In this document: positions 1-64,000 of the stretch, one piece after another
How the letters are laid out: every line of letters begins with the position of its first letter
Numbering within the stretch: the stretch's first letter is position 1
From: an uncultured Gemmatimonadaceae bacterium
GTDB taxonomy: Bacteria; Gemmatimonadota; Gemmatimonadetes; Gemmatimonadales; Gemmatimonadaceae
Reading direction: 5' to 3'
Assembly (NCBI GenBank): GCA_963740355.1
Contig: CAVUDW010000003.1
Location: 96,001-160,000, forward strand
DNA: 64,000 nucleotides
Translations under genes and position numbers: made by a program
Notes under the pieces: generated by a model
Databases searched by the model: none
What the model was told of the DNA's origin: nothing
The model's input: only the letters and a program-made list of their open reading frames with translations

Positions 1-86
1 AGGTCGTCGGCGCGCACCTCGCTCAATTGGCCGCCAAGACTTCCAATGGCAGTGCGGAGGCCGTCAATGATGAAAGCGTCTGTCAT
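1..86 (-). CDS. paaJ: N-terminal fragment of 3-oxoadipyl-CoA/3-oxo-5,6-didehydrosuberyl-CoA thiolase (PaaJ/PcaF); runs off the window edge
   Basis: Reverse strand reads MTDAFIIDGLRTAIGSLGGQLSEVRADD, a typical thiolase N-terminus; ATGA overlap with the paaI stop; paa context. Confidence 0.8.
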   Translation of the reverse strand, partial: MTDAFIIDGLRTAIGSLGGQLSEVRADD

Positions 87-571
87 GATGCTGAGGCTGG
101 GTCAGGTGCGACGGGATGCGCCTTGCGGGTGCGATACACCGTGCCGCGAAAGAGTGCGACGACGGTACCATGCTGATTGCACACCGTCACGCGATAGAAG
201 CCGAGCCGGCCGCTGGAGGCGTCTTCCTCGGCAGTGGCGGTGAGATCGTCGTTCACATGAATCGGCGCCGGATACGCGATCTGGTTGTCCACTGCCACGG
301 TCACGAACTCGCCGCTGTTGCAGGCGAAGGCCATCGCACTGTCGGCAAAGGCAAACACGATGCCGCCATGCGAGGCACCGAAGCCATTCACCATGTCGGG
401 GCGCACGTGCATCTGCAGGACGCAGTGCCCTGGCCGCACGGATACCAGAGTGACGCCGAGCCAGCGGCTGAAGGCGTCGGTTGCAAGCATCTGCTCGGTG
501 ATTTCGCGCGCACGTGTCACAGCTGGCGCAGCCACGTCGGTGGACGCCTGCTCCTTCGCGCCACCTGTCAT
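83..571 (-). CDS. paaI: Hotdog-fold (hydroxy)phenylacetyl-CoA thioesterase PaaI
   Basis: DAFSRWLG, NGFGASHGGIVFAFADSAMAFACNS and LFRGTVYR motifs; overlaps paaH and paaJ. Confidence 0.9.
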   Translation of the reverse strand: MTGGAKEQASTDVAAPAVTRAREITEQMLATDAFSRWLGVTLVSVRPGHCVLQMHVRPDMVNGFGASHGGIVFAFADSAMAFACNSGEFVTVAVDNQIAYPAPIHVNDDLTATAEEDASSGRLGFYRVTVCNQHGTVVALFRGTVYRTRKAHPVAPDPASAS

Positions 572-1752
572 GCGAGCAGTCGCTCGCCAGTGATGACGCG
601 GCGGCGCAGTAGTACACTGGCCCGATACCGATCCTCACCATATTCGCTGTGCAGCTCATCCAACCGTCGGAGCACGACGCTGGCGCCGATCTCGTCACCC
701 CAGGCCAGCAATCCACGTGGGTAGTTGACGCCCTTGGTCATCGACAGTTCGATGTCGGCGGCAGACGCGATCCTGAGGTACAGCGCCTCGACCGCCTCGT
801 TCACCAGCATCGCAAGCACACGATCCACGACCTGCGCGCCGAGTACCGGATCGCGCGTTGGTTCCGGCTTGGCGGCACCGTCGCGATAGTCGTAGAAGCC
901 TCGCTGGCGCTTGCGTCCCCAGAAGCCTGCGTCAACCAATCGCTGCTGGGTAATCGACGGCCGGTACCGCGGATCCTGGAAAAAGCCTGCGTAGACGCTT
1001 TGCGTGACGGCGAAGTTGATGTCGTGGCCGATGAAGTCCATCAGCTCGAACGGCCCCATGCGGAAGCCGGCGAGTTCGCGCAGGGCCCAGTCAATGGTCG
1101 GTACGTCAGCGATGCCTTCTTCGAGAATGCGCAACGACTCACCATAAAATGGTCGGGCGATGCGATTGACGATGAAACCCGGTGTGTCGCGCGCCACGAC
1201 CGTCACCTTCTTCCACGAATCGACGAGCGAGCGGGCGCGCACGAGCACATCCTCGGCGGTCGTGATCGAGGGAATGATCTCCACCAGCGGCATGGCGACA
1301 GCCGGGTTGAAGAAGTGAATCCCGATCACACGCTCCTGTCGGCGACACTTGCCAGCGATTGCCGCGACGGGCAGCGACGACGTGTTGGTGGCGAGGATGC
1401 AGTGATCGTCCACTTCGCCTTCGAGGGCCGCGAAGAGCGTCGTCTTGACCGCGAGGACTTCTGCCACCGCCTCGATCACCAATCCACACGCGGCGAACGC
1501 GGCATATCCCGCGCCGAGCTCGCCCGCATCGGAGATTCGCGCGAGGGTTGCGTCAGCGGTCGCCTGATCGATCCGACCCTTCGCGACGTCATTCGCAAGG
1601 CCGGCAGCAATACCGGCACGTGCACGCGCCACCGCGTCAGCCGCGACGTCCCCCAGAATAACGGTGTGCCCCGACGCCGCCGCGACCTGTGCAATGCCGC
1701 TCCCCATTGCACCAGCGCCGATCACACCGACGATCATGCGTTCCTCTACCAT
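568..1752 (-). CDS. paaH: 3-hydroxyacyl-CoA (3-hydroxyadipyl-CoA) dehydrogenase PaaH, short form
   Basis: GAGAMGSGIA Rossmann, LATNTSS, GIHFFNP, PGFIVNR and GFRMGPF motifs; ATG at 1752 overlaps the paaG stop (TGATG). Confidence 0.9.
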   Translation of the reverse strand: MVEERMIVGVIGAGAMGSGIAQVAAASGHTVILGDVAADAVARARAGIAAGLANDVAKGRIDQATADATLARISDAGELGAGYAAFAACGLVIEAVAEVLAVKTTLFAALEGEVDDHCILATNTSSLPVAAIAGKCRRQERVIGIHFFNPAVAMPLVEIIPSITTAEDVLVRARSLVDSWKKVTVVARDTPGFIVNRIARPFYGESLRILEEGIADVPTIDWALRELAGFRMGPFELMDFIGHDINFAVTQSVYAGFFQDPRYRPSITQQRLVDAGFWGRKRQRGFYDYRDGAAKPEPTRDPVLGAQVVDRVLAMLVNEAVEALYLRIASAADIELSMTKGVNYPRGLLAWGDEIGASVVLRRLDELHSEYGEDRYRASVLLRRRVITGERLLA

Positions 1753-2543
1753 CAGCGCCCCTCGAACGTCGGCTTCCGCTTCTCGACGAAGGCGCGCACA
1801 CCCTCGGCGTAGTCGGCCGTGCGTCCGGCTTCGCGCTGCAACCCCTCCTCGAGATCGAGCTGCTCGTCGAGCGAGTTGGCGAATGACGCGTTCAAGCCGC
1901 GCTTCGAGAGCGCAATACCGCGCGTCGGCATCGTGGCGAGACGTTGCGCGAGCGCAAAGGTTCGCTCGTGCAGCTCGGCGTCTGGCACCACGTCGACGAC
2001 CAATCCCCATGCCTTCGCGTCGGACGCGAGCAGCTTGTCGCCCAGCATGGTGAGGAACGCCGCTCGCTGCAGGCCGACGATGCGGGGCAGGATGAACGTG
2101 CCGCCCCCGTCAGGAATGAGGCCGATCTTGGCGAAGCTCTGGATGAACGAGGCACTTTCACCTGCGATCGTGATGTCGCAGGCGAATGCGAGATTGGCAC
2201 CGGCGCCGGCCGCAACACCATTCACCGCGCACACGACAGGCTTGTCGAGTGTTCGGATGGCGCGGATGATCGGGTTGTAGTAGCGACGGATGATGTCGCC
2301 GAGGTCGGGCATCACACCGTCGTCGCCCGGCAATACGGCCGCGAGGTCCTGTCCCGCACAGAACGCGCGACCAGAGGCGGCGATCAGGACGGCGCGCACC
2401 GTCGCATCTGTCGCAGCCTGTTGCAACGCGTCGATCAACGCATCGGCCATTTCGCCGTTGAAGCTGTTGAGGACTTGCGGGCGGTTGAGCGTGATGGTGA
2501 GGACGCCATCGCGTTGCTGCAGCAGAATCGGGGCAGATTCCAT
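1752..2543 (-). CDS. paaG: 2-(1,2-epoxy-1,2-dihydrophenyl)acetyl-CoA isomerase PaaG (crotonase fold)
   Basis: FCAGQDL, YNPIIRAI, GAGANLA and GLIPDGGGT (catalytic Asp), C-terminal EKRKPTFEGR; start chosen at MESAPILL. Confidence 0.9.
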   Translation of the reverse strand: MESAPILLQQRDGVLTITLNRPQVLNSFNGEMADALIDALQQAATDATVRAVLIAASGRAFCAGQDLAAVLPGDDGVMPDLGDIIRRYYNPIIRAIRTLDKPVVCAVNGVAAGAGANLAFACDITIAGESASFIQSFAKIGLIPDGGGTFILPRIVGLQRAAFLTMLGDKLLASDAKAWGLVVDVVPDAELHERTFALAQRLATMPTRGIALSKRGLNASFANSLDEQLDLEEGLQREAGRTADYAEGVRAFVEKRKPTFEGR

Positions 2544-2723
2544 CGGGTGGCCGACTGGACGTGAAGCAGGGGCAGCGTGCGCCAGGATCTCGAGACAGGC
2601 AGAACGCTGCGGCAGCGTGGAATATACCGATGTGCAACGGGGGCGACCGATGCCTCCCATTCGGCTCTGCGGGGCACCACATTTGAGGCGCTTGCAGTCC
2701 GGCCGCCCCCTTCCCGCTCAGTG

Positions 2724-4853
2724 ATGCACGACGCTAACTCGCACGACCACTTCGAACCCGTTGGGTGGCCGGTCGACACACGCTTCGACTGGCGGCGGAT
2801 TGCGTATCACGCCCTGGCATCGCGTGCGCTCGACGACCTCGAGGAGACCACCAACCGCAACCGCACCTCCGTGCCGCGGGAGCATCTGGTGCTCTACCAG
2901 TTCTCGGCGCGTGGGCACGATGTCGGCCAGAGCATCCTCGGATCGCTGCTTGGGCATCCGCACGACGGTGTCGGCGCCTACTATCGATCGCGCCCGCTGT
3001 TGCTCTCCCTTGGTCTGTCGATCGACGACGCGCATGGCAGCCCACTCGGCCGCGCCGGCGGCTTCAGCGATGGCCGCGACATTGGAGTGGTCTGCAATCG
3101 ACCGGGATGGAACGGCGCCACGGTGCTGCCGATGGCAGGTGATGTCGGGGCACAGTTCACGCCCGCGATCGGCTGGGCGCAGGCGATCGCGTATCGTCGC
3201 CACGAATTGGCTGACGAGTCGTACACCGGCGCACTGGCAGTCGCTCTCGGGGGTGATGCGAGTGTCGCCACGAGCGGTTTCTGGTCGGCGCTGACGATCG
3301 CAACCACGCTTCGCCTGCCGATGCTGTTCTACATCGAGGACAATGGACTCGGTATCTCGGTGCGCAGCGACATGCAGACACCGGGTGGGGACATTGCGTC
3401 CAATCTGGCGTCGTTCGGCAACCTCTTCCTGCGCAACGGCGACGGCTGCAATCCGGCCGAAGCCGCCGAGTGCATTGCCGATTGTGTGACACATGTGCGG
3501 AATGGCCTCGGTCCGGCCCTCGTCCGGCTGACGGTGCCTCGCCTGAGCAGTCATTCCGGGCCAGACAATCAGCGTGGGTATCGGACGGATGAGGAGATCG
3601 AGGCCGACACGGCGCGCGATCCGCTGCCGCGTTTGAAGGCGCATCTGGTCCCAGCGTTCATGTCCGTCGACGAATGGACCGCGCTGGAACACGAAGTGGC
3701 GACCGCCGTGGAATCCGGGGTGGCGGGTGCGCGGGCGCGCGGTGCTCCAGATGCTGCCGATGTGCGCCGGTTCGTGTACGAGGAGGCGCCACGGGCGGGT
3801 GACGCACCAACCTTCGGTGGCCTCACCCGCGAGGAACGCGGAACCCTGCCGTCGACGGAGCACGCCTCCAGCGACGGCGACGTGATGCGGCTGGCCGAGG
3901 CAATTCGCCGAACCCTGGCGACGGAGCTGGCACTCAATCCGAAGGTGGTCGTGTTCGGCGAAGACGTCGGCCGCAAAGGCGGCGTGCATCTGGTGACCGA
4001 AGGGTTGCAGAAGCGGTTCGGCGGCGAGCGAGTGTTCGACACCAGCCTGTCGGAAGAAGGAATCATTGGACGCGCAGTGGGCATGGCCGTGAATGGGCTG
4101 ATGCCTGTCGCCGAAATCCAGTTCCGGAAGTATGCCGATCCGGCGCACGAGCAGTTGAACAACTGCGGCACCATGCGCTGGCGCACGGCGAATCAGTTTG
4201 CAGCGCCGATCGTGGTCCGCATGCCCGGTGGTTTCGGCAAGGATGTCGGGGACCCGTGGCACTCGCTCTCTGGCGAAGTGACGTGGGCGCATGCAGTCGG
4301 GTGGCAGGTCGCCATGCCTTCGAATGCAGCCGACGCGGTGGGGCTGCTGCGGGCGGCGATGCGCAGCGGCAATCCGACGATCTTCTTCGAGCACCGGTCG
4401 CTGCTCATGACCAGCGACGGCAGTGCGCGGTACCCGGGTGACGAATACGTCCTGCCATTCGGTCGCGCGAACCGGCTGCGCGAGGGTAGCGACCTGACCG
4501 TCGTGACATGGGGGGCGATGGTGCACCGCTGCACCGACGCCGCGGATCGTTTCGACGGGCGAATCGATCTGCTCGACCTTCGTACCATTGCGCCGTGGGA
4601 CAGGACGGCGGTGCTGGAGTCTGTCTCACGCACGGGAAAGTGCCTGATCGTGCATGAAGACACGCTGACCGCAGGCTTCGGTGCGGAGATCGCCGCAGTA
4701 CTGTCGCAGGAGGCGTTCTGGATGCTCGACGCTCCGGTGGAGCGGCTGGCTGTGCAGGACGTGCCGATGCCGTACCACGAGAATCTGTTGAGCGCGGTGC
4801 TGCCGGATGCCGATCGCATTGCGCATCGTATCGACGTGCTGCTGAAGACCTGA
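2724..4853 (+). CDS. Fused alpha/beta E1 component of a 2-oxoacid dehydrogenase (TPP-dependent)
   Basis: Alpha part has YYRSR and a TPP motif GGDAS...EDN; beta part has FGEDVG, FDTSLSE, EIQF, FFEHR and IDLLDLRT, all in one ORF. Confidence 0.85.
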   Translation: MHDANSHDHFEPVGWPVDTRFDWRRIAYHALASRALDDLEETTNRNRTSVPREHLVLYQFSARGHDVGQSILGSLLGHPHDGVGAYYRSRPLLLSLGLSIDDAHGSPLGRAGGFSDGRDIGVVCNRPGWNGATVLPMAGDVGAQFTPAIGWAQAIAYRRHELADESYTGALAVALGGDASVATSGFWSALTIATTLRLPMLFYIEDNGLGISVRSDMQTPGGDIASNLASFGNLFLRNGDGCNPAEAAECIADCVTHVRNGLGPALVRLTVPRLSSHSGPDNQRGYRTDEEIEADTARDPLPRLKAHLVPAFMSVDEWTALEHEVATAVESGVAGARARGAPDAADVRRFVYEEAPRAGDAPTFGGLTREERGTLPSTEHASSDGDVMRLAEAIRRTLATELALNPKVVVFGEDVGRKGGVHLVTEGLQKRFGGERVFDTSLSEEGIIGRAVGMAVNGLMPVAEIQFRKYADPAHEQLNNCGTMRWRTANQFAAPIVVRMPGGFGKDVGDPWHSLSGEVTWAHAVGWQVAMPSNAADAVGLLRAAMRSGNPTIFFEHRSLLMTSDGSARYPGDEYVLPFGRANRLREGSDLTVVTWGAMVHRCTDAADRFDGRIDLLDLRTIAPWDRTAVLESVSRTGKCLIVHEDTLTAGFGAEIAAVLSQEAFWMLDAPVERLAVQDVPMPYHENLLSAVLPDADRIAHRIDVLLKT

Positions 4854-4870
4854 TGCGCCGCTGACAGACT

Positions 4871-4955
4871 TCTGATCGCACGCTGCAACCGTACACTGCA
4901 ACCGTACACGCGTCGATCTGCCTGTGTGTTGCAGACGCCGCAGGGCGCGATCAGA
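4871..4955. repeat. Tandem 13-bp repeat (CTGCAACCGTACA x2, 4883-4908) within an imperfect inverted repeat between convergent genes
   Basis: TCTGATCGC (4871) pairs with GCGATCAGA (4947); CTGCAAC pairs with GTTGCAG (4928); probably a bidirectional terminator-like structure. Confidence 0.5.
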
Positions 4956-5466
4956 TCGCCTTGAACTCCTCGAACGGCTGCCGACAGCTTCGGCACCAGC
5001 AGAGCGACTTGCAGGCGGTGCTGCCGAATTCGCTGCGGATCTCCGTTTCGAAGGAGTCGCAGAAGGGGCACTGCACCGAAGGTCGAGCGCGCATCAACTG
5101 CACCAGGCCGCCGGACTCGGCGCGGCCTGGCGGTGCGATGCCATACGCTTTCAATCGGGCGCGCGCGTCGGGGCTGATCCAGTCGGTCGTCCAGGGCGGC
5201 GAAAACGTCGTCTTCACCGACACCGGCGAAATCCCCGCCGCGTCGAGGGCGGCCGTGATGTCATTCTCGATCACGAGAATCGCAGGGCAACCAGAATACG
5301 TCGGTGTCACTGTGACCGTGACGCCACCATCAGCATCCACCTCGACCTCGCGTACGATGCCGAGGTCGCGGACGCTGAGCACCGGCACCTCGGGATCCTT
5401 CACTGTATCGAGGATCGAGAGGACCTCGTCGCGCGTCGGCACCGCCGGTCGCGGACCCGCTACCAC
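4951..5466 (-). CDS. paaD: Phenylacetyl-CoA epoxidase subunit PaaD
   Basis: DPEVPVLSVRDLG, TPTYSGCPA, PWTTDW, CPFC and FGSTACKS...CRSCRQPFEEFK; GTG start overlaps the paaC end. Confidence 0.9.
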   Translation of the reverse strand: MVAGPRPAVPTRDEVLSILDTVKDPEVPVLSVRDLGIVREVEVDADGGVTVTVTPTYSGCPAILVIENDITAALDAAGISPVSVKTTFSPPWTTDWISPDARARLKAYGIAPPGRAESGGLVQLMRARPSVQCPFCDSFETEIRSEFGSTACKSLCWCRSCRQPFEEFKAI

Positions 5467-6260
5467 TTCGCGCCCGGATGCGAGCGGGCCACGATCTGCA
5501 TCTCGGCGAGCAGGTGGCCGAGGTGCTCGGAATGTGCACCCTGTCGTGCGGTGCGACCGGCGCGCAGCGGCACATCGGCCGGCACTGTGAGCGTGGCGCG
5601 TTCGCAGACATCGCGAACGATTGCGCTCCATTGCACGTGCAGCGCCAGCGGTTCCGGTGCAAGCCCATCGGCAATCGCGAGACGATCGATCTCGTCGGTG
5701 GCGAACAGTTCCGGCGTGAAGCGCCACAGACCATCGAGTGCGCGCTGCATCCGCTGGTGACTCTCCTCGGTGCCATCACCGAGCTTGAGCATCCAGTCAC
5801 CGCTATGGCGCACATGATACTTCGCTTCCTTCAGCGACTTGGCCGCGATCGCGGCCAGCTCCGGATGTGTGCTGCGGGTGAGCGCATCGAGCGCAACCAC
5901 CGCATACACATCGTAGAGGAACTGCCGGACGATGGTGACGGCGAAATCGCCGTTCGGCTGCTCGACCAGCAGGCAGTTGCGGAACTGCGTTTCATCGCGG
6001 AAATAGGCGAGCGCATCCTCATCACGCCCCTTCCCTTCGGCCTCGCCCGCCAGGCGAAGGAACATCGTGGCCTGGCCGATCAGGTCGAGTGCGACATTCG
6101 CGAGCGCGATGTCTTCCTCGAGAATCGGGCCATGGCCACACCACTCACTGACACGATGGCCGAGCACGAGGCGATCGTCGCCGAGGCGCAGGAGCACCTC
6201 GAACAGCACGTTGGGGGGCGTCGGTGGTGCCGGGACGACTGAGAACTGTGGAGCGGTCAT
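5460..6260 (-). CDS. paaC: Phenylacetyl-CoA epoxidase subunit PaaC
   Basis: RLGDDRLVLGHRVSEWCGHGPILEEDIAL, LVEQPNGDFA and HSEHLGHLLAEMQ...HPGAKW. Confidence 0.95.
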   Translation of the reverse strand: MTAPQFSVVPAPPTPPNVLFEVLLRLGDDRLVLGHRVSEWCGHGPILEEDIALANVALDLIGQATMFLRLAGEAEGKGRDEDALAYFRDETQFRNCLLVEQPNGDFAVTIVRQFLYDVYAVVALDALTRSTHPELAAIAAKSLKEAKYHVRHSGDWMLKLGDGTEESHQRMQRALDGLWRFTPELFATDEIDRLAIADGLAPEPLALHVQWSAIVRDVCERATLTVPADVPLRAGRTARQGAHSEHLGHLLAEMQIVARSHPGAKW

Positions 6261-6586
6261 AGGACTCGAACGCCGCGAGGCACCTTGTAGAACTGCGGGT
6301 GTCGATAGGCCTTGTCGGCCCCCGGATCGAAGAACGGTCCGTTGTCACCGGGGCTGGAGGCCGTGATGGCCGCCGCGGGCACGACCCAGAGTGAAATCAC
6401 GCCACCGCGGCGCGCGTAGACGTCGCGCGCATTCTGCAGCGCCTGCTCGTGATCGACCGCGTGCAACGATCCCGCATGTTCGTGCGGCGCTCCCTGCTCC
6501 GTCTGCGTAAACACTTCCCACAAAGGCCACTGGCCGTCAGCGGGAATCGCCTGCGCCTGTGCACCCAGATCCGAGTTGCTGCTCAT
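6257..6586 (-). CDS. paaB: Phenylacetyl-CoA epoxidase subunit PaaB
   Basis: WPLWEVF, HAGSLHA, NARDVYARR, WVVP and DKAYRHPQFY. Confidence 0.9.
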   Translation of the reverse strand: MSSNSDLGAQAQAIPADGQWPLWEVFTQTEQGAPHEHAGSLHAVDHEQALQNARDVYARRGGVISLWVVPAAAITASSPGDNGPFFDPGADKAYRHPQFYKVPRGVRVL

Positions 6587-6605
6587 GCCTGCTCCCCGGC
6601 GAGGT

Positions 6606-7583
6606 TCACGCCGCCACCGATGATCCGCTGTCGCGCTTCTTGCTGGCGTACGCCATGGCTGCTTCACGCACCCACGCGCCGTCACGCTCGGCCGCGCGCC
6701 GCTTCTCGAGCCGTTCCAGGTTGCACTGTCCATTGCCGCGCACGACTTGATGGAACTCATCCCAGTCGATGGCGCCGAACTCCCAGTTCTCGGTCTCCTC
6801 GTTGTAGCGGAGATCGGGATCGGGCAACGTCAAGCCGACAGCGGCAGCCTGTGGCACCGTGAGGTTGATGAAGCGCTGGCGCAGCTCGTCGTTCGACTTC
6901 TTCTTCACGCCCCAGCGCATCAACTCCGCAGAGTTCGGCGAGTCCTTGTCGCTTGGGCCGAACATCATCAAGGCCGGCCACCAGAAGCGATTCACCGCAT
7001 CCTGCACCATCGCCTTCTGCGCTGGCGTGCCGGCGGCGAGCACCGACACCATCTCGTAGCCCTGGCGCTTGTGGAAATTTTCTTCCTTGCAGATGCGAAT
7101 CATCGCGCGCGCGTACGGGCCGTACGACGCCTTCGCGAGAATGGTCTGGTTCACGATCGCTGCGCCATCCACCAGCCACCCGATGACACCCATGTCCGCC
7201 CAGGAGAGCGTCGGATAGTTGAAGATGCTCGAGTACTTGGCGCGGCCATCGAGCAGCTGTGCCAGAATCTCCGTGCGATCGACGCCAAGCGTCTCGACAC
7301 CGCAGTAGATGTAGAGGCCATGGCCCGCTTCATCCTGCACCTTGGCGAGTAGGCCGACCTTTCGGCGCAGCGACGGCGCGCGGGTGATCCAGTTGCCTTC
7401 GGGGAGCATGCCGACGATCTCGGAGTGCGCGTGCTGCGACATCATCCGGATCAATTGCTTGCGATACCGCTCCGGCATCCAGTCTTTCGGCTCGATGCTT
7501 TCACCGTTGGCGATCCGGTCTTCGAAGGCGGCGATCGCCGCCGGATCCTCGGCCGTTGTGTCGATGGCGCGTGTCTGAGTCAT
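6606..7583 (-). CDS. paaA: Phenylacetyl-CoA epoxidase catalytic di-iron subunit PaaA
   Basis: [34 protein letters not shown] and CKEENFH; start at MTQTRAID. Confidence 0.95.
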
Positions 7584-7588
7584 GCCTG

Positions 7589-7646
7589 AATCTACCGGAG
7601 GTGCACAGGTGGACAATGGACGCCCCGGTGGGCCGGGGTGTAGTTT
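7589..7646. promoter_or_regulatory. Back-to-back sigma70-like promoters, probably producing leaderless mRNAs for paaA and the crotonase
   Basis: Minus strand TTGTCC-N16-TAGATT, 5 nt before the paaA ATG; plus strand TGGACG-N18-TAGTTT, 6 nt before ATG 7653; no SD on either side. Confidence 0.45.
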
Positions 7647-7652
7647 CGCCGC

Positions 7653-8441
7653 ATGGAAAATAGGACTCTGGTACGAACTGAAGCCGTGGCCGGTGGCGAA
7701 GTCTCGGTTGCGTTTGCGAACGGCGTGGCGACCATCCGTTTTTCGCATCCCAAGGGCAACTCTCTGCCGGGTGCACTGCTGCAGCACCTCGCCCGGACGA
7801 TTACCGACGTCGGGCAACACCCGGACGTCACCGTGATCGTGCTGGGCAGCGGCGGCACAGGTCCCTTCTGCGCCGGCGCCTCCTTCGAGGAACTGGTGAA
7901 GATTGCAACGCCCGAGGAAGGCGAAGAGTTCTTCAGCGGCTTTTCGCAGGTCATCCTGGCCATGATCCGGACCCCGCAATTCGTCATCGTGCGCGTCCAT
8001 GGGCGGACCGCAGGTGGCGGGATCGGCATCGCGGCTGCTGGGGACTACACCATGGCGAGCCGGAACGTTTCGGTGAAGTTGAGCGAATTGGCGGTCGGGA
8101 TCGGGCCGTTCGTCGTTGGGCCAGTCATTGCGCGTCGTGTCGGCATGGGGCCGTTCATGGCGATGTCGGTGGACGCAGACTGGCGTGACGCATCGTGGTG
8201 CGAACACCATGGCCTCTTTGCGCGCGTGTTTGACGACGTCGCTTCGCTGGACGCGGGCATCGACGCGCTTTCGCGCACGCTCTCGACCTCGAATCCGGAA
8301 GCGATGCGGCTCATGAAGGGGGTCGCGTGGCAGGGCACGGAAGACTGGGATTCGCTGCTTGCCGAACGCGCGCGCATGAGCGGCACCCTGGTGCTGTCCG
8401 ACTTCACGCGACAGGCGATCGCGAAGTTCAACGCCAAGTAG
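7653..8441 (+). CDS. Enoyl-CoA hydratase/isomerase family protein
   Basis: [22 protein letters not shown] and [10 protein letters not shown] crotonase motifs; only one of the two usual catalytic Glu. Confidence 0.85.
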
Positions 8442-8445
8442 TCCG

Positions 8446-8481
8446 CGTCGGCCCGGTGTTTAACACGACATCGGGCCGACG
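8446..8481. terminator. Hairpin between convergent genes
   Basis: CGTCGGCCCGGTGT / ACATCGGGCCGACG 14-bp stem with one G-U. Confidence 0.65.
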
Positions 8482-8492
8482 GTCGCTCGCGG

Positions 8493-9686
8493 TCACACGT
8501 TCTGTGCGACCGACCGCAACGAATCAGCGAAGCTGGTGGCGTATCCGTGCGCTCGCAGGTGCTGCATGGCTGCGTACACCGGCGCCTCGAGCTGCTCGGC
8601 GGCCTCCACCATCGTGCCGATGTCGAAGGGCACATCAGCGACACGCGCGAGATATTCCTCGGCGGCGGTGAGATACCCCATCATCCCGCCCAGCTCCGTC
8701 GGTGCGTACGCCTTCCGAGCCTGCCGCAGGAGTTCCGTACCGGCAGCCTCGTCGGGCATGGCGAGGTTTTCCGAGCCGCAGACGATGCGGAGGCGCGGAT
8801 TGGCCGCGATGACGCCGATCGACGCCATGTCCAGGGAACCACCAGCAGCGTTCACCACCAGCGCATCGATCGGGCTGGCGAGCAGGGCGGCCTTGGCCTC
8901 GGGCGCGAACACCTCGACACCCATCGCGGCCAGTTCCGCGCGCCGCTTGTCACTGGCATCGAGAGCGAGGATGTGCGTGCCCTGTGCGCGCAACCGCTCG
9001 AGGACTCGCGACCCAACGTTGCCGCAGCCAATCAGTCCAACCGTTGCATCCGGCAAGGCGATGTCACGCGCGCGAAGCATCGCCGCGAGCACGTGAAAGT
9101 TGCCCTGACCGGTGGGCTGTGACGTGTCCGAGACGACGCAACCGCGGAAGCGTGCATTGAGGTAGTCGAGCGATCGGGTCGTGCCATCCGACATCAGGCC
9201 ATGGCCAAGATCCTGGCCGGTGGTGATGAAGAATCCGCCGCGATCTTCCGCGTCGTGCAGACAGTCGATTGCGAAATCGAGCAGCGCCTGATCGTGCGGC
9301 TGTCCAACACGGGCATCGGCACTGGGGTGCAGCACACACTTGCCACCGACGATGCGGTTGGTGTCGCGGCGTGCGAGGGGGCCCGCGATCCCGAGCAGGC
9401 GCGACCACCCCACCTTCTCTTCCATCCCCACGGCGAGCCCAGCGGCCTCATGATCGGTATCGAAGCCGGCGGATTCCGTGCGTTCAAGCGGCGCAATCCG
9501 AAAGCCGCCCAGCGACAGCCGTCCGGAGCCCGGCGCGGCGCAGGTCGCGATGCTCAGCCGCCACCCGTGGGTCGGGTCGACGTAGCGGTAGATCCACACG
9601 TCAGGCGGCTCGCCGGCGTGACCTGTCGGGATCAGGGCGGCGGTGTCCGGCGGACAAAGCACCGTCGGGACGGGAGCGCGTGACAT
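8493..9686 (-). CDS. Divergent Glu/Leu/Phe/Val amino-acid dehydrogenase family protein
   Basis: Colinear matches to LeuDH/PheDH motifs: LGGFR, GMEEK, GGKCVL, TTGQDLG, DTSQPTG, GCGNVG Rossmann, CGSEN and YAP. Confidence 0.7.
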   Translation of the reverse strand: MSRAPVPTVLCPPDTAALIPTGHAGEPPDVWIYRYVDPTHGWRLSIATCAAPGSGRLSLGGFRIAPLERTESAGFDTDHEAAGLAVGMEEKVGWSRLLGIAGPLARRDTNRIVGGKCVLHPSADARVGQPHDQALLDFAIDCLHDAEDRGGFFITTGQDLGHGLMSDGTTRSLDYLNARFRGCVVSDTSQPTGQGNFHVLAAMLRARDIALPDATVGLIGCGNVGSRVLERLRAQGTHILALDASDKRRAELAAMGVEVFAPEAKAALLASPIDALVVNAAGGSLDMASIGVIAANPRLRIVCGSENLAMPDEAAGTELLRQARKAYAPTELGGMMGYLTAAEEYLARVADVPFDIGTMVEAAEQLEAPVYAAMQHLRAHGYATSFADSLRSVAQNV

Positions 9687-9749
9687 ACGAAGAATGGCGG
9701 ACTCGGGTGTGGACGGCGGCAGGCGAGAGGCCGGAACGCTAACGGAACA

Positions 9750-9780
9750 CGCCGTGCGGACCCAGTGAGTCCGCACGGCG
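9750..9780 (-). terminator. Terminator-like hairpin downstream of the PEP-CTERM gene
   Basis: Perfect 12-bp stem CGCCGTGCGGAC / GTCCGCACGGCG. Confidence 0.6.
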
Positions 9781-9861
9781 CGCAAGAAAGACGGACCAGT
9801 CTGACTTCACGTCACAGTACGCCGAAGCACCACGATCTGTTGCATCGGCGCACGGACCTCC

Positions 9862-10494
9862 CTACACGCTCCGGCGGCGCCGACTCACGAGCGCAAGGCC
9901 GCCGAGGCCCGTCAGCATGAGCAGGTAAGTCGACGGTTCCGGTACGACACCAGGCGGCGCGTTGGGGGCGTTCAGGGTGAAGCTGTCGATGGAGACGAGG
10001 ACGCCGTCGGTAATTCCGTCACCAGTCCAGCGCACTTCGATGGTGTTGAGGCCGGCGATGAAGTTCGTGAACGTCTGTGGCGTCGCGAGCTGGTAGGTGT
10101 TCGCCGGTCCGCAGGCTGCCGACGTGCCCGCCTGCACGCCGTTGATCCAGATGCCAAGCGGCGTATTGTCCGCCGTACAACGCATGGTGACCGACAGCTG
10201 GTCGGTCGCGCCGAGCTCGAACGTCGTGCGCGCGGCGTAGGTGGTGAACAACCCCGTGATCGTGCCACTCGGCGTCGCGCCAGTCCACTGGTAGTTGCCC
10301 GGCGAATTCGGCGTACCCGGGCGCGAAGGCAGGACGAAACCCTGTGAGAAGGCGCCGTCCAGGGCGGCGATGTACCAGCGTGTGTCTCGCCCATCGGCGA
10401 GTGTGACGCCAGTGCCGACCAATAGTTGCGCGTGGCCCAGCGACGGTGCCAACAACAGTGCTGCCGCAGTGATCAACTGTCTGTGGAGCTTCAT
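9862..10494 (-). CDS. PEP-CTERM sorting-domain surface protein
   Basis: Signal peptide, and C-terminal VPEPSTYLLMLTGLGGLALVSRRRR (PEP, TM helix, Arg tail). Confidence 0.9.
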   Translation of the reverse strand: MKLHRQLITAAALLLAPSLGHAQLLVGTGVTLADGRDTRWYIAALDGAFSQGFVLPSRPGTPNSPGNYQWTGATPSGTITGLFTTYAARTTFELGATDQLSVTMRCTADNTPLGIWINGVQAGTSAACGPANTYQLATPQTFTNFIAGLNTIEVRWTGDGITDGVLVSIDSFTLNAPNAPPGVVPEPSTYLLMLTGLGGLALVSRRRRSV

Positions 10495-10784
10495 GAATGA
10501 CGCGCCTCGTGCCGATGGTGATCCGTGTCGGGGCGCAGTCGGCGCGACCCCTCACCAAAGCAGACGCTGCCATGCCTTCCCGATTCTCACGGACCTCCAG
10601 CTGCGAGCCCGTCACCAGCAAAGCCTGCACCTTGGAGGCAGGCCGCACGCCTGACGGCACTGATTGCCCCCAGATCGATCGCGAACCGGGGCTGCACGCG
10701 AATCACCCTCGGGCGCTGGCAACGCCCTGCCCGACGCACCAGTCACCCTCGGGATCATCGCGGCAGTCGTGCCACGGCAGAGCG

Positions 10785-12346
<1,562 letters not shown>

Positions 12347-12424
12347 GCAATCGATTGTTCGTGCAGACTAGTGGCGACTGGCCGCGTACGTCAAGTGTTC
12401 GGCAGCCTGAACCACGCGGGCTCG

Positions 12425-14704
12425 TCAGATCAGGTCCTCGAGCCCGGCAACTCGCATCAGTCGTGTGTAGCGCGGATCCACCGCAAAGCCGCGAAAGTCC
12501 ACCGGCATGTCGGCGAGCATGCGGCGCAAGCGTCCCGGTCGGTTCTCGAACGCCTTCAGCACCCAATCCATCGCGCTGTGCCAGTCGCCGAGTTCAGCGT
12601 ATCCGGAGGCCAGGCGGTCGCCGACCGTGCGACGGAAATAGTCGTAGAACGGATCACTGCGCTCAGCGTCGAGGAGCAACCCATCAACTTCGCGACGCAC
12701 GTCATTCTGGATCGCGGCTGCAGGACCGACCGTGAGGACATCGGCATCGAGCAGTTCCGCGCGATCGCGCTGATTGGCCGACCGCAGACGCGCGCTGCGC
12801 AATTCGGCCGCGAGATCGAGCTCGCCGTGCGCACGGCGCGCCCGTTCGAGTCGTTCAAGCGCCGGACCATAGTTCGGCACGAGGGCAATCGCCTTCCGTA
12901 ACGCGTCGATCGCATCGGAGTTGCGACCGGCGGCAAGCAACACGTCGCCCAAGGTATTCCAGAACGGTCCGATCTCCGGCGCCATGACGCACGCATTGCG
13001 TGCGGCATCGATCGCTTCGTCGAGACGCCCCATGATCTTGCAGACGATGCTCCAGAAGCGCAGCACCTCCGGATTTGAGGGATCCAGTTCCATCGACCGG
13101 CGCGCATGCCGAAGGGCCAGGTGAATGTCGTCATCGTTGTAGAGCGCAATCTTTGCCAACGACGAGTGCACTTCGGCGCATTGATCGTCCGCAGCCAGCG
13201 CTTCATACATCAGCCGTCGGCCTTCGATCAGCGATTCCTCGCGCGGCAGCAAGCCATAGTTACCCTCGACCGACACGAGATTCCCCATCGCGCTCAACGC
13301 CCGGGGATTCTTCGGCTCCAGCGCGAGTGCGCGCATAAGGTATGTGCGCGCCTCCCGCATGTACGACACCGAGGCCGCACCGCCGCTTGGGCCGAACTGA
13401 TTGAAGGCGTTGACGCCCTTGATGACGAACTGCTCGGCTTCGCTGAGGCGCGCGCTGGACTGCGGGCGATGCGGGTGTGCAGCGGTCGTGACCGAGACGG
13501 TGCGCGCAAACCATGCGGCGACCCGTTCCGTCACCGCATCCTCGAGCGCAAACAGATCGTCGAGTGCGCCGTCGGCGTTCTCGGACCAGCGCAATGCCCC
13601 ATCCGCACCCACGACGCGCATCGAGACCCGCACACGCTGCCCAGATCGCCGCACATTTCCTTCGACCAGCAGTGTCGCCTGCATCCGATCGGTGAGGTGC
13701 ACCCGCACACCGGGCACGCCGGCCAGTGAAGACGCAATTGCCGCAGTCACGGCGGTGGCGACCGGCGCGCACTCCGCATCGTCGCTCGCATACGTGAGCG
13801 CGCCGACAGCGACGGTCTCGATGGTCACGACGGGCAAGAGCGCCGCACTCGTCTGAGGCGGCTGCACTTGCGACGCGGCACGCAGGCGACGCGACACGTC
13901 GGCCGCGGTGGCGGGCCGCCGCGCGGGATCTTTCTCCAGCAGTTGCATCACGATCTGCTGAAGCTCGGCGGGCGCGGTGGTGCCGCGTTCGCCGAGTGGC
14001 TGCGGTGGTTCTGACAGATGTTTGCCAAGCACAGCCAGCGCGGTGGCAGCAACAAAGGGCGGCTCCCCACAGAGCAGCTCGTAGAGAAGACAGCCAAGGC
14101 TGTAGAGGTCTGACCGGCCGTCGAGGTTCGGTTCGCCAAGCCCCTGCTCCGGGCTCATGTACGCCAGCGTACCGAGCACCATGCCGCCCGTCGTGAGATC
14201 GCGACCGCTGCCGGCGCCTTGGCCGATCAGTCGCGCGATGCCGAAGTCCGCGAGCACCGCGCGTCCGGCGACAGTGAACACATTCTCCGGCTTCACGTCA
14301 CGATGCACGATGCCGGTTCCGTGTGCAATGGCGAGCGCTTCAGCGACATCGGCTCCCAGCGACGCCGCCTCCTGCGGCGTCAGGCGTCGTTCGCGAGACA
14401 GACGTGCCCGCAGCGTTTCGCCGGCCACGAATGGCATCACGTAATACAGCCGACCGTCTGCCACGCCGGAATCGAAGAGCGCAACGATGCCTGGATGCAC
14501 CAGCTTCGCCATGAGGGCGATCTCGCGCTGAAATCGCTCCGCGCCAACACTGCTGGAGAGGTCGCCGGACAGCACCTTGATCGCGACGTACCGGCCGAGG
14601 TGGTTGTCGTGCGCCCGATAGACGACGGCCATGCCGCCACGCCCGATCTCGCGGTCGAGCTCAAAACGAGGCGGCAAGGAAAGGCTGGCGACTTCGGTAG
14701 TCAT
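12425..14704 (-). CDS. Hanks-type Ser/Thr protein kinase with TolB-N-like and TPR domains
   Basis: GRGGMAVV, VAIK, HRDVKPEN, DFG and YMSPE; EGNVRRSGQRVRV and TPR-like helices. Confidence 0.9.
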   Translation of the reverse strand: MTTEVASLSLPPRFELDREIGRGGMAVVYRAHDNHLGRYVAIKVLSGDLSSSVGAERFQREIALMAKLVHPGIVALFDSGVADGRLYYVMPFVAGETLRARLSRERRLTPQEAASLGADVAEALAIAHGTGIVHRDVKPENVFTVAGRAVLADFGIARLIGQGAGSGRDLTTGGMVLGTLAYMSPEQGLGEPNLDGRSDLYSLGCLLYELLCGEPPFVAATALAVLGKHLSEPPQPLGERGTTAPAELQQIVMQLLEKDPARRPATAADVSRRLRAASQVQPPQTSAALLPVVTIETVAVGALTYASDDAECAPVATAVTAAIASSLAGVPGVRVHLTDRMQATLLVEGNVRRSGQRVRVSMRVVGADGALRWSENADGALDDLFALEDAVTERVAAWFARTVSVTTAAHPHRPQSSARLSEAEQFVIKGVNAFNQFGPSGGAASVSYMREARTYLMRALALEPKNPRALSAMGNLVSVEGNYGLLPREESLIEGRRLMYEALAADDQCAEVHSSLAKIALYNDDDIHLALRHARRSMELDPSNPEVLRFWSIVCKIMGRLDEAIDAARNACVMAPEIGPFWNTLGDVLLAAGRNSDAIDALRKAIALVPNYGPALERLERARRAHGELDLAAELRSARLRSANQRDRAELLDADVLTVGPAAAIQNDVRREVDGLLLDAERSDPFYDYFRRTVGDRLASGYAELGDWHSAMDWVLKAFENRPGRLRRMLADMPVDFRGFAVDPRYTRLMRVAGLEDLI

Positions 14705-14874
14705 GGGCGGGGCACGAAGCAGTTGGCGACGGAACGTGACATCGTCGGAGATATAGCAGCCGGTGCTGTGGTGTGCGGACCGATTCGCTTGACTGTTGCC
14801 CGACCAGGTGCTGCTGAGCATGCCCGAACCGGTCGCGAGGGTTAACCTCGTCTCTGTCCGGCGCGCCGAACACC

Positions 14875-15480
14875 GTGGGCGCACGCTTCAGGCCGGACAC
14901 ACTCCGGAGCGAGCCGCGCGTGACCCTGATCAGCACCGAGCGCACTCTCCTGCGCGAGATGACCGTGGAGGATGCGCCATTCATCCTCAACCTTCTCAAC
15001 CAGCCGTCATTCGTCCGCTACATCGGCGATCGACAGGTGCGGACGGTTGATGACGCCGCGACCTTCATCGAAACACGCTACCGGCAGAGTTACCGCGAGC
15101 ACGGCTATGGGCTCTACGTGGTGGCGCATCGGGAGTCGGCTGCCCCGATGGGGATGTGTGGCTTCGTGCGGCGGGCCGGCCTGCCCTGCGCCGACATCGG
15201 CTTTGCATTTCTTCCCCAGTACGAAGGCTGTGGCTACGCCTTCGAGGCCGCAGCGGCGGTGCTCGAGTTCGGGCGCACGACGCTCCGTCTTCCCCGTGTG
15301 CTGGCAATCGCCCAGCCGGACAACGTGCGATCTCATCAACTACTGATTCGCCTCGGCTTCGAACGGACCTCGCTCATGACGATGCCCGGTGATGTAACAC
15401 CCGTGGTCGTCTTCGCCCTCGATCTGACGTCGGACGACGTACGTCTTCCCCAAAGGGATGACGCGACCGGGTACGCATGA
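14875..15480 (+). CDS. GNAT (RimJ/RimL-type) N-acetyltransferase
   Basis: TERTLLR, DIGFAFLPQYEGCGYAFEAA and NVRSHQLLIRLGF; start uncertain. Confidence 0.85.
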   Translation: MGARFRPDTLRSEPRVTLISTERTLLREMTVEDAPFILNLLNQPSFVRYIGDRQVRTVDDAATFIETRYRQSYREHGYGLYVVAHRESAAPMGMCGFVRRAGLPCADIGFAFLPQYEGCGYAFEAAAAVLEFGRTTLRLPRVLAIAQPDNVRSHQLLIRLGFERTSLMTMPGDVTPVVVFALDLTSDDVRLPQRDDATGYA

Positions 15481-15913
15481 TCGTTGGCCGTGGAGCGGCG
15501 CGGGAAATGGCACCGCCGACTACATTTGTTTTCGCACATACGGCCTTTCCTGATCACCGGCTGGGCGCGCCATTCAGGGTGTCGGCGGACGCGCCGTTAC
15601 TCGTGTCTGGGTCGTGTTGACGAGTGGGACGAGTGCCTGGAAATGAGCGTTCCTTGGTCACCATGGCGGTAACCAAGACGACCTCTGGGTCGTCTGTCGC
15701 TGCGGGGCAGCCGACGGTGTCGGAGGCCTCTCTCGACGCCGCGGAGCCAGGCTCTTCGGGCGTCGATCAGTGCGCGGCCCACCCAGCCACCTTTTCTCCT
15801 GCTCGGACCAGCGTGATCACAGAAGATGCGGGACGGCATGCCCCACCCGGCCTGCAATCCCAGCCCGACCTCGTCACGCCCATGCTTGCATGGGGCGCTG
15901 ATCGGTGCGTGGC

Positions 15914-17524
15914 ATGAGCAGTCTTCCTGAGGCCCCTGCGCCGGATTCACTCGTTTCCGCAGCGCCGAGCGCCGCGGAACCGGGTCCGAAAGCGAAGGCT
16001 CCGCTGCGTCCCGACACCATGACGCCGCGCTCTGGCGCAGCGCTGCGGTCCGACGTCTCCAACTCGATCGGGAACGCGCTCAAGCTCGGCGTCTCGCTGC
16101 TTGGGACCTGGGCCGTCGCCCTGTTGATCCGGATGGCGCTCCCGCGCTTCCTCGGTCCGGCGGCGTTCGGCGAGCTGCAATTTGCGGATGCGTTCTCGAT
16201 AGTGGCGATGGTGGTGACTTGGCTGGGCGTCGAGACCTACATCCGAAAGGAAGTCCCAACGCGACCGGACCATGCGTCGGATTTCATCGGCGGCACCATG
16301 ACGGTCGGCGTGTCGCTCGGCGTGCTGGCCATCCTGATCGCGATTCCAGCACTGCAAGCGGCCGGCAAGTCGGCGCCCGTGCTGATCCTGGTAGCGATCC
16401 TGAGTTGCGGCCAGATTCTCGCCAACCAGAACAACACACTCTCCGCGGTCCTGCACGCCACCGGCAAGATCGACGGACTGGCGGTGCTCAACATCGGTGC
16501 GAAGGTGGCATGGGGCGGCGGTATCGCGCTCAGCTTCTTCCTCGGGTTCGGCGTGCGCGGCGTCGCGTTCTCGATGCTGGCGTCGGAAGTGCTGCGGTTG
16601 GCCTGCCTGATCTACCTCACGCAGCAGCACGCCGGGCTGCGGTTCAAGTTCGATCGCAAGGCGACGACCGCCGTGCTGGTGTCGAGCGCCCCGTACTACC
16701 TGCTGGGCCTCGCGCAGTCGATCTACTCGCGCATCGACGTCAGCATCCTGTCGTTCCTCTCGAACTACACCGAGGTCGGCTGGTACGGCGCGGCATCCAC
16801 GATCGCAGGCATGTCCCTCCTTCTCTCACCTCTCATTTCGTGGGTGATCCTGCCGCTGACGCAGCGAGCGGCGGCCCGATCGCATGACGAACTGATGATG
16901 GTCTCGCGGCGTGCGCTGGAACTGATCCTTGTCTCTGCGTTCCCGGTGACGCTGGCGTTCTTCGTCTCGGCGCCGATCATCGTACCGCTGGCGTTCGGGC
17001 CGGAGTTTGCCGTCGCCTCACACGCGCTGCGGATCCTCGCGCCGACATTCGTGCTCACGTACGCGGCCATCGTCTGCGGCTCGCTGCTGATCCGCATGGG
17101 CAAGGGATGGGTTGCGACTGGCATTTCAGTGGCCGGCATGTTGCTGGCGCCAGTGCTCAACCTGCTCATCGTGCCGATCTTCCAGCGGAACTTCGGTCCC
17201 GGTGGCGCCGGCATGGGCGCGGCGACCTGTCTCAGCCTGACGGAGTTGTTTGCGGCCAGCATGATGATGTATGCGCTTGGCCGCGAGATCATCGATCGGC
17301 GCACGATCACGGTCCTCTCGAAGACGGTGCTGGTAGGCCTCGGCGTGATCGCGCTGGACTATGTGTTGACGCCGCTGATCGGCGTCTGGCGCTTGCCGGT
17401 GGATGGCCTGGCCTACGTTGGCGTCGGTGTCCTCATCGGTGCGATTGACGTGAAGGGGCTGTCGTCGATCGTGAAGAACGCGCTGGCGGAACGTCGCAAG
17501 CAGAAGTCGGAGGTGGCGGCATGA
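15914..17524 (+). CDS. Wzx-type polysaccharide flippase
   Basis: About 14 hydrophobic segments; RFLGPAAFG, IYSRIDVSIL and EVGWYGAA motifs; coupled to a GT2 gene. Confidence 0.85.
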   Translation: MSSLPEAPAPDSLVSAAPSAAEPGPKAKAPLRPDTMTPRSGAALRSDVSNSIGNALKLGVSLLGTWAVALLIRMALPRFLGPAAFGELQFADAFSIVAMVVTWLGVETYIRKEVPTRPDHASDFIGGTMTVGVSLGVLAILIAIPALQAAGKSAPVLILVAILSCGQILANQNNTLSAVLHATGKIDGLAVLNIGAKVAWGGGIALSFFLGFGVRGVAFSMLASEVLRLACLIYLTQQHAGLRFKFDRKATTAVLVSSAPYYLLGLAQSIYSRIDVSILSFLSNYTEVGWYGAASTIAGMSLLLSPLISWVILPLTQRAAARSHDELMMVSRRALELILVSAFPVTLAFFVSAPIIVPLAFGPEFAVASHALRILAPTFVLTYAAIVCGSLLIRMGKGWVATGISVAGMLLAPVLNLLIVPIFQRNFGPGGAGMGAATCLSLTELFAASMMMYALGREIIDRRTITVLSKTVLVGLGVIALDYVLTPLIGVWRLPVDGLAYVGVGVLIGAIDVKGLSSIVKNALAERRKQKSEVAA

Positions 17525-18603
17525 GTTCGAACGATGCAATCGCGCCGTCGGCGCCGGACATCAGCGTCGTCATCGCGACCTACAATCGCACCGAGTCGTT
17601 GGTGCGACTGCTGAAGTTGCTCGCCGTGCAGACCATCGACGCGACGCGTTTCGAGGTGGTGGTGGTGGATGATGGCTCTCGTGTGCCGGCCGAGCCGGTG
17701 CTCCGCGAACTCGCGCCGTCATTGCCGTATCGTCTACATCCGATCACGCAGGTGAATGGTGGTCCGGGCGCGGCGCGCAACACAGGCATTCAGGCTGCGA
17801 ACGGGACGTTGATCGTGATCGTGGACGACGACATGCGCGTCAGTCCCACCTTTCTCGAGTCGCACCTGAAGGGCCATCCGGCGGGTACGCGTCGCGTGGT
17901 GCTGGGCGTGCTGCTTCCCGACCCCGAAGCCACGCTGCCGTTGTTCGAGCGTTACCAGATGGCGATGCTCGACCGACTGTACACGAATGTGCGCACCGGC
18001 CGGGAGCAGATGCGCGGCTGGGATCTCTACACTGGCAATGTGTCGTTCCGCCGTGCCGACTATCTCGCCGTTGGCGGCTTCGACCGGTCACTGCGCCTGT
18101 CGGAGGACGCTGAACTGGGCATGCGGCTCGAGGAGGATGGCGTGTCGTTCACTCTGTCCGATGATGCCGCCTCGGTGAACGCGTCGGACCATGTGTCGGT
18201 GCGGGCCTGGATGCGGCGTTCCCTGCTCTATGGCAAGTCGGACACGCGCATTTCCGAGAAACATCCGGAACTGCCGGCGGCAAATCCGTGGCGATTCCTC
18301 TTCATGGTCAACCGAGTCTCGCGGCCGTTCATGCTGGGCTGCGTGGTGGTGCCGCGGCTGATGCGGCCCGTGGCATGGCTGGCGATGGGCACATCCCTCG
18401 CGCTCGGTCGGCTGGGCTTCGAGAAGGTGGCCATCGCCGGCACGACGTTCGCGTACGGGCTGCAATACTTTCGTGGCATCCGGGCGCACTGCGGCACGAT
18501 GAGTGACGCTCTTGCGTCGCTAGACAAGTACAAGGCACAGCGGCCCACCGATCGCGTGGGGCCGGTGAGTGGCATCGGCAACCCGTCCGTCAACGCACAC
18601 TGA
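17521..18603 (+). CDS. GT2 family glycosyltransferase
   Basis: SVVIATYNR, VVVDDGS, GPGAARNTG, DDD and GGFD...EDAELG; ATGA overlap with the flippase. Confidence 0.9.
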   Translation: MSSNDAIAPSAPDISVVIATYNRTESLVRLLKLLAVQTIDATRFEVVVVDDGSRVPAEPVLRELAPSLPYRLHPITQVNGGPGAARNTGIQAANGTLIVIVDDDMRVSPTFLESHLKGHPAGTRRVVLGVLLPDPEATLPLFERYQMAMLDRLYTNVRTGREQMRGWDLYTGNVSFRRADYLAVGGFDRSLRLSEDAELGMRLEEDGVSFTLSDDAASVNASDHVSVRAWMRRSLLYGKSDTRISEKHPELPAANPWRFLFMVNRVSRPFMLGCVVVPRLMRPVAWLAMGTSLALGRLGFEKVAIAGTTFAYGLQYFRGIRAHCGTMSDALASLDKYKAQRPTDRVGPVSGIGNPSVNAH

Positions 18604-18662
18604 CAGGCGTCCAGCAAATCCGCGCCACGAGGCACGAGAGGCGTTGGATGCCGTTCGTCGCC

Positions 18663-21542
18663 TTACCGCGTCCGTGATGCCGCCGACAGTCGCGCGCGCA
18701 GTTCTGCCTTCCAGTTCAACACCACGATCGTTTCCGGTGACGCATCCTGCATGGGCGCGATCATCACGAAGTGTCGCCCATCGGGCGTGACGTCGAAGTT
18801 GCGGTGCGGCATGGGCATGTCGCCATCGAAGGTGTCGACGAACACCATGTGCCGCGACGTCACGGCGCGCGACGGGGCACGGGAGATCGTGGCGGACATC
18901 ATCTTCCGGTCACCCCGGTAGAACACGCGGTTGCCATCGGCCGACCAGACGGGTTCGGTGCCGCCGGAGTCCGAGACCTGAATCGGCGCGCCGGGGCCCG
19001 GAAATGGTCGCATGTAGATCTCATAGCGCCCCGATTCGCTGGCGGCGTAGACGAGCCACCTGCCGTCCGGTGACAGGTCGGGCATGAAGGCATCGTACGG
19101 GCCGACCACCACCGGGCTCGGCGTGCCGCTCGGGGCGGCGGCAGCCTGCCAGATGCTCCAGACACCGTTGATGCGCCGCTGAAAGAGCAGGACGTCGCCA
19201 CTTCGCGTCGGGCTGGCCGCAAACGCACCGGACGCTGCCAGCAGGCGAGCGCCATCACCGCCACCGACAATCGAGCCTTCCCACAACGCATCCTGCGAAC
19301 CGCGAGTGGACGCGTACACGAAGTGCTGGCCAGCGCGTGTGAACGCGGGCCCGACGATCGTGCCGGACCTGGTGAGGCGCGTCGCCGTCCCCGTCGCGAG
19401 ATCGTAGAGCAGCGCGTCATTGCCTTCCGCAGTCAGCGCCTGCACGATCACCTGCCTGCCGTCCGGCGAAACGCGCGGGTTCATATACCCGCCACTGCGG
19501 CCCGCGCTCACCGGCGTCACACGACCGGTGGTATCGACCAGCACCGGAGCATTGCCTGGTCGCGCACGCCGCGTGTACAGCAGGGTGCCATTGCTGGCGA
19601 GGTTCGCGCTGCCGATGCCGCCCCCCTCCTGCTCCAGCACAACGATCGGCGTCCCCGTGACGAGACCCTGCTCCAGATCGAGCGGCGCCGCCATCAGCGC
19701 GCGACCATCCTCGCTGATGTAGAGCAGCCATCCTTCCACGAAGGCAAACGCTTGCGCCCCCCGGATTCCAAGCGGGACATACCGGGAAGGCCGCGAGACG
19801 TCCTTGTCGAAGCGCGCCAGCGACAACTCGCCAAGGTGCGCGCCGGGCCCCGATCGATTCTGTGCCGCCGTGAACACAATCGTGCGACCGTCGCCCAGCG
19901 ACAGCGGCACCTGATGCATCGTGTCATGCCGCAGCGTATCGAGCCACGTCAGCATCTGGGACGCACCGCCCGAGACGGGAATCCACGTCAGCCCCTGCTG
20001 CCCATAGCTGTCCACGATCAACACACTGTCACCCATCCATCCCACGTCGCTGTAGCGAAACACGCCCGCGACGTCGCGCAGCCCGCTGCCATCGATGCCA
20101 ATGATGCGGATGCGATCGTCGGCGGTGGTGAATGCGATCTTCGTACCGTCCGGCGATACCCATGTGCTGAGCACACCTTTCGTTCCGGGAAGGGCGTGTG
20201 CCTCGAGCTCATTCACACGACGCACGAACAGTCGCCGACCGGTGGCCGCAGAGCCGGCGTATACGATCGCGGATCCATCGGGAGTGAGGGTCGGCGCACG
20301 TCCAATGGCGGCATCGGCGATCGGCGTCACGACGAATCGTGTTGCCGTCGTGCCGGCCGCTCGCACCTCGTCACGGTGGGTTGAAATGAGCAGCGCCGCG
20401 ATCACGACCAGAGCGGCTGCGGCGAATCCGAGTACGGCCGGACGTGGCATGACCACACGCGGCGGCGCTGCCGACCCGGGGGCGCGCCCGGCGTCGTCCA
20501 GCGCCTCGACGAGGGCACGGGCGGATGGATGCCGATCGACGGCGTGCTTCGCGAGCGCACGATCGATGACCTGCGACACGGCGAGCGGGATCGTGGCGCG
20601 AAGCAGGCTCACCGACGTCGGGGGTTCGGCGCGAACCTTCGCCAGGACACCCTGTGCCGTGCTGGCGACATGCGGCGGATCACCAACCAGCATCTCATAG
20701 AGAATCGCAGCCAGCGCATACACATCGGTGCGGGCGTCGATCACCTTCGCCCCCGAGGCCTGTTCCGGCGACATGTACTGCGGAGTGCCGATCACCACGC
20801 CTTGCTCGGTGCGCCGCGTGCCGTCGATGGCCGCCGTTGCGAGGGCGATGCCGAAATCGCACACCAGCGGCTGCCCCTCGCGCATGAGGATGTTTTCCGG
20901 CTTCAGGTCGCGGTGCACGATTCCGTGGCCGTGCGCATGCTCGAGCGCCGCAGCAACGCCGCGCAGGATCTCCATCGCGTCATCGAGCGACAGCGGGCCG
21001 GTACGTCGCAGGCGTTGACGGAGCGTCTCGCCGTCCACGAACGGCATGACGTAGTAGAACAGGCCATCAGCCGCCCCCGAGTCGAACAGCGGCATCACAT
21101 TCGGGTGCTGTAGTCTGGCCGTGACGCGAACTTCGTCGAGGAAGCGTTCGGCGGTCGCAGCGGATCGCGCATTGGCCTCGTCGACCAGCAGCACCTTGAT
21201 CGCGACGGGTCGACCGTGTCGCACGTCGTCCGCGCGGTACACCGACGCCATCCCGCCGGTCGCGATCCGGTCTCGCACGGCGTAGCGCTCGCCGAGGATC
21301 GCCTGCAGCTGGCGCCTGACCGGGTCGGGCGCCGCCGTCAGTTCGAGAAAACCGTCGAGTCGATCATGCGCCGCCAAGAGGGAACGCACATCTGCAATCA
21401 GCGCGTCATCGCCGACGGTCGCGCCGATGATGAACGCGTCGCGCTCCGAGGCCCGCAGGTCGAGTGCCGCATCGAAGAGTGCCGAGGCGCGTTCATATCG
21501 TTCACGTGCCGCCGTCGTCTCGGCATCGCGCGCGTCACTCAT
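18663..21542 (-). CDS. Membrane Ser/Thr kinase with C-terminal TolB/PD40 beta-propeller; partner of the upstream ECF sigma
   Basis: HRDLKPEN, DFG, GTPQYMSPE, a TM helix and repeated SPDG motifs; ATGA overlap with the ECF gene. Confidence 0.9.
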   Translation of the reverse strand: MSDARDAETTAARERYERASALFDAALDLRASERDAFIIGATVGDDALIADVRSLLAAHDRLDGFLELTAAPDPVRRQLQAILGERYAVRDRIATGGMASVYRADDVRHGRPVAIKVLLVDEANARSAATAERFLDEVRVTARLQHPNVMPLFDSGAADGLFYYVMPFVDGETLRQRLRRTGPLSLDDAMEILRGVAAALEHAHGHGIVHRDLKPENILMREGQPLVCDFGIALATAAIDGTRRTEQGVVIGTPQYMSPEQASGAKVIDARTDVYALAAILYEMLVGDPPHVASTAQGVLAKVRAEPPTSVSLLRATIPLAVSQVIDRALAKHAVDRHPSARALVEALDDAGRAPGSAAPPRVVMPRPAVLGFAAAALVVIAALLISTHRDEVRAAGTTATRFVVTPIADAAIGRAPTLTPDGSAIVYAGSAATGRRLFVRRVNELEAHALPGTKGVLSTWVSPDGTKIAFTTADDRIRIIGIDGSGLRDVAGVFRYSDVGWMGDSVLIVDSYGQQGLTWIPVSGGASQMLTWLDTLRHDTMHQVPLSLGDGRTIVFTAAQNRSGPGAHLGELSLARFDKDVSRPSRYVPLGIRGAQAFAFVEGWLLYISEDGRALMAAPLDLEQGLVTGTPIVVLEQEGGGIGSANLASNGTLLYTRRARPGNAPVLVDTTGRVTPVSAGRSGGYMNPRVSPDGRQVIVQALTAEGNDALLYDLATGTATRLTRSGTIVGPAFTRAGQHFVYASTRGSQDALWEGSIVGGGDGARLLAASGAFAASPTRSGDVLLFQRRINGVWSIWQAAAAPSGTPSPVVVGPYDAFMPDLSPDGRWLVYAASESGRYEIYMRPFPGPGAPIQVSDSGGTEPVWSADGNRVFYRGDRKMMSATISRAPSRAVTSRHMVFVDTFDGDMPMPHRNFDVTPDGRHFVMIAPMQDASPETIVVLNWKAELRARLSAASRTR

Positions 21543-22123
21543 CGCGTGCCCTCATCGTGCAGTTCGCGGAAGAGCCAACTGCGCGCCTTCGCCCAGTCCC
21601 GCTTGACGGTGCGCAGGCCGACACCAAGCGCCACCGCGGTCTCCTCCTCGTTCAAACCACCGAAAAAGCGACACTCGACCACTTTCGCCTGCCGCTGATC
21701 GAGGACCGCCAGCCGCGCGAGGGCTTCGTCGAGGTCGACCAGCGAGGTGGCCTGATCATCGAGGATCACGGCTCGGTTCAGGTCCGACGCTTCCAGGGAC
21801 AGCGGCACCGCGGCACCACCTCGCTTGGCTGCGTTCGTCCGGCGCGCGTACTCGACGAGGATGCGTCGCATCGCAGTCGCGGCAATGGCAAGGAAATGCG
21901 ATCGATCCTCGAATGCGCCGCGTGCACCATCGCTCAGGCGCAGGTAGGCCTCATGCACCAGGGCGCCCGTTTCGAGGGTGTGACCCACCGCCTCACGCCG
22001 CAACTGCGCGCGGGCAAGGCTTCGCAGTTCGTCATAGACGAGGGCGAACGCGGCATCGAAGGCGAGGGCATCCCCGTCTGCCGCGCGTCGCAGCCACTCC
22101 GTGACGGCACCAGCCTCAGTCAT
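21539..22123 (-). CDS. ECF sigma factor, kinase-associated (ECF43/TIGR02999-like)
   Basis: VYDELR, TLETGALVHEAYLRL, AMRRILV...KRGG and VECRFFGGL...TVKRDW. Confidence 0.9.
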   Translation of the reverse strand: MTEAGAVTEWLRRAADGDALAFDAAFALVYDELRSLARAQLRREAVGHTLETGALVHEAYLRLSDGARGAFEDRSHFLAIAATAMRRILVEYARRTNAAKRGGAAVPLSLEASDLNRAVILDDQATSLVDLDEALARLAVLDQRQAKVVECRFFGGLNEEETAVALGVGLRTVKRDWAKARSWLFRELHDEGTR

Positions 22124-22269
22124 CGGTTCGATGGCTCGATTGCCGTGCGCTTCGCGCAGGGGAACAGGAAGGCAGCTGGGGCGGATTCGACCGGGGCTGC
22201 AAACCCGGCAGCCGAATTCCCCTCGCACCCACCGTCGCCAACGTCGTCCCGCCACTGCTGAGTCATCCC

Positions 22270-23472
22270 ATGCATAACCGAATCGTACTCCTTGTGACCT
22301 CGCTTGTCCTGATCGCGGGCTGCAGCGACAGTCCTGCCGATCCTTCCAACGCCGCCGAGGGTCGCACGCTCTCGCCAGGGGAAGTGACGGCCACCGACCG
22401 CTGGATGCGAGTGACCCGTGCCATCACTGGCCGACGGGAGATCGGGAGCCCCCTGTTCATTTCGCGCAACTTTGCGCTCGTCGCGGTGGCAGAATACAAC
22501 GCCGCCGTCACGGCTGGTGGTACATCAGCTGTTGGTGGGAAGCGGCCGTCTGAGGCTGGCGCGGTCGCCGGTGCATCGGCGGCAGTCCTCCGGGCGCTGT
22601 ATGCGGCGGAGGACACGGCGGTGACGGCGCAGTTGGCGTCGGACCGGACCTATTTCGCGAGCATCGTCGGCGAATCGACCTACGACTTTGCGGCTGGTGA
22701 AGCGATCGGCCAGCAGATTGCGGCGCAGGTGCTGGCGCGCGCCAGCACCGACCGGACCAACGCGGTGTGGACCGGATCGATCCCGACAGGTCCCGGGAAC
22801 TGGTTGAATGCGGCGGCACCCGCGCAGCCAGTGGCACCGCTCTGGGGCCAGTCGAAGGCATGGTTTCTTGCAGCGGGCAACCAGTTCCGGCCCGCCGCGC
22901 CGCCATCGATCACCTCACCAGAGTACGCGACTGCCCTCGCCGAGGTGAAAACGCTGGCGGCCGGGCGAACAGCCGAGCAGCTGACGCTGGCGCAGTTCTG
23001 GCAATTTGCGTCAGGTCCCGCGGGGCCGATCGGCCACTTCACCGAGGTGGCTGGTGGCCTCACCGCCGCCGCACAGTACAACGAGCGCCGGACGGCACGC
23101 GTGTACGCACTGCTGCACATGGCAATGCTCGATGCCACGATCAGCTGCTGGGATGCCAAGTACGCGTACTGGTTCATCCGTCCATTTCAGGCGGACGCCG
23201 CAATCTCGACGCCAGTGGGCCGTCCGAACTTTCCGTCGTATCCATCGGCGCACAGCTGCATTACTGGTGCTGCAGCTGGCGTACTGACCGGTTTGTTCCC
23301 GACGGCCAAGCCCGCGCTCGATGCGAAGCTCGTCGACGCGGGCGTGTCGCGAATCTACGCGGGGCTGCACTTCCGGTTCGACATCACCGCCGGCAATGAC
23401 ATCGGCGCCAAGGTGTCGGCGCTCGCGTTGACGCACATCCCTGCCTCGAACTCGGCGATCCCGCTGCAGTAG
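22270..23472 (+). CDS. Vanadium-dependent haloperoxidase / PAP2-superfamily lipoprotein
   Basis: Lipobox LIAGC; K-X6-RP (KYAYWFIRP), PSAH and SR-X5-H-X3-D (SRIYAGLHFRFD). Confidence 0.8.
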   Translation: MHNRIVLLVTSLVLIAGCSDSPADPSNAAEGRTLSPGEVTATDRWMRVTRAITGRREIGSPLFISRNFALVAVAEYNAAVTAGGTSAVGGKRPSEAGAVAGASAAVLRALYAAEDTAVTAQLASDRTYFASIVGESTYDFAAGEAIGQQIAAQVLARASTDRTNAVWTGSIPTGPGNWLNAAAPAQPVAPLWGQSKAWFLAAGNQFRPAAPPSITSPEYATALAEVKTLAAGRTAEQLTLAQFWQFASGPAGPIGHFTEVAGGLTAAAQYNERRTARVYALLHMAMLDATISCWDAKYAYWFIRPFQADAAISTPVGRPNFPSYPSAHSCITGAAAGVLTGLFPTAKPALDAKLVDAGVSRIYAGLHFRFDITAGNDIGAKVSALALTHIPASNSAIPLQ

Positions 23473-23488
23473 CTCGCACGCGGGCAGC

Positions 23489-24133
23489 TCATTTCGCGGT
23501 ACTCGCCCACGAGGCGTCTATGAGTTGCAATGTGATACGAATGTTCGACGCTGCGCCCTGGCTGCGGTTCGGCAGGTCGTCGTCCGTCTGGTAGAAGGCG
23601 GTGAGCGCGGTCCGAGGTCCGCCCTGGTCATAGGCAAGCGCCGGTGCAACGGCGGGCCCCCAGCCAAGCGCGTACGGTGCGGTGGATTTCGCGTCGCTGG
23701 CCGGGCCGTAGCGCCGGATCATGATCGTCCGAAACGTTTCCCCATCGATGTACGGGAAGACCCGTTCGATCCGGATCTCGCGCACGACGTCGTCGACATC
23801 GAGAAAGGCTGTCACGCAGACGTTGCCCGCTTCGCCGCCGGTCCGCCGCCCCGGGACAGTGGCGCAGCCCTTCGCGTTGACCTCGAGGGCCGCAGCGTAG
23901 CCGGGATACCAATCCTGCCGTCGGCTCACCCGATCGGCCTTGCCGAAGAGCCGCATCAGGGTGGTTGCGAAGTGCCGGGCCGAGCCACCAACCCGCAAGC
24001 CGGCGACACTCAGGCGGCGCGCATCGAACGACGCCGGCGCCACCACTGTGTCCACCGGAACGACTGGCTGGGCGCCGAGGCGCGCTGCCGCTGCGAAGAT
24101 CATCAGGCACGCGGTCGTCGCGCGGTTTCTCAC
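23489..24133 (-). CDS. Hypothetical exported protein
   Basis: Signal-peptide-like N-terminus; GTGA overlap with the upstream gene. Confidence 0.6.
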   Translation of the reverse strand: MRNRATTACLMIFAAAARLGAQPVVPVDTVVAPASFDARRLSVAGLRVGGSARHFATTLMRLFGKADRVSRRQDWYPGYAAALEVNAKGCATVPGRRTGGEAGNVCVTAFLDVDDVVREIRIERVFPYIDGETFRTIMIRRYGPASDAKSTAPYALGWGPAVAPALAYDQGGPRTALTAFYQTDDDLPNRSQGAASNIRITLQLIDASWASTAK

Positions 24134-24558
24134 CGAATTTTCTCGTCGCGTCGCTTGCGCAATGGCATCGTTTCGCCGGACGCGAACTTGAGCCGCATGG
24201 CGTTGCCGGACGGGGCCAACGTCGCGTCGATCCCGCCGGAGAGGGTCAGCGGCTGCCCACCATCGGGGGCCTTGCCGCCGTGCGTGACCTGCATGCCGGC
24301 GAAGGTTTCGTCTCCGTCCACGACCAGCACATGCGTGCCACTGACGAAGGCCAGCAGCGCCGCCGAGGCTGCGGACTGGCTACCGGCGCTGTCGAGGACC
24401 CAGACATCTCCAGATCGTGACGGCACTCCCGTAGCCTCGTTCGAGTCGCCGCCCGCCTCGGAACAGGCTGCGAGGGCCATCAGACCACACGCCGCCAGCG
24501 CGCCGTGCACCGGGAAGGTCGGGTACCGGCTCGCTGCGCGGAGTTGGCGCTGTGCCAT
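24130..24558 (-). CDS. Hypothetical lipoprotein
   Basis: Hydrophobic stretch ending in LAAC; translationally coupled to the next gene. Confidence 0.6.
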   Translation of the reverse strand: MAQRQLRAASRYPTFPVHGALAACGLMALAACSEAGGDSNEATGVPSRSGDVWVLDSAGSQSAASAALLAFVSGTHVLVVDGDETFAGMQVTHGGKAPDGGQPLTLSGGIDATLAPSGNAMRLKFASGETMPLRKRRDEKIR

Positions 24559-24663
24559 GAGCCCTTGTAGCCTTGGGTGGAGGTGGCCTGGGTCTGCGTC
24601 CGCCCGATTGGGCGACCTGTCTCATTCACTTCCCCATTGCGCCGGACTGCGGAGAAAACCGTC

Positions 24664-25239
24664 ATGGGGTCGACAGACGCTGAAGGCGCACAGCAGCCTA
24701 CACATTCCGCCGGCAGTGTCGACGCGGATCGTGCGGCGCTCGATGCGGTTTTCAGTCTGGCATACGAAGAGCTGCGTCGCCTGGCATCGCTGGTGCGACG
24801 CGACGATCCCAACGCCTCGCTCAGTCCAACGACGCTCGTCAACGAAGCATGGCTCCGGCTGGCCGCCACACCCTCGATAGCGCATACATCGCCGTTGCAC
24901 TTTCGGCGGATCGCGGCGCGAGCGATGCGACAGGTGCTGGTGGATGTGGCGCGTCGGCGGCACGCCGAAAAGCGCGGTGGACCGGAGGCGATGGCGATCA
25001 CGCTCGAGGACGAACTCTTCGCCCCTGCAGGCAGCGCGGAGCTGCTCGCCCTCGACTCGGCCCTCGATCACCTGGCGCGACTCAATCCGCGCCAGGCGCA
25101 GATGGTGGAGTGCCGGTTCTTTGGCGGGCTGGATGTCGCGGAGACGGCGCAGCTGCTCGGCATTTCGGAGGCCACCGTGCTGCGCGACTGGCGTGCAGCA
25201 CGTGCCTGGCTCGCCACGGAATTGCGCGACACCGGCTGA
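24664..25239 (+). CDS. ECF sigma factor, kinase-associated (ECF43/TIGR02999-like)
   Basis: AYEELR, SLSPTTLVNEAWLRL, AMRQVLVD...KRGG and VECRFFGGL...TVLRDW. Confidence 0.9.
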   Translation: MGSTDAEGAQQPTHSAGSVDADRAALDAVFSLAYEELRRLASLVRRDDPNASLSPTTLVNEAWLRLAATPSIAHTSPLHFRRIAARAMRQVLVDVARRRHAEKRGGPEAMAITLEDELFAPAGSAELLALDSALDHLARLNPRQAQMVECRFFGGLDVAETAQLLGISEATVLRDWRAARAWLATELRDTG

Positions 25240-25337
25240 CCGCGCGCACGTGCGCTACTCTCGACTGACGCGCGACACTCGACGCAGACGATCCGCCCCA
25301 GCCACACGACGCCCCGGGAGCACAGGTTGACGGAGCC

Positions 25338-28001
25338 ATGATGGATAGCGAGCCGCGAGCCGAGATGGATGCCGAGCGTTGGTCGCTCGTGCAGCAGCTC
25401 TTCCATGACGCCAGCGAGCAGCCGTTGGCGGAGCGCGACGCGTTCCTGCAGACGGCCACCGCCGGCGACGCCGAGCTGGCGGCACAGGTGCTGGCGATGC
25501 TCCGGGCCGATGCAGACAGCGATTCGATGCTGGATCTCGGTCTCGCGCCAACGGCCCGGAGAATTCTCGAAACCGAACGTGGCGCGCTGCCACCGGAAAC
25601 GATGTTCGGCCCCTACCGGCTGGTGCGACAGATCGGCGAAGGCGGCATGGCGGTGGTCTATCTCGCCTCGCGCGAGGACCTCGGCAGCACCGCCGCCGTG
25701 AAGCTGCTGCATCATGCGTGGCTCTCTCCCGCGCGACGCGACCGATTTGCCAGCGAGCAGCGGACACTGGCACGACTGAACCATCCGGGCATCGCGCACC
25801 TCTACGACGCCGGTGCGCTGGGCGATGGCACGCCGTGGATTGCGATGGAGTACGTGGATGGCGAGACGTTGACCGCATACTGCCAGACACGCGCGTTGTC
25901 GATCGACGACCGGCTTCGGCTCTTCCGTGATGTCTGCGACGCGGTGCAGCACGCGCATGCACACCTCGTCATCCATCGTGACCTGAAGCCGTCGAACATC
26001 CTGGTGACACCGGAAGGACGAGTGAAGCTGCTCGACTTCGGCATCGCCAAGCAGCTCGAGGCAAGTGACGCCGACGCGTCACGGACGCGCACCGGCCTGC
26101 AATTGATGACGCCAGCCTACGCCGCCCCGGAGCAGGTGCGAGGTGAGCTGACGGGCGTGTACACCGACGTGTACGCGTTGGGCGTGGTGCTGTACGAACT
26201 CCTTGCCGGCAAGCTGCCGTTCGACCTCACAGGTCGCACTCCTGGCGAAGCGGAAGCGTTGATCCTTGGCACGCCGCCTGACCGGCCGTCCATCGCCGCG
26301 CGAGCCTCGACGGGTGGCAGCGATGCCGGCACCGCCGCGTGGGCGGATCTCGATGTGCTCTGCCTGACCGCCATGCACCATGAGCCAGCGCGGCGGTATC
26401 GCAGCGTGGATGCATTGGTGCGGGACGTCGATCATTACCTGCGCAAGGAACCACTCGAGGCGCGCCCGGACTCAGCTGGATATCGGCTGGGCAAGTTCGC
26501 ACGACGGCATCGCAGCACCGTTGCCGCAGGTGCGGTGGTGCTGGCCGTGGTGATCGGTCTCAGCACGCTGTACGCCATTCGCATCAGTGCAGCGCGCGAC
26601 ACGGCGGTCACCGAGGCGGATCGGGCGCAGCGCATCCAGCGATTCACGCTGAGCCTGTTCGAAGGCGGTGAGCAGAGCAGCGAGCCTGGTGACTCACTTC
26701 GCGCGGTGACGTTGGTGGAGCGCGGCGTCGTGGAGGCCGCGACCCTCGCAGCGGACCCAGTGGTGCAAGCAGAACTGTACCAGACGCTGGGCGGGATCTT
26801 CCAGAAGCTTGGTCGCCTCGATCGCGCCGATACGCTGCTGCAGCGCTCACTGGTGTCGCGGCGAATGCTGTCACCGAACCATCCGGATGTGGCGCGGTCG
26901 CTGGTGGCACTTGGCCTGCTGCGAGTGGAACAGGCGCGCCTGCCGGAAGGCGAACAATTGGTGCGTGAGGGACTGGCCCTCAGCAGAAGAGTACGCGAAC
27001 CGGGGCACCGTGATATCGCGGTCGCGACCAGTGCGCTTGGACGTGTGTTGGAGGAACGCGCGACTTACGCCGATGCGATCACCGTGATGCGCGAGGCATT
27101 GAAGCTCCACGCGGCCATCGCGCCAGTCTCGCCCGATGTTGCCGCGGCCGCGACGCAACTCGGCAACGACTATTTCTATGCCGGTGACTACGTCGGGGCC
27201 GACTCACTCTTCCGGCGCAGCCTGGCAGTGGCACGCGACCTCTACGGCGACCGGCATCCACTGGTCGCCGACGCCCTGGTGAACCTGGGCGCTGTTCGAT
27301 TCCAGCGGGGTGACTACGCCGAGGCGGAGCGATTGGACCGCGAAGGCCTCGAGATCATCCAACGGGTGTACGGGCCAGATCATCCGCGCACTGCGGCTGC
27401 CCTGACGATGCTCGGCCGCTCACTGGTGGCCGAGAGTCGGTTCAATGATGCCGTGCCGCTGGTGAAGCAGGCGCTCGCAATCCAGGAGCGGGTCTATGGC
27501 CCGGTCAGCCCGAAGGTCGCCTCGACCGTCAACGAACTCGGGATCATTGCGCTGCGCGAGAAAAAATACGACGACGCCGACGCCTACTTCGCGCGCAATG
27601 CCGACATCTATCGCTTGGTGTACAAGGAGCCACACAACCTGCTCGGCACGGCGCTCGCGAATCGTGGCAGCGTCTATTCCGCGCGCGGTGACAACGTGAT
27701 GGCGGAACGCTACTTCAGGCAGGCGTACGACGTGTTCGTGAAGACGGTCGGTGCCACCCACCTCGATGCCGGCATCGTGCAGGTAAAGCTGGGACGCGTG
27801 CTGCTGCGGCAGCAGCGGTTCGCCGACGGTGCACGGGAGAGCGGTGCCGGGCTCGCCATCCTGCTCGAGCGAACCAGCCCAACGACGAGCTGGGTGAAGA
27901 ATGCGCGCGGCGACCTGGCCCTCATGTACGACTCACTCGGCCAACCGGCCAAGGCCAACGCGATGCGTGCGGCGCTCGCCGACACACTGGCACGCAAGTG
28001 A
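25338..28001 (+). CDS. Membrane Ser/Thr kinase with extracytoplasmic TPR repeats; ECF partner
   Basis: GEGGMAVV, HRDLKPSN, DFG, TPAYAAPE, a TM helix and HP-punctuated TPRs; GGAG SD. Confidence 0.92.
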   Translation: MMDSEPRAEMDAERWSLVQQLFHDASEQPLAERDAFLQTATAGDAELAAQVLAMLRADADSDSMLDLGLAPTARRILETERGALPPETMFGPYRLVRQIGEGGMAVVYLASREDLGSTAAVKLLHHAWLSPARRDRFASEQRTLARLNHPGIAHLYDAGALGDGTPWIAMEYVDGETLTAYCQTRALSIDDRLRLFRDVCDAVQHAHAHLVIHRDLKPSNILVTPEGRVKLLDFGIAKQLEASDADASRTRTGLQLMTPAYAAPEQVRGELTGVYTDVYALGVVLYELLAGKLPFDLTGRTPGEAEALILGTPPDRPSIAARASTGGSDAGTAAWADLDVLCLTAMHHEPARRYRSVDALVRDVDHYLRKEPLEARPDSAGYRLGKFARRHRSTVAAGAVVLAVVIGLSTLYAIRISAARDTAVTEADRAQRIQRFTLSLFEGGEQSSEPGDSLRAVTLVERGVVEAATLAADPVVQAELYQTLGGIFQKLGRLDRADTLLQRSLVSRRMLSPNHPDVARSLVALGLLRVEQARLPEGEQLVREGLALSRRVREPGHRDIAVATSALGRVLEERATYADAITVMREALKLHAAIAPVSPDVAAAATQLGNDYFYAGDYVGADSLFRRSLAVARDLYGDRHPLVADALVNLGAVRFQRGDYAEAERLDREGLEIIQRVYGPDHPRTAAALTMLGRSLVAESRFNDAVPLVKQALAIQERVYGPVSPKVASTVNELGIIALREKKYDDADAYFARNADIYRLVYKEPHNLLGTALANRGSVYSARGDNVMAERYFRQAYDVFVKTVGATHLDAGIVQVKLGRVLLRQQRFADGARESGAGLAILLERTSPTTSWVKNARGDLALMYDSLGQPAKANAMRAALADTLARK

Positions 28002-28016
28002 CGCCCGATCGACGCG

Positions 28017-28451
28017 TCAGGGCCGGACGATGACAGCGATCACGATCACGAACAGCAGCAACGTCGGCACTTCATTGATGTAACGGCAGGCGGTCTCGCT
28101 GAACACGTAGTCGCCCGCGGCGAATCGCTTGCGCACCCAGGCGGCGAGACCGTGGTAGCCAAGCAGGAAGGCAACGGCCCCCAGCTTTGCGTGCATCCAG
28201 GGCATTTTCAGCAACGACGGATTCTGGTAGAGCATGCCCGCACCGAGTGCCAGTGCGACCACCATCGCGGGGGTCATGATCGCCCGCATCAGCCGTCGTT
28301 CCATGACCTCGAGCGTCGCCGTGACCGTTGGGTCCTCGCGATGCTGCACATGATAGACGTACAGCCGGAAGATGTAGAACAGACCGGCGTACCACGCGAT
28401 CACTGCGATCACATGCCAGGCCTTGAGCCAGAGATAACTGGAGCCCGTCAC
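28017..28451 (-). CDS. hemJ: Protoporphyrinogen IX oxidase HemJ
   Basis: WLKAWHVIAVIAWYAGLFYIFRLYVYH, MERRL...IMTPAM, WMHAKL and INEVPT; GTGA overlap with bchJ. Confidence 0.9.
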   Translation of the reverse strand: MTGSSYLWLKAWHVIAVIAWYAGLFYIFRLYVYHVQHREDPTVTATLEVMERRLMRAIMTPAMVVALALGAGMLYQNPSLLKMPWMHAKLGAVAFLLGYHGLAAWVRKRFAAGDYVFSETACRYINEVPTLLLFVIVIAVIVRP

Positions 28452-29062
28452 ACGTTGAGCAGCTGGAACCGGCAGGTGGCCCCACCCTGCGCGATACACT
28501 CGACTTCAACCACGCGAACATTCGCCGCGACCAGCTCGGCGATCAATCGCTCGAAGGTGCCCGCGTAGAAGTCGCACATCGGTTGCTCCTCACGCAGGTC
28601 GCGACACATGGCGCAGTGGTCGAAGACGAGTTCAGGTGCGGTACGACCAGCCACGACATGGAACTGCCCACTGCCCGCAAATGTCCAGGCATTCGCGGAC
28701 ATGGCCTTCAGCAGAATCTTCAACCCGATCCGTCGGGGCGCCAGCCGGATCAGCAGTTGCGCGAACTGCGGAATACGATTGGCCAGCAGGTAGGTCGCCG
28801 TTCGCTGGCCTGCCTCGCGAAGCACCGGCGTGGCATGACTGGCCCCGACACGGCGCACCAGCGCATGGACCATGGCCTGCGTCTCCCGCTCATCGACCAT
28901 CGCCGTTGGCATGTGGTCCAGCGTGTACGGCGTCGCGTCGCGCAGCACAGCCTCGGCAAACGCGGGACTGAGCCGATCACGCAGCACGCCGACCAGCTGA
29001 ATGATCGCGTTGGGCCCGATCCGAGGAATGTCGTGATCGTCAGGAACTGCCAGGCTGCTCAT
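28448..29062 (-). CDS. bchJ: BchJ (V4R-domain bacteriochlorophyll synthesis protein)
   Basis: RIGPNAIIQL, YLLANRIP, NAWTFAGSG, CDFYAGTFERL and C..C V4R motif. Confidence 0.9.
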   Translation of the reverse strand: MSSLAVPDDHDIPRIGPNAIIQLVGVLRDRLSPAFAEAVLRDATPYTLDHMPTAMVDERETQAMVHALVRRVGASHATPVLREAGQRTATYLLANRIPQFAQLLIRLAPRRIGLKILLKAMSANAWTFAGSGQFHVVAGRTAPELVFDHCAMCRDLREEQPMCDFYAGTFERLIAELVAANVRVVEVECIAQGGATCRFQLLNV

Positions 29063-29069
29063 ACCGACC

Positions 29070-30437
29070 TCATACCGCGCGTGAGAAGCGGCGAGGCGCG
29101 TCCGAGCCGAAGCGGTAGGCGTCCAGCGTTGCGCAGAGATTGCGCAGGAAGAAGCGTCCCAGTGGCGTGACCTGCACTCGGTCGGTGTCGAACTCCACCA
29201 GCCCATCTGCAGCGTATGCCTCGAAACGATCCACGAGTTCGTACATGTCGCCGAGGAACAGGTCGTATGGCAGCTCGGCGTTGCACATCAGGTGCGTGAT
29301 GGCAGCGGCGCGATCGTCATCGTCCGGCGAGCGAACATGTCCCTTGGCGATCGAGAGCACGCCGGTGTCCAGGTCCCGTTGCCAGCTCCCCAGCTCCGGC
29401 GTGTTCTGCACGTACCAGCCATTGACCTCGGAGATGGCGCTGGTGCCGATGCCAAGCAGGTTTTCGCCGACGCGAGTCGTGTACCCCATGAAGTTGCGGT
29501 GCAGACGACCGGCGTGTGCCGCCAGCGAGAGCGGATCGTCGGGCAACGCGAAGTGATCGATGCCGAGCCACTCGTACCCTGCATCGACGAAGGACTCCAC
29601 CGCGTCACGAAAGAGTTCGAATCGCTCCGTGTTCCGGGGCAACGTGGTCTCGTCGATGCGCTTCTGGTGCGCGCGCATCCATGGGACGTGTGCATATCCG
29701 AAACAGGCCACACGATCCGGCGAGAGCGCCAGCGACTCTTCAACCGTGCGGCCAAAGCTCTCCGACGTTTGCTCCGGGAGGCCGTAGATCAGGTCGAGGT
29801 TGATGCCGCTGAAGCCGACTTCACGCGCCTGCGTCACGACCTGTCGAACCATCCACTCCGGCTGCACGCGTCCGATCGCACGCTGCACCAATGGATCGAG
29901 GTCCTGCACCCCGAAGCTGATGCGTGTGAACCCCAACTGCCGCAACTGCTCCAGCTGCGACTGGGTGACCAGCCTCGGATCCGCTTCGACAGAGCATTCG
30001 GTGCGTGCATCGATCGGGAAGGCATTGCGCAGCATGGCGGACAGCCGCCGCAGTTGCGCATCGTCGAGAAAGTTGGGCGTTCCCCCTCCCCAATGCATCT
30101 CGGCCACGCGTGGCGCGGTACCTACCGCGTCGGCCAGGATCTCGATCTCCTTCTCCAGCCGGTCCAGATAGCGGTCGACGACGGCGGTGCGAGTGGTCAC
30201 TGTCGCATTGCAGCCGCAGTACAGGCAGCGCGACGCGCAGAACGGCAGGTGCACGTAGAGGGCCAGGGGCTCGGTGCTGCCATTGAGCGTGCCGAGTTGC
30301 TGCCGCCAGGCATCGCGCGTGAACGCGCCTGTCCAATCCGGTACTGCCGGGTAGCTGGTGTACCGCGGGACGGATACATCGTAGCGCGTCAGGAGCGATG
30401 GCTCGACTCGCGGTACCGTCAATCGACTCGTCGCCAA
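29070..30437 (-). CDS. hemN: Oxygen-independent coproporphyrinogen III oxidase HemN (radical SAM)
   Basis: PRYTSYP, YVHLPFCASRCLYCGC, HWGGGTP, DLIYGLP and RNFMGY; start uncertain (30422, 30437 or 30470). Confidence 0.92.
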   Translation of the reverse strand: MATSRLTVPRVEPSLLTRYDVSVPRYTSYPAVPDWTGAFTRDAWRQQLGTLNGSTEPLALYVHLPFCASRCLYCGCNATVTTRTAVVDRYLDRLEKEIEILADAVGTAPRVAEMHWGGGTPNFLDDAQLRRLSAMLRNAFPIDARTECSVEADPRLVTQSQLEQLRQLGFTRISFGVQDLDPLVQRAIGRVQPEWMVRQVVTQAREVGFSGINLDLIYGLPEQTSESFGRTVEESLALSPDRVACFGYAHVPWMRAHQKRIDETTLPRNTERFELFRDAVESFVDAGYEWLGIDHFALPDDPLSLAAHAGRLHRNFMGYTTRVGENLLGIGTSAISEVNGWYVQNTPELGSWQRDLDTGVLSIAKGHVRSPDDDDRAAAITHLMCNAELPYDLFLGDMYELVDRFEAYAADGLVEFDTDRVQVTPLGRFFLRNLCATLDAYRFGSDAPRRFSRAV

Positions 30438-30459
30438 CCGTGGCCTGTCGGAAGGAAGT

Positions 30460-32067
30460 TCAGCACGCACGGATACTCTCCTCGTGATGCTCCTGTGGAC
30501 GTGGCGTCGCATGTCCCAGCACCGGGACGGAACCCGAGAAATCCACGTCTGCCGCCAGCTCCGGACGTGCCTCGGCGATGGTGTGCAGCTGTTCCTTCGT
30601 GAAGACCTTCGACTCGTCGAACCCGAAGTCCACCTCGGCGCCGGTGGCCGTGAAGTTGATGCGGCCGAGGTCGTAGAACTTCTTGTTGAACGTCGTCTTG
30701 GCGAAGGCGCGGAGGCAGCCCATCAGGTACTTCCGCTTGAACGCATCCCGCTGGAAGGGATAGGAGAAGAACGTCTTCTTCATGTAGAACCGTGCATAGT
30801 TGCGCAGTACGCCCTTCAGGACCTGATCCCGCGTCATGTTGTCCGGCTGGATGATCGGCGTGACGAAGTTGTACTTCGCGTAATCACGCACTTCGACACG
30901 GTCGCCCAGCTCCTGGAAGAGCTCTGCGAAGGGCCACGGCGTGTACATGTTCCAGTTCGCCATGTCCGGCTTCCAGTCCTGCGAGTACTTGTACGTCTCC
31001 TCGATCGTCTCAGGGGTTTCGTTCTCCAGCCCAATGATGAACTGCGCCTCGGCGACCATGCCGGCGGCCTGGATCATCTTGATCGCCTTCTTGTTCTGTT
31101 CGCAGGTGGTCTGCTTTCGGAACCGGTCGAGCTTGAGCTGGGCGGCGGCCTCCGTCCCGAGCGAGATGTGCACCAGGCCCGCCTTGCGATAGAACGGCAG
31201 CTCGGCTTCATCGCGGAGGATGTCCGTGACGCGGGTATTGATGCCCCACTTCACGCCCAGGTCACGATCGATGAGCTCCTGGCAGAGCGCCATGAACTTT
31301 TTCTTGTTGATCGTCGGCTCCTCATCGGCGAGGATGAAGAAGCCCACGTTGAATTGCTTGACGAGGATTTCGATCTCGTCAACGAACTTCTTCGGGTCAC
31401 GCGTCCGGTACTTGCGCCAGAACTTCCACTGCGAGCAGAAGCGGCAGGTGAAGGGGCAGCCACGCGCAAAGTTCGGCACGGCCACACGGCAGTTGAGCGG
31501 GATGTAGATGTACTTGTCCCACTCCAGCAGCGACCAGTCGGGCGTCAGTGCATCGAGGTCGGCGATCGGTGGACGCGCCGTGGTCGCGACGACATTGCCA
31601 TTCTCGAGGAAGGCGATGCCGCGGATGTTGTGCTTGTTGGTCCGGTCGGTCCCATCGCGCATGGCAGATAGGAGCTCGACGGCGATCTCCTCCCCTTCTC
31701 CGCGAACGATGTACTCGATCCAGGGTGCCTCGCTGAAGACCTGCTGATACATGAACGTCGGGTGGATCCCACCGAGGACCGTCCGCACATCGGGATTCAC
31801 CTCACGGGCAATCTGCAGTGTTCGCTGCGCCTGATAGATCATCGGCGTGATTGCCGTGGCCAGCACCGCGTCCGGCTTCAACTCGATGAGTCGACGGCGA
31901 AGCGATTCGTCGTCGATGTGATTCGTCATCGCGTCGACGAACGTGATGTCCGTGAACCCGGCCGACTTGAGCGCGCCGCCGATGTACGCCACCCAGCCCG
32001 GCGGCCAGTTTCCGGCGATCTCTGCGCCGCCGGCGTGATAGTTGGGCTGGATGAAGACGAGACGCAT
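30460..32067 (-). CDS. bchE: Anaerobic Mg-protoporphyrin IX monomethyl ester cyclase BchE (B12-binding radical SAM)
   Basis: [46 protein letters not shown] and [15 protein letters not shown]. Confidence 0.95.
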
Positions 32068-32172
32068 GGAATCTCCTGGTGAGGGTGTGCTGGACTGACC
32101 AGTGCACATTGCCCTCACATGCCGCGCTCGACTATCGGGGAAAAACGCTCTCCGTTGTCAGGAATCGCAGGA

Positions 32173-32700
32173 CTAGCGGCGCGGCGTTTCTCGGTTCTCT
32201 TCCCGGCGGTCGCGATCGTCGCGCGGCCCCTCGGTGTGCGCGCGGCCACCCGTGCGCCAGTTCGAGACTGACGGCGCGTCCGCCTCGAGGGAGCGGAGGT
32301 AGCGCACCAGTCGGTCGATTTCCTGCGGCGTGAATGGTCCGCCGAGGTCGACGTGATAGGCGCTCATCATGGTGCCGGGGATTCCACCGGCCACCAGCCA
32401 GTAGAGCTGTTGATCGCTGGTGGTGTTGAGGAATTCGCGCGAGCCGAGTGTGGGTGCGACACCACCCCCGCTCGCATTGGGACCGTGACAGGCGGCACAG
32501 TGCCGGCTGAAGGCTTCGCTGCCAAGCGCGATGGATTCCTTTTCCGCCGACTCGCGCGCCGCCTGCCGCCGCGCGGGCTCACCGATGCGATAGAGCGGGA
32601 ATGCGACGATCAGGAGCGCCATGCAGCAGAGCCCGACGATGTAGTGGCGGTCGAGGCTCCGTTCCAGCGCTGGTGAGTCGAGTGGACGCGGCGTAGGCAT
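32173..32700 (-). CDS. Membrane-anchored monoheme c-type cytochrome
   Basis: N-terminal TM helix, CAACH and GIPGTMM distal Met. Confidence 0.85.
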   Translation of the reverse strand: MPTPRPLDSPALERSLDRHYIVGLCCMALLIVAFPLYRIGEPARRQAARESAEKESIALGSEAFSRHCAACHGPNASGGGVAPTLGSREFLNTTSDQQLYWLVAGGIPGTMMSAYHVDLGGPFTPQEIDRLVRYLRSLEADAPSVSNWRTGGRAHTEGPRDDRDRREENRETPRR

Positions 32701-32701
32701 G

Positions 32702-33202
32702 TCAGCCGACGACGTCGTTGCTGCAGACACCACCGCGGCCGGGCGTGTCGAAGCGGCGGGCACCGATGGCCGGCCCTTCCACTGGCTCAGCGAGGTTCAC
32801 CACCACCTTCCCGTTTTCGATGGTGATCGGATACCGATCCATGCCACGCGGTGCCGGACCAGAGATATGCTCGCCCGCCATGTTGTAGATCGACCCATGG
32901 CAGGGACACTCGAACCGGCCGCTCCCTTCACAGAACGGGACGCGACATCCGAGATGTGGACACTTCTGCGAAATGGCGAAGAGCTCACCCTTGGCGCGTG
33001 TGACGTAGAGGTGGCCCTCGCGCACGAAGGTCGCGCTGCCTTCCGGATAGGCGTCTTCCGGGCGCAGCAGCAGCTTGCCCGTGCCATCGAGGCTGGCGAG
33101 CGGCGCGAGGGCCTCGTAACTCGTCCATGCTGCGGCAGTGGCCAGAAGCCCGGTCCCCATCATCCAGGCACTCTTGAGGGTCTCGCGTCGCGTTGGACTC
33201 AT
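32702..33202 (-). CDS. Rieske 2Fe-2S subunit of a Rieske/cytochrome b complex
   Basis: Tat-like TRRETLK plus TM helix; CPHLGC and CPCHGS boxes; GPAPRGMDRY. Confidence 0.92.
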   Translation of the reverse strand: MSPTRRETLKSAWMMGTGLLATAAAWTSYEALAPLASLDGTGKLLLRPEDAYPEGSATFVREGHLYVTRAKGELFAISQKCPHLGCRVPFCEGSGRFECPCHGSIYNMAGEHISGPAPRGMDRYPITIENGKVVVNLAEPVEGPAIGARRFDTPGRGGVCSNDVVG

Positions 33203-33205
33203 CTG

Positions 33206-34480
33206 TTATGGCTCGAAGTAGAGGTGCTGCCACGGCAGGACGAACGCCCATCCTGGACCGCGGAACAACGCACCGATGATCGTGAGGACGACAGCCGTCA
33301 CGCCAACCACCATGAAGATCGAAATGGCTACACGGCGATCGCCGGGCAGGTACGCTGGATCGCGGTCGACGTAGGGCAGCGCCGCGAGCAGGAAAAGCAA
33401 TGCCGCCGGCGCCAGCACACCTGCCACCAGCGGATCGAAGTGCGCCAGTAATTCCTGGATGCCGACGAAGTACCACGGCGCCTTGGCTGGCTCAGGCGTC
33501 AGGTTTGCATTCGCGTGCTCCCGCAGCGGCGCATCGAAGAACACGCCCATCGCCAGCACAAGTGCGACCGTTGCCAGCGCGACCACCTGGTGCCGGATCA
33601 GCAGGTGTGGCCACGTGAACACCTCGTACTCCGGTGCGCGCGCGTGCGCCGCCATCGACGGTGATTCCACTTCACCAAGCAGCCGCACCCGTGGCGGCTC
33701 GACGGCCGACTGCTGGTCCGGGCTGGCCTCGGGCTCCGCATCGCCGACGATCCCGGACGGGGCAAAGCCATCCTTGCGCACACGCCAGATGTGCACCGAG
33801 AGCACCACCGAAAAGACTGCCGTCAGCACGGCGATGTGCAGCACGTAGAAGCGGAGCAGCGCCGACTGTCCGATGGTGGCACCGCCGAGGAGGACGTCGC
33901 GCATCCAGCCGCCGATCACTGGGACGTAGTGCACCAGGTCCGATCCGACGGTCACTGCCCAATAGGCGAGCTGGTCCCACGGCAGGAGGTAGCCGGTGAA
34001 CGAATAGACGAGTGTGATCACCAGCAGCGCGACACCGATGACCCAGTTGAACTCGCGTGGCTTCTTGTAGGCGCCGTCCCAGAAGACACGCGCCATGTGG
34101 AGCACGACCACCAGCACCATCAGGTGCGCGCTCCAGCGATGCACATTGCGAATCAGCTGTCCGAAGCCGACCATCGTCTTCAACCGCTGCATATCGCCGT
34201 AGGCCATCGTGACGGCCGGCGTATAGAAGAACATCAGGTAGGTGCCGGTCACCAACAACACGCCGAACAGCACCGTCGCGATGAACCCCAGCCGGTACGT
34301 ACTGCGGAGGGCGAGGATCCGAACCGGCACACGGACCGGATAGACATGCAGGAACACGTTGCCGAAGGCGCGCTGCGCGCGGCCGCGCGGCGAGTCGATT
34401 GGCGGAGTGCGCACCACGGAGCGATACAGCGCCGTGGCCTGCGCGCGTTCACGCCACGATAGGCGCGGAGTGTCAGACAC
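33206..34480 (-). CDS. Cytochrome b (b6-like N-terminal part fused to a subunit-IV-like part)
   Basis: HRWSAH...H, NWVIG, TGYLLPWDQLAYWA, LLRFYVLH...H and KAPWYF in place of PEWY. Confidence 0.9.
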   Translation of the reverse strand: MSDTPRLSWRERAQATALYRSVVRTPPIDSPRGRAQRAFGNVFLHVYPVRVPVRILALRSTYRLGFIATVLFGVLLVTGTYLMFFYTPAVTMAYGDMQRLKTMVGFGQLIRNVHRWSAHLMVLVVVLHMARVFWDGAYKKPREFNWVIGVALLVITLVYSFTGYLLPWDQLAYWAVTVGSDLVHYVPVIGGWMRDVLLGGATIGQSALLRFYVLHIAVLTAVFSVVLSVHIWRVRKDGFAPSGIVGDAEPEASPDQQSAVEPPRVRLLGEVESPSMAAHARAPEYEVFTWPHLLIRHQVVALATVALVLAMGVFFDAPLREHANANLTPEPAKAPWYFVGIQELLAHFDPLVAGVLAPAALLFLLAALPYVDRDPAYLPGDRRVAISIFMVVGVTAVVLTIIGALFRGPGWAFVLPWQHLYFEP

Positions 34481-36230
34481 GGATGAGGTCCAGTGCGTGC
34501 GGAGGGCACCGATCGACACAGAGACCACACCGGATGCAGGCAGTCTCGTCGAGGGTCAGGGCAAAACGTCCAGCGTCCGCGGCAGCGACGTTGCCGTCGG
34601 CAACCTCGGCAAGCGAGATGCATCCATACGGGCAGACATCGACGCAGAGCGCGCAGGCAATGCAGCGCGGCGCATCGAGCACGATGTGCGTATCGCAGAG
34701 GAGGCACCGCGACGCCTCGCGCCGTGCGTCCTTGAGGGTCAGGACTTCTTCCACTTCCGAGTCCTGCGCCCGAGCGACGACGGGCAGCACCGGCAACTCG
34801 CGACGCGAAATGATGTCGTAGCCACTGTAGTAGCGTCGTTCGAGCGCGAGCGGCGTGATCGAAACCTGGCCAGTGGCCGCGGCAATCGGTTCGCCCGGCG
34901 CAGGTAACCAGGGCCCGGCGCACGACAGCTCCTGGCGAATGGTGTGCGCCGCCCGCTTGCCCGAGGCGATCGCATCGATCAAGTCACCGGGGCCGCTGCT
35001 CAAATCGCCGGCGGCGAAGATTCGCGGATGCGAGGTGCGCCCATCACGGCCCGCCACGACACCACCCCACCCGCCGCCCGAGAGACCAAGCTCGGCACTG
35101 AGGAACGACACATCCGACTGCTGCCCAACGGCGAGGATGACCGTGCCGACCTCGAAGGTTTCATCTCGACCCTCCTGCAGCGTAGGGCGAAAGCGGCCCT
35201 GCTCGTCGTGCAGCGACGCCACCGGCGCCACGACGACCCGCAACCCGTCCCGCGCCGCTTCGATCCGCCGGACGCCACTCCCAGCGCGTACGACGACGCC
35301 TTCCAGCCGCGCCTCATGCAGCTCCTCGACGGGTACCGGCAGGGATTCGAGCGCCTCCGGCGCCACCAGTTGCACAGCAGCTCTGGCGAGCGGATTCGCC
35401 GACGCGTCACCGAACAGCACGGCCAGGCGCTGCGCCGATCGCGCGGCGTCGAACGCGACGCTTCCACCGCCCACGATCAACGCCGGCAGCACGATCGACG
35501 TCACTGTGTCTGCGTTGAACTCGCGCAGGAAATCCACCGCGCGAATGACACCGGGCAACTCGCCGCCAGGCACGGGCAACTGGCGTCCCCGCGCACATCC
35601 CACCGTGAGCAACACACGCTCGTGCGCCGCGAGCAGGTCATCGAAAGATTTGTCGACGCCGATCCGGCAGTGCGTCACCAACTCGATCCCGAGCGACAGC
35701 AGCGCGGCGATCTCCTGACGCACCAACGCGCGGGGTAACCGAAAAGCGGGGATTCCCGTCAGGAGCATGCCACCGGCCTCATCTCCACTTTCGTAGAGTG
35801 TCACCGCATGACCAGCCAGCCGCAGTTCCGACGCGGCGGCGAGGCCCGCCGGCCCAGCACCGACGATCCCGATCGAAGGACGCGACACCGGGGGAATCGG
35901 TCCATGCGCCAGATGCCATCGCGAGGCAGTACCAGCCTCGACGCCACCGTGCTCGCAAATCACACGTTTCAGCGCGCGAATGGCGATCGGCGCGTCGATC
36001 ACACCGCGACGGCACGCCTTTTCGCAGGGAGCCGAACACACATGTCCGCAGACGCTCGGAAATGGATTGTGCGCACGCGCCAGGTCATAGGCGTCCGTGA
36101 GGCGCCCGTCAGCCACCGCTTGCACGTATCCCGCTGCATCCGTCCCGACCGGGCACGCAACGCGACACGACACGTTGCCCGCGAACCATGCAGCATCCGG
36201 TACCTGCGCAGCCGTCGACAGGCGCATCAT
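34473..36230 (-). CDS. NAD(P)H-dependent flavin/Fe-S oxidoreductase (GltD/NfnB-like) with a C-terminal 2x[4Fe-4S] domain
   Basis: CRVACP...CGHVCSAPCEKAC, GAGPAG, GGGSVAFD, FAAGD, RCLLC, CIACALCVDVCP and CIRCGLCVDRCP. Confidence 0.88.
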   Translation of the reverse strand: MMRLSTAAQVPDAAWFAGNVSCRVACPVGTDAAGYVQAVADGRLTDAYDLARAHNPFPSVCGHVCSAPCEKACRRGVIDAPIAIRALKRVICEHGGVEAGTASRWHLAHGPIPPVSRPSIGIVGAGPAGLAAASELRLAGHAVTLYESGDEAGGMLLTGIPAFRLPRALVRQEIAALLSLGIELVTHCRIGVDKSFDDLLAAHERVLLTVGCARGRQLPVPGGELPGVIRAVDFLREFNADTVTSIVLPALIVGGGSVAFDAARSAQRLAVLFGDASANPLARAAVQLVAPEALESLPVPVEELHEARLEGVVVRAGSGVRRIEAARDGLRVVVAPVASLHDEQGRFRPTLQEGRDETFEVGTVILAVGQQSDVSFLSAELGLSGGGWGGVVAGRDGRTSHPRIFAAGDLSSGPGDLIDAIASGKRAAHTIRQELSCAGPWLPAPGEPIAAATGQVSITPLALERRYYSGYDIISRRELPVLPVVARAQDSEVEEVLTLKDARREASRCLLCDTHIVLDAPRCIACALCVDVCPYGCISLAEVADGNVAAADAGRFALTLDETACIRCGLCVDRCPPHALDLIRV

Positions 36231-36559
36231 CGATCGGGGCGCATCGCAGAGGGCGCCGGCGTCGCAGGGGCGCGACCGAGGCGCGACGCAACCGCCAGCA
36301 GCCCGATCGACATCACCGCAATCCAGCTGGTAGCGATTCCGACGCGCACTGATCGGCTGACGGCCGGAATACGGGTCAGAATCCAGTGCGGGACAAGCAG
36401 CAGGAGCAGTGTCAGCAGCAGGCCAACCGCCAGGCCGATCGCAATCGCCGTGATCCAGCGACGCTGAGGGACAGGCAATTCGATGTGCGCCGAATTCCCA
36501 CCGTTCCGGGCAGGCTCAGCCACACGTCTCGCGTCTTCTGACGTCACATGATCGCTCAT
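36227..36559 (-). CDS. Small two-TM membrane protein, first gene of the Rieske/cyt b operon
   Basis: Two hydrophobic helices; ATGA overlap with the oxidoreductase. Confidence 0.6.
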   Translation of the reverse strand: MSDHVTSEDARRVAEPARNGGNSAHIELPVPQRRWITAIAIGLAVGLLLTLLLLLVPHWILTRIPAVSRSVRVGIATSWIAVMSIGLLAVASRLGRAPATPAPSAMRPDR

Positions 36560-36655
36560 GTGACACAGGATGCACGTCCGTGTATCGAGCGTCCGTCAGG
36601 GATTACACGGAAAAGACGTCAGGCCTCGCCCGACAACAGGCGCGCTCAGCGGCAA

Positions 36656-37702
36656 CTACCGGACGGCAACTCCCTCAGAGGCCTGCTTTTCCCGACTCAG
36701 GTCGGTCCGCAACTGGTCGCGCAGGCCATTCACGGCGCGCCCGCGAATGTTGAGGATGCCTCCGCGCGGGAGATTGTCGAATCGGAATCGCCGCTCCACC
36801 ACCACGTACGTCGACCCGGACGCGCCATCGCCGTCGCGATCGATCACACTCATGACCTCGAGTGCGGCCTCGAAGTAGTGGTTCGCGTAGATCTGCTTCG
36901 ACGTGACCACGGTCGTGCCGCTGAGTTCAGGCGGCGTGTACACGACCGCATGTGTCACGCTGAGGATGGGCCGCAACCGGGCCACCGCGTCCTCCGACCA
37001 GTACAGCACGTCGGATACACCACCGGGTCGTCCCCGGGGGAAGGTCTTGAGATATGATGCGATCGCAGGCGCAGCCTGATTGAGAAAGCTCGACTGTGCC
37101 AGGACTGCGACGAAAGCATCGCTGGCCCGAATGCTGGGGCGATCGTCATAGATCGGCATGGATGCATTGCCGTGATCGCGGTACTCCTCGACATACGTCA
37201 CCAGTCGCTGGCGGGCGATCGCGGTGATCCGCGCCTGCAGATCGTTCGCTGACCAATCGACCTCATCTTGCAGCTTCTGCATCGCCGTCGCGGGCAACTT
37301 CGTTGTGCAGTCTCCGGGCCGACACTTCCGCAGGTCGTTGGCGTCCTGCTTCGTGACCACCACCCCGTCCACATCGCGCAGCACGGCGGGATCACTGAAG
37401 ATCCCGAATCGCGTGCGTGTTGGCGTCCGAAGCCAGCTGCGGAAGTCCTGCACGCGTCGCAGGAAGACGTCACGCGAGACGTTCATGCGCACGATGCCGA
37501 ACACCGCCACGTCGCGCTGGTCCTGCGTCGGAACGACGCGCACCAGGACCTCTCCACGCTCGACGGTGGTGGCTTCAGCTGAATCGAGTCGGATCCCATG
37601 GCGTTGCAACGCAGCGACGGCAGACGGGACCTGCGCCCGCAGCGGAACGACCAGCGCTACGCCCACACACCAGAACAGCCCCAAGCGTCGTGCGCGTTTC
37701 AT
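36656..37702 (-). CDS. Hypothetical exported protein
   Basis: Signal peptide MKRARRLGLFWCVGVALVVPLRAQ; long ORF with conserved-looking YWS and SKQIYANHYF segments. Confidence 0.7.
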   Translation of the reverse strand: MKRARRLGLFWCVGVALVVPLRAQVPSAVAALQRHGIRLDSAEATTVERGEVLVRVVPTQDQRDVAVFGIVRMNVSRDVFLRRVQDFRSWLRTPTRTRFGIFSDPAVLRDVDGVVVTKQDANDLRKCRPGDCTTKLPATAMQKLQDEVDWSANDLQARITAIARQRLVTYVEEYRDHGNASMPIYDDRPSIRASDAFVAVLAQSSFLNQAAPAIASYLKTFPRGRPGGVSDVLYWSEDAVARLRPILSVTHAVVYTPPELSGTTVVTSKQIYANHYFEAALEVMSVIDRDGDGASGSTYVVVERRFRFDNLPRGGILNIRGRAVNGLRDQLRTDLSREKQASEGVAVR

Positions 37703-37930
37703 CAATGTCATGAGCGAGGTAAGCACAAACCGTTGAAGTCGTCGAAGTGACCGCTTTCAGCACGTAGCAATCTGGGCAGGTGCGCAGCCGCGCGCCAATC
37801 CTGTTACGCGGCACCCTTCGTGCAAACACGACAATTGTGCGGTGGAGTTCGGTGCACTCGTCCCCATTCGGTATATAGCGGTGTACCACTCCGTGCAGCA
37901 CACGCGCCCGCGTGCTGCGCGACGCAGTCG

Positions 37931-37958
37931 GCCCTGTGCTCACCAGCCCTGTGCTCAC
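37931..37958. repeat. 13-bp direct repeat GCCCTGTGCTCAC x2 (period 15)
   Basis: Copies at 37931-37943 and 37946-37958, upstream of the small membrane gene and cgs. Confidence 0.7.
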
Positions 37959-37993
37959 GCGCTGCGTCCACGAACCTTTCAAGAATACGTCAC

Positions 37994-38143
37994 ATGCTCA
38001 ATACGATTGTCATCATCCTGGTCGTCCTTTGGCTGCTCGGCATGCTGAGCGCCTACACCATGGGCGGGTTGATCCACATCCTGCTGGTGGTCGCCATCGT
38101 CGTCGTGCTCGTCCGCGTGATTCAGGGACGGAAACCGATTTGA
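37994..38143 (+). CDS. lmo0937/DUF5670-family small membrane protein
   Basis: MLNTIVIILVVLWLLG...YTMGGLIHILLVVAIVVVL...GR matches the family pattern. Confidence 0.85.
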   Translation: MLNTIVIILVVLWLLGMLSAYTMGGLIHILLVVAIVVVLVRVIQGRKPI

Positions 38144-38234
38144 GGCAAGGGCACGCTGTGTCAGCACGGTATCGAGGGGCCCCACGGCCTGACCGGATTC
38201 GCGTGGCACTGAACGACATGTCGCTGCGTCGCAC

Positions 38235-41200
38235 ATGAGCACGCGAGCGGAGCGCTCCCGTGCCGAGGCGGCTGACGAACTCCTCACCGGACCAATCGTC
38301 GGTGAGCTGCTGGGTGCTGATCACCTGGCGGCGCGCGCTCGCGCGGTTGCGCGCGGGCAGCGTCTCGTCACGACCCAGACGCCGTTACGGCCCGCACGCC
38401 TGCTGGCGCGCCTGGCCGATACACGACGCATCCTGACCGATGCGCAGGCAAGGCTGATCAGCGCCGCCGCCGCCGGAGTGGATGCCGGGCCAGCCGCAGA
38501 ATGGCTGCTCGACAACTACTACGTGGTGCAGGAGCACCTCCAGGAAGTGCGCGCCAGCCTTCCCGGAGGCTACTACCGTGAATTGCCGGAGCTGGCCACA
38601 GGTCCGCTCACAGGCTATCCGCGCGTCTACGAAATGGCGATCTCGCTCATTTCGCACACGGAAGCACGCGTCGACCTCGAGAATGTCGACCTGTATGTCG
38701 AGTCGTTCCAGAGTGTGACACCGCTCTCGCTTGGTGAGCTCTGGGCGATGCCGGCGATGCTGCGCCTGGGCCTGATCGAAAGCGTGCGGCGGATGACGCT
38801 GCGAACGATGCAGCGGCTCGATGAAATCGGGCTCGCGACGCTCTGGTCGGACCGCATCCTGGACGCCAGTGCACGCGGGGGCACCCCGCTGCGTGAAGCG
38901 CTGCGCGAGTTCGCCGACGCCGAACATGAACTGACGCCGCACTTCGTCTCCCGCTTCCTGCAGCTGCTGCGCCAGACCGAGGGTGCATCACCGCCGCTGG
39001 CCTGGCTCGAGCACTGGATGCGGGACGCCGGTGTCAGTCCGGAGACCGCGGTCGCACAGTCGACCCATCGTGTGACGCTGACGCAGATCATGATGGCCAA
39101 CAGCATCACGAGCCTGCGGGACATCGGACGCCGGGACTGGCGGATCTTCGTCGAGAAGCAGAGCGTGATGGAGACGGTGCTGCAGACCGATCCGTCGGGC
39201 CACTATCCGGTGATGACGTTCGCGACACGCGATCGCTATCGGCATGTGGTCGAGCGGATCGCGAAGAAGACCGGGCACCGTGAGACCTCCGTGGCGCAGT
39301 GGGCGATCGATCTCGCCCGCAGCCCAGTGTCTGATGCGAACGCACCGCTGGCGGATGTCCGCACACATGTCGGCTATTTCCTGATCGATGCCGGCGTCAC
39401 GGAGCTCGAGCGCGTCGCCGGGTATACGCCAACGCTGGGCGAGCGCATCGAACGCGCCGTGCACACCTACCCGAACGTGGTCTTTCTGGGTGGGCTGGGC
39501 ACGCTGGTGCTGCTCGCCACATCGTTCGTCCTGCTGCTGGTCGAACCGGATGCGCGGGAATCGATCTGGCTGCTGTTGCTGCTGGCCTTCCTGCCGGCAC
39601 TCGACATCGCAGTCACGATCCTCAATCAGCTCGTGACGGCCTTGCTGCCGCCGGATACGCTGCCGCGCCTCGACCTGTATACCAACGGCGTGCCCGCCGC
39701 GTACCGCACCGCGGTGGTCATTCCGACGTTGTTCGGCAGTGTGGGTGACGTGCACGACGCACTCGAGACCCTCGAAGTCCAGTTCCTCGCCAATCGCGAG
39801 GCGCACCTGCACTTTGCAATCCTCAGCGATTTCACCGACGCGGTGACGGAGACGACGGCGGCAGACGATGCCATCCTCGACGCCGCCCTCACCGGGATCC
39901 AGGAGCTGAACGATCGCCATGTGCACGAGCGGCACGTCGATGATGGCATCGGCCCCTTCCATCTCCTGCATCGTCCCCGGAAGTGGAATGCCCACGAAGG
40001 GGTGTGGATGGGCTGGGAGCGGAAGCGCGGCAAGCTGTCCGACTTCAATCGACTGGTGCGCGGCGAGTCGCTGAGCGCCTTCACGGTGATCGCTGGTGAC
40101 ACGAACGCCCTGATGGGTGTGAAGTACGTCATCACGCTCGACTCTGACACGGTGTTGCCGCCGGATGCGGCACCGTCACTGGTCGGCGCGATGGCGCATC
40201 CACTCAACCGAGCCGTCTACGACGCAAAGCGTGGCATGGTGCGCGGGTACGGCATCCTGCAGCCACGCGTGAGTGTGTCGCTTCCCAGTGCGCACCGTTC
40301 ACGTTTTGCGGCCATCGCCTCGGGCCATCCGGGTGTGGACCCGTATTCGACGGCCGTTTCGGATGTCTACCAGGACTTGTACGGCGAGGGCACGTTCACC
40401 GGCAAGGGGATCTACGACGTCGATGCGTTTCAGGTGGCAACGCACGGCCGCTTCCCCGAGAACACGCTGCTGTCGCACGACCTGATCGAGGGGAACTACG
40501 CGCGCGCCGGGCTCGCGACCGACGTGATCGTCTATGACGACTATCCGACGACCTATGTCGCGGCGACGCGGCGCAAGCACCGATGGATTCGAGGAGACTG
40601 GCAGTTGCTGCCGTGGCTCAGTCGCACGGTGCCCGGCCCGGACGGACCGGAGCGCAACCGGCTCTCGCTGGTGTCGCAGTGGAAGATCGTCGACAACCTG
40701 CGCCGCAGCACGGTCGAAATTGCACAGCTGATCTTTCTGGTGGGTGGCTGGACCCTGTTGCCCGGCTCCGCACTGCGCTGGACGCTTCTGGGCCTGGGTG
40801 CCATCGTCGCACCGTGGGTCACGGCACTGATCATCGCCGTGCTCAGGCCACCGCTCGACAAGTCATGGCGCGCGTACTACGAGGCGGTGGCGCAAGACGC
40901 CGTGGTGAGCCTCGAGCAAGCGCTGATTGCGATCCTCACCCTCCCGCATCAGGCGCTGGTGTCGGCCGATGCAATCTTTCGCACGCTGTATCGCCTGCTG
41001 GTCTCGCATCGGAAGATGCTGGAGTGGCAGTCGGCATCGTTGGTCGAGAAGTCGCTGACCGACATCAGTGCCATCACCCACCGTGCGATGCGCGCGAGTG
41101 TGCTGCTTTCCGGTTTCGGCATGCTGATGGTCGCAGCCAATGCGATTCGGCGCCAGCAGCAGCTCGGCTTGCCGCTGAGTGGGCTGGAAATGACGGCGTT

Positions 41201-44200
41201 CGTGGTTGGTGTGCTGACGATCTGCTGGCTGGTGGCGCCGCGTGTGATGGTGGCATTGAGTCGTCCATCGAGTGCCGCACGCCGCGTCCTGAGCAGCGGT
41301 GCCCGTGACGCAGCGATGCGCTACGCAGCACTCCACTGGCAGTACTTCGACACGTTCGTGACCGCCGAGACACACTGGCTCGCTCCCGACAACTTCCAGG
41401 CCGACCCGGACCCTGTCGTCGCGATGCGGACGTCGCCGACGAACATCGGATTGCAGTTACTGGCCACGGTGTGCGCGTACGACCTTGCCTTGATCAGCGC
41501 GTTGGAGATGACGAGTCGCCTCGAGCGCACCTTCGCCACCATGGCGTCGTTGCGGCGGTACCGCGGGCACTTTTACAACTGGTACGACCTCACGGACCTG
41601 CATGTACTGGAGCCGCCCTACATCAGTACGGTCGACAGCGGGAACATGGCCGGGCACCTGGTCGCGTTGCGGCAGGCGTGCCTTGCCATCGCTGGCGCCG
41701 AAGATGCCGTCCGCGAACGGCTGCATGCGCTGGCGAATGCCGCATACCAGTATGTCGTCGAGATGGAGTTCGGGTTCCTCTACGAGCCTGGGCGCAAGCT
41801 GTTCACGATCGGGTATCACCCGGAGTCGTTCACGCCGGACGACTCGTACTACGACCTGCTGGCGTCGGAGGCTCGCCTCGCAAGCTTCATCGCCATCGCT
41901 CGCAACGACGTGCCGCTGGAGCACTGGTTCCGCCTCTCGCGCAGCCTGAGCCGAACGGCTGGGTCGACGGCGCTGGTGTCGTGGAGCGGGAGCATGTTCG
42001 AGTACCTGATGCCGGTCCTGGTGATGCGGTCCCTGCCCTACACGCTGCTGGCGCAGACGTACGACGGCGTGGTCGAGCGTCACATGGCGTATGCGCGCAC
42101 GCGCAACGTGCCGTGGGGCGTGAGCGAAAGTGCGTACAACTTCCGAGATCGTCACCAGACGTACCAGTACCGCGCCTTCGGCATTCCGGACCTCGCGCTG
42201 AAGCGTGGCCTGGGGCGTGACCTCGTGGTCGCTCCATACGCCACGGCACTCGCCGCACAGGTGGATCCGACGCGCGCGATGAACAACCTCCGCACGCTCG
42301 AGGCGATGGGTGCCCTCGGTGAATACGGATTCTGTGATGCGATCGACTACACACGTCCACCCCAGGGTGGCCGGGTGGCCTTCGTGCGAGCGTACTTCGC
42401 CCACCACGTCGGCATGTCCCTCGTCTCGCTCACGAATGTGCTGATGAAGGACACGTGGCAGGACCGATTCCACGCTGACCCGCTGGTAAAGTCCGTCGAG
42501 CTGCTGCTGCATGAGCGCGTGCCGCGGCGCCTCATCCTGCAGGAGGCGCAATCGGCCCAACCCGACGAGGCGCGCCCGTCGCCCGAGACCGATCGCCCGG
42601 TGGTGCGCGAAGTGAACACGATGGTGCCATCGGCGCCACGTATCGCACTCCTCGGTTCAGTGCCGTACACCGTGATGCTCAATCACAACGGCAGCGGATT
42701 CAGCCGTTACGAGAACATCGCCGTCACACGCTGGCGTGCCGACAGCACGCTCGACGACACCGGCCAGTTCTGCTACATCAACGACATCACCGCCGGCCGC
42801 ATCTGGTCGGCCGCGCATCAGCCGATTGGTGCGCCGGCCGACTCGAGCCGTGCGTGGCTCGCCTCCGATCGCGTCACGCTTCATCGCGTTGACGGTGACA
42901 TCGAGACGCGGACCGAGATCACCGTCGTTCCCGCCGACAGCGCCGAGGTGCGGCGCGTCACGCTCACGAACACCGGGAGTGAGCCGCACGAGATCGAGCT
43001 GACGAGCTACGGTGAGGTCGCGATGACGACGCAGGGTGCCGACCTCGCACATCCGGCGTTCTCCAACCTGTTCGTCGAGACGGAATGGCATGGCTGGTGC
43101 ACTGCCATCACCGCCACCCGGCGTCCACGGATGCCGGACGACCTGCAGCTCTGGTGTGTGCACGTGGTGGATTCTGGCCGCGAGCGAATCGGTGCGGTGA
43201 CCTGTGAGACGGATCGAGCCCGATTCATTGGGCGAGGCAATACGGTTCGCGATCCTTCCGCGATGACCACCGCCGGTGAGCTCTCTGGAACCACAGGCCC
43301 GGTGCTCGACCCGATCTTCGCCCTCCGAACACGCGTCAGCGTCGCACCGGGACAATCGGTGAGCGTGGCATTCACCACGCTCGTCGCCACCACCCGTCAG
43401 GCGGCCTTCGAGTTGGCGGGCCGCTATCACGATTCACACGCAGCGCAGCGCGCCCTCGATTTCGCCTGGACGGCGACACAGGTCGAGTTGCAGGCCCTCG
43501 GCATCACGCCATCCAACGGCGCCGTCTTCCAGGAGCTTGCCAGCCAGCTGTTGTTCCTCGGCGGATCGCTTGCGCCACCGCACGATGAACTGCGACGCAG
43601 CCGCGGGTCACAGCCCCTGCTCTGGGCGCACGGCATCTCCGGCGACAACGCGATCGTCCTCGCGACGATCGATTCCATCGATGGCTTGCCGACCTTGCGC
43701 GAACTCTTTGCCGCGCACCGCTACTGGCGGCGACGCGGGCTCACCGTCGACCTCGTCGTGGTCAACTGCCATCAGGCCGACTACCTCCAGGAATTGCGGG
43801 ACGGGATCACGGAAGCGATGGTCGCAGCCAATGATGCGTCCCTCATGGATCGGCCGGGTGGCGTGTTCATCCGCCGCCGCGAGCTGTTTCTGGCGGACGA
43901 CTTCCTGATGTTGTCCGCCACCTCCCGCGTCCATGTGACCTGCGACGGCCGGTCGTTGACGCGCGTTCTGGCAAGCGCCGATACCTTCGCCGCCGATGAA
44001 GCGACGGGGGCCCTGTCGACCGCTGTAGCCCGCGCCGCTGATCGCGTCACACCGGCGCAGGTCGTGGTCATCGATCGCAGCGGACCACTGGCCACACTCG
44101 TCTCCGCGCTTCGTCCGCTGGTGGCGCCGCTGATTCCACGTGCCCCACGCCAGCGGCATCGCGCCGCCACTGTCGTCAGCAATGACCCGCCGCTCCAATT

Positions 44201-46601
44201 CGGTAATGGCATCGGCGGACTGGATGCGAACAACGACTACCGGATCGACGTCGACGACTCACGCCTCCCACCTGCACCGTGGGCAAACGTGATTGCGAAT
44301 GCAGCCGGGGGTTTCCTCGTCACGGAGCGTGGCGCTGGCTGCACATGGGCAGAGAACGCGTATTTCTATCGGCTGACGCCCTGGCACAACGATCCCGTCT
44401 CCGATCCGGTCAGCGACGCGATCTATCTGCAGGACGACGACACGGAAGATCTCTGGTCCGCGACGCCGGCCCCGGTCGACGGCGATGGCCCGTACCGCGT
44501 GACGCATGCGCCAGGTTGCTCCACATTCGAGCACGAGCATGATGGCATCCGCACCGAACTGCGACTGGGCGTCCCGACGCGCGAGGCCGTCAAGCTGTCA
44601 GCGCTGCGGATCACGAACCTGACGGCGCGTACGCGTCGCCTGACCGTCACTGCGTACGCGGAGTGGACGCTTGGTGCGCGTCGCGACGAGTCGCAGTATC
44701 ACGTCCGGACGCGGTTCGCGGCCGAGCATCAGGCGGTCTTTGCGCAGAACCTGTTCGATCCGCTGTTTGCGGAGTGGACTGCGTTCCTTGCCACCAGTGA
44801 GGCGGTCAGCAGCTTCACGACCGACCGGTTGTCCTTTCTCGGCCGCAACGGCCACGTGGGCGCGCCGGCGGGGTTGCGTGAACGCGGGCTCGACGGGAGT
44901 GCCGGTGTGGGTCTCGACCCATGCGCGGCCCTCCAGATGACCATCACGCTTGCTGCTGGTGAGTCACGAGACGTCAGCATCCTGCTGGGCGCTGCCAGGA
45001 CGCACGCTGAGGCGCGCACGACCCTCGAGAGGCTTCGGCCGGCCGCGCAATCGCAGGCCGCGATTTCGGATGCCGTCACGGAGTGGAAGACGCGGCTCGG
45101 CGTGATCACGGTGTCCACGCCGGATGCCGCGTTCGACGCCATGCTCAACAAATGGTCGCTGTATCAGGCCCTCTCCTGCCGGATGTGGGCCCGCATGGGC
45201 CTGTACCAGAGCAGTGGGGCGTACGGTTTCCGCGATCAGCTGCAGGACACGATGGCCTTCGTCTATGCCGAGCCAGCCATCGCGCGAGAGCATATCCTGC
45301 GTGCGGCGGCCCGACAGTTCGAGGAAGGCGATGTCCAGCACTGGTGGCACGCCCACAGCGGACGCGGCGTGCGGACGCGCTTTTCCGACGATCTGGCCTG
45401 GCTGCCATTCGTGGTCGAACGGTATGTGACCGTCACCGGTGACCTGAGCGTACTCGACGAGTACGTGCCGTTCATCACCATGCGCCAGCTGGCACCACAC
45501 GAGCATGAGCTGTACGACCTTCCGACGGTGACCGACGAGCATGGCAGCATTTACGAACACTGTCGCCGTGCCCTGCGCCGTGCCTGCACGTTCGGTCCAC
45601 ATGGATTGCCGCTGATCGGCACCGGCGACTGGAACGACGGCATGAGCCGCGTCGGTGCCGACGGCAAGGGCGAAAGTGTCTGGCTGGCGTGGTTCCTGAT
45701 CAAGACGATGCGGAGTTTCGCCTTGCTGGCCGACGCCCGCGCCGACACGGCCGAGGCGGAGTTCATGCGAACGATGAGCGACCGCTACGCTGCAGCGGTC
45801 GAGGTGAGCGGCTGGGACGGTGGCTGGTATCGTCGCGCCTATTACGACAATGGACAGCCGATCGGCTCAGCCACGAGCGACGAGTGCAAGATCGACTCGA
45901 TCGCACAAAGCTGGAGCGTGATTTCCGGCGCAGCACCCGAGGCACGTCAGGCGCAGGCGATGAGCGCGATGGACGAACAACTGGTGCGGGACGACGATCG
46001 CCTGATCGTATTGCTCACGCCGCCATTCGATGGGACGACCAACGATCCAGGCTACATCCGTGGCTACCTGCCAGGGGTGCGTGAGAATGGTGGGCAGTAC
46101 ACACACGCGGCGCTGTGGGCCGTGCTTGCGACGGCGATGCGTGGCGATGGTGATCGCGCCTTCGAGCTGTTCCAGATGCTCAACCCTCTCACGCACTCAG
46201 CCACACCAGAGGCGGTCGCGAAGTACAAGGTCGAGCCGTATGTGATTGCGGCTGACGTGTACACATCACCATCTCATGTGGGCCGCGGCGGCTGGACTTG
46301 GTACACGGGCTCGGCGAGCTGGATGTATCGTGTTGGCCTGGAAGCCATTCTGGGCTTCGAGAAGGTTGGTGACACGCTTCGGTTCGCGCCGTCGGTGCCA
46401 GCCGATTGGCCCGCCTACAAGCTGACATATCGGTATGGCCGCACGTCGTATGAAATCGAGGTCCGATCGCCCGCACGTGTGAAGGCACACGGGGCACGGA
46501 TCTCCGTAGGCGGAGTGAGGGTCGCCGGGAATGCCATCCGGCTCGTCGACGACGGGCAGTCACGTACCGTGATCGTGGAGCCTGAAACCAGCACGTCCTG
46601 A
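38235..46601 (+). CDS. ndvB: Cyclic beta-1,2-glucan synthase (Cgs/NdvB; GT84 plus GH94)
   Basis: 2788 aa; EWLLDN, WMGWERKRGKL, LLSHDLIEG, RWIRGDWQ, YDLLASEARL, YQSSGAYGFRDQLQD, DWNDG and RENGGQYTHA. Confidence 0.92.
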   Translation: MSTRAERSRAEAADELLTGPIVGELLGADHLAARARAVARGQRLVTTQTPLRPARLLARLADTRRILTDAQARLISAAAAGVDAGPAAEWLLDNYYVVQEHLQEVRASLPGGYYRELPELATGPLTGYPRVYEMAISLISHTEARVDLENVDLYVESFQSVTPLSLGELWAMPAMLRLGLIESVRRMTLRTMQRLDEIGLATLWSDRILDASARGGTPLREALREFADAEHELTPHFVSRFLQLLRQTEGASPPLAWLEHWMRDAGVSPETAVAQSTHRVTLTQIMMANSITSLRDIGRRDWRIFVEKQSVMETVLQTDPSGHYPVMTFATRDRYRHVVERIAKKTGHRETSVAQWAIDLARSPVSDANAPLADVRTHVGYFLIDAGVTELERVAGYTPTLGERIERAVHTYPNVVFLGGLGTLVLLATSFVLLLVEPDARESIWLLLLLAFLPALDIAVTILNQLVTALLPPDTLPRLDLYTNGVPAAYRTAVVIPTLFGSVGDVHDALETLEVQFLANREAHLHFAILSDFTDAVTETTAADDAILDAALTGIQELNDRHVHERHVDDGIGPFHLLHRPRKWNAHEGVWMGWERKRGKLSDFNRLVRGESLSAFTVIAGDTNALMGVKYVITLDSDTVLPPDAAPSLVGAMAHPLNRAVYDAKRGMVRGYGILQPRVSVSLPSAHRSRFAAIASGHPGVDPYSTAVSDVYQDLYGEGTFTGKGIYDVDAFQVATHGRFPENTLLSHDLIEGNYARAGLATDVIVYDDYPTTYVAATRRKHRWIRGDWQLLPWLSRTVPGPDGPERNRLSLVSQWKIVDNLRRSTVEIAQLIFLVGGWTLLPGSALRWTLLGLGAIVAPWVTALIIAVLRPPLDKSWRAYYEAVAQDAVVSLEQALIAILTLPHQALVSADAIFRTLYRLLVSHRKMLEWQSASLVEKSLTDISAITHRAMRASVLLSGFGMLMVAANAIRRQQQLGLPLSGLEMTAFVVGVLTICWLVAPRVMVALSRPSSAARRVLSSGARDAAMRYAALHWQYFDTFVTAETHWLAPDNFQADPDPVVAMRTSPTNIGLQLLATVCAYDLALISALEMTSRLERTFATMASLRRYRGHFYNWYDLTDLHVLEPPYISTVDSGNMAGHLVALRQACLAIAGAEDAVRERLHALANAAYQYVVEMEFGFLYEPGRKLFTIGYHPESFTPDDSYYDLLASEARLASFIAIARNDVPLEHWFRLSRSLSRTAGSTALVSWSGSMFEYLMPVLVMRSLPYTLLAQTYDGVVERHMAYARTRNVPWGVSESAYNFRDRHQTYQYRAFGIPDLALKRGLGRDLVVAPYATALAAQVDPTRAMNNLRTLEAMGALGEYGFCDAIDYTRPPQGGRVAFVRAYFAHHVGMSLVSLTNVLMKDTWQDRFHADPLVKSVELLLHERVPRRLILQEAQSAQPDEARPSPETDRPVVREVNTMVPSAPRIALLGSVPYTVMLNHNGSGFSRYENIAVTRWRADSTLDDTGQFCYINDITAGRIWSAAHQPIGAPADSSRAWLASDRVTLHRVDGDIETRTEITVVPADSAEVRRVTLTNTGSEPHEIELTSYGEVAMTTQGADLAHPAFSNLFVETEWHGWCTAITATRRPRMPDDLQLWCVHVVDSGRERIGAVTCETDRARFIGRGNTVRDPSAMTTAGELSGTTGPVLDPIFALRTRVSVAPGQSVSVAFTTLVATTRQAAFELAGRYHDSHAAQRALDFAWTATQVELQALGITPSNGAVFQELASQLLFLGGSLAPPHDELRRSRGSQPLLWAHGISGDNAIVLATIDSIDGLPTLRELFAAHRYWRRRGLTVDLVVVNCHQADYLQELRDGITEAMVAANDASLMDRPGGVFIRRRELFLADDFLMLSATSRVHVTCDGRSLTRVLASADTFAADEATGALSTAVARAADRVTPAQVVVIDRSGPLATLVSALRPLVAPLIPRAPRQRHRAATVVSNDPPLQFGNGIGGLDANNDYRIDVDDSRLPPAPWANVIANAAGGFLVTERGAGCTWAENAYFYRLTPWHNDPVSDPVSDAIYLQDDDTEDLWSATPAPVDGDGPYRVTHAPGCSTFEHEHDGIRTELRLGVPTREAVKLSALRITNLTARTRRLTVTAYAEWTLGARRDESQYHVRTRFAAEHQAVFAQNLFDPLFAEWTAFLATSEAVSSFTTDRLSFLGRNGHVGAPAGLRERGLDGSAGVGLDPCAALQMTITLAAGESRDVSILLGAARTHAEARTTLERLRPAAQSQAAISDAVTEWKTRLGVITVSTPDAAFDAMLNKWSLYQALSCRMWARMGLYQSSGAYGFRDQLQDTMAFVYAEPAIAREHILRAAARQFEEGDVQHWWHAHSGRGVRTRFSDDLAWLPFVVERYVTVTGDLSVLDEYVPFITMRQLAPHEHELYDLPTVTDEHGSIYEHCRRALRRACTFGPHGLPLIGTGDWNDGMSRVGADGKGESVWLAWFLIKTMRSFALLADARADTAEAEFMRTMSDRYAAAVEVSGWDGGWYRRAYYDNGQPIGSATSDECKIDSIAQSWSVISGAAPEARQAQAMSAMDEQLVRDDDRLIVLLTPPFDGTTNDPGYIRGYLPGVRENGGQYTHAALWAVLATAMRGDGDRAFELFQMLNPLTHSATPEAVAKYKVEPYVIAADVYTSPSHVGRGGWTWYTGSASWMYRVGLEAILGFEKVGDTLRFAPSVPADWPAYKLTYRYGRTSYEIEVRSPARVKAHGARISVGGVRVAGNAIRLVDDGQSRTVIVEPETSTS

Positions 46602-46640
46602 CGTCGTAGTGGAGGAAGAATCCACTATCTGCATGAGGAC

Positions 46641-47174
46641 GTGCTCGTGTTGCTTCTGACAAATACTCGCCGCGTTGCCTCGACACTGGCCGTTGCCGCC
46701 ATGACGGGGATGACTGCCTGTGGTGCGGATGGCACGACGGCCCCACGCCCGGTGCCAGTCGAGGATGGTCGCCTGACGCTGTCACAGGTTGGCGCCCAGA
46801 AGATTCCTGTGATGGTTGATGAGTTCAGCGTTGATTCCGGCGACGCGGCGCTGCGATACGAGACGTGGGTCGAAGGTGGCGAGCTCACCCTCACCTCGGT
46901 CGGTACGCCGCGTTATGAACTGAATGTGCGATACGCGACGTACGGCGTCACGTTCGTGGATGGCCAGAAGGTGCTGCGGTTGATTGGCACATCCCGCGAA
47001 CGCGACCACGGTCAGGTGCAGCATGACTCCCGGGGGGAGATGGTGCTGACGTCTGACTACATCGCACCGCTGGTGCACACGGCGAGTCCAGTGACGGGCG
47101 GTGTCCGCATGGCGTATCGCGTTCCCGGCGACGACGTGATCCGCGACCTCTTCTACCGTCGCGAGCCGGACTGA
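46641..47174 (+). CDS. Hypothetical lipoprotein
   Basis: Lipobox-like MTAC after a hydrophobic stretch; beta-rich body. Confidence 0.6.
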   Translation: MLVLLLTNTRRVASTLAVAAMTGMTACGADGTTAPRPVPVEDGRLTLSQVGAQKIPVMVDEFSVDSGDAALRYETWVEGGELTLTSVGTPRYELNVRYATYGVTFVDGQKVLRLIGTSRERDHGQVQHDSRGEMVLTSDYIAPLVHTASPVTGGVRMAYRVPGDDVIRDLFYRREPD

Positions 47175-47209
47175 CACGTTCTCGAAGCGCAGCCAGCATG
47201 ATCCCGTTC

Positions 47210-47246
47210 GATGATGATGATGATGATGATGGTGATGATAATGATG
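47210..47246. repeat. Imperfect (GAT)n trinucleotide microsatellite
   Basis: GAT x7, GGT, GAT x2, AAT, GAT. Confidence 0.9.
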
Positions 47247-47281
47247 GCGCCCTGAGCGACTTCTAGCTCGCGGCATGTCCA

Positions 47282-47333
47282 GCAACGAAGGCCGGCCAGT
47301 CTCAGGAAATCGAGACTGGCCGGCCTTCATTGC
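47282..47333. terminator. Strong hairpin between the convergent lipoprotein and BLUF genes
   Basis: Perfect 17-bp stem GAAGGCCGGCCAGTCTC / GAGACTGGCCGGCCTTC, extendable with a G-U pair on the minus strand. Confidence 0.75.
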
Positions 47334-47386
47334 ATCAGGTGTGCGCGATCGTCGCACACACCATGATCGCCTTCTCCTGCGCGGCG

Positions 47387-47854
47387 CTAGCCGACGGTCT
47401 TCATCTCCCCAGACAAGCGCAGATCCTTTCGCCGTTCCACCTCGGCAAGCTCCGTCAGGAACGACAACGCCTGGCCGGCCGACATGGTCCATGGCTCGAA
47501 CGCCTGCATGCCCGAATGCCGCATCACCAACTCACGTCGCTGCGGCGTGTAGGCCTCATCGAAGCTGATCATCTTCATCGACCAATCGATGAAGCTCCGC
47601 ATGTCGATCGGGGTGCAGCTGAGAATCTCGGTATCGTGGTGTCGAGTGTCACGCACGATCCGGTTGTACAGCTGGTTGACGTGCACCCGGCGTCCCTCGA
47701 TGGCCTGCAGGAACGCGCCACCGCTGAAGCACAGAATTCCACTGATGCCGTTCGGCGTATTGAACGCCTTGGCCGACGCGCGAATCTGCCGGTAGTCATC
47801 GAGACTGAACCCGGGACGGGCGACGCTGGCGTAGATGAGTCGTATGATCTGCAT
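47387..47854 (-). CDS. Stand-alone BLUF-domain blue-light photoreceptor
   Basis: LIYAS (Tyr), N...ISGIL, FLQAIEG (Gln), RIVRDTRH and RSFIDWSM (Trp/Met); short C-terminal cap and no output domain. Confidence 0.92.
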   Translation of the reverse strand: MQIIRLIYASVARPGFSLDDYRQIRASAKAFNTPNGISGILCFSGGAFLQAIEGRRVHVNQLYNRIVRDTRHHDTEILSCTPIDMRSFIDWSMKMISFDEAYTPQRRELVMRHSGMQAFEPWTMSAGQALSFLTELAEVERRKDLRLSGEMKTVG

Positions 47855-48251
47855 GCCTCGCAGTCTCGGTAGGCATTGGCATCAGGTTGAGTCTTGGTCA
47901 CGGCACGGCACGCCAGTCCTACCAGGATCCTGCATCGTTCATCGATAGCAGGGATCCTTGCAATTGGCACACGAGTCCATCGCGACGATTGCGGCGCATG
48001 TTTCTCGACGATCGGATATTCGGACCGGCTAGTCTCAAGAATGGCACCAAGATGAAGAGCAGCTCAGAAAACACGGGGATTCCCCTACAAACATGGCCGA
48101 TTCTGGCCTGTTTCGCACGCAAGATTGGAACGCCGCAACTCATTAAATGCCATACACATAAAGGCGTTACAGCTTCACCTGACAACTGCCGAGCATTGCA
48201 GGAACAGCGGACGATTCCGAGGCACATCCCGCTCCTCACTTCCTCACGAAG

Positions 48252-50513
48252 ATGGACGACCTCCTCAGGGACTTCCTGACCGAAAGCAGCGAGAACCTTG
48301 GCAAGCTCGATAACGACATCGTCGAACTCGAGCAGCATCCCGAGGACACCGCGCGCTTGAATTGCGTCTTCCGCACCATTCACACGATCAAGGGAACGTG
48401 CGGATTTCTTGGACTCGTTCGGCTGGAAGGCATTGCACATGCGACCGAGAACGTGCTCGACGCACTGCGCGCTGGCCGTCTGACGGTTCAGGAGGAATTG
48501 ATCGGCGACGTGCTCGCGGCCATCGACTGCATCAAGATGGTGCTGCAGACGCTCGAGACCACGGAAGTGGAACCGGAAGGTGACGACGCGGCACTGATCA
48601 CGCGGCTCGAGCGCTGGCTTCCCGCGTCGGAGCGTGTGCATGAGTTGCCTGACGCGAGCCAGATTGCCGCAATCGCAGCGGGGCCGCTGGTGCCGGTCGA
48701 GCGCGCCGCCATCAGTGCTGCGGAGGCGCCACTCGCTCCGAGCGCCGGAAGCGATGCGAGTGAGGCACAGGGGCGCGATGGTGCGTCATGGGATGGCGTC
48801 GAGCGTCGGAATGGCAAGCCCGAAGCGCACGTTGCCGAGAGCACGCTGCGCGTCGGCGTCGACGTCCTCGACAAGCTGATGAACCTCGTCGGCGAGCTGG
48901 CCCTCGGGCGCAACCAGCTGTTGCAACTCGCCGCCTCGGAGGAGGAGTCACCCTTCGCCAAGCCGGTGCAACAGCTGGATCGCGTCACGACCGACCTGCT
49001 CGAGGCGGTGATGAAGACGCGCATGCAGCCGATCGGGAATGCCTGGACGAAGTTGCCGCGGTTGGTGCGTGACCTGTCGCAGTCGAGCGGCAAGCACATC
49101 ACCCTCGTGATGCATGGCGCGGAGACCGATCTCGATCGGCAGATCCTGCAGGCGATCCAGGATCCCCTCACACACATGATCCGCAATTCCGCCGACCATG
49201 GCGTGGAATCGCCATCGGTCCGTCGTGAGGCGGGCAAGTCGGAGACCGGCACCATTCGTCTCAGCGCCCGCCATGAGGGCGGCCATGTGGTGATCGAGAT
49301 TGCGGATGATGGCGCCGGCATCAATGCGGCCCGCGTGCGTCGGAAGGCGGTCGAGCGCGGCCTGATCAAGGCGGACGTCGCCGATGCCATGCCCGACGCG
49401 CAGATCCTGCGCTACATCTTCGAGCCTGGCTTCTCGACCGCCGAGCAGGTGACCAACGTCTCGGGACGAGGTGTTGGGATGGACGTCGTCCGCAGCAATA
49501 TCGATGCGATCGGCGGCACGGTGGAACTGTCGTCCCAGATGGGGCTGGGCACGACGGTTCGGATCAAGATTCCGCTGACCCTTGCCATCATCTCCGCGCT
49601 GCTCGTCGGCACGGCGGGTGAATCGTTCGCGGTGCCGCAAATCGGCATCGTCGAGCTGGTCCGGGTGACGGAGGATCAGCAGCATCTAGTGGAAGACGTG
49701 CACGGTGCACAGTTCTATCGCCTGCGCGAAACACTGCTGCCACTCGTGCCGCTGCGCACGCTGCTCAACCTCGGCGCCGGCTCTCCGACCGCGACATACA
49801 ACATCGTGGTCTGTCAGGTGGGCGAGGCGCGATTCGGGCTCGTCGTCGAGGAGGTCTTCGATACCCAGGAGATCGTGGTCAAGCCGGTGGGCCGCTTGAT
49901 CAAGCATCTGTCGGCCTACGCCGGGTGCACGATCACCGGCGACGGGCGCGTGATCATGATCCTCGACACGACCGGCATCGCCAACATCGCGAACGTCGCC
50001 AGCAGCCAGACGCGCGACGAGGCGGAGCGTGCCTCGCAGCAGGCCGAGCGCGACCGTCTTGCCGCACAGGTCGATGCGAAGGAAAGTGTGCTGCTGTTCG
50101 ATGCCGGCCTCCCTGCCCTGCAGGCAGTGCCGCTCTCGCTGGTGGCTCGCCTCGAGGAGTTCCCGCTCTCCGCCATGGAAGAAGCGGACGGGCATTTCCT
50201 GGTGCAGTACCGCGGGGAGCTGATGCCGGTGATCGCATCGAGCCCGTCGGTCGACCTGCGAAGCATGGATCCGCGACCGGTGATCGTCTTCAGCGACCGG
50301 ACCCGGACCATCGGACTCGCGGTGAACGAGATCCGCGACATCGTCGAGGACCACGTCACCCTGCAACGACGCGCCACACGCGTTGGAGTGCTCGGCGTGG
50401 CAGTGATCGCTGGTCGTGCGACGGAAATGATCGACACCGACTACTTCCTGCGGCATGCGCACGGTGAAAGTGCCACCGCCACCGACTCCACTTCCATGAC
50501 GGTGGGCGCATGA
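48252..50513 (+). CDS. cheA: Chemotaxis histidine kinase CheA with two C-terminal CheW domains
   Basis: HTIKG Hpt, RNSADHG, DDGAG, PGFSTA and SGRGVGMDVV; two CheW-like domains. Confidence 0.95.
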   Translation: MDDLLRDFLTESSENLGKLDNDIVELEQHPEDTARLNCVFRTIHTIKGTCGFLGLVRLEGIAHATENVLDALRAGRLTVQEELIGDVLAAIDCIKMVLQTLETTEVEPEGDDAALITRLERWLPASERVHELPDASQIAAIAAGPLVPVERAAISAAEAPLAPSAGSDASEAQGRDGASWDGVERRNGKPEAHVAESTLRVGVDVLDKLMNLVGELALGRNQLLQLAASEEESPFAKPVQQLDRVTTDLLEAVMKTRMQPIGNAWTKLPRLVRDLSQSSGKHITLVMHGAETDLDRQILQAIQDPLTHMIRNSADHGVESPSVRREAGKSETGTIRLSARHEGGHVVIEIADDGAGINAARVRRKAVERGLIKADVADAMPDAQILRYIFEPGFSTAEQVTNVSGRGVGMDVVRSNIDAIGGTVELSSQMGLGTTVRIKIPLTLAIISALLVGTAGESFAVPQIGIVELVRVTEDQQHLVEDVHGAQFYRLRETLLPLVPLRTLLNLGAGSPTATYNIVVCQVGEARFGLVVEEVFDTQEIVVKPVGRLIKHLSAYAGCTITGDGRVIMILDTTGIANIANVASSQTRDEAERASQQAERDRLAAQVDAKESVLLFDAGLPALQAVPLSLVARLEEFPLSAMEEADGHFLVQYRGELMPVIASSPSVDLRSMDPRPVIVFSDRTRTIGLAVNEIRDIVEDHVTLQRRATRVGVLGVAVIAGRATEMIDTDYFLRHAHGESATATDSTSMTVGA

Positions 50514-50986
50514 GCACCAGAACCGCCGCACCCGGTACGAGCATACGCACCGGCCAGCTCGAGTACGTCACGTTCAGGCTCGCCGAGCAGTGGCTCGGCA
50601 TCCCGGTGATGGTCGTCCAGGAGGTGCTGGTGGCGATGCGCATTGCGCGCGTGCCGATGGCGCCGGATGCGATTGCCGGCTTTCTCAACCTGCGCGGGCA
50701 GATCGTCACGGCCGTCGACCTGCGCACCACGCTGCAGCTCGACGCCCGCGCCGCGGATGCAGAGATCATGAATGTCGTCGTCCAGCATGAGGGCGAGCTG
50801 TTCGCCTTCATGGTCGACGAAGTGGGTGATGTGGTGTCGGTGGAAAGCGACACCGTCGAACCTCCGCCAGCGACCCTCGACGCGCGTTGGCGAATGGCCT
50901 GCTCCGGCATCGTCCGTCGGGACCGCGGGCTGCTGCTGGTCATGAATGTTCACGAAGTGCTTCGCCTCGAGCACGTGTCCGGCTGA
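50510..50986 (+). CDS. cheW: CheW adaptor
   Basis: VQEVL, AGFLNLRGQIVTAVDLR and VDEVGDV. Confidence 0.93.
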   Translation: MSTRTAAPGTSIRTGQLEYVTFRLAEQWLGIPVMVVQEVLVAMRIARVPMAPDAIAGFLNLRGQIVTAVDLRTTLQLDARAADAEIMNVVVQHEGELFAFMVDEVGDVVSVESDTVEPPPATLDARWRMACSGIVRRDRGLLLVMNVHEVLRLEHVSG

Positions 50987-51082
50987 GCCCCCAGTGTGGC
51001 GGGCTCCCGACTGAGTTACAGAGGCGAGCCACACAGCAGCACATCCACCCATCGACACCACCATCCGCGCATCCCACTGACC

Positions 51083-53137
51083 ATGTCCACGAATCGAATC
51101 CCGACGCCCGGCACACGATCCACCAAGCTCGCTGGCAAGAGCCGCGCATCAGCCGGTGCGATCTCGCACGGTGACAGTGCTGCCAAAGACAGCGCAGAGA
51201 GTCTCGCCCTTGCCGCCAGGGTGGCGGATCTCGAAGCGCAGGTGGCGGCGATCAACACCTCGATGGCGGTGGTCGAGTTCGATCTCGATGGCACGGTGCT
51301 CACCGCCAATGCCAACTTCCTCAGCGTGATGGGCTACACGCTGCCAGAGATCCAGGGCCGGCACCATTCGATGTTCGTGGATGAGGCATACAAGGCGAGC
51401 GCGGAATACCGCGATTTCTGGGCGAAGCTGAACCGCGGCGAATTTGACGCGGCGGAATATCGTCGTGTCGCGCGCGGTGGTCGTGAGGTCTGGATCCAGG
51501 CGTCGTACAACCCGATCCGCGACCGGTCCGGGCGCGTCGTGAAGGTCATCAAGTACGCGTCGGACATCACCAGGCAGAGCACGGCGATGGCCGATTTCGA
51601 AGGACAGGTCTCGGCCATCGGCAAGTCGAATGCGGTGATCGAGTTCAACCTCGACGGCTCGATCCTCACGGCGAACGACAATTTCCTCGGGCTGCTCGGC
51701 TACACCCTCGATGAAGTGCGAGGCCAGCACCACTCCATGTTCGTCGACGAGGCGTACCGCAACAGCAACGCCTACAAGGAGTTCTGGGCCAAGCTCAATC
51801 GCGGCGAGTACCACTCCGACGAGTTTCGCCGTATTGGCAAGGGCGGCAAGGTGTGCCACATCCAGGCGACCTACAACCCGATCCGAGGCCGCGATGGGCG
51901 CCTGGTGAAGGTGGTCAAGTACGCCACCGACAGCACGGCGCTCGTGAAAATGCGCGCCGAGATGGCGCTCTTCAAGCCGATGGTGGAGTCCGCACGAGTC
52001 AACCTGATGCTCTGCGATCTCGATTTCAACATCAAGTACATCAACCCTGCGTCACTCGAGACGCTGACCCGCATCGAGAAGCACCTGCCGGTGAAGGCCA
52101 GCCAGGTCGTCGGCAGCAAGATCGACATCTTCCACAAGGATCCCGCGCACCAACGCGCGATGTTGTCGACCGACAAGAACCTGCCGCACAACGCCAAGAT
52201 CCGCGTCGGCCCGGAGACGCTCGACCTCAACGCCGTCGCCATCTACAACGAGGCCGGTGAGTACGTCGGCCCGATGGTGAACTGGTCGGTGATCACGGAT
52301 CAGGTGCGCATGGCAGACGACTTCGAGGCCACTGTGGCGGCGATTGCAAGCGTCGTCAGTTCCTCCTCGACCGAACTCGAAGCGAGCGCCCAGGGAATGG
52401 CGGCATCGTCCGAGGAGACGACGCGCCAGGCACAGGCAGTCGCCGCCGCGTCGGAACAGGCGACGCGCAACGTGCAGACCGTGGCCAGTTCCGCCGAGGA
52501 ACTCACGGCGAGCATCCGCGAGATCGCCGGGCGCGTGCAGGAAGCGTCACAGATCTCACAGGTAGCGGTGAAGCAGGCGAGCGATACGACCGAGACGATG
52601 GCGAAGCTCGGCATCTCCTCGCAGGAGATCGGCCAGGTGGTGAAGGTCATCACGTCCATCGCACAGCAGACCAACCTGCTCGCCCTGAACGCCACGATCG
52701 AGGCCGCCCGTGCCGGCGAGGCAGGAAAGGGCTTCGCCGTGGTCGCCAACGAGGTCAAGGAGCTCGCACGCCAGACGGCGCGCGCGACGGAGGAGATTGG
52801 CAGCAAGATCGCGGGCGTCCAGAGCGAAACCGCGTCGGCCGTGACTGCCATCCGCGAAATCACGAGCGTGATCAACAAGATCAACGAGATCTCGACCACC
52901 ATCGCGGGGGCCGTCGAAGAACAGAACGCGGCCACCAGCGAGATCTCGCGCAATGTCGGCGAAGCCGCCCGCGGCACGGCGGAGGTCAGTTCGAGCATCT
53001 CGACGGTCACGATGGTGGCCGCGGAAGGGGGCCGCACCGCCGAGAACATCCGCACGGCGGCGGGTGGCTTGTCGGTGGAGTCGGAGCGGCTGAACAGTGC
53101 GGTGACCGACTTCCTCACCAAGCTGCGGAAGATCTGA
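51083..53137 (+). CDS. Soluble methyl-accepting chemotaxis protein with three PAS domains
   Basis: No TM helix; two PAS-PAC repeats (ANxNFL...HHSMF...FWAKL...YNPI); a third PAS with [42 protein letters not shown]. Confidence 0.93.
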
Positions 53138-53139
53138 CC

Positions 53140-53508
53140 ATGAAGCGCATTCTGGTGATCGATGATTCGGGGACCATCCGGAAGGCCATTCGCCGCATTC
53201 TGGAGCAGCTGAACTATGCGGTGACGGAGGCGGAGGATGGCGAGCAGGCACTGCACGTGCTTGCCGTGGGCGACAGGTTCGACGCCGTCCTCTGCGACAT
53301 CGACATGCCGAACATGGATGGCTTGCAGTTCCTGAGCGCTGTCTCGGCGCGACCGGCGCTGCTCCCGCCACCGATCATCATGTGCACGACGCACACCTCG
53401 TTCGACAAGATCCAGACCGCGCTCACGCTTGGGGCCTCCGAGTACATCATGAAGCCCTTCGACGCCACGATCATCGGCTCGAAGCTCGAGGCGTGCGGGG
53501 TTCTGTGA
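53140..53508 (+). CDS. cheY: CheY response regulator
   Basis: IDDS, CDIDMP, MCTT and YIMKPF. Confidence 0.9.
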   Translation: MKRILVIDDSGTIRKAIRRILEQLNYAVTEAEDGEQALHVLAVGDRFDAVLCDIDMPNMDGLQFLSAVSARPALLPPPIIMCTTHTSFDKIQTALTLGASEYIMKPFDATIIGSKLEACGVL

Positions 53509-54593
53509 GCGTGCACGCCGACCCTATCCGTGTGCTGATCGTCGACGACAGCGCGGTGATTCGTGGCGCGCTTGGGCGCATCATCGACGCCGAGGCCGAC
53601 ATGACCGTGGCCACCACTGCACCGAACGGCAAGGTGGCGCTCGACGCGCTGCGGCACACCAAGATCGATGTCGTGCTGCTGGATGTCGAAATGCCGGAGA
53701 TGGATGGGTTGACGGCGCTGCCGTTGATCCTCGCCGCCTACCCCGACACGCGCGTGATCATGGCCAGTTCGCTCACGCAACGCGGGGCGGAGGTCACGAT
53801 GCATGCCCTCGCGATGGGTGCGGCGGACTACATCGCGAAGCCGGCGGCGAAGTCGGGCTCGGCGACCCTCGCCGCAATCAGCACCGAGATCGCCTCGAAG
53901 GTCCGAGCGATCGGGCGTGCTGCGCGTGGACGCCGGCCGGTGGTGGTCGGCGCGGCGAGACCGGCCTCACCTGCGCGCACCGAGCTCCTTGCCGCGCGCA
54001 GCAGTGACGCCCCGCCCCGGATCGTGGCCATCGCCTCGAGCACCGGTGGCCCCAATGCCCTGGCCGACGTGTTGTCCGCACTCCCGAAGGACTTCCCCCT
54101 GCCGATCCTGATCACACAACACATGCCTGCCGTCTTCACTGGCCTGCTCGCCTCGCGGCTCGAGCGCGACACCGGACGCACCTGCGTGGAAGCGAAGGAT
54201 GGCGACCTGATTCGTGCGAACTGCACCTACGTGGCCCCGGGCGAACACCACATGGTCGTCCTCACGAACGAAGGGCAACCATTTGTCCGACTGACGAAGA
54301 CGGAGCCTGAAAACTTCTGTCGTCCCTCTGCCGACCCAATGCTGCGTTCGATCGCGGCCGTCTATGGCGCATCGACGCTGGCGATCGTGCTGACCGGGAT
54401 GGGGGAGGATGGTTTGCGCGGCTGCGAGGAGGTGAAGCATCGCGGCGGTCGCATCCTGGTGCAGGATGAGGCGACCAGTGTGGTCTGGGGCATGCCTGGT
54501 GCCGTGGCGAACGCGGGGCTCGCATCCGCCGTGCTTCCATTGTCGAAGGTCGCCAACGCCATCATGGCCCAGTGTGGAGCGCTGGCCGCATGA
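53505..54593 (+). CDS. cheB: CheB methylesterase response regulator
   Basis: REC domain plus ASSTGG, QHM and LTGMGEDG; GTGA overlap with cheY. Confidence 0.93.
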   Translation: MSVHADPIRVLIVDDSAVIRGALGRIIDAEADMTVATTAPNGKVALDALRHTKIDVVLLDVEMPEMDGLTALPLILAAYPDTRVIMASSLTQRGAEVTMHALAMGAADYIAKPAAKSGSATLAAISTEIASKVRAIGRAARGRRPVVVGAARPASPARTELLAARSSDAPPRIVAIASSTGGPNALADVLSALPKDFPLPILITQHMPAVFTGLLASRLERDTGRTCVEAKDGDLIRANCTYVAPGEHHMVVLTNEGQPFVRLTKTEPENFCRPSADPMLRSIAAVYGASTLAIVLTGMGEDGLRGCEEVKHRGGRILVQDEATSVVWGMPGAVANAGLASAVLPLSKVANAIMAQCGALAA

Positions 54594-55441
54594 TCACCCC
54601 CGACGAGTATGCCTTCCTTGGCGAGCTGCTGAAGAAGCACAGCGGCCTCGCACTTGGCCCCGGCAAGGAGTACCTGATCGAGAGTCGACTGCCGCCAGTG
54701 GCCGTCACGTATGGCCACGCGGACGTCACCGCGCTGATCGCGGCACTGCGCAAGGGGGCGCCAGCGGCCGTCGTGAAGAACGTGTGCGACGCGATGACGA
54801 CGAACGAGACGCTATTCTTCCGTGACAACAAGCCATTTGTCGCGCTCGAGAAGGAGATCCTGCCGGCGGCCGCCCGCCGCGCGCGCGAGCAGGGTCGGCC
54901 GGTGCGCATCTGGTGTGCGGCCAGCTCCACCGGTCAGGAGCCGTACTCGATCGCGATGATCGTCGCTCAGACGGAGTCGCAGTTGGGTGGTGCAAAGGTC
55001 GAGATCATCGCCACCGACTACTCCGCCGCAGCGCTGGCGCGCGCGAAGTCTGGCGTGTACAACCAGTTCGAGGTGCAGCGCGGGCTGCCGGTAACGCACC
55101 TGATGAAGTACTTCACGCCAGTGCCTGAGGGTTTCGAGCTGAAGCCGGAGATTCGCAATCGGGTGCAATACCAGGAGATCAACCTCCTCGATCCGTTTCC
55201 GGCGTACTGGCAGTTCGACATCATCTTCTGTCGCAATGTGCTGATCTACTTCGATGTGCCGACGAAGAAGGACGTCATCGACCGCATGGCGCGGACGATG
55301 ACGCGAGGGGCGAGCCTCTTTCTCGGCGGAACGGAGAGCACACTCGGTATCACCGATTCCGTGGTGCGCGTTCCGAACCACCCGTCAGGCGTCTTTTGCA
55401 AGCCGAACGAACTCGAGTTGCACACCTCGATCGCAGCCTGA
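54590..55441 (+). CDS. cheR: CheR methyltransferase
   Basis: TTNETLFFRD, IWCAASSTGQEPYS and FDIIFCRNVLIYF. Confidence 0.95.
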   Translation: MITPDEYAFLGELLKKHSGLALGPGKEYLIESRLPPVAVTYGHADVTALIAALRKGAPAAVVKNVCDAMTTNETLFFRDNKPFVALEKEILPAAARRAREQGRPVRIWCAASSTGQEPYSIAMIVAQTESQLGGAKVEIIATDYSAAALARAKSGVYNQFEVQRGLPVTHLMKYFTPVPEGFELKPEIRNRVQYQEINLLDPFPAYWQFDIIFCRNVLIYFDVPTKKDVIDRMARTMTRGASLFLGGTESTLGITDSVVRVPNHPSGVFCKPNELELHTSIAA

Positions 55442-55469
55442 CGCGCGTTCCAGCCACCGCACCAACGAC

Positions 55470-55501
55470 GACGCGCGACGGAAAGCATCCCGTCGCGCGT
55501 C
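55470..55501. terminator. Hairpin after cheR, between convergent genes
   Basis: 12-bp stem GACGCGCGACGG / CCGTCGCGCGTC. Confidence 0.65.
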
Positions 55502-55549
55502 ATGTCGTTCGTCACCGCTACTCGAGAGTGGCGGGGTGTGAGTCTGGCG

Positions 55550-55864
55550 CTATTCGAGCCAGACCGTCACCTGCCGGTTGGGCTCGTCGAGCGTGAAGAT
55601 GGAGCGAGGATAGAGGACCTCCTGTCGATTGAGGTCCTCGGTGATGGCATCGAGCGGTATTTGCTCGGCCCGAATCTTCGTGACTACATCAGCAGGGATC
55701 AGTTCGATCAGCCATTTGGCACTGCGCGACGGCAGGGCTACCCGCACCCGCTCCTCACCATCGCGCACGACGCGGACCATCAGGTTCTTTGCCGGCGTGC
55801 CGGGCTCCGCCTTGGTGCCGGCGGAGAAGAAGCTGCGAACCCAGGTGTAGGGGCAGGCTGACAT
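55550..55864 (-). CDS. Hypothetical protein
   Basis: About 104-aa ORF with protein-like composition filling the gap; no recognised motif. Confidence 0.5.
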   Translation of the reverse strand: MSACPYTWVRSFFSAGTKAEPGTPAKNLMVRVVRDGEERVRVALPSRSAKWLIELIPADVVTKIRAEQIPLDAITEDLNRQEVLYPRSIFTLDEPNRQVTVWLE

Positions 55865-56087
55865 GCGGAATCCAGGGCTGAATGGTACGGGTGACGTGTC
55901 CGCGATCACGAGGAGAGTATCGTCACACTCACACCGATCGGTGAGCTGAATTCCGTGACGAATGATCAGCGCCTGCTGGGCTTCGAATGCTGCCACGCGC
56001 CGACTCGACGCCGGGTGCGAGTGCCAGCGATATTACGCGTGTCACACCATGTGATCGCCACAGCCGCTCTCGTCACTTTCGTGCACC

Positions 56088-57149
56088 ATGAATCTTTGGT
56101 TCCGCCTCATCTGGCTGTGGATCGTCGGCCGCTCGCGAACGCCGGTGCACTCACTCGGCCCGTGCCGAACACCCTTTCGTGTCAGCCTGTTCGACCTCGA
56201 CCTGTTTCGTCACATGAACAACGGTCGGTACTTCACCATCATGGACCTCGCACGGGTCGACCTCATGCACCGCTCGGGAACACTGGTGAAGCTCAATCGC
56301 GCGGGGCTTTATCCGGTGGTGACAGCCGAGTCGTTGATCTTCCGCAAGTCACTGAACTGGCGTCAACGATTCGAGATCGAATCGGAAGTCGTCGCATGGG
56401 ATGAGAAATCGATCGTGATGTCGCAGCGATTCTTCATTGGCTCGGACGAGGTGGCTGGTGCACTTGTGCAGGCACGCTTCCTTCGTCGCAGTGGTGGCAG
56501 TGTCCCAACCGCGGAACTGCTTGCGCTTCTTGGCGAGGAGATCCCGCATCCCCCCAAGCCCGCGTGGCTCGACGACTGGATGACGCTGTTCGGGAGTGGG
56601 ATCCCTCGCGCCGTTCGCGCGGCCTCGATGATACTGGCCCTGTCGATAGCGCTGCCTGGATGCGGGCATCCGCCTGCCTTCTCCCCCGCCCCGTTACCCA
56701 ACATCTCCCGAAGCGAGACGAGAATGCCGACAGACGACGCGATCTCAGCGATCGCCAGTGCGCGCGCGCGGTCGAATGCCGCCATCGCGGCGCACGACAC
56801 GAGTGCGATCGCACAAGAGTGGATGCCCGACATTCATGTCACGTCATCCACCAGCTCGCAAACCGCGGGCGCGGATGCAAATGTGCGTGCCATGGCCGCG
56901 CAGTTTGCACGCCGCCCCGACACCAAGTGGGTACGCACCCCACGAACGATCCGAGTCTTTGGAGCATGGAATGTCGGCGCCGAAGAAGGGGACTGGGTCG
57001 GGACCTGGACAGATCCGGATGGCGCGATTCGCGTCACCGGGACGTACCTCGCGCAGTGGCGCTTCACGGACGGTCGGTGGCGGATTCAGGCGGAGGTGTT
57101 CGTTCCGCTGGCCTGCGAAGGGGGTGCCTACTGCCGACAACATCCGTGA
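56088..57149 (+). CDS. Acyl-CoA thioesterase (4HBT-like) joined to a SnoaL/NTF2-like (DUF4440-type) domain
   Basis: DLDLFRHMNNGRY...DLAR in the N-half; SNAAIAAHD...GTYLAQWR...WRI in the C-half; internal lipobox-like LPGC. Confidence 0.7.
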   Translation: MNLWFRLIWLWIVGRSRTPVHSLGPCRTPFRVSLFDLDLFRHMNNGRYFTIMDLARVDLMHRSGTLVKLNRAGLYPVVTAESLIFRKSLNWRQRFEIESEVVAWDEKSIVMSQRFFIGSDEVAGALVQARFLRRSGGSVPTAELLALLGEEIPHPPKPAWLDDWMTLFGSGIPRAVRAASMILALSIALPGCGHPPAFSPAPLPNISRSETRMPTDDAISAIASARARSNAAIAAHDTSAIAQEWMPDIHVTSSTSSQTAGADANVRAMAAQFARRPDTKWVRTPRTIRVFGAWNVGAEEGDWVGTWTDPDGAIRVTGTYLAQWRFTDGRWRIQAEVFVPLACEGGAYCRQHP

Positions 57150-57206
57150 GCCATGGTGGCACCCTGCCCTGATGTCCGCTGCTGGTGATGCGTGTGATGT
57201 GTCGAA

Positions 57207-58070
57207 CTACACGATCACCGATCGCACGGACAGCAGCGGGTCGATCAGGGTCGCATCGCCGTCCACGGATATTGCGCGTGCGGCAGTGTCTCGGTCGAGC
57301 GCATTGTAGAAGAGGCGCCAGAAATCGTCGGCGCTGAGTGTTGCTGATGCGTCTGGTGCCGGCACCGTGCCGGCGAACAGCCCCCAATGGCTTTCCTCGC
57401 GAACGAGCGTCCAGTGCGCCGTCGTTTCGCCGGTCACGCCAAGCGTGATGCTTGTTCCTGCCGCGGCCGTACGATTCGCGTACGCGACGGGCAATGCACG
57501 CGCGGAAAAATCGAGCAGGGGCTCGAACCACCGAGGGGCGAGCAACTGTTCGGCGCCGACGGCGTCACGGATTTGCGCTTGATGGTGCCAGCGCTCGGTG
57601 TATTCCCGCCCGGTATCCATCCAGTTTGCCGATTGCGCCTCCCCCGCCCAGCTCACAGGCCAGCGAGACGGGGCGTACGGATCGAGCGCCGCCACCACGG
57701 ACGCTGCCCAGCCGCCGCTGATCTCGAGCAGGTCGACCATCACGCGCGGACTCAACCGCCTCGAAAAGGCCACGCCTGTTGCGTTGACCTGATTGATGAA
57801 TTTTGCCAGATCGCCGGCATCGGTGATCGGCGATTCGGCGGGGAGCTGATGGTCGTCGCGAAAGACGGACACCTTGCGCAGCTCACCATCGAGCAAATGG
57901 GCCACGACGTCGCGCACGAGCCACGGTCCGGCGACGGTCGGGCGATCCCAGTCGGTCGGCGACAGTGCACGCAACATCGTCAGCAGCTCCCCCTGCAGCG
58001 GCAGGAACAGCTGAGCGACGTGGCGAGGGCCGAGCTTGTGGAGGCCGTGACTCGGTGCGTTGTCTGTCAC
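57207..58070 (-). CDS. Maleylpyruvate isomerase N-terminal (DinB-like) domain protein
   Basis: DWDRPT..W.VRDVVAHL and ERWHHQAQIRDA. Confidence 0.8.
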   Translation of the reverse strand: MTDNAPSHGLHKLGPRHVAQLFLPLQGELLTMLRALSPTDWDRPTVAGPWLVRDVVAHLLDGELRKVSVFRDDHQLPAESPITDAGDLAKFINQVNATGVAFSRRLSPRVMVDLLEISGGWAASVVAALDPYAPSRWPVSWAGEAQSANWMDTGREYTERWHHQAQIRDAVGAEQLLAPRWFEPLLDFSARALPVAYANRTAAAGTSITLGVTGETTAHWTLVREESHWGLFAGTVPAPDASATLSADDFWRLFYNALDRDTAARAISVDGDATLIDPLLSVRSVIV

Positions 58071-58208
58071 AGGAGGCCCACAAAGGGTGATTGGGCGTGC
58101 AGCGAGTAATCGCTACGGATGAGCTGTCAGGCGAAACCCGATGATAGTCGGGTGGCCCGGCTCGCAACTTCAACTCGTACCGTTTGATACCCTACGCTGG
58201 AGCCACGC

Positions 58209-59501
58209 ATGTCGACGTCTATGCACGCTACACCGGAAACGCTGGAAGCTCTCGAGCCGACGCTTCTTCCGGACGGTCCGATTCTCGTCGGCACCGACAC
58301 CGCCCCTGATTCCGATGCGGCCTTTCCGCTGGCAGCCGCCCTCGCAGCCCGAGCCAAGGTCGAGGCGATCGCCTTGACGGTGGTCGAACCGACCAACCTG
58401 CCGATCTACGGCGTGGATGGTATGGTGGTCTCGATGGAGACCGCTGCCGAGACCGAGTCGGCGCGCGAGTCAGCCACCCGTGCGCAGCTGACACGGATGG
58501 TCGCGGCCAACGCCGCGTGGCCGATCGTCGTCAAGACGGGCGAGCCAGCCCGCGAAATCGCCTCGGCCGCGGACAAGATGCACGCACGACTGGTGGTCGT
58601 CGGGCGAGGACGGCACCGTGGCATCGACCGCCTCTTCGGCGGTGAATCGGTGCTGCGAATGGTGCAGCTGGGTGATTCCCCGGTGCTCGCGGTCGAGGAG
58701 GGCCTGACCTCACCGCCGCGCCGCGTCGTGATCGCCACCGATTTCAGTCCATTCAGCCTCTACGCGGCGCAGGTCGCCATGAGTGTCGTGGCACCCGACG
58801 CAACGGTGTGGTTGCTGCATGTTGGCCCCCCGTTCGACGAAACCGTCCCCTACCTGAAGGAGCGCGCTGACGCATATCGCGAACAGTCGGCGGTGGCGTT
58901 CACGCGAATGAAGGCACTCCTGAACCGCAGTCGCGCGACGTTCCAGAGTGTGGTGCTCACCGGGAGCGCTCCCGACCAGCTGCTGAAGTACCTGGAAGAC
59001 CAGAAGGCCGACCTGGTCGTGACGGCAACACACGGATACGGGTTCATCCGGCGCATGGTGCTTGGGAGCGTTGCGGCGACGCTGATCCGGAACGCGCCCT
59101 GCTCGGTGCTGGTCGTCCCCGGTTCGGCGCGCACGATTGCGGCGGCACGTGCGCGCACGGCGCCGAATGCGCGGACACGCACATTCACCGCAGACTCGTT
59201 CGATGCAGAACTGGCAGCGTTCACATCCCGAAATGCTGGTCGACGTTGCCTGGTGGAGGTCGACCAGGATGATCTCGGAGCCCAGGTGCTTGGGCACGAG
59301 TTGCAGCTCGTCGGCGCAACCTACGATCGGCACGACAGCGGCGTCGCGCTGATGTTCGGCACCTCGACGCTGAAGGGACTCCATCTCACGCATGCGATCA
59401 CGGGCGTGACGGAGATCGACCTCGCGAGCAACGCCGGCGGGGAAGATCAGGTCCTGCGCATAGTCAACGCGAGCGGCCAGACCCTCGTGACGCTGTCCTG
59501 A
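58209..59501 (+). CDS. Universal stress protein with tandem USP domains plus an extra C-terminal domain
   Basis: ILVGTD...GEPAREI...VVGRG; VIATDFS...THG...LGSVA...APCSVLVVP. Confidence 0.88.
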   Translation: MSTSMHATPETLEALEPTLLPDGPILVGTDTAPDSDAAFPLAAALAARAKVEAIALTVVEPTNLPIYGVDGMVVSMETAAETESARESATRAQLTRMVAANAAWPIVVKTGEPAREIASAADKMHARLVVVGRGRHRGIDRLFGGESVLRMVQLGDSPVLAVEEGLTSPPRRVVIATDFSPFSLYAAQVAMSVVAPDATVWLLHVGPPFDETVPYLKERADAYREQSAVAFTRMKALLNRSRATFQSVVLTGSAPDQLLKYLEDQKADLVVTATHGYGFIRRMVLGSVAATLIRNAPCSVLVVPGSARTIAAARARTAPNARTRTFTADSFDAELAAFTSRNAGRRCLVEVDQDDLGAQVLGHELQLVGATYDRHDSGVALMFGTSTLKGLHLTHAITGVTEIDLASNAGGEDQVLRIVNASGQTLVTLS

Positions 59502-59509
59502 TCAGCGCA

Positions 59510-60304
59510 TCACCGTGATGGCGGCTCCATCACGAATCGAAGCAGCGTCGGAACGGCGCAGCCAGCAACTCTCGCCGGCTGCGCCGTCATGCCCTTGAGC
59601 CGGTCGAGGAGCTGCGCCGCATAGCTCGGATCGGCAAGGGTGTACAGATCCACGGAGCCACGGCGCACCGTGCCTTGCGCCTCGATGATTGCAATGGCCT
59701 GCACCAGCGATCGCGCGTCACGGGTCGAGTCGGCCGCGGTGGCCGGCAGCGCGCCGGAGAAATTGCGATAGACCGGGAGCTGGAGCTCAGCCACATCCAT
59801 CCCGGCACGCAACGAATCGCCAACACCGAAGAACAGTTCGGCGACCAGTGAGATCTCGCGTCCCATGGTCGGTGGAAATGGCGCGAACGCCCGCTGGGAG
59901 CCGGCAGCCATCACGCCAGCCGCCAGGCTCGCATCGAGCGCGTCGGAGCCAGACCGCGACAACATGCCACGAATCTTCGCGGTCCCGTCAGACCGTGCAT
60001 CGAACAACAGGGTCGAGCGTGCCGTCACTGTTGCCGTGCCGGGCTCTCGGCCACCGACATAGGCAGCGAAAGCGAGATTCGGCGGCACAATGAAGCCTTG
60101 CCGAAGTCCATCCAACGCAGCCAGCGCCCACGTCGAGGGCAAGGGCGCAGACAAATCCGCGCGCCGCAGGAATACCCGCATCGTATCCAGCTGCATGCCG
60201 ACGGGCGCACGCAATGCCGCGGAGTCACAGGAGACGTTCGGTGCCTGGCCACGGGCGGACGTGGCGATCACGATCGACAGTGCGACTAGAATTGAAGCTT
60301 TCAT
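59510..60304 (-). CDS. Hypothetical exported protein, possibly with TonB C-terminal-like domains
   Basis: Signal peptide; SGSDALDAS...APFP and QPARVAGCAV resemble TonB_C motifs. Confidence 0.55.
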   Translation of the reverse strand: MKASILVALSIVIATSARGQAPNVSCDSAALRAPVGMQLDTMRVFLRRADLSAPLPSTWALAALDGLRQGFIVPPNLAFAAYVGGREPGTATVTARSTLLFDARSDGTAKIRGMLSRSGSDALDASLAAGVMAAGSQRAFAPFPPTMGREISLVAELFFGVGDSLRAGMDVAELQLPVYRNFSGALPATAADSTRDARSLVQAIAIIEAQGTVRRGSVDLYTLADPSYAAQLLDRLKGMTAQPARVAGCAVPTLLRFVMEPPSR

Positions 60305-60383
60305 GCTCCCAAAGTACGCCACACCGTCAGCCAACCGTCAATCCGGTCGAAAGGTCAGCCGTCGATGCCAGGCACGCCTGCCG

Positions 60384-61205
60384 CTACGCGCCGGCCTTCA
60401 CGAATCGCAGCGGCTTGTCGCTGCCGGAATAGGTGATCAGCAGCGTGCTCCCCTGCACCTCGAAGCGCTGTGCTTGCTCGAGCGCCTTGAAGTACTTGGT
60501 CTCCTGATCCATGACCGCCGGCGTGCAGGCCATCCGGGTCGCGCCGAGCGCGCCAAACGTGATCATCTGGCCGGTGATCGTCGACGAGCCGAAGAACCGA
60601 TTGCAGGAGCCCTTCCCCGACACCCTTCCATCGGCTGCGAACTCGAGTGTCGCTTCGATGCGATCGACGACGCCGGCCCCTCCGAGATCCTCGAGGCGCC
60701 ATGCGGTGCCGGCGAGCGGAGTGCCGGCGCCAGCCGGGGAATCCGGTACGCTGCGCGAGACGAGGATGTTCACGTTGCCCGTGTTGCCGCCGGTGATGAC
60801 GGCGTATTCCTGCGTCGACGCGTAGAGCATCTCTCCACCCGACCGGATTGCAGCCTTGACGGCATACTTGTGGTCTGCCGCAATGCGCGATGGATCGTAG
60901 GTGACCTCGAACGGGATCGGCACCTGTCGACCGTTCGTCGACACCTTCGCCTCACCCACCAGCGCCATGGTCATCATCAGTCCTGGCGTCACGTCTGTGA
61001 TCCAGACTTCCACCACGGACTCTGGCGGCAAGGCCGAGCGATCGCGATAGGCCACCGTGCCGCGCACCACCGCAGATCCGGGCGTTGGCGTCACCTGAGG
61101 CGAGACTGGAGGGGTCATTTGTCCGCTGGGCTGCGCGCAACCGATCAGTGCGCCGGTCGCCACGACGATCAAGCGCTGAAGGGACTGCGGAAGACGAGTG
61201 GTCAT
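60384..61205 (-). CDS. YbaY-like plus META (HslJ) domain lipoprotein
   Basis: LIGC lipobox; GTVAYRDRSALPP...QVPIPF; LAGTAWRL...GSCNRFFG...TRMAC. Confidence 0.88.
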   Translation of the reverse strand: MTTRLPQSLQRLIVVATGALIGCAQPSGQMTPPVSPQVTPTPGSAVVRGTVAYRDRSALPPESVVEVWITDVTPGLMMTMALVGEAKVSTNGRQVPIPFEVTYDPSRIAADHKYAVKAAIRSGGEMLYASTQEYAVITGGNTGNVNILVSRSVPDSPAGAGTPLAGTAWRLEDLGGAGVVDRIEATLEFAADGRVSGKGSCNRFFGSSTITGQMITFGALGATRMACTPAVMDQETKYFKALEQAQRFEVQGSTLLITYSGSDKPLRFVKAGA

Positions 61206-61450
61206 TGGATGCGAGAGTTCGGGAAGCGGAACACCGTCGAGTTTTGAGGCAACTTGCACCTCTGTCAACTGGAGATGCGCGAGCCTCGTTCCGATGCACA
61301 GACTCCGCCGACCGAGCCCTCAGCGAACTCTGCCGCACGGGCGTACTCAGAGAATGTCCACCTCAGGTGGCGAGCGAGGCTGCTCGGCCGCAGGTTCGTG
61401 GATACAGGAGCGGGGAGCCTCCCGCTCAGCCCTACCGTCCCAGCCCTCCG

Positions 61451-62680
61451 ATGACACTGTCTCTCGTACGTGTAGCCGCGACCGCCACGCTGGTCTGCCT
61501 TGCCCTGCCAGCCAGCCTGTCCGCCCAGGCTGCAATGGCCGCCACGCCCGCGTCGGATTCCGCCGATGCGATGATCCGCACGATGGTCTCCCGCCTCGAC
61601 TTCGATCGCTACAAGGCGACCGTGAAGGGGCTCACCGCGTTCGGCGATCGCCGCCAGGGCACCGACCGCAATCGTGCCGCCGTGGACTGGATCGAGGCAC
61701 AGCTGAAGAGCTACGGCTGCACCAACACGGAGCGCATCACCTACGACTACCAGCCGCCTGCTCCCGTCGCCCGTCCGGCTGGCCCGGCACCGGTGCCCGG
61801 TGCGGTGCGCAGAGAACAGGGCGGCGGACGCTCACGCGGCATGCGCACCCGGACTGGCGTCAACAACGACTCGCTCCGTCAGCCTGACGCCCGCCTGCGC
61901 GCCCTCAATTCGCAGCCCAGCACCCCAGGGCAGCGTCAAGAGGTCTACTGCACCAAGATTGGCACCACCCACCCGGAGGAGATGTACATCGTTGGTGCGC
62001 ACATGGATGGCATTGGGTGGGGCGAGGCCGCCAATGACGATGGCTCCGGCACGGCCCTGGTGATGGAACTGGCACGTGTCTTCAGCAGCCCCGATGTCAC
62101 GACCGAGCGTTCCATTCGCTTCGTGCTCTGGAACAACGAAGAAACGGGACTCAACGGCGCCCGAGCCTACGTCGAACAGCGTGCCGCGCTGCAAGGCAAG
62201 GAAATGCCAGCTGGTTCGGGCAAGTATCCTGAGCCGAAGTGGCTCGGCATGATCCAGCATGACATGATGATGTTCGATCATGGCATGCCGAAAGCCGACA
62301 GCTCCATCGCCAAGGAGCAGCGGCCGGAGGCTGACGTGAACATCGAGTTCCAGTCAGCCTCGAAGTTCGCGGCGCAGTCGGCAGCCCTCGCCTGGATCCT
62401 GCACGGCGCGAACGAAAAGTTCGCGACCGACTACCCAGCCTCAGTGGGCCCGCACATGACCAACACCGACTCCGGGCCCTTCCAGGATCTGGTGGCGTCG
62501 ATCAGCCTGCGCGAGAACGAACGCGGCACGCAGGTCGGTAGTGGTTGGGACCCGCATTGGCACCAGCCGACGGATCTGTTCTCCACGTTCACCGACAAGG
62601 ATTTCCGGCTTGGCCTGAACGCGGCGCAGACGACGTTTGGCGCGCTCGCCACGCTGACGGGTGCGAAGCTGACGCGCTGA
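61451..62680 (+). CDS. M28 family metallopeptidase, exported
   Basis: Signal peptide; GAHMD, ANDDGSG, NEETGL, HDM and WHQPTD zinc-ligand motifs. Confidence 0.85.
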   Translation: MTLSLVRVAATATLVCLALPASLSAQAAMAATPASDSADAMIRTMVSRLDFDRYKATVKGLTAFGDRRQGTDRNRAAVDWIEAQLKSYGCTNTERITYDYQPPAPVARPAGPAPVPGAVRREQGGGRSRGMRTRTGVNNDSLRQPDARLRALNSQPSTPGQRQEVYCTKIGTTHPEEMYIVGAHMDGIGWGEAANDDGSGTALVMELARVFSSPDVTTERSIRFVLWNNEETGLNGARAYVEQRAALQGKEMPAGSGKYPEPKWLGMIQHDMMMFDHGMPKADSSIAKEQRPEADVNIEFQSASKFAAQSAALAWILHGANEKFATDYPASVGPHMTNTDSGPFQDLVASISLRENERGTQVGSGWDPHWHQPTDLFSTFTDKDFRLGLNAAQTTFGALATLTGAKLTR

Positions 62681-62692
62681 CTTCTGGGGTGG

Positions 62693-63338
62693 GTGGCCGC
62701 CGGGGCTCAAACCCCTGCCTCGATCGCGGCATCCAATGTCGTGTCTACCGCCGCCACCCACTCCCGCCACGTGCCACTGGTCTCCGCCGCATCGATCGAC
62801 GCTACGATTCTCGCGGCCCAGCGCGGCGACGAGGTGGCGTTCGCGACGCTGTACGACACGCATGCACCGCGCGTGTACGCACTCTGCCTCCGGCTATCGG
62901 GAGACGGTGTCGCGGCCGAGGAGTTGGTGCAGGATGTGTTCGTGCGTGTGTGGGAGAGCTTGGCGTCGTACCGCAGCGACTCCGCCTTCACGACCTGGTT
63001 GCATCGTGTTGCCGTCAACACGGTGCTGCAGTCGCATCGTTCTGGCCGGCGCCGTTCACTGCGGGTGGCCATCGCTGCCGACCTGCGGCTCGATCGGCCG
63101 GACTCTCGGACGGGCCTCCCTGATGCCGTGACGAGCCGCCCGCGATCATGGTCTCGCCATCGATCTCGAACAGGCCATACGACAACTGCCCCCAGGCGCG
63201 CGGGCGGTGTTCGTTCTGCACGACATCGAGGGCTACCAGCATGGCGAAATCGGCGAACGATTGTCGATCGCCGAGGGGACATCCAAGGCCCAGTTATTTC
63301 GCGCGCGCCGCTTGCTTCGGGAGATGCTCGCCTCATGA
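62693..63338 (+). pseudogene. ECF sigma factor split by a frameshift near 63132-63150 (pseudogene or assembly indel)
   Basis: Region 2 (AEELVQDVF...FTTWLHRVAVN) is in one frame; region 4 (LEQAIRQLPPGARAVFVLHDIEGYQHGEI...SKAQLFRARRLL, stop 63336-63338) is in the +1 frame. Confidence 0.8.
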
Positions 63339-63880
63339 CATGCCAGGACTTTGACGCCACGCTAGTCGCGTACCTTGCCGGCGAACTCAGTCGCACGGAT
63401 GCCGAATTGCTGGAACAGCACGCAGCGGAATGTGCGGCGTGTGAAGTGGCGCTCGACCGCGCCACGCGACGCCCATCGATCACCAACGTGCTCATGCCGC
63501 CGGTGACGCTGCGACAGGCCACGCTTGCTGCCGTCTCAGCGCGACGCGCGCAGACCTCGTCGCGACGCCGATGGGTTGGATCCGCCGTGCTGGCCGCCGC
63601 CGCAGGGTTCGTGTTCTGGATCGTACCGATGCGACCGACTCGACCTGAGTCGGCCGCTGTCCTGTCAGGCATCGACAGCACGGCTCGCACCGACTCCACG
63701 CCCGAGCGTCTGGCGGCGACACGGGCTCGCCCCGAATTCGAGGCACTCGACTCCGCCGCGCAGGAGTTGCAGCGCGCAATCGCGGCGTCGCCGGGAGACT
63801 CGCAACTGCGCGCCTTTCTGGCGTCAGTCACCTCACAGCGGAGCGAACTGCAGCGCTGCGTACAGGCGGCGAAGTCGTGA
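63335..63880 (+). CDS. Zinc-finger (zf-HC2/ZAS) anti-sigma factor
   Basis: MTC...HAAECAAC motif followed by a TM helix; ATGA overlap with the natural sigma stop. Confidence 0.85.
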   Translation: MTCQDFDATLVAYLAGELSRTDAELLEQHAAECAACEVALDRATRRPSITNVLMPPVTLRQATLAAVSARRAQTSSRRRWVGSAVLAAAAGFVFWIVPMRPTRPESAAVLSGIDSTARTDSTPERLAATRARPEFEALDSAAQELQRAIAASPGDSQLRAFLASVTSQRSELQRCVQAAKS

Positions 63881-63915
63881 GGAGATCGCGTCAGGTTGCC
63901 AGCCGTACGTACCTG

Positions 63916-64000
63916 ATGCGACGAGTCGCTGTCGTCGCATTGCTGCAGGTCGCCTGGTCAGCGGGTGGGAAAGCACAGCAGCAGGTACATCGCGGAGTCC
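63916..64000 (+). CDS. N-terminus of an exported protein, truncated by the window edge
   Basis: MRRVAVVALLQVAWSAGGKAQQ signal peptide; an in-frame GTG at 63877 overlaps the anti-sigma stop. Confidence 0.5.
   Translation, partial: MRRVAVVALLQVAWSAGGKAQQQVHRGV

Follow-up and report, generated by a model that had tools for sequence, protein, structure and literature searches.

A flavoprotein-bearing Rieske/cytochrome b operon beside bchE-hemN-bchJ-hemJ in a phototrophic Gemmatimonadaceae bacterium: two probably independent units

Does a Rieske/cytochrome b operon lying directly upstream of genes for oxygen-independent tetrapyrrole synthesis form one low-oxygen machine with them, or do two separate units lie side by side? 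The question is raised by positions 28017-36559 of the window (the whole stretch analysed here, 64,000 nucleotides of contig CAVUDW010000003.1 from an uncultured Gemmatimonadaceae bacterium, herein G000), which a first-pass annotation read as nine contiguous minus-strand genes whose Rieske/b complex would support anoxic pigment synthesis. The open reading frames agree with that layout: nine tightly packed genes, all on the minus strand, comprising the following features together with the upstream region and one intergenic gap, in the order of transcription.

36560-36655, minus strand: upstream region of the operon, with a hairpin, a dyad and a palindrome
36227-36559, minus strand: first operon gene, 110-aa protein with two transmembrane (TM) segments
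34473-36230, minus strand: 585-aa NfnB/GltD-like NAD(P)-binding FAD protein (Fer4_20, Pyr_redox_2, Fer4_7)
33206-34528, minus strand: 440-aa cytochrome b, a b6-like part fused to a subunit-IV-like part (PF00033, PF00032)
32702-33202, minus strand: 166-aa Rieske [2Fe-2S] protein (PF00355, cluster boxes)
32173-32763, minus strand: 196-aa membrane-anchored monohaem cytochrome c (CAACH, TM anchor, PF00034)
32068-32172, minus strand: 105-bp intergenic gap, with a ribosome-binding site and a promoter-like box
30460-32067 (open reading frame to 32118), minus strand: bchE, O2-independent Mg-protoporphyrin IX monomethyl ester cyclase (TIGR02026)
29070-30512, minus strand: hemN, O2-independent coproporphyrinogen III oxidase (TIGR00538)
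28448-29206, minus strand: bchJ, with a V4R domain (TIGR02019)
28017-28499, minus strand: hemJ, protoporphyrinogen oxidase, a membrane protein (TIGR00701, TM segments)

Curated family scores and domain and motif matches agree with the identities first given to these genes. Their description as mostly overlapping holds for the tight packing but not for the extent of overlap, which is partly an artefact of taking the longest open reading frame: homologue alignments enter the hemN, bchJ, cytochrome c and cytochrome b frames 15-35 residues in, so that the true starts probably leave small gaps or short overlaps. The gap of about 105 bp is correctly placed provided that bchE starts at the ATG at 32067, which is preceded by AGGAGA at a distance of 5 nt and gives an N-terminus in agreement with seven orthologues.

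The four tetrapyrrole genes all score above the cut-offs of their families. BchE reaches 807 bits against a TIGR02026 cut-off of 481 and carries both the B12-binding (PF02310) and radical-SAM (PF04055) domains; HemN, likewise a radical-SAM protein, reaches 474 bits (TIGR00538, cut-off 325), with homologue alignments that start at residues 31-35 and suggest a true start probably some 20-30 codons inside the frame. BchJ reaches 175 bits (TIGR02019, cut-off 74) over residues 62-248, and its true start probably lies near codon 55-61, whereas HemJ passes more narrowly, at 152 bits against 138 (TIGR00701). The genome also holds pufLM and acsF, in agreement with the earlier view of the host as a phototroph, and Gemmatimonas phototrophica, as described by Zeng et al. 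(2021; PMC7844134), similarly has bchE, hemN and hemJ beside acsF; neither Rieske nor cytochrome bc is named in the text of that paper (0 occurrences). Treating HemJ (and BchJ) as O2-independent enzymes, as was initially done, is not established, and Table 2 of the same source puts hemJ as an "aerobic" form.

The upstream five genes encode a recognizable set of redox proteins. The flavoprotein combines an N-terminal two-cluster domain (Fer4_20), Pyr_redox_2 and a C-terminal 2x[4Fe-4S] ferredoxin domain (Fer4_7), its cysteine and glycine motifs for cluster and dinucleotide binding being invariant in the alignment; it scores 361 bits against NF009410, under the cut-off, and its nearest solved chains are NfnA 9n5u (E 3e-114), NfnB 5jca and 4ylf, and GltD 6s6s. 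The Fer4_20 plus Pyr_redox_2 architecture is common to the NfnB/GltD/SudA family, from which this protein differs in its additional ferredoxin domain and in being encoded with membrane cytochromes; the operon has neither an NfnA-type nor a GltB partner for it. The database gene call for it (P0001) is N-terminally short, at 431 aa as against 585 aa. The gene for the 110-aa protein, whose stop overlaps the flavoprotein start, matches no Pfam or NCBIfam family, and homologues (41-47% identity) immediately precede the flavoprotein gene in G009, G008, G193, G309 and G196 only.

Cytochrome b matches PF00033 (150 bits) and PF00032, has six or more TM segments and scores as ExtP/ExtQ-like under the cut-offs; among solved structures it matches cytochrome b6 chains best (E 1e-58), together with subunit IV. 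Six histidines (H61, H130, H135, H144, H231 and H246) are conserved without exception across 26 sequences, and H130, H144, H231 and H246, which, given also the b6 match, we take to be the canonical bis-His haem b ligands, would provide two haem b sites in a four-helix bundle. The quinol-site PEWY position reads APWY (P351, W352 and Y353 invariant, no Glu) within the PF00032 match; PEWY variants are known. The CxGG motif that provides the haem c_n cysteine is absent from this protein. The Rieske protein carries the CxHxGC and CxCH boxes (CPHLGC...CPCHGSIY) and an N-terminal twin-arginine (RR) motif as its predicted export signal, matching PF00355 at 48 bits and, best among profiles but under cut-off, the b6f PetC models. 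It is of the Ser/Tyr (SY) type, as are 18 of the 73 Rieske motifs read, the other 55 being SF and the 73 including two from other-type complexes of G306 and G225; judged by this motif, it would be a high-potential protein, the potential of SY-type Rieske proteins being 300-350 mV (PMC3509893). The cytochrome c, with one CAACH, one TM anchor and a PF00034 domain, supplies a c-type acceptor within the operon (its G009 orthologue is dihaem, 290 aa). The complex had been thought a second one in this organism; however, its cytochrome b is the only PF00033 match in the genome, of which roughly 5% is unassembled, and the other quinol:cytochrome c oxidoreductase is ACIII.

A likeness to the NAD(P)-oxidoreductase-bearing complexes of anammox bacteria, proposed from the outset, fits the descriptions in PMC12954380 and PMC5600118. 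The Kuenenia complexes Kuste4569-4574 and Kustd1480-1485 share with this operon a Rieske protein, a b6-like cytochrome b with a subunit-IV part, a c-type cytochrome and, encoded inside the operon, an NAD(P)- and FAD-binding cytoplasmic protein that holds some four Fe-S clusters, here compared by description rather than by sequence. Common to both are also a menaquinone host (the menaquinone pathway is complete in Gemmatimonadota; PMC9426454) and the Rieske serine (here also the tyrosine) that goes with high potential; the invariant H61 belongs to the N-terminal region of cytochrome b, in which, matched by description, the anammox models put a new haem b ligand (His62). The operon differs from the anammox ones in its monohaem rather than hexa- or octahaem cytochrome c, its fused rather than split cytochrome b, its extra 110-aa membrane protein, the lack of an HAO-like subunit and of the CxGG cysteine for haem c_n, and its aerobic or microaerophilic phototrophic host. 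Dibrova et al. (2013, 2017; PMC5600118) describe, for many lineages, b6-like cytochrome b genes close to the gene of a large, cysteine-rich Fe-S oxidoreductase that binds NAD(P), a pairing that our survey shares; subfamily G of those authors comprises short cytochromes b with CxGG, whereas the protein here, compared by description, is fused and without the motif. Although b6 and subunit IV are the best solved matches of this cytochrome b, b6f and Firmicute-type bc complexes differ from the operon, which has an extra flavoprotein and APWY at the PEWY position and has no cytochrome f, PetG/L/M/N or haem c_n cysteine.

By analogy with the anammox mechanism (PMC12954380, which also treats the Rieske potentials), we propose that the five proteins (the fused cytochrome b, the Ser/Tyr Rieske protein, the anchored monohaem cytochrome c, the cytoplasmic flavoprotein with predicted NAD(P), FAD and four Fe-S clusters, and the two-helix membrane protein) would associate in a complex that oxidizes menaquinol. 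One electron would pass via the Rieske protein and cytochrome c to a high-potential sink, either an oxidase or the photo-oxidized reaction centre; the second would take the path of the b haems, the Fe-S chain and FAD to NAD(P)+. The opposite direction, from NAD(P)H through FAD and Fe-S to the b haems and on to the quinone pool or cytochrome c, seems to us rather doubtful: the solved relatives NfnB, GltD and dihydropyrimidine dehydrogenase do run NAD(P)H-to-Fe-S transfer, and most holders of the operon, judged by record titles only, are likely aerobic or facultative heterotrophs (Acidimicrobiia, Acidobacteriota, Bacteroidota), but PMC12954380 argues that such a flow would squander energy in a cell with proton-pumping NADH dehydrogenases and that a high Rieske potential suits NAD(P)+ reduction, the Rieske protein here being SY and the operon family holding only SY or SF types.

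The flavoprotein-Rieske/cytochrome b operon is a known and widespread type, conserved as a unit across phyla. Among 80 loci with a relative of the flavoprotein, drawn from many phyla, cytochrome b is adjacent in 74, the Rieske gene in 68 and cytochrome c in 48, which bears out the initial grouping of the flavoprotein with these genes; a true bchE is adjacent in one. The operon is followed by FixH and DsbD-like genes in G309 and by SCO1 and PCuAC genes in G009. Within the family, 401 sampled Gemmatimonadaceae genomes include 63 with pufLM, 27 with BchE and 13 with the operon, and all 13 operons fall among the pufLM-bearing genomes (13/63 vs 0/338 of the others).

Against this background we weighed the reading put forward by the first-pass annotation, in which anoxic pigment synthesis would be a direct task of the complex: BchE and HemN would receive low-potential electrons from its Fe-S chain or via NAD(P)H, and/or the complex would take up electrons of HemJ by way of the quinone pool. 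In its favour, the two units stand in tandem across 105 bp with no clear terminator, and HemJ, a membrane enzyme, has no agreed electron acceptor. The nine genes moreover make up a single insertion/deletion block when this genome is set against its closest relatives: two conserved genes bound it, and these, a kinase gene and orf356, adjoin about 53 bp apart in G017 and G011, where the block is absent. BchE is also present in 12 of the 17 phototrophs that hold the operon, with BchE relics in two more.

Several comparative results count against this reading. The operon family occurs mostly in organisms lacking pufLM or BchE, and among five sampled holders outside Gemmatimonadota neither pufLM (0/5) nor BchE over the cut-off (0/5) was found. 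Conversely, 11 of the 23 BchE-bearing phototrophs lack the operon (G225, one contig and 99% complete, G306, G348, G349 and G373 are among these 11), some of them with complete or near-complete genomes. On a PufLM tree of 71 phototrophic genomes (12 with both, 5 with the operon only, 11 with BchE only and 43 with neither), independent contrasts over 8 pairs showed BchE shifting with the operon in about 2.9 pairs and against it in 0.3, while the members of 4.8 pairs did not differ in BchE (median p 0.25), so the association between operon and BchE across phototrophs is weak and not significant.

Surveying gene neighbourhoods against bchE, a check that the first-pass annotation itself proposed, gives a similar picture. 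The 12 genomes with both include three with the two within 16 kb, belonging to two genera and differing in arrangement (the tandem of G000, and divergent units in G309, about 6 kb apart and separated by a P-type ATPase gene, and in G196, about 15 kb apart), and five in which they lie firmly apart (G009, G193 at 2.38 Mb, G045, G155 and G201); the remaining four, G097, G351, G257 and G107, count in neither group. The tandem order of both units is specific to G000. The recurrence of tetrapyrrole genes near the operon in G309 and G196 speaks for a link; G196 also has bchJ and a hemN paralogue directly after cytochrome c, and in G306 the same four tetrapyrrole genes are preceded by a Rieske/cytochrome b-c cluster that is not orthologous; such recurrence is greater than chance alone would give, were the genomes independent. 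With five of 12 firmly unlinked, the strong form of the module largely fails by the criterion that the first-pass annotation itself had set, and we regard a complex dedicated to pigment synthesis as very unlikely.

The regions upstream of both units bear on this question and on a milder form of linkage. The gap holds, besides the AGGAGA, the box CCTGACA-N-TTTCCC at -95 relative to the bchE ATG, and boxes of the form CCYGAC...TTCCC recur between -89 and -116 in 6 of the 15 regions compared upstream of bchE (shuffle mean 0.075), including in genomes where bchE does not adjoin the operon. This conserved box, a further point against the module, suggests that bchE probably has its own transcription start, separate from the Rieske/cytochrome b unit. 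No convincing intrinsic terminator was found in the gap, so read-through from cytochrome c into bchE is possible. Upstream of the operon, a terminator-like hairpin (36635-36617) follows the preceding gene, a dyad CCTGAC-N17-CCTGAC begins 64 nt before the ATG of the first gene, and a palindrome, GTCACATG-N6-CATGTGAC, spans the start codon and extends into the coding part.

The two units might have separate roles yet share their induction under low oxygen, either because transcripts read through or because one regulator acts on both, with proximity selected for co-expression, which we consider possible but somewhat unlikely. The dyad CCYGAC-N17-CCYGAY precedes both units here (-64 before the operon, -95 before bchE) and the operon in G193 (-63), but the pattern was defined post hoc, after the data were seen, has 146 matches genome-wide against about 93 expected and may be an ordinary -35-like promoter box; FNR-type boxes were not found beyond chance, nor at all in the two intergenic regions, and linkage is absent in five of the 12 genomes. 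Joint induction would agree with the FixH, DsbD-like, SCO1 and PCuAC genes that follow the operon in two genomes, with the occurrence of the operon mostly together with BchE and with the use of bchE and hemN as marks of microaerophilic as against aerobic Gemmatimonas (Zeng et al. 2021; PMC7844134).

On balance, we favour two mutually independent units in a local juxtaposition over a dedicated joint machine. The first (32173-36559) would encode the organism's only Rieske/cytochrome b complex, and the second (28017-32067) would be a bchE-hemN-bchJ-hemJ unit with its own ribosome-binding site and promoter-like region in the gap, both being patchy accessory traits of phototrophic Gemmatimonadaceae. 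The missing gap terminator, the 16-kb proximity in three genomes, the neighbourhoods in G196 and G306, the 12 of 17 operon-holding phototrophs with BchE and the post hoc dyad before both units count against this preferred reading.

For the phototrophs that hold the operon (Gemmatimonadaceae and one phototrophic Myxococcota MAG), a further, unlikely step would be that the photo-oxidized type-II reaction centre, via cytochrome c, drives quinol bifurcation onto NAD(P)+, so that light would power NAD(P)H formation along a non-cyclic path. Purple-type phototrophs, since they rely on reverse electron flow, are not known to have such a path. If true, it would explain why the operon occurs only in pufLM-bearing genomes of the family, mostly those equipped for low oxygen, and would supply reductant for BchE and HemN indirectly.

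For pigment biosynthesis the outcome is largely a negative one: neither BchE nor HemN needs the complex, and the gene order is local. Outside anammox bacteria, which are difficult to cultivate and manipulate, we know of no studies of Rieske/cytochrome b complexes that include an NAD(P) oxidoreductase on the cytoplasmic side. The same architecture occurs in many phyla and, within Gemmatimonadaceae, only in phototrophs, some of them related to cultured strains, which may offer a more tractable setting for quinol bifurcation that would reduce NAD(P)+, with light driving the high-potential branch.

ORF calling identified nine minus-strand ORFs within positions 28017-36559, and curated models and motifs bear out both this array and the parts that the first-pass annotation had named in it.

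Features of 28017-36559, read along the minus strand
32173-36559, minus strand: five-gene unit (herein referred to as the operon)
minus strand: small membrane protein, 110 aa, two hydrophobic segments
34473-36230, minus strand: flavoprotein, 585 aa, with Fer4_20, Pyr_redox_2 and a C-terminal two-cluster ferredoxin domain
minus strand: cytochrome b, 440 aa, a b6-like part (PF00033, 150 bits) fused to a subunit-IV-like part (PF00032)
minus strand: Rieske protein, boxes CPHLGC and CPCHGSIY, twin-arginine N-terminus
minus strand: cytochrome c, monohaem, single CAACH, one transmembrane anchor
32068-32172: gap between the two units
28017-32067, minus strand: tetrapyrrole cluster
minus strand: bchE, BchE model 807 bits (equivalog cut-off 481)
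minus strand: hemN, HemN model 474 bits (equivalog cut-off 325)
minus strand: bchJ, BchJ model 175 bits (equivalog cut-off 74)
minus strand: hemJ, HemJ model 152 bits (equivalog cut-off 138)

The gap between cytochrome c and bchE that had been described earlier is likewise upheld, since the bchE start at ATG 32067, which is preceded by AGGAGA and agrees with the N-termini of seven orthologues, places it at 32068-32172. Several of the apparent gene overlaps, on the other hand, are artefacts of choosing the longest ORF, because homologue alignments begin 15-35 residues into several of the nine ORFs. The closest solved relatives of the cytochrome b are b6 chains and those of the flavoprotein are NfnA (9n5u), NfnB and GltD; across the flavoprotein and 19 aligned relatives, the four cluster motifs and the FAD and NAD(P) motifs are invariant. 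No family was matched by the 110-aa protein in a domain and family profile search. The flavoprotein as deposited in the database (P0001) is 431 aa long, covers 74% of the ORF and lacks the N-terminal Fe-S domain; its start has probably been placed too far downstream, because relatives of 560-660 aa span 95-100% of the 585-aa ORF. The G+C content is 0.62-0.63 across the bchE-hemJ part (28001-32000), compared with 0.65-0.68 in most of the window.

The genome that holds the window (5.45 Mb in five contigs, 94.5% complete) encodes pufL and pufM, with acsF close to both, as well as the alternative complex III (ACIII) gene ActD. It contains exactly one PF00033 cytochrome b, that of the window, and the operon is therefore the genome's only Rieske/b complex, standing beside ACIII, rather than the second such complex that had been proposed. 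The nearest related loci of the flavoprotein are recorded as Gemmatimonas or Gemmatimonadales. Elsewhere in the window, a gene for a BLUF blue-light sensor (47387-47854, minus strand) lies alongside a plus-strand chemotaxis set of CheA, CheW, a PAS-rich MCP, CheY, CheB and CheR (the whole spanning 47387-55441), and together these may form a module for light or redox taxis in a phototroph.

The flavoprotein-bearing Rieske/b operon belongs to a known, widespread and previously noticed kind. The single flavoprotein retrieved no related locus as a query; the alignment with its 19 relatives then retrieved 80 loci, recorded as Gemmatimonadota, Myxococcota, Actinomycetota (mostly Acidimicrobiia), Acidobacteriota, Bacteroidota/Ignavibacteriota, Verrucomicrobiota, Binatota and others. 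Searches of these loci with the window proteins (tblastn) found an adjacent cytochrome b in 74/80, Rieske protein in 68/80 and cytochrome c in 48/80, and a true bchE (63% identity) in a single one. Neither pufLM nor a BchE over the cut-off was found in any of five sampled holders outside Gemmatimonadota. Dibrova et al. (2017, PMC5600118) had already noted, in planctomycetes and "many other cases", that b6-like cytochromes b co-occur with large oxidoreductases that bind NAD(P) and are rich in cysteine. For two complexes of the anammox bacterium Kuenenia, Hauser et al. (2025, PMC12954380) propose quinol bifurcation, in which a high-potential acceptor takes one electron and the second passes from the b haems through four Fe-S clusters to FAD and NAD(P)+; Rieske potentials above +300 mV were measured and an extra haem b was modelled. 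The window flavoprotein fits this picture in its four invariant cluster motifs and its FAD and NAD(P) motifs. Further features also fit: the window Rieske protein is, by motif only, of the Ser/Tyr (SY) type, to which 300-350 mV is assigned (PMC3509893); the N-terminal part of the cytochrome b carries an invariant extra histidine, H61; and the host phylum is of the menaquinone type (PMC9426454). Among 73 Rieske motifs read (including two from complexes of another type, in G306 and G225), only SY (18) or Ser/Phe (55) motifs occur. Unlike the anammox complexes, however, the window cytochrome c is monohaem, the cytochrome b is fused and lacks the CxGG cysteine, and the operon adds the 110-aa protein, seen in Gemmatimonadaceae versions only.

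Linkage of the operon to bchE is variable. Within the genus (20 species), pufLM is present in 18/19 others. G009 and G008 are the only genus mates with close orthologues of the flavoprotein and of cytochrome b, and a full BchE, besides that of the window's genome, occurs only in G009. A sample of 401 Gemmatimonadaceae genomes contains pufLM in 63, BchE in 27 and a flavoprotein orthologue in 13, all 13 of which carry pufLM. Together with the rest of the genus and three additional holders, the pufLM genomes of the family make up a set of 71 phototrophs, which comprises 12 with operon and BchE, five with the operon only (two of which carry BchE relics), 11 with BchE only and 43 with neither. BchE clearly functions without the operon, as in G225 (one contig, 99% complete). 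Relatedness was assessed on a PufLM tree, chosen because rpoB was retrieved from just 10/20 genus genomes; on this tree, which may not follow the species tree, at least 12 changes are needed for the operon and at least 15 for BchE. Across eight independent pairs differing in the operon, BchE differs in the same way in ~2.9, in the opposite way in 0.3 and is unchanged in 4.8 (sign test, median p 0.25). The raw association is thus positive but unsupported once relatedness is allowed for. Where the two units are physically linked, as here, a single deletion would remove both, and this alone can yield co-absence in close relatives. The idea that operon holders form one subclade of the genus was rejected: the window's genome and G009 are interleaved with G007, G011 and G017 on the PufLM tree, and G008 lies elsewhere.

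Among the 12 genomes that hold both units, the tandem form was found in this genome only. In G309, bchJ-hemN-bchE is divergent and ~6 kb upstream of the operon, with a P-type ATPase between; in G196, bchE-hemN is divergent and ~15 kb upstream, with bchJ and a hemN paralogue convergent right after cytochrome c. Both units are firmly apart in G009, G193 (2.38 Mb), G045, G155 and G201, and linkage is not assignable in G097, G351, G257 and G107 (genes near contig ends). The five-gene unit of G009 is intact and followed by SCO1 and PCuAC genes, and its bchE stands alone on another contig amid a helicase, a TetR regulator, a sigma factor and a transporter; G008 keeps the operon but has only a relic of bchE, ~67 codons long and in mid-contig. 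In G306, a non-orthologous Rieske gene and cytochrome b-c fusion, an M28 peptidase and bchE-hemN-bchJ-hemJ lie in this order on one strand. A loose neighbourhood therefore recurs, and with proximity in three genomes and the G306 case we do not accept that the pairing is pure chance. Nevertheless, the neighbourhood survey does not find a conserved form of the low-oxygen module with bchE that had been envisaged: the tandem order of the operon and bchE-hemN-bchJ-hemJ is local rather than a conserved functional module. A literature search, judged by its listings, found no published description of the pairing. The G306 locus (L129, G306:C75:30500-50400) encodes a 242-aa Rieske protein and a 614-aa fusion of cytochrome b with cytochrome c, adjoining a cytochrome b562-like gene, and the same Rieske/cytochrome b type occurs in G225, 111 kb from bchE. 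A Tll0287-like (PF11845) gene, absent from the window, lies directly upstream of the small membrane protein in G009 and G008 (L004 10798-11439, L006 6184-6813).

Scans of the gap found no intrinsic terminator (fold z = -1.6), and a sigma-70 scan of it returned nothing useful. FNR-type boxes (TTGATN4ATCAA) number 11 in the host genome against 9.5 expected, with none in the two intergenic regions. The gap does contain CCTGACA-N-TTTCCC 95 nt before the bchE ATG, and a like box, its pattern set after the data were seen, lies at -89 to -116 in 6/15 bchE upstream regions (shuffle mean 0.075). Its carriers include G349, which lacks the operon, as well as G097 and G351, whose two genes sit on separate contigs. 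We read the gap box as a putative part of a promoter region belonging to bchE itself. The half-site recurs 64 nt before the operon as a dyad with the same 23-bp spacing, and G193 has a similar dyad 63 nt before its operon; this pattern was likewise defined after the data were seen and has 146 matches genome-wide against ~93 expected. It may be a common -35-like element and is therefore not counted as evidence for a shared regulator. An initial pattern, TTCC[CT]-N16-18-TTCCC (31 genome hits against ~19 expected), was unspecific and was dropped. The start codon of the first operon gene falls within a perfect palindrome, GTCACATG-N6-CATGTGAC at 36541-36566, closely followed by TGACGTCA.

The closest relatives of the window's genome on the PufLM tree, G017 and G011, offer a view of the locus history. 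In both, a Ser/Thr kinase (homologue of 25338-28001) abuts the conserved gene orf356 (homologue of 36656-37726) with ~53 bp between, and the nine genes of the window sit exactly between these two. A lone bchJ (60% identity) follows orf356 in G016 (L149, G016:C1:362000-381900, at 5744-6307), and the bchE relic of G008 (L007, G008:C22, at 3798-3999) is frameshifted and stands beside a Cys/Met PLP enzyme that sits 16 kb away in the window; from these two remnants, the tetrapyrrole cluster seems old at the locus and repeatedly eroded. The operon of G193, from another genus, resembles the copy here more closely than do those of the genus mates G009 and G008 (flavoprotein 62-65% identity to G193 and 50-53% to G009; cytochrome b 76% and 65-66%; Rieske 82% and 60%; G008 fragments 52-53% for the flavoprotein and 66% for cytochrome b). 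In the cytochrome b tree, all six phototroph-borne copies form one group (support 100/97) next to Acidimicrobiia versions, and the internal order of this group conflicts with the PufLM tree. We infer transfer of the operon between phototrophic lineages, which in this genome brought it next to the resident bchE cluster. Around the locus, a 2788-aa ORF (38235-46601) that combines GT2, glucoamylase-like and GH94 domains, as in the cyclic beta-1,2-glucan synthase type, is conserved at ~81-83% identity and adjoins orf356 in genus mates, and three large Ser/Thr protein kinases carrying TPR or PD40 repeats fall within 16 kb (12425-14884, 18663-21542 and 25338-28001), their synteny partly kept in genus mates.

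The most interesting residue of the survey is that, in the sampled family, the operon is restricted to phototrophs, which makes light-driven bifurcation of the anammox type worth testing.

Follow-up and report, generated by a model that had tools for sequence, protein, structure and literature searches.

Our analysis points to a candidate light-input module in phototrophic Gemmatimonadaceae, in which a stand-alone BLUF photoreceptor is encoded back to back with a complete chemosensory operon. We regard it as about an even call that this is a FliA-regulon module which adds blue-light input to an O2- and redox-sensing chemosensory pathway controlling swimming, and the BLUF protein encoded beside the che operon probably lets phototrophic Gemmatimonas swimmers respond to light. 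The genes lie in a 64,000-nucleotide stretch of DNA from an uncultured Gemmatimonadaceae bacterium (the window; Table 1). The host is a flagellated, pufLM-bearing relative of Gemmatimonas, and these reaction-centre genes bear out the initial annotation, which had taken it for a bacteriochlorophyll-making cell. Phototrophic Gemmatimonadota, whose phylum acquired photosynthesis through gene transfer, abound in lakes and soils, and there is hardly any work on their behaviour. To our knowledge, the means by which flagellated anoxygenic phototrophs perceive light itself, and not its effect on photosynthetic electron flow, are known in few cases. What we observed directly is the gene content, the conservation of folds and residues, the linkage and co-loss of the genes, and a shared type of promoter.

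The chemosensory pathway is complete: Pfam finds CheA, CheW, MCP, CheY, CheB and CheR, in the order cheA-cheW-mcp-cheY-cheB-cheR that had been read initially. It finds no CheD, RsbU/RsbV-type or other output gene in the operon. The likely GTG start of cheB overlaps the cheY stop codon. The divergent region between BLUF and cheA, estimated at about 400 bp, measures 397 bp (47855-48251). CheA begins with MDDLLRDFLTE, in agreement with the motif noted initially, and the second of the two CheW domains ascribed to it is weak here; the last ~110 residues scanned alone give a weak CheW-like match (24.4 bits, E 2.4e-5), and in the orthologue at locus L030 Pfam reports two CheW stretches. Asp8, Asp9, Asp53, Thr83 and Lys105 of CheY are invariant across 13 orthologues. 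This is the second Che system of the genome, which also carries a flagellar operon on contig C2 (cheY-cheZ-cheA-cheW-cheR-cheD-cheX-cheB), whose CheA is 36% identical to the one described here.

Table 1. Genes and predicted promoter elements of the BLUF-che module, in window coordinates.
Feature	Position	Strand	Evidence
BLUF gene, stand-alone PixD-type, 155 aa	47387-47854	minus	Pfam BLUF E 8e-28
Sigma-28-like promoter of BLUF	47863-47890	minus	matrix score 13.7
Sigma-28-like promoter of che operon	48168-48195	plus	matrix score 14.4
cheA	48252-50513	plus	Pfam Hpt, dimerisation, HATPase, CheW; weak second CheW-like domain
cheW	50510-50986	plus	Pfam CheW E 2.9e-31
mcp, soluble receptor, PAS1-PAS2-PAS3 and kinase-control hairpin	50996-53137	plus	Pfam PAS folds, MCPsignal
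cheY, single receiver domain	53140-53508	plus	Pfam Response_reg 1.8e-28
cheB, receiver and methylesterase	53505-54593 (open frame 53382-54593)	plus	likely GTG start 53505
cheR	54572-55441	plus	Pfam CheR 9e-55
OrfX, conserved orphan, 104 aa	55550-55864	minus, convergent with cheR	tblastn, alignment
-10-like element 5' of OrfX, weak here	55917-55924	minus	whole-site score 6.9

The photoreceptor, the only BLUF protein of this genome, is by sequence and model a short form of the PixD type. It scores 96.8 bits against a Pfam cut-off of 25, and the Pfam scan shows no second domain. The photocycle residues are in place (Tyr8, Gln50, Trp91 and Met93), as the initial annotation had stated in describing an intact BLUF protein with no output domain. 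Among 20 aligned BLUF sequences no change is seen at Tyr8, Trp91 or Met93, and Gln50 is kept in 19, the sole exception, at locus L014, carrying Glu. Among solved structures the best relative is PixD Slr1694 (41% identity along the full length; E 6e-32 across residues 1-142). In the AF2 model (pLDDT 87.5) two C-terminal helices, 104-114 and 126-153, pack as in PixD, and Foldseek superposes the model on PixD 2HFO with TM 0.87/0.96 and an rmsd of 1.1 A over 140 columns. The protein would be expected to bind FAD. Longer, fused relatives were not found among 619 candidates, which is weak evidence. A complex prediction for BLUF with CheY scored 0.00, that is, it gave no answer and is evidence neither way.

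The mcp product is the only receptor encoded in the operon. It had been described as cytoplasmic and PAS-only, and indeed it contains three PAS domains and no membrane helix (maximum 19-residue Kyte-Doolittle mean 0.98), and no HAMP family matches it in Pfam at E up to 0.001. There is also no room for a HAMP domain, because only 144 residues separate the Trp of PAS3 (residue 430) from the hairpin tip (residue 574). PAS3 matches the PAS domains of Aer2 from V. cholerae (6CEQ, 7e-20) and P. aeruginosa (3VOL, 1e-18), and its alignments to 6CEQ, 3VOL and 4HI4 retain the His-bearing stretch and the O2-stabilising Trp. A haem-binding His and an O2-stabilising Trp are features of Aer2-type PAS-haem domains in the available text of PMC10107281, so PAS3 is an apparent Aer2-type haem/O2 domain and would be expected to bind haem. 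PAS1 and PAS2 align with FAD-type PAS domains. The initial idea that light, redox and O2 sensing are combined gains from both resemblances, the cofactors themselves being putative. Each arm of the hairpin has ~139-144 residues and the alignment with Tsr has one symmetric 7-residue gap per arm; Tsr is of class 36H according to the accessible part of PMC9855816.

By its type the receptor suggests a system of the Aer2-containing kind rather than F5. The gene order cheA-cheW-...-cheY-cheB-cheR is, we presume, also that of Azospirillum Che1, and the likeness to the F5 Che1 systems of Azospirillum brasilense and Rhodospirillum centenum lies in this order, although class membership is defined by class-specific profiles for CheA, CheW, CheB and CheR together with the heptad class of the receptor. 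The receptor gene within the operon, with its Aer2-type PAS, points elsewhere. Aer2-containing clusters are assigned to class F7 in the part of PMC10107281 available to us, which also describes a multi-PAS member, VvAer2. In these clusters (P. aeruginosa Che2, V. cholerae Che3, V. vulnificus Che2 and S. oneidensis Che1), as far as that text covers them, a soluble receptor belongs to an accessory cluster, as it does here, and here as there the receptor gene directly follows cheA-cheW and its last PAS domain resembles the Aer2-haem type. The same source gives the conserved Aer2 core as PAS, di-HAMP and kinase-control domain. In contrast to the Aer2 systems, the operon here has no HAMP domain, CheD or RsbU/RsbV, and no C-terminal pentapeptide was found on the receptor, which reaches 155 bits on the NCBIfam Aer2 equivalog model against a cut-off of 1200.

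The adjacency of BLUF and cheA is not a product of chance. It is not confined to this genome: in a species-wide scan with BLUF alignment, BLUF is divergent from and adjacent to cheA in 17 of the 19 Gemmatimonadota loci. All eight genomes of the same genus that encode a full-length CheA orthologue have BLUF upstream on the opposite strand, and a genome of a second genus (G352) also has it divergent beside cheA; altogether the adjacency is found in about 20 Gemmatimonadaceae genomes of two GTDB genera, with spacers of 141-463 bp. Reaction-centre genes (pufLM) are present in 18 of 18 module-bearing genomes checked, and ten same-genus phototrophs are without the module. The outer flank varies, with a gene for a 2788-aa protein here and an aldo/keto reductase, a peptidase M20 and a DUF2071 protein at L023, L026 and L030. 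Clean absences are also seen: in genomes G008 and G010 the two genes that flank the module adjoin, and in G011 orf177 is directly followed by a thioesterase gene. The view of BLUF and the che operon as a single unit is supported, because the adjacency is kept despite the change of flank, the absences are clean, and a sigma-28-like promoter lies at each side of the spacer. Nevertheless all linked cases come from one family and are therefore not independent, and common descent could account for much of the synteny.

The two halves of the module differ in their rate of change. Identity among orthologues is 37-73% for BLUF as against 67-92% for the Che proteins, so by this comparison BLUF evolves much faster. 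In the BLUF tree 20 rows are labelled linked, 19 of them seen beside cheA; the adjacency at L017 is unconfirmed, its contig ending 160 nt upstream of BLUF. Four Gemmatimonadaceae BLUF proteins unlinked to cheA form a subclade of their own (85/88). Genome G003 has an intact che operon together with a BLUF in which Gln50 is replaced by Glu, an eroded BLUF promoter and a remnant of OrfX, which means that the operon can be kept independently of a photoactive BLUF.

Sequence comparison of the upstream regions shows that BLUF, cheA and OrfX share a sigma-28-like type of promoter, and the factor acting on it is presumably FliA. A first, loose pattern proved unspecific, with 419 matches across the genome, and was abandoned; the scores given here come from a matrix trained on module sites without this genome. 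The -10 element of the BLUF promoter stops 8 nt short of the ATG, so the mRNA is predicted to be leaderless; in 16 of 18 aligned spacers a sigma-28-like element is placed 7-9 nt upstream of the ATG, and it is absent in G019 (L016) and scores 21.5 at the held-out locus L017. The che site is 56 nt 5' of the cheA ATG, at the 99.1st percentile among the upstream regions of 3804 ORFs of this genome, and equivalent sites occupy positions 42-69 nt upstream in orthologous spacers. Of 11 loci, 7 have OrfX sites scoring 13-16, placed 52-66 nt upstream of the gene. At L019, L021 and L029 the match reaches up to 15 of 16 positions of the E. coli sigma-28 consensus. The BLUF and cheA sites of this genome are only moderate (13.7 and 14.4), and 324 sites in the genome score at least 14. 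The best match genome-wide is upstream of the flagellar che operon, and the two flagellin genes rank at the 99.9th and 99.0th percentiles by the same matrix. A FliA/WhiG sigma gene is present at C2:184530-185201 (TIGR02479, 221 bits, cut-off 189.6). Neither the unlinked BLUF of L025 nor any of 13 BLUF loci from other phyla has the sigma-28-like site. The module would accordingly be expressed as a member of the FliA (sigma-28) regulon, from transcript starts that are predictions; a search for public RNA runs containing this DNA listed none.

The block had originally been ended with cheR, at 55441. Its gene content stands, but its 3' end does not: the module extends to 55864, because a conserved gene, OrfX, sits just past cheR on the minus strand, and is newly recognised as part of the module. 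A 119-aa plus-strand frame (55502-55861) that was first taken as the gene proved to be its antisense, since tblastn identities are 61-84% on the OrfX strand versus 38-59% for the antisense frame. An alignment of 11 OrfX sequences has a mean column identity of 82%. The homologues fall into 95 clusters, and all organism names given are Gemmatimonadota. Pfam holds no family for it and a protein-atlas search returned unnamed clusters only, and a wide fold search on a model of pLDDT 64.7 gave no match above Z 2.9.

A short BLUF protein beside che or mot genes and with a role in light-dependent motility is not unprecedented. According to the available text of PMC11181946, PixD exerts its control of motility via a partner protein. 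PixD of Synechocystis, which acts with PixE, and TePixD (Tll0078) are short BLUF proteins with two C-terminal helices, like the one here. However, PixE is a PATAN-receiver protein acting on the type IV pilus motor, whereas here the neighbour is a complete flagellar-type Che operon. No PixE-like PATAN-receiver partner is found in this genome, where PF14332 hits two proteins (3 matches), each of the PATAN-TPR kind, and no che genes lie within 10 kb of BLUF in the cyanobacterial relatives fetched. The two PATAN-TPR proteins are encoded in a third che cluster, on contig C2 at 2.16 Mb, and none is near BLUF. In the gammaproteobacterium Spongiibacter nanhainus CSC3.9 the BLUF protein I6N98_15960 (<200 aa) adjoins che and motAB genes, its deletion removes the effect of blue light on soft-agar motility and on che/mot expression, and the authors' model has it pass the signal to CheA/W/Y/R, in the accessible part of that study (PMC8805636). 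That organism is a non-phototroph, whereas the module here is in phototrophic Gemmatimonadaceae; its che genes are described as lying downstream, the published figure leaving out stretches of 4 kb and 33 kb, rather than as part of a compact divergent pair, and the available part of the account mentions neither an Aer2-type receptor nor OrfX, both present here. BLUF-MCP fusions have also been reported from annotation in an Achromatium preprint. The initial annotation knew of no described direct BLUF-MCP or BLUF-CheA coupling; the Spongiibacter and Achromatium cases temper this. The present module is not described in the non-subscription titles and abstracts on Gemmatimonadota BLUF proteins, blue light or chemotaxis, nor in the available text of PMC12817894.

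We can now describe how the module might work. It would consist of three transcripts, one for BLUF, one for the che operon on the opposite strand and one for OrfX facing back, expressed alongside late flagellar genes of the FliA/sigma-28 kind. In the soluble receptor the Aer2-type haem PAS would sense O2 and the two FAD-type PAS domains probably redox state, and the receptor would drive CheA and CheY. The PixD-type BLUF would add blue light, most likely by binding or releasing a pathway protein in a light-dependent manner, and the combined signal would bias flagellar swimming to give light and oxygen taxis. Candidates for the BLUF partner are the MCP, the extra CheW-like domain of CheA, CheY and OrfX, none of which we prefer. 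The idea that BLUF feeds light into the che pathway, already put forward initially, is strengthened by the linkage, the co-loss and the shared promoter type; a contact between BLUF and a Che protein and the flagellar output are predicted parts of it. A more specific version, in which these bacteria possess a dedicated sensory array in the cytoplasm and BLUF, perhaps by way of OrfX, plugs blue light directly into its Aer2-like receptor-CheA complex that steers the flagellum, is tentative and somewhat doubtful.

Other BLUF systems, such as AppA-PpsR and YcgF-YcgE, act through regulators of gene expression. By the same token BLUF could bind a regulator, such as an anti-sigma factor or a repressor, differently in light and dark and so alter the transcription of che and late flagellar genes, a mode of action that was proposed for Spongiibacter. 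Deletion of the Spongiibacter BLUF abolished the blue-light rise in che/mot transcripts in the accessible part of PMC8805636, regulators are often divergent from their targets, and three module promoters of one type would offer a single control point. However, the BLUF protein has no DNA-binding domain, Pfam finds no regulator gene in the module, and the nearest solved relative, PixD, targets a motility protein and not transcription, so that we consider an action on expression unlikely.

It may also be asked whether the operon serves taxis at all, or instead, like the Aer2-containing Pseudomonas Che2, Vibrio Che3 and Shewanella Che1, controls a stress- or stationary-phase-type output that BLUF would tune. 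The receptor carries an Aer2-type PAS and a complete flagellar che operon is present elsewhere in the genome; the Aer2-containing gammaproteobacterial systems reportedly do not steer flagella directly (PMC10107281, available text), and one touches RpoS control in Shewanella (PMC9855816, likewise in part). We nonetheless think this quite unlikely, given that a canonical single-domain CheY is the sole output encoded, that no output gene of the RsbU/RsbV, CheD or any other type accompanies it, and that the operon has a flagellar-type promoter. Alternatively BLUF could belong to the flagellar regulon and have another target, such as the motor, c-di-GMP or photoprotection, standing beside cheA through a shared spacer and joint inheritance. 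The rapid divergence of BLUF relative to the Che proteins, a paralogous BLUF lineage elsewhere in the same genomes, and the Glu50 BLUF beside an intact operon in G003 all fit such a case. Set against this, the linkage has persisted through four or more changes of the outer flank and is found in two genera, and no row of the linked lineage was found away from cheA (19 of 20 beside it, L017 unconfirmed), which makes a separate target improbable.

If blue light does enter the receptor-CheA complex directly, as in the more specific version, this would be the first soluble BLUF to serve a flagellar chemoreceptor array as a light-input subunit, and would provide a molecular basis for phototaxis in Gemmatimonadota. 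The module, of eight genes and three promoters, is a compact candidate. It opens the hunt for partners of a PixD-type BLUF outside cyanobacteria, offers a receptor in which an apparent Aer2-type PAS is joined to a kinase-control domain without HAMP, and ties an orphan protein family, OrfX, to a Che operon. It would merge blue light, O2 and redox state into one swimming decision, and it is the combination of these three that decides photo-oxidative damage for an aerobic bacteriochlorophyll-making cell.

The initial annotation had described a stand-alone BLUF gene lying head-to-head with a complete che operon, and this observation is confirmed. Pfam recovered the BLUF and every che gene named there (see the table), the divergent region put at roughly 400 bp measures 397 bp between BLUF and cheA, and the BLUF has no output domain and retains its key residues (Tyr8, Gln50, Trp91 and Met93). 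The receptor is predicted to be cytoplasmic, as described, with a highest 19-residue hydropathy mean of 0.98 and no membrane-spanning stretch. The CheA with two CheW domains held up in part, as the second is a weak CheW-like, C-terminal match of 24.4 bits when scanned alone. In the more distant loci L029, L030 and L031 the CheA bears an extra C-terminal receiver domain after both CheW-like domains (Response_reg in Pfam at residues 762-872 of the 884-aa CheA of L030).

Features of the BLUF-che module and its flank, in window positions
Feature	Position	Strand	Basis or remark
2788-residue ORF	38235-46601	plus	72-80% identity in genus, about 50% across the order's other families
orf177	46641-47174	plus	51-52% identity in G006 and G011; no Pfam family
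BLUF	47387-47854	minus	Pfam; second domain absent
cheA	48252-50513	plus	Pfam
cheW	50510-50986	plus	Pfam
receptor gene	50996-53137	plus	Pfam
cheY	53140-53508	plus	Pfam
cheB	likely GTG start 53505	plus	Pfam
cheR	54572-55441	plus	Pfam
OrfX	55550-55864	minus	104 residues; strand chosen by identity across loci

The adjacency of BLUF and cheA is conserved within the family. Of 19 further species in the GTDB genus of the source, 8 carry a full-length CheA orthologue (73-83% identity), and each of the eight has a BLUF (39-73% identity) encoded upstream in the reverse orientation. A synteny survey had been proposed in the initial annotation; scanning a BLUF alignment against one genome per species returned 80 loci, 19 of them Gemmatimonadota-like, with BLUF adjoining cheA in 17 of these, and a second genus (G288, locus L023, and G352) also bears the module, so the arrangement is not unique to the source genome. 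One exception, L017, has its contig cut 160 nt upstream of BLUF, and the CheA orthologue of the same genome begins at a contig start; the other, L025, has no che genes within 10 kb. In the BLUF tree, the Gemmatimonadaceae BLUFs found away from cheA (L025, L010, L100 and L103) form their own subclade (85/88, deeper branches not being resolved), and look like a paralogous lineage rather than displaced orthologues. No che genes were found near BLUF in the 61 loci that belong to Burkholderiales, to cyanobacteria or to further phyla, nor near five BLUFs of other Gemmatimonadota families (L097, L098, L099, L104 and L105). Any BLUF at all is present in 8 of 401 genomes sampled evenly across the class.

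Two side observations concern these records. L021, L025, L042, L057, L072 and L074 are metagenome-assembled and titled as unrelated organisms; their loci look Gemmatimonadota-like or Burkholderiales-like and the tree places them with those groups. Misbinning or mislabelling is probable. At L012 (G011:C239:1-5000), where the contig begins, a cheR fragment comes immediately after a 484-aa CheA that lacks its CheW-like domain; the gene upstream encodes an amidohydrolase, BLUF is missing, and the arrangement looks like a decayed or rearranged operon copy.

Three observations (a change of flank, the clean absence of the block, and OrfX) indicate that the module is more than inherited gene order. 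The BLUF-cheA pair is retained while its neighbour beyond BLUF varies: it is the 2788-aa protein in the source genome and those closest to it, an aldo/keto reductase region in L023, a peptidase M20 in L026 and a DUF2071 protein in L030. In same-genus genomes that lack the module the flanking genes adjoin: the 2788-aa gene directly abuts a Usp gene in G008, a thioesterase fragment lies between these two in G010, and in G011 the thioesterase gene comes right after orf177. What these genomes lack thus comprises BLUF, the operon and an additional gene, OrfX. The gene orf177, between the 2788-aa gene and BLUF, has an N-terminus that looks like a lipoprotein signal and is placed outside the module because G011 retains it.

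OrfX is a newly recognised gene. A plus-strand frame beyond cheR, orf119, was at first taken as the gene and then rejected as OrfX antisense; the OrfX strand has 61-84% identity across loci. It is found in 11 of 13 other loci reaching past cheR, L014 having a 42-residue remnant and L023 none. Its homologues form 95 clusters, none of them belonging to a Pfam family, and all the organism names attached to them are Gemmatimonadota; neither the protein atlas nor a fold search gave a placement.

The BLUF-cheA spacers (141-463 bp) share little overall similarity, with two short elements recurring at fixed places. Scored against the E. coli sigma-28 consensus, one lies 42-69 nt before the cheA ATG and matches at up to 15 of 16 positions (L019, L021, L029). 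A site of this type stands before BLUF in 16 of 18 spacers (L014 and L016 have none), ending 7-9 nt short of the ATG, a position that would make the BLUF mRNA leaderless. A weight matrix was built from 14 further loci, with the window and three near-duplicates withheld; scores at the training loci are circular. Its best site across the source genome (24.1) is upstream of the flagellar che operon; among 3804 upstream regions the two flagellin genes reach the 99.9th and 99.0th percentile, the window cheA the 99.1st, and 4 of 10 receptor genes at least the 96.6th. The window BLUF site scores 13.7 and that of held-out L017 21.5. The window's own sites are moderate matches, 324 sites in the genome scoring at least 14. 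The BLUF promoter site is missing at the unlinked L025 BLUF and at all 13 BLUF loci scored from other phyla. A similar element lies 52-66 nt upstream of OrfX; it reaches a score of 13-16 in 7 of 11 loci, but only 6.9 in the window.

The source genome (G000, 5.45 Mb in five contigs, the window being C3:96001-160000) has pufL and pufM, fliG and two flagellin genes at 203-219 kb of contig C2, a FliA/WhiG sigma factor gene exceeding its model cut-off, three CheA genes, ten receptor genes and, in the window, its sole BLUF. The main chemotaxis system is the operon at C2:225 kb (cheY-cheZ-cheA-cheW-cheR-cheD-cheX-cheB), which adjoins the flagellar genes and whose CheA is 36% identical to that of the window. 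The third CheA is grouped with PATAN-TPR, Roadblock and DnaA-like ATPase genes, and the window operon is thus an extra Che system. That third cluster (L112, G000:C2:2155981-2169105) reads cheY, cheA, TPR, PATAN-TPR, TPR-Roadblock/LC7, double DnaA-like ATPase, PATAN-TPR, TPR.

pufLM is present in each of the 18 module-bearing genomes examined (the source, 8 same-genus and 9 others). Among the 17 other genera of the family in the sample, with the unpublished genome G026 forming one row, none has a match to the window BLUF and 16 lack pufLM. Within the genus, ten phototrophic species do not have the module. Since the phototrophs here form one clade, the association is by descent.

The best solved relative of the BLUF is PixD (Slr1694), the cyanobacterial phototaxis sensor (E 6e-32, residues 1-142, covering both C-terminal helices), and its AlphaFold model (pLDDT 87.5) fits the PixD structure at TM 0.87/0.96 and an rmsd of 1.1 A. 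No PATAN-receiver (PixE-like) protein was found in the source genome. In the receptor, PAS3 aligns with the Aer2 haem PAS (V. cholerae 6CEQ, 7e-20; P. aeruginosa 3VOL, 1e-18) and keeps the His-bearing stretch and O2-stabilising Trp, and PAS1 and PAS2 match flavin-type PAS domains (MmoS 3EWK, 4e-14; Aer, 5e-9). Described Aer2 receptors share a PAS, a di-HAMP unit and a kinase-control domain as their conserved core (PMC10107281), whereas in the window receptor Pfam gave no HAMP match and the sequence leaves no space for one.

In G003 (loci L014 and L006, BLUF at L014:10001-10462) Glu replaces the photocycle Gln50, the sigma-28-like BLUF promoter is eroded and OrfX reduced to its remnant, with the che operon intact. 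The equivalent AppA mutant, Q63E, is locked in a pseudo-light state according to a paper title. The G003 BLUF is possibly a naturally light-blind or locked variant.

The pairing of a short BLUF with che genes has a precedent in Spongiibacter nanhainus, where such a BLUF adjoins che and motAB genes and its deletion has a blue-light motility and che expression phenotype (PMC8805636). An Achromatium preprint lists BLUF-MCP fusions from annotation, and PixD is the sole entry for BLUF-based taxis in the accessible part of a review of light-controlled motility (PMC5812497). What is new is the combination of a PixD-type BLUF, a HAMP-less Aer2-type soluble receptor, OrfX and three flagellar-type promoters, and its confinement to phototrophic Gemmatimonadaceae; no paper describing it was found in the literature outside subscription journals and supplements.

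The light/oxygen taxis interpretation of the initial annotation is partly supported. That the BLUF instead governs transcription we consider unlikely, and that the operon has an output other than motility, as reported for Aer2 systems, distinctly unlikely; that the BLUF is merely co-regulated with the operon seems quite improbable. The putative physical coupling between BLUF and the Che proteins is the decisive point. PixD is bound to its partner in the dark and the complex dissociates in blue light (PMC11181946), which suggests that the BLUF might bind and release a pathway protein. The likeliest reading, at about even odds, is a FliA-regulon module joining O2, redox and blue light into swimming control: its genes would be expressed with the flagellar set, O2 would be sensed through the haem PAS, redox state through the flavin-type PAS domains and blue light by the BLUF, and the three inputs would be merged into a single CheA-CheY output that biases swimming.
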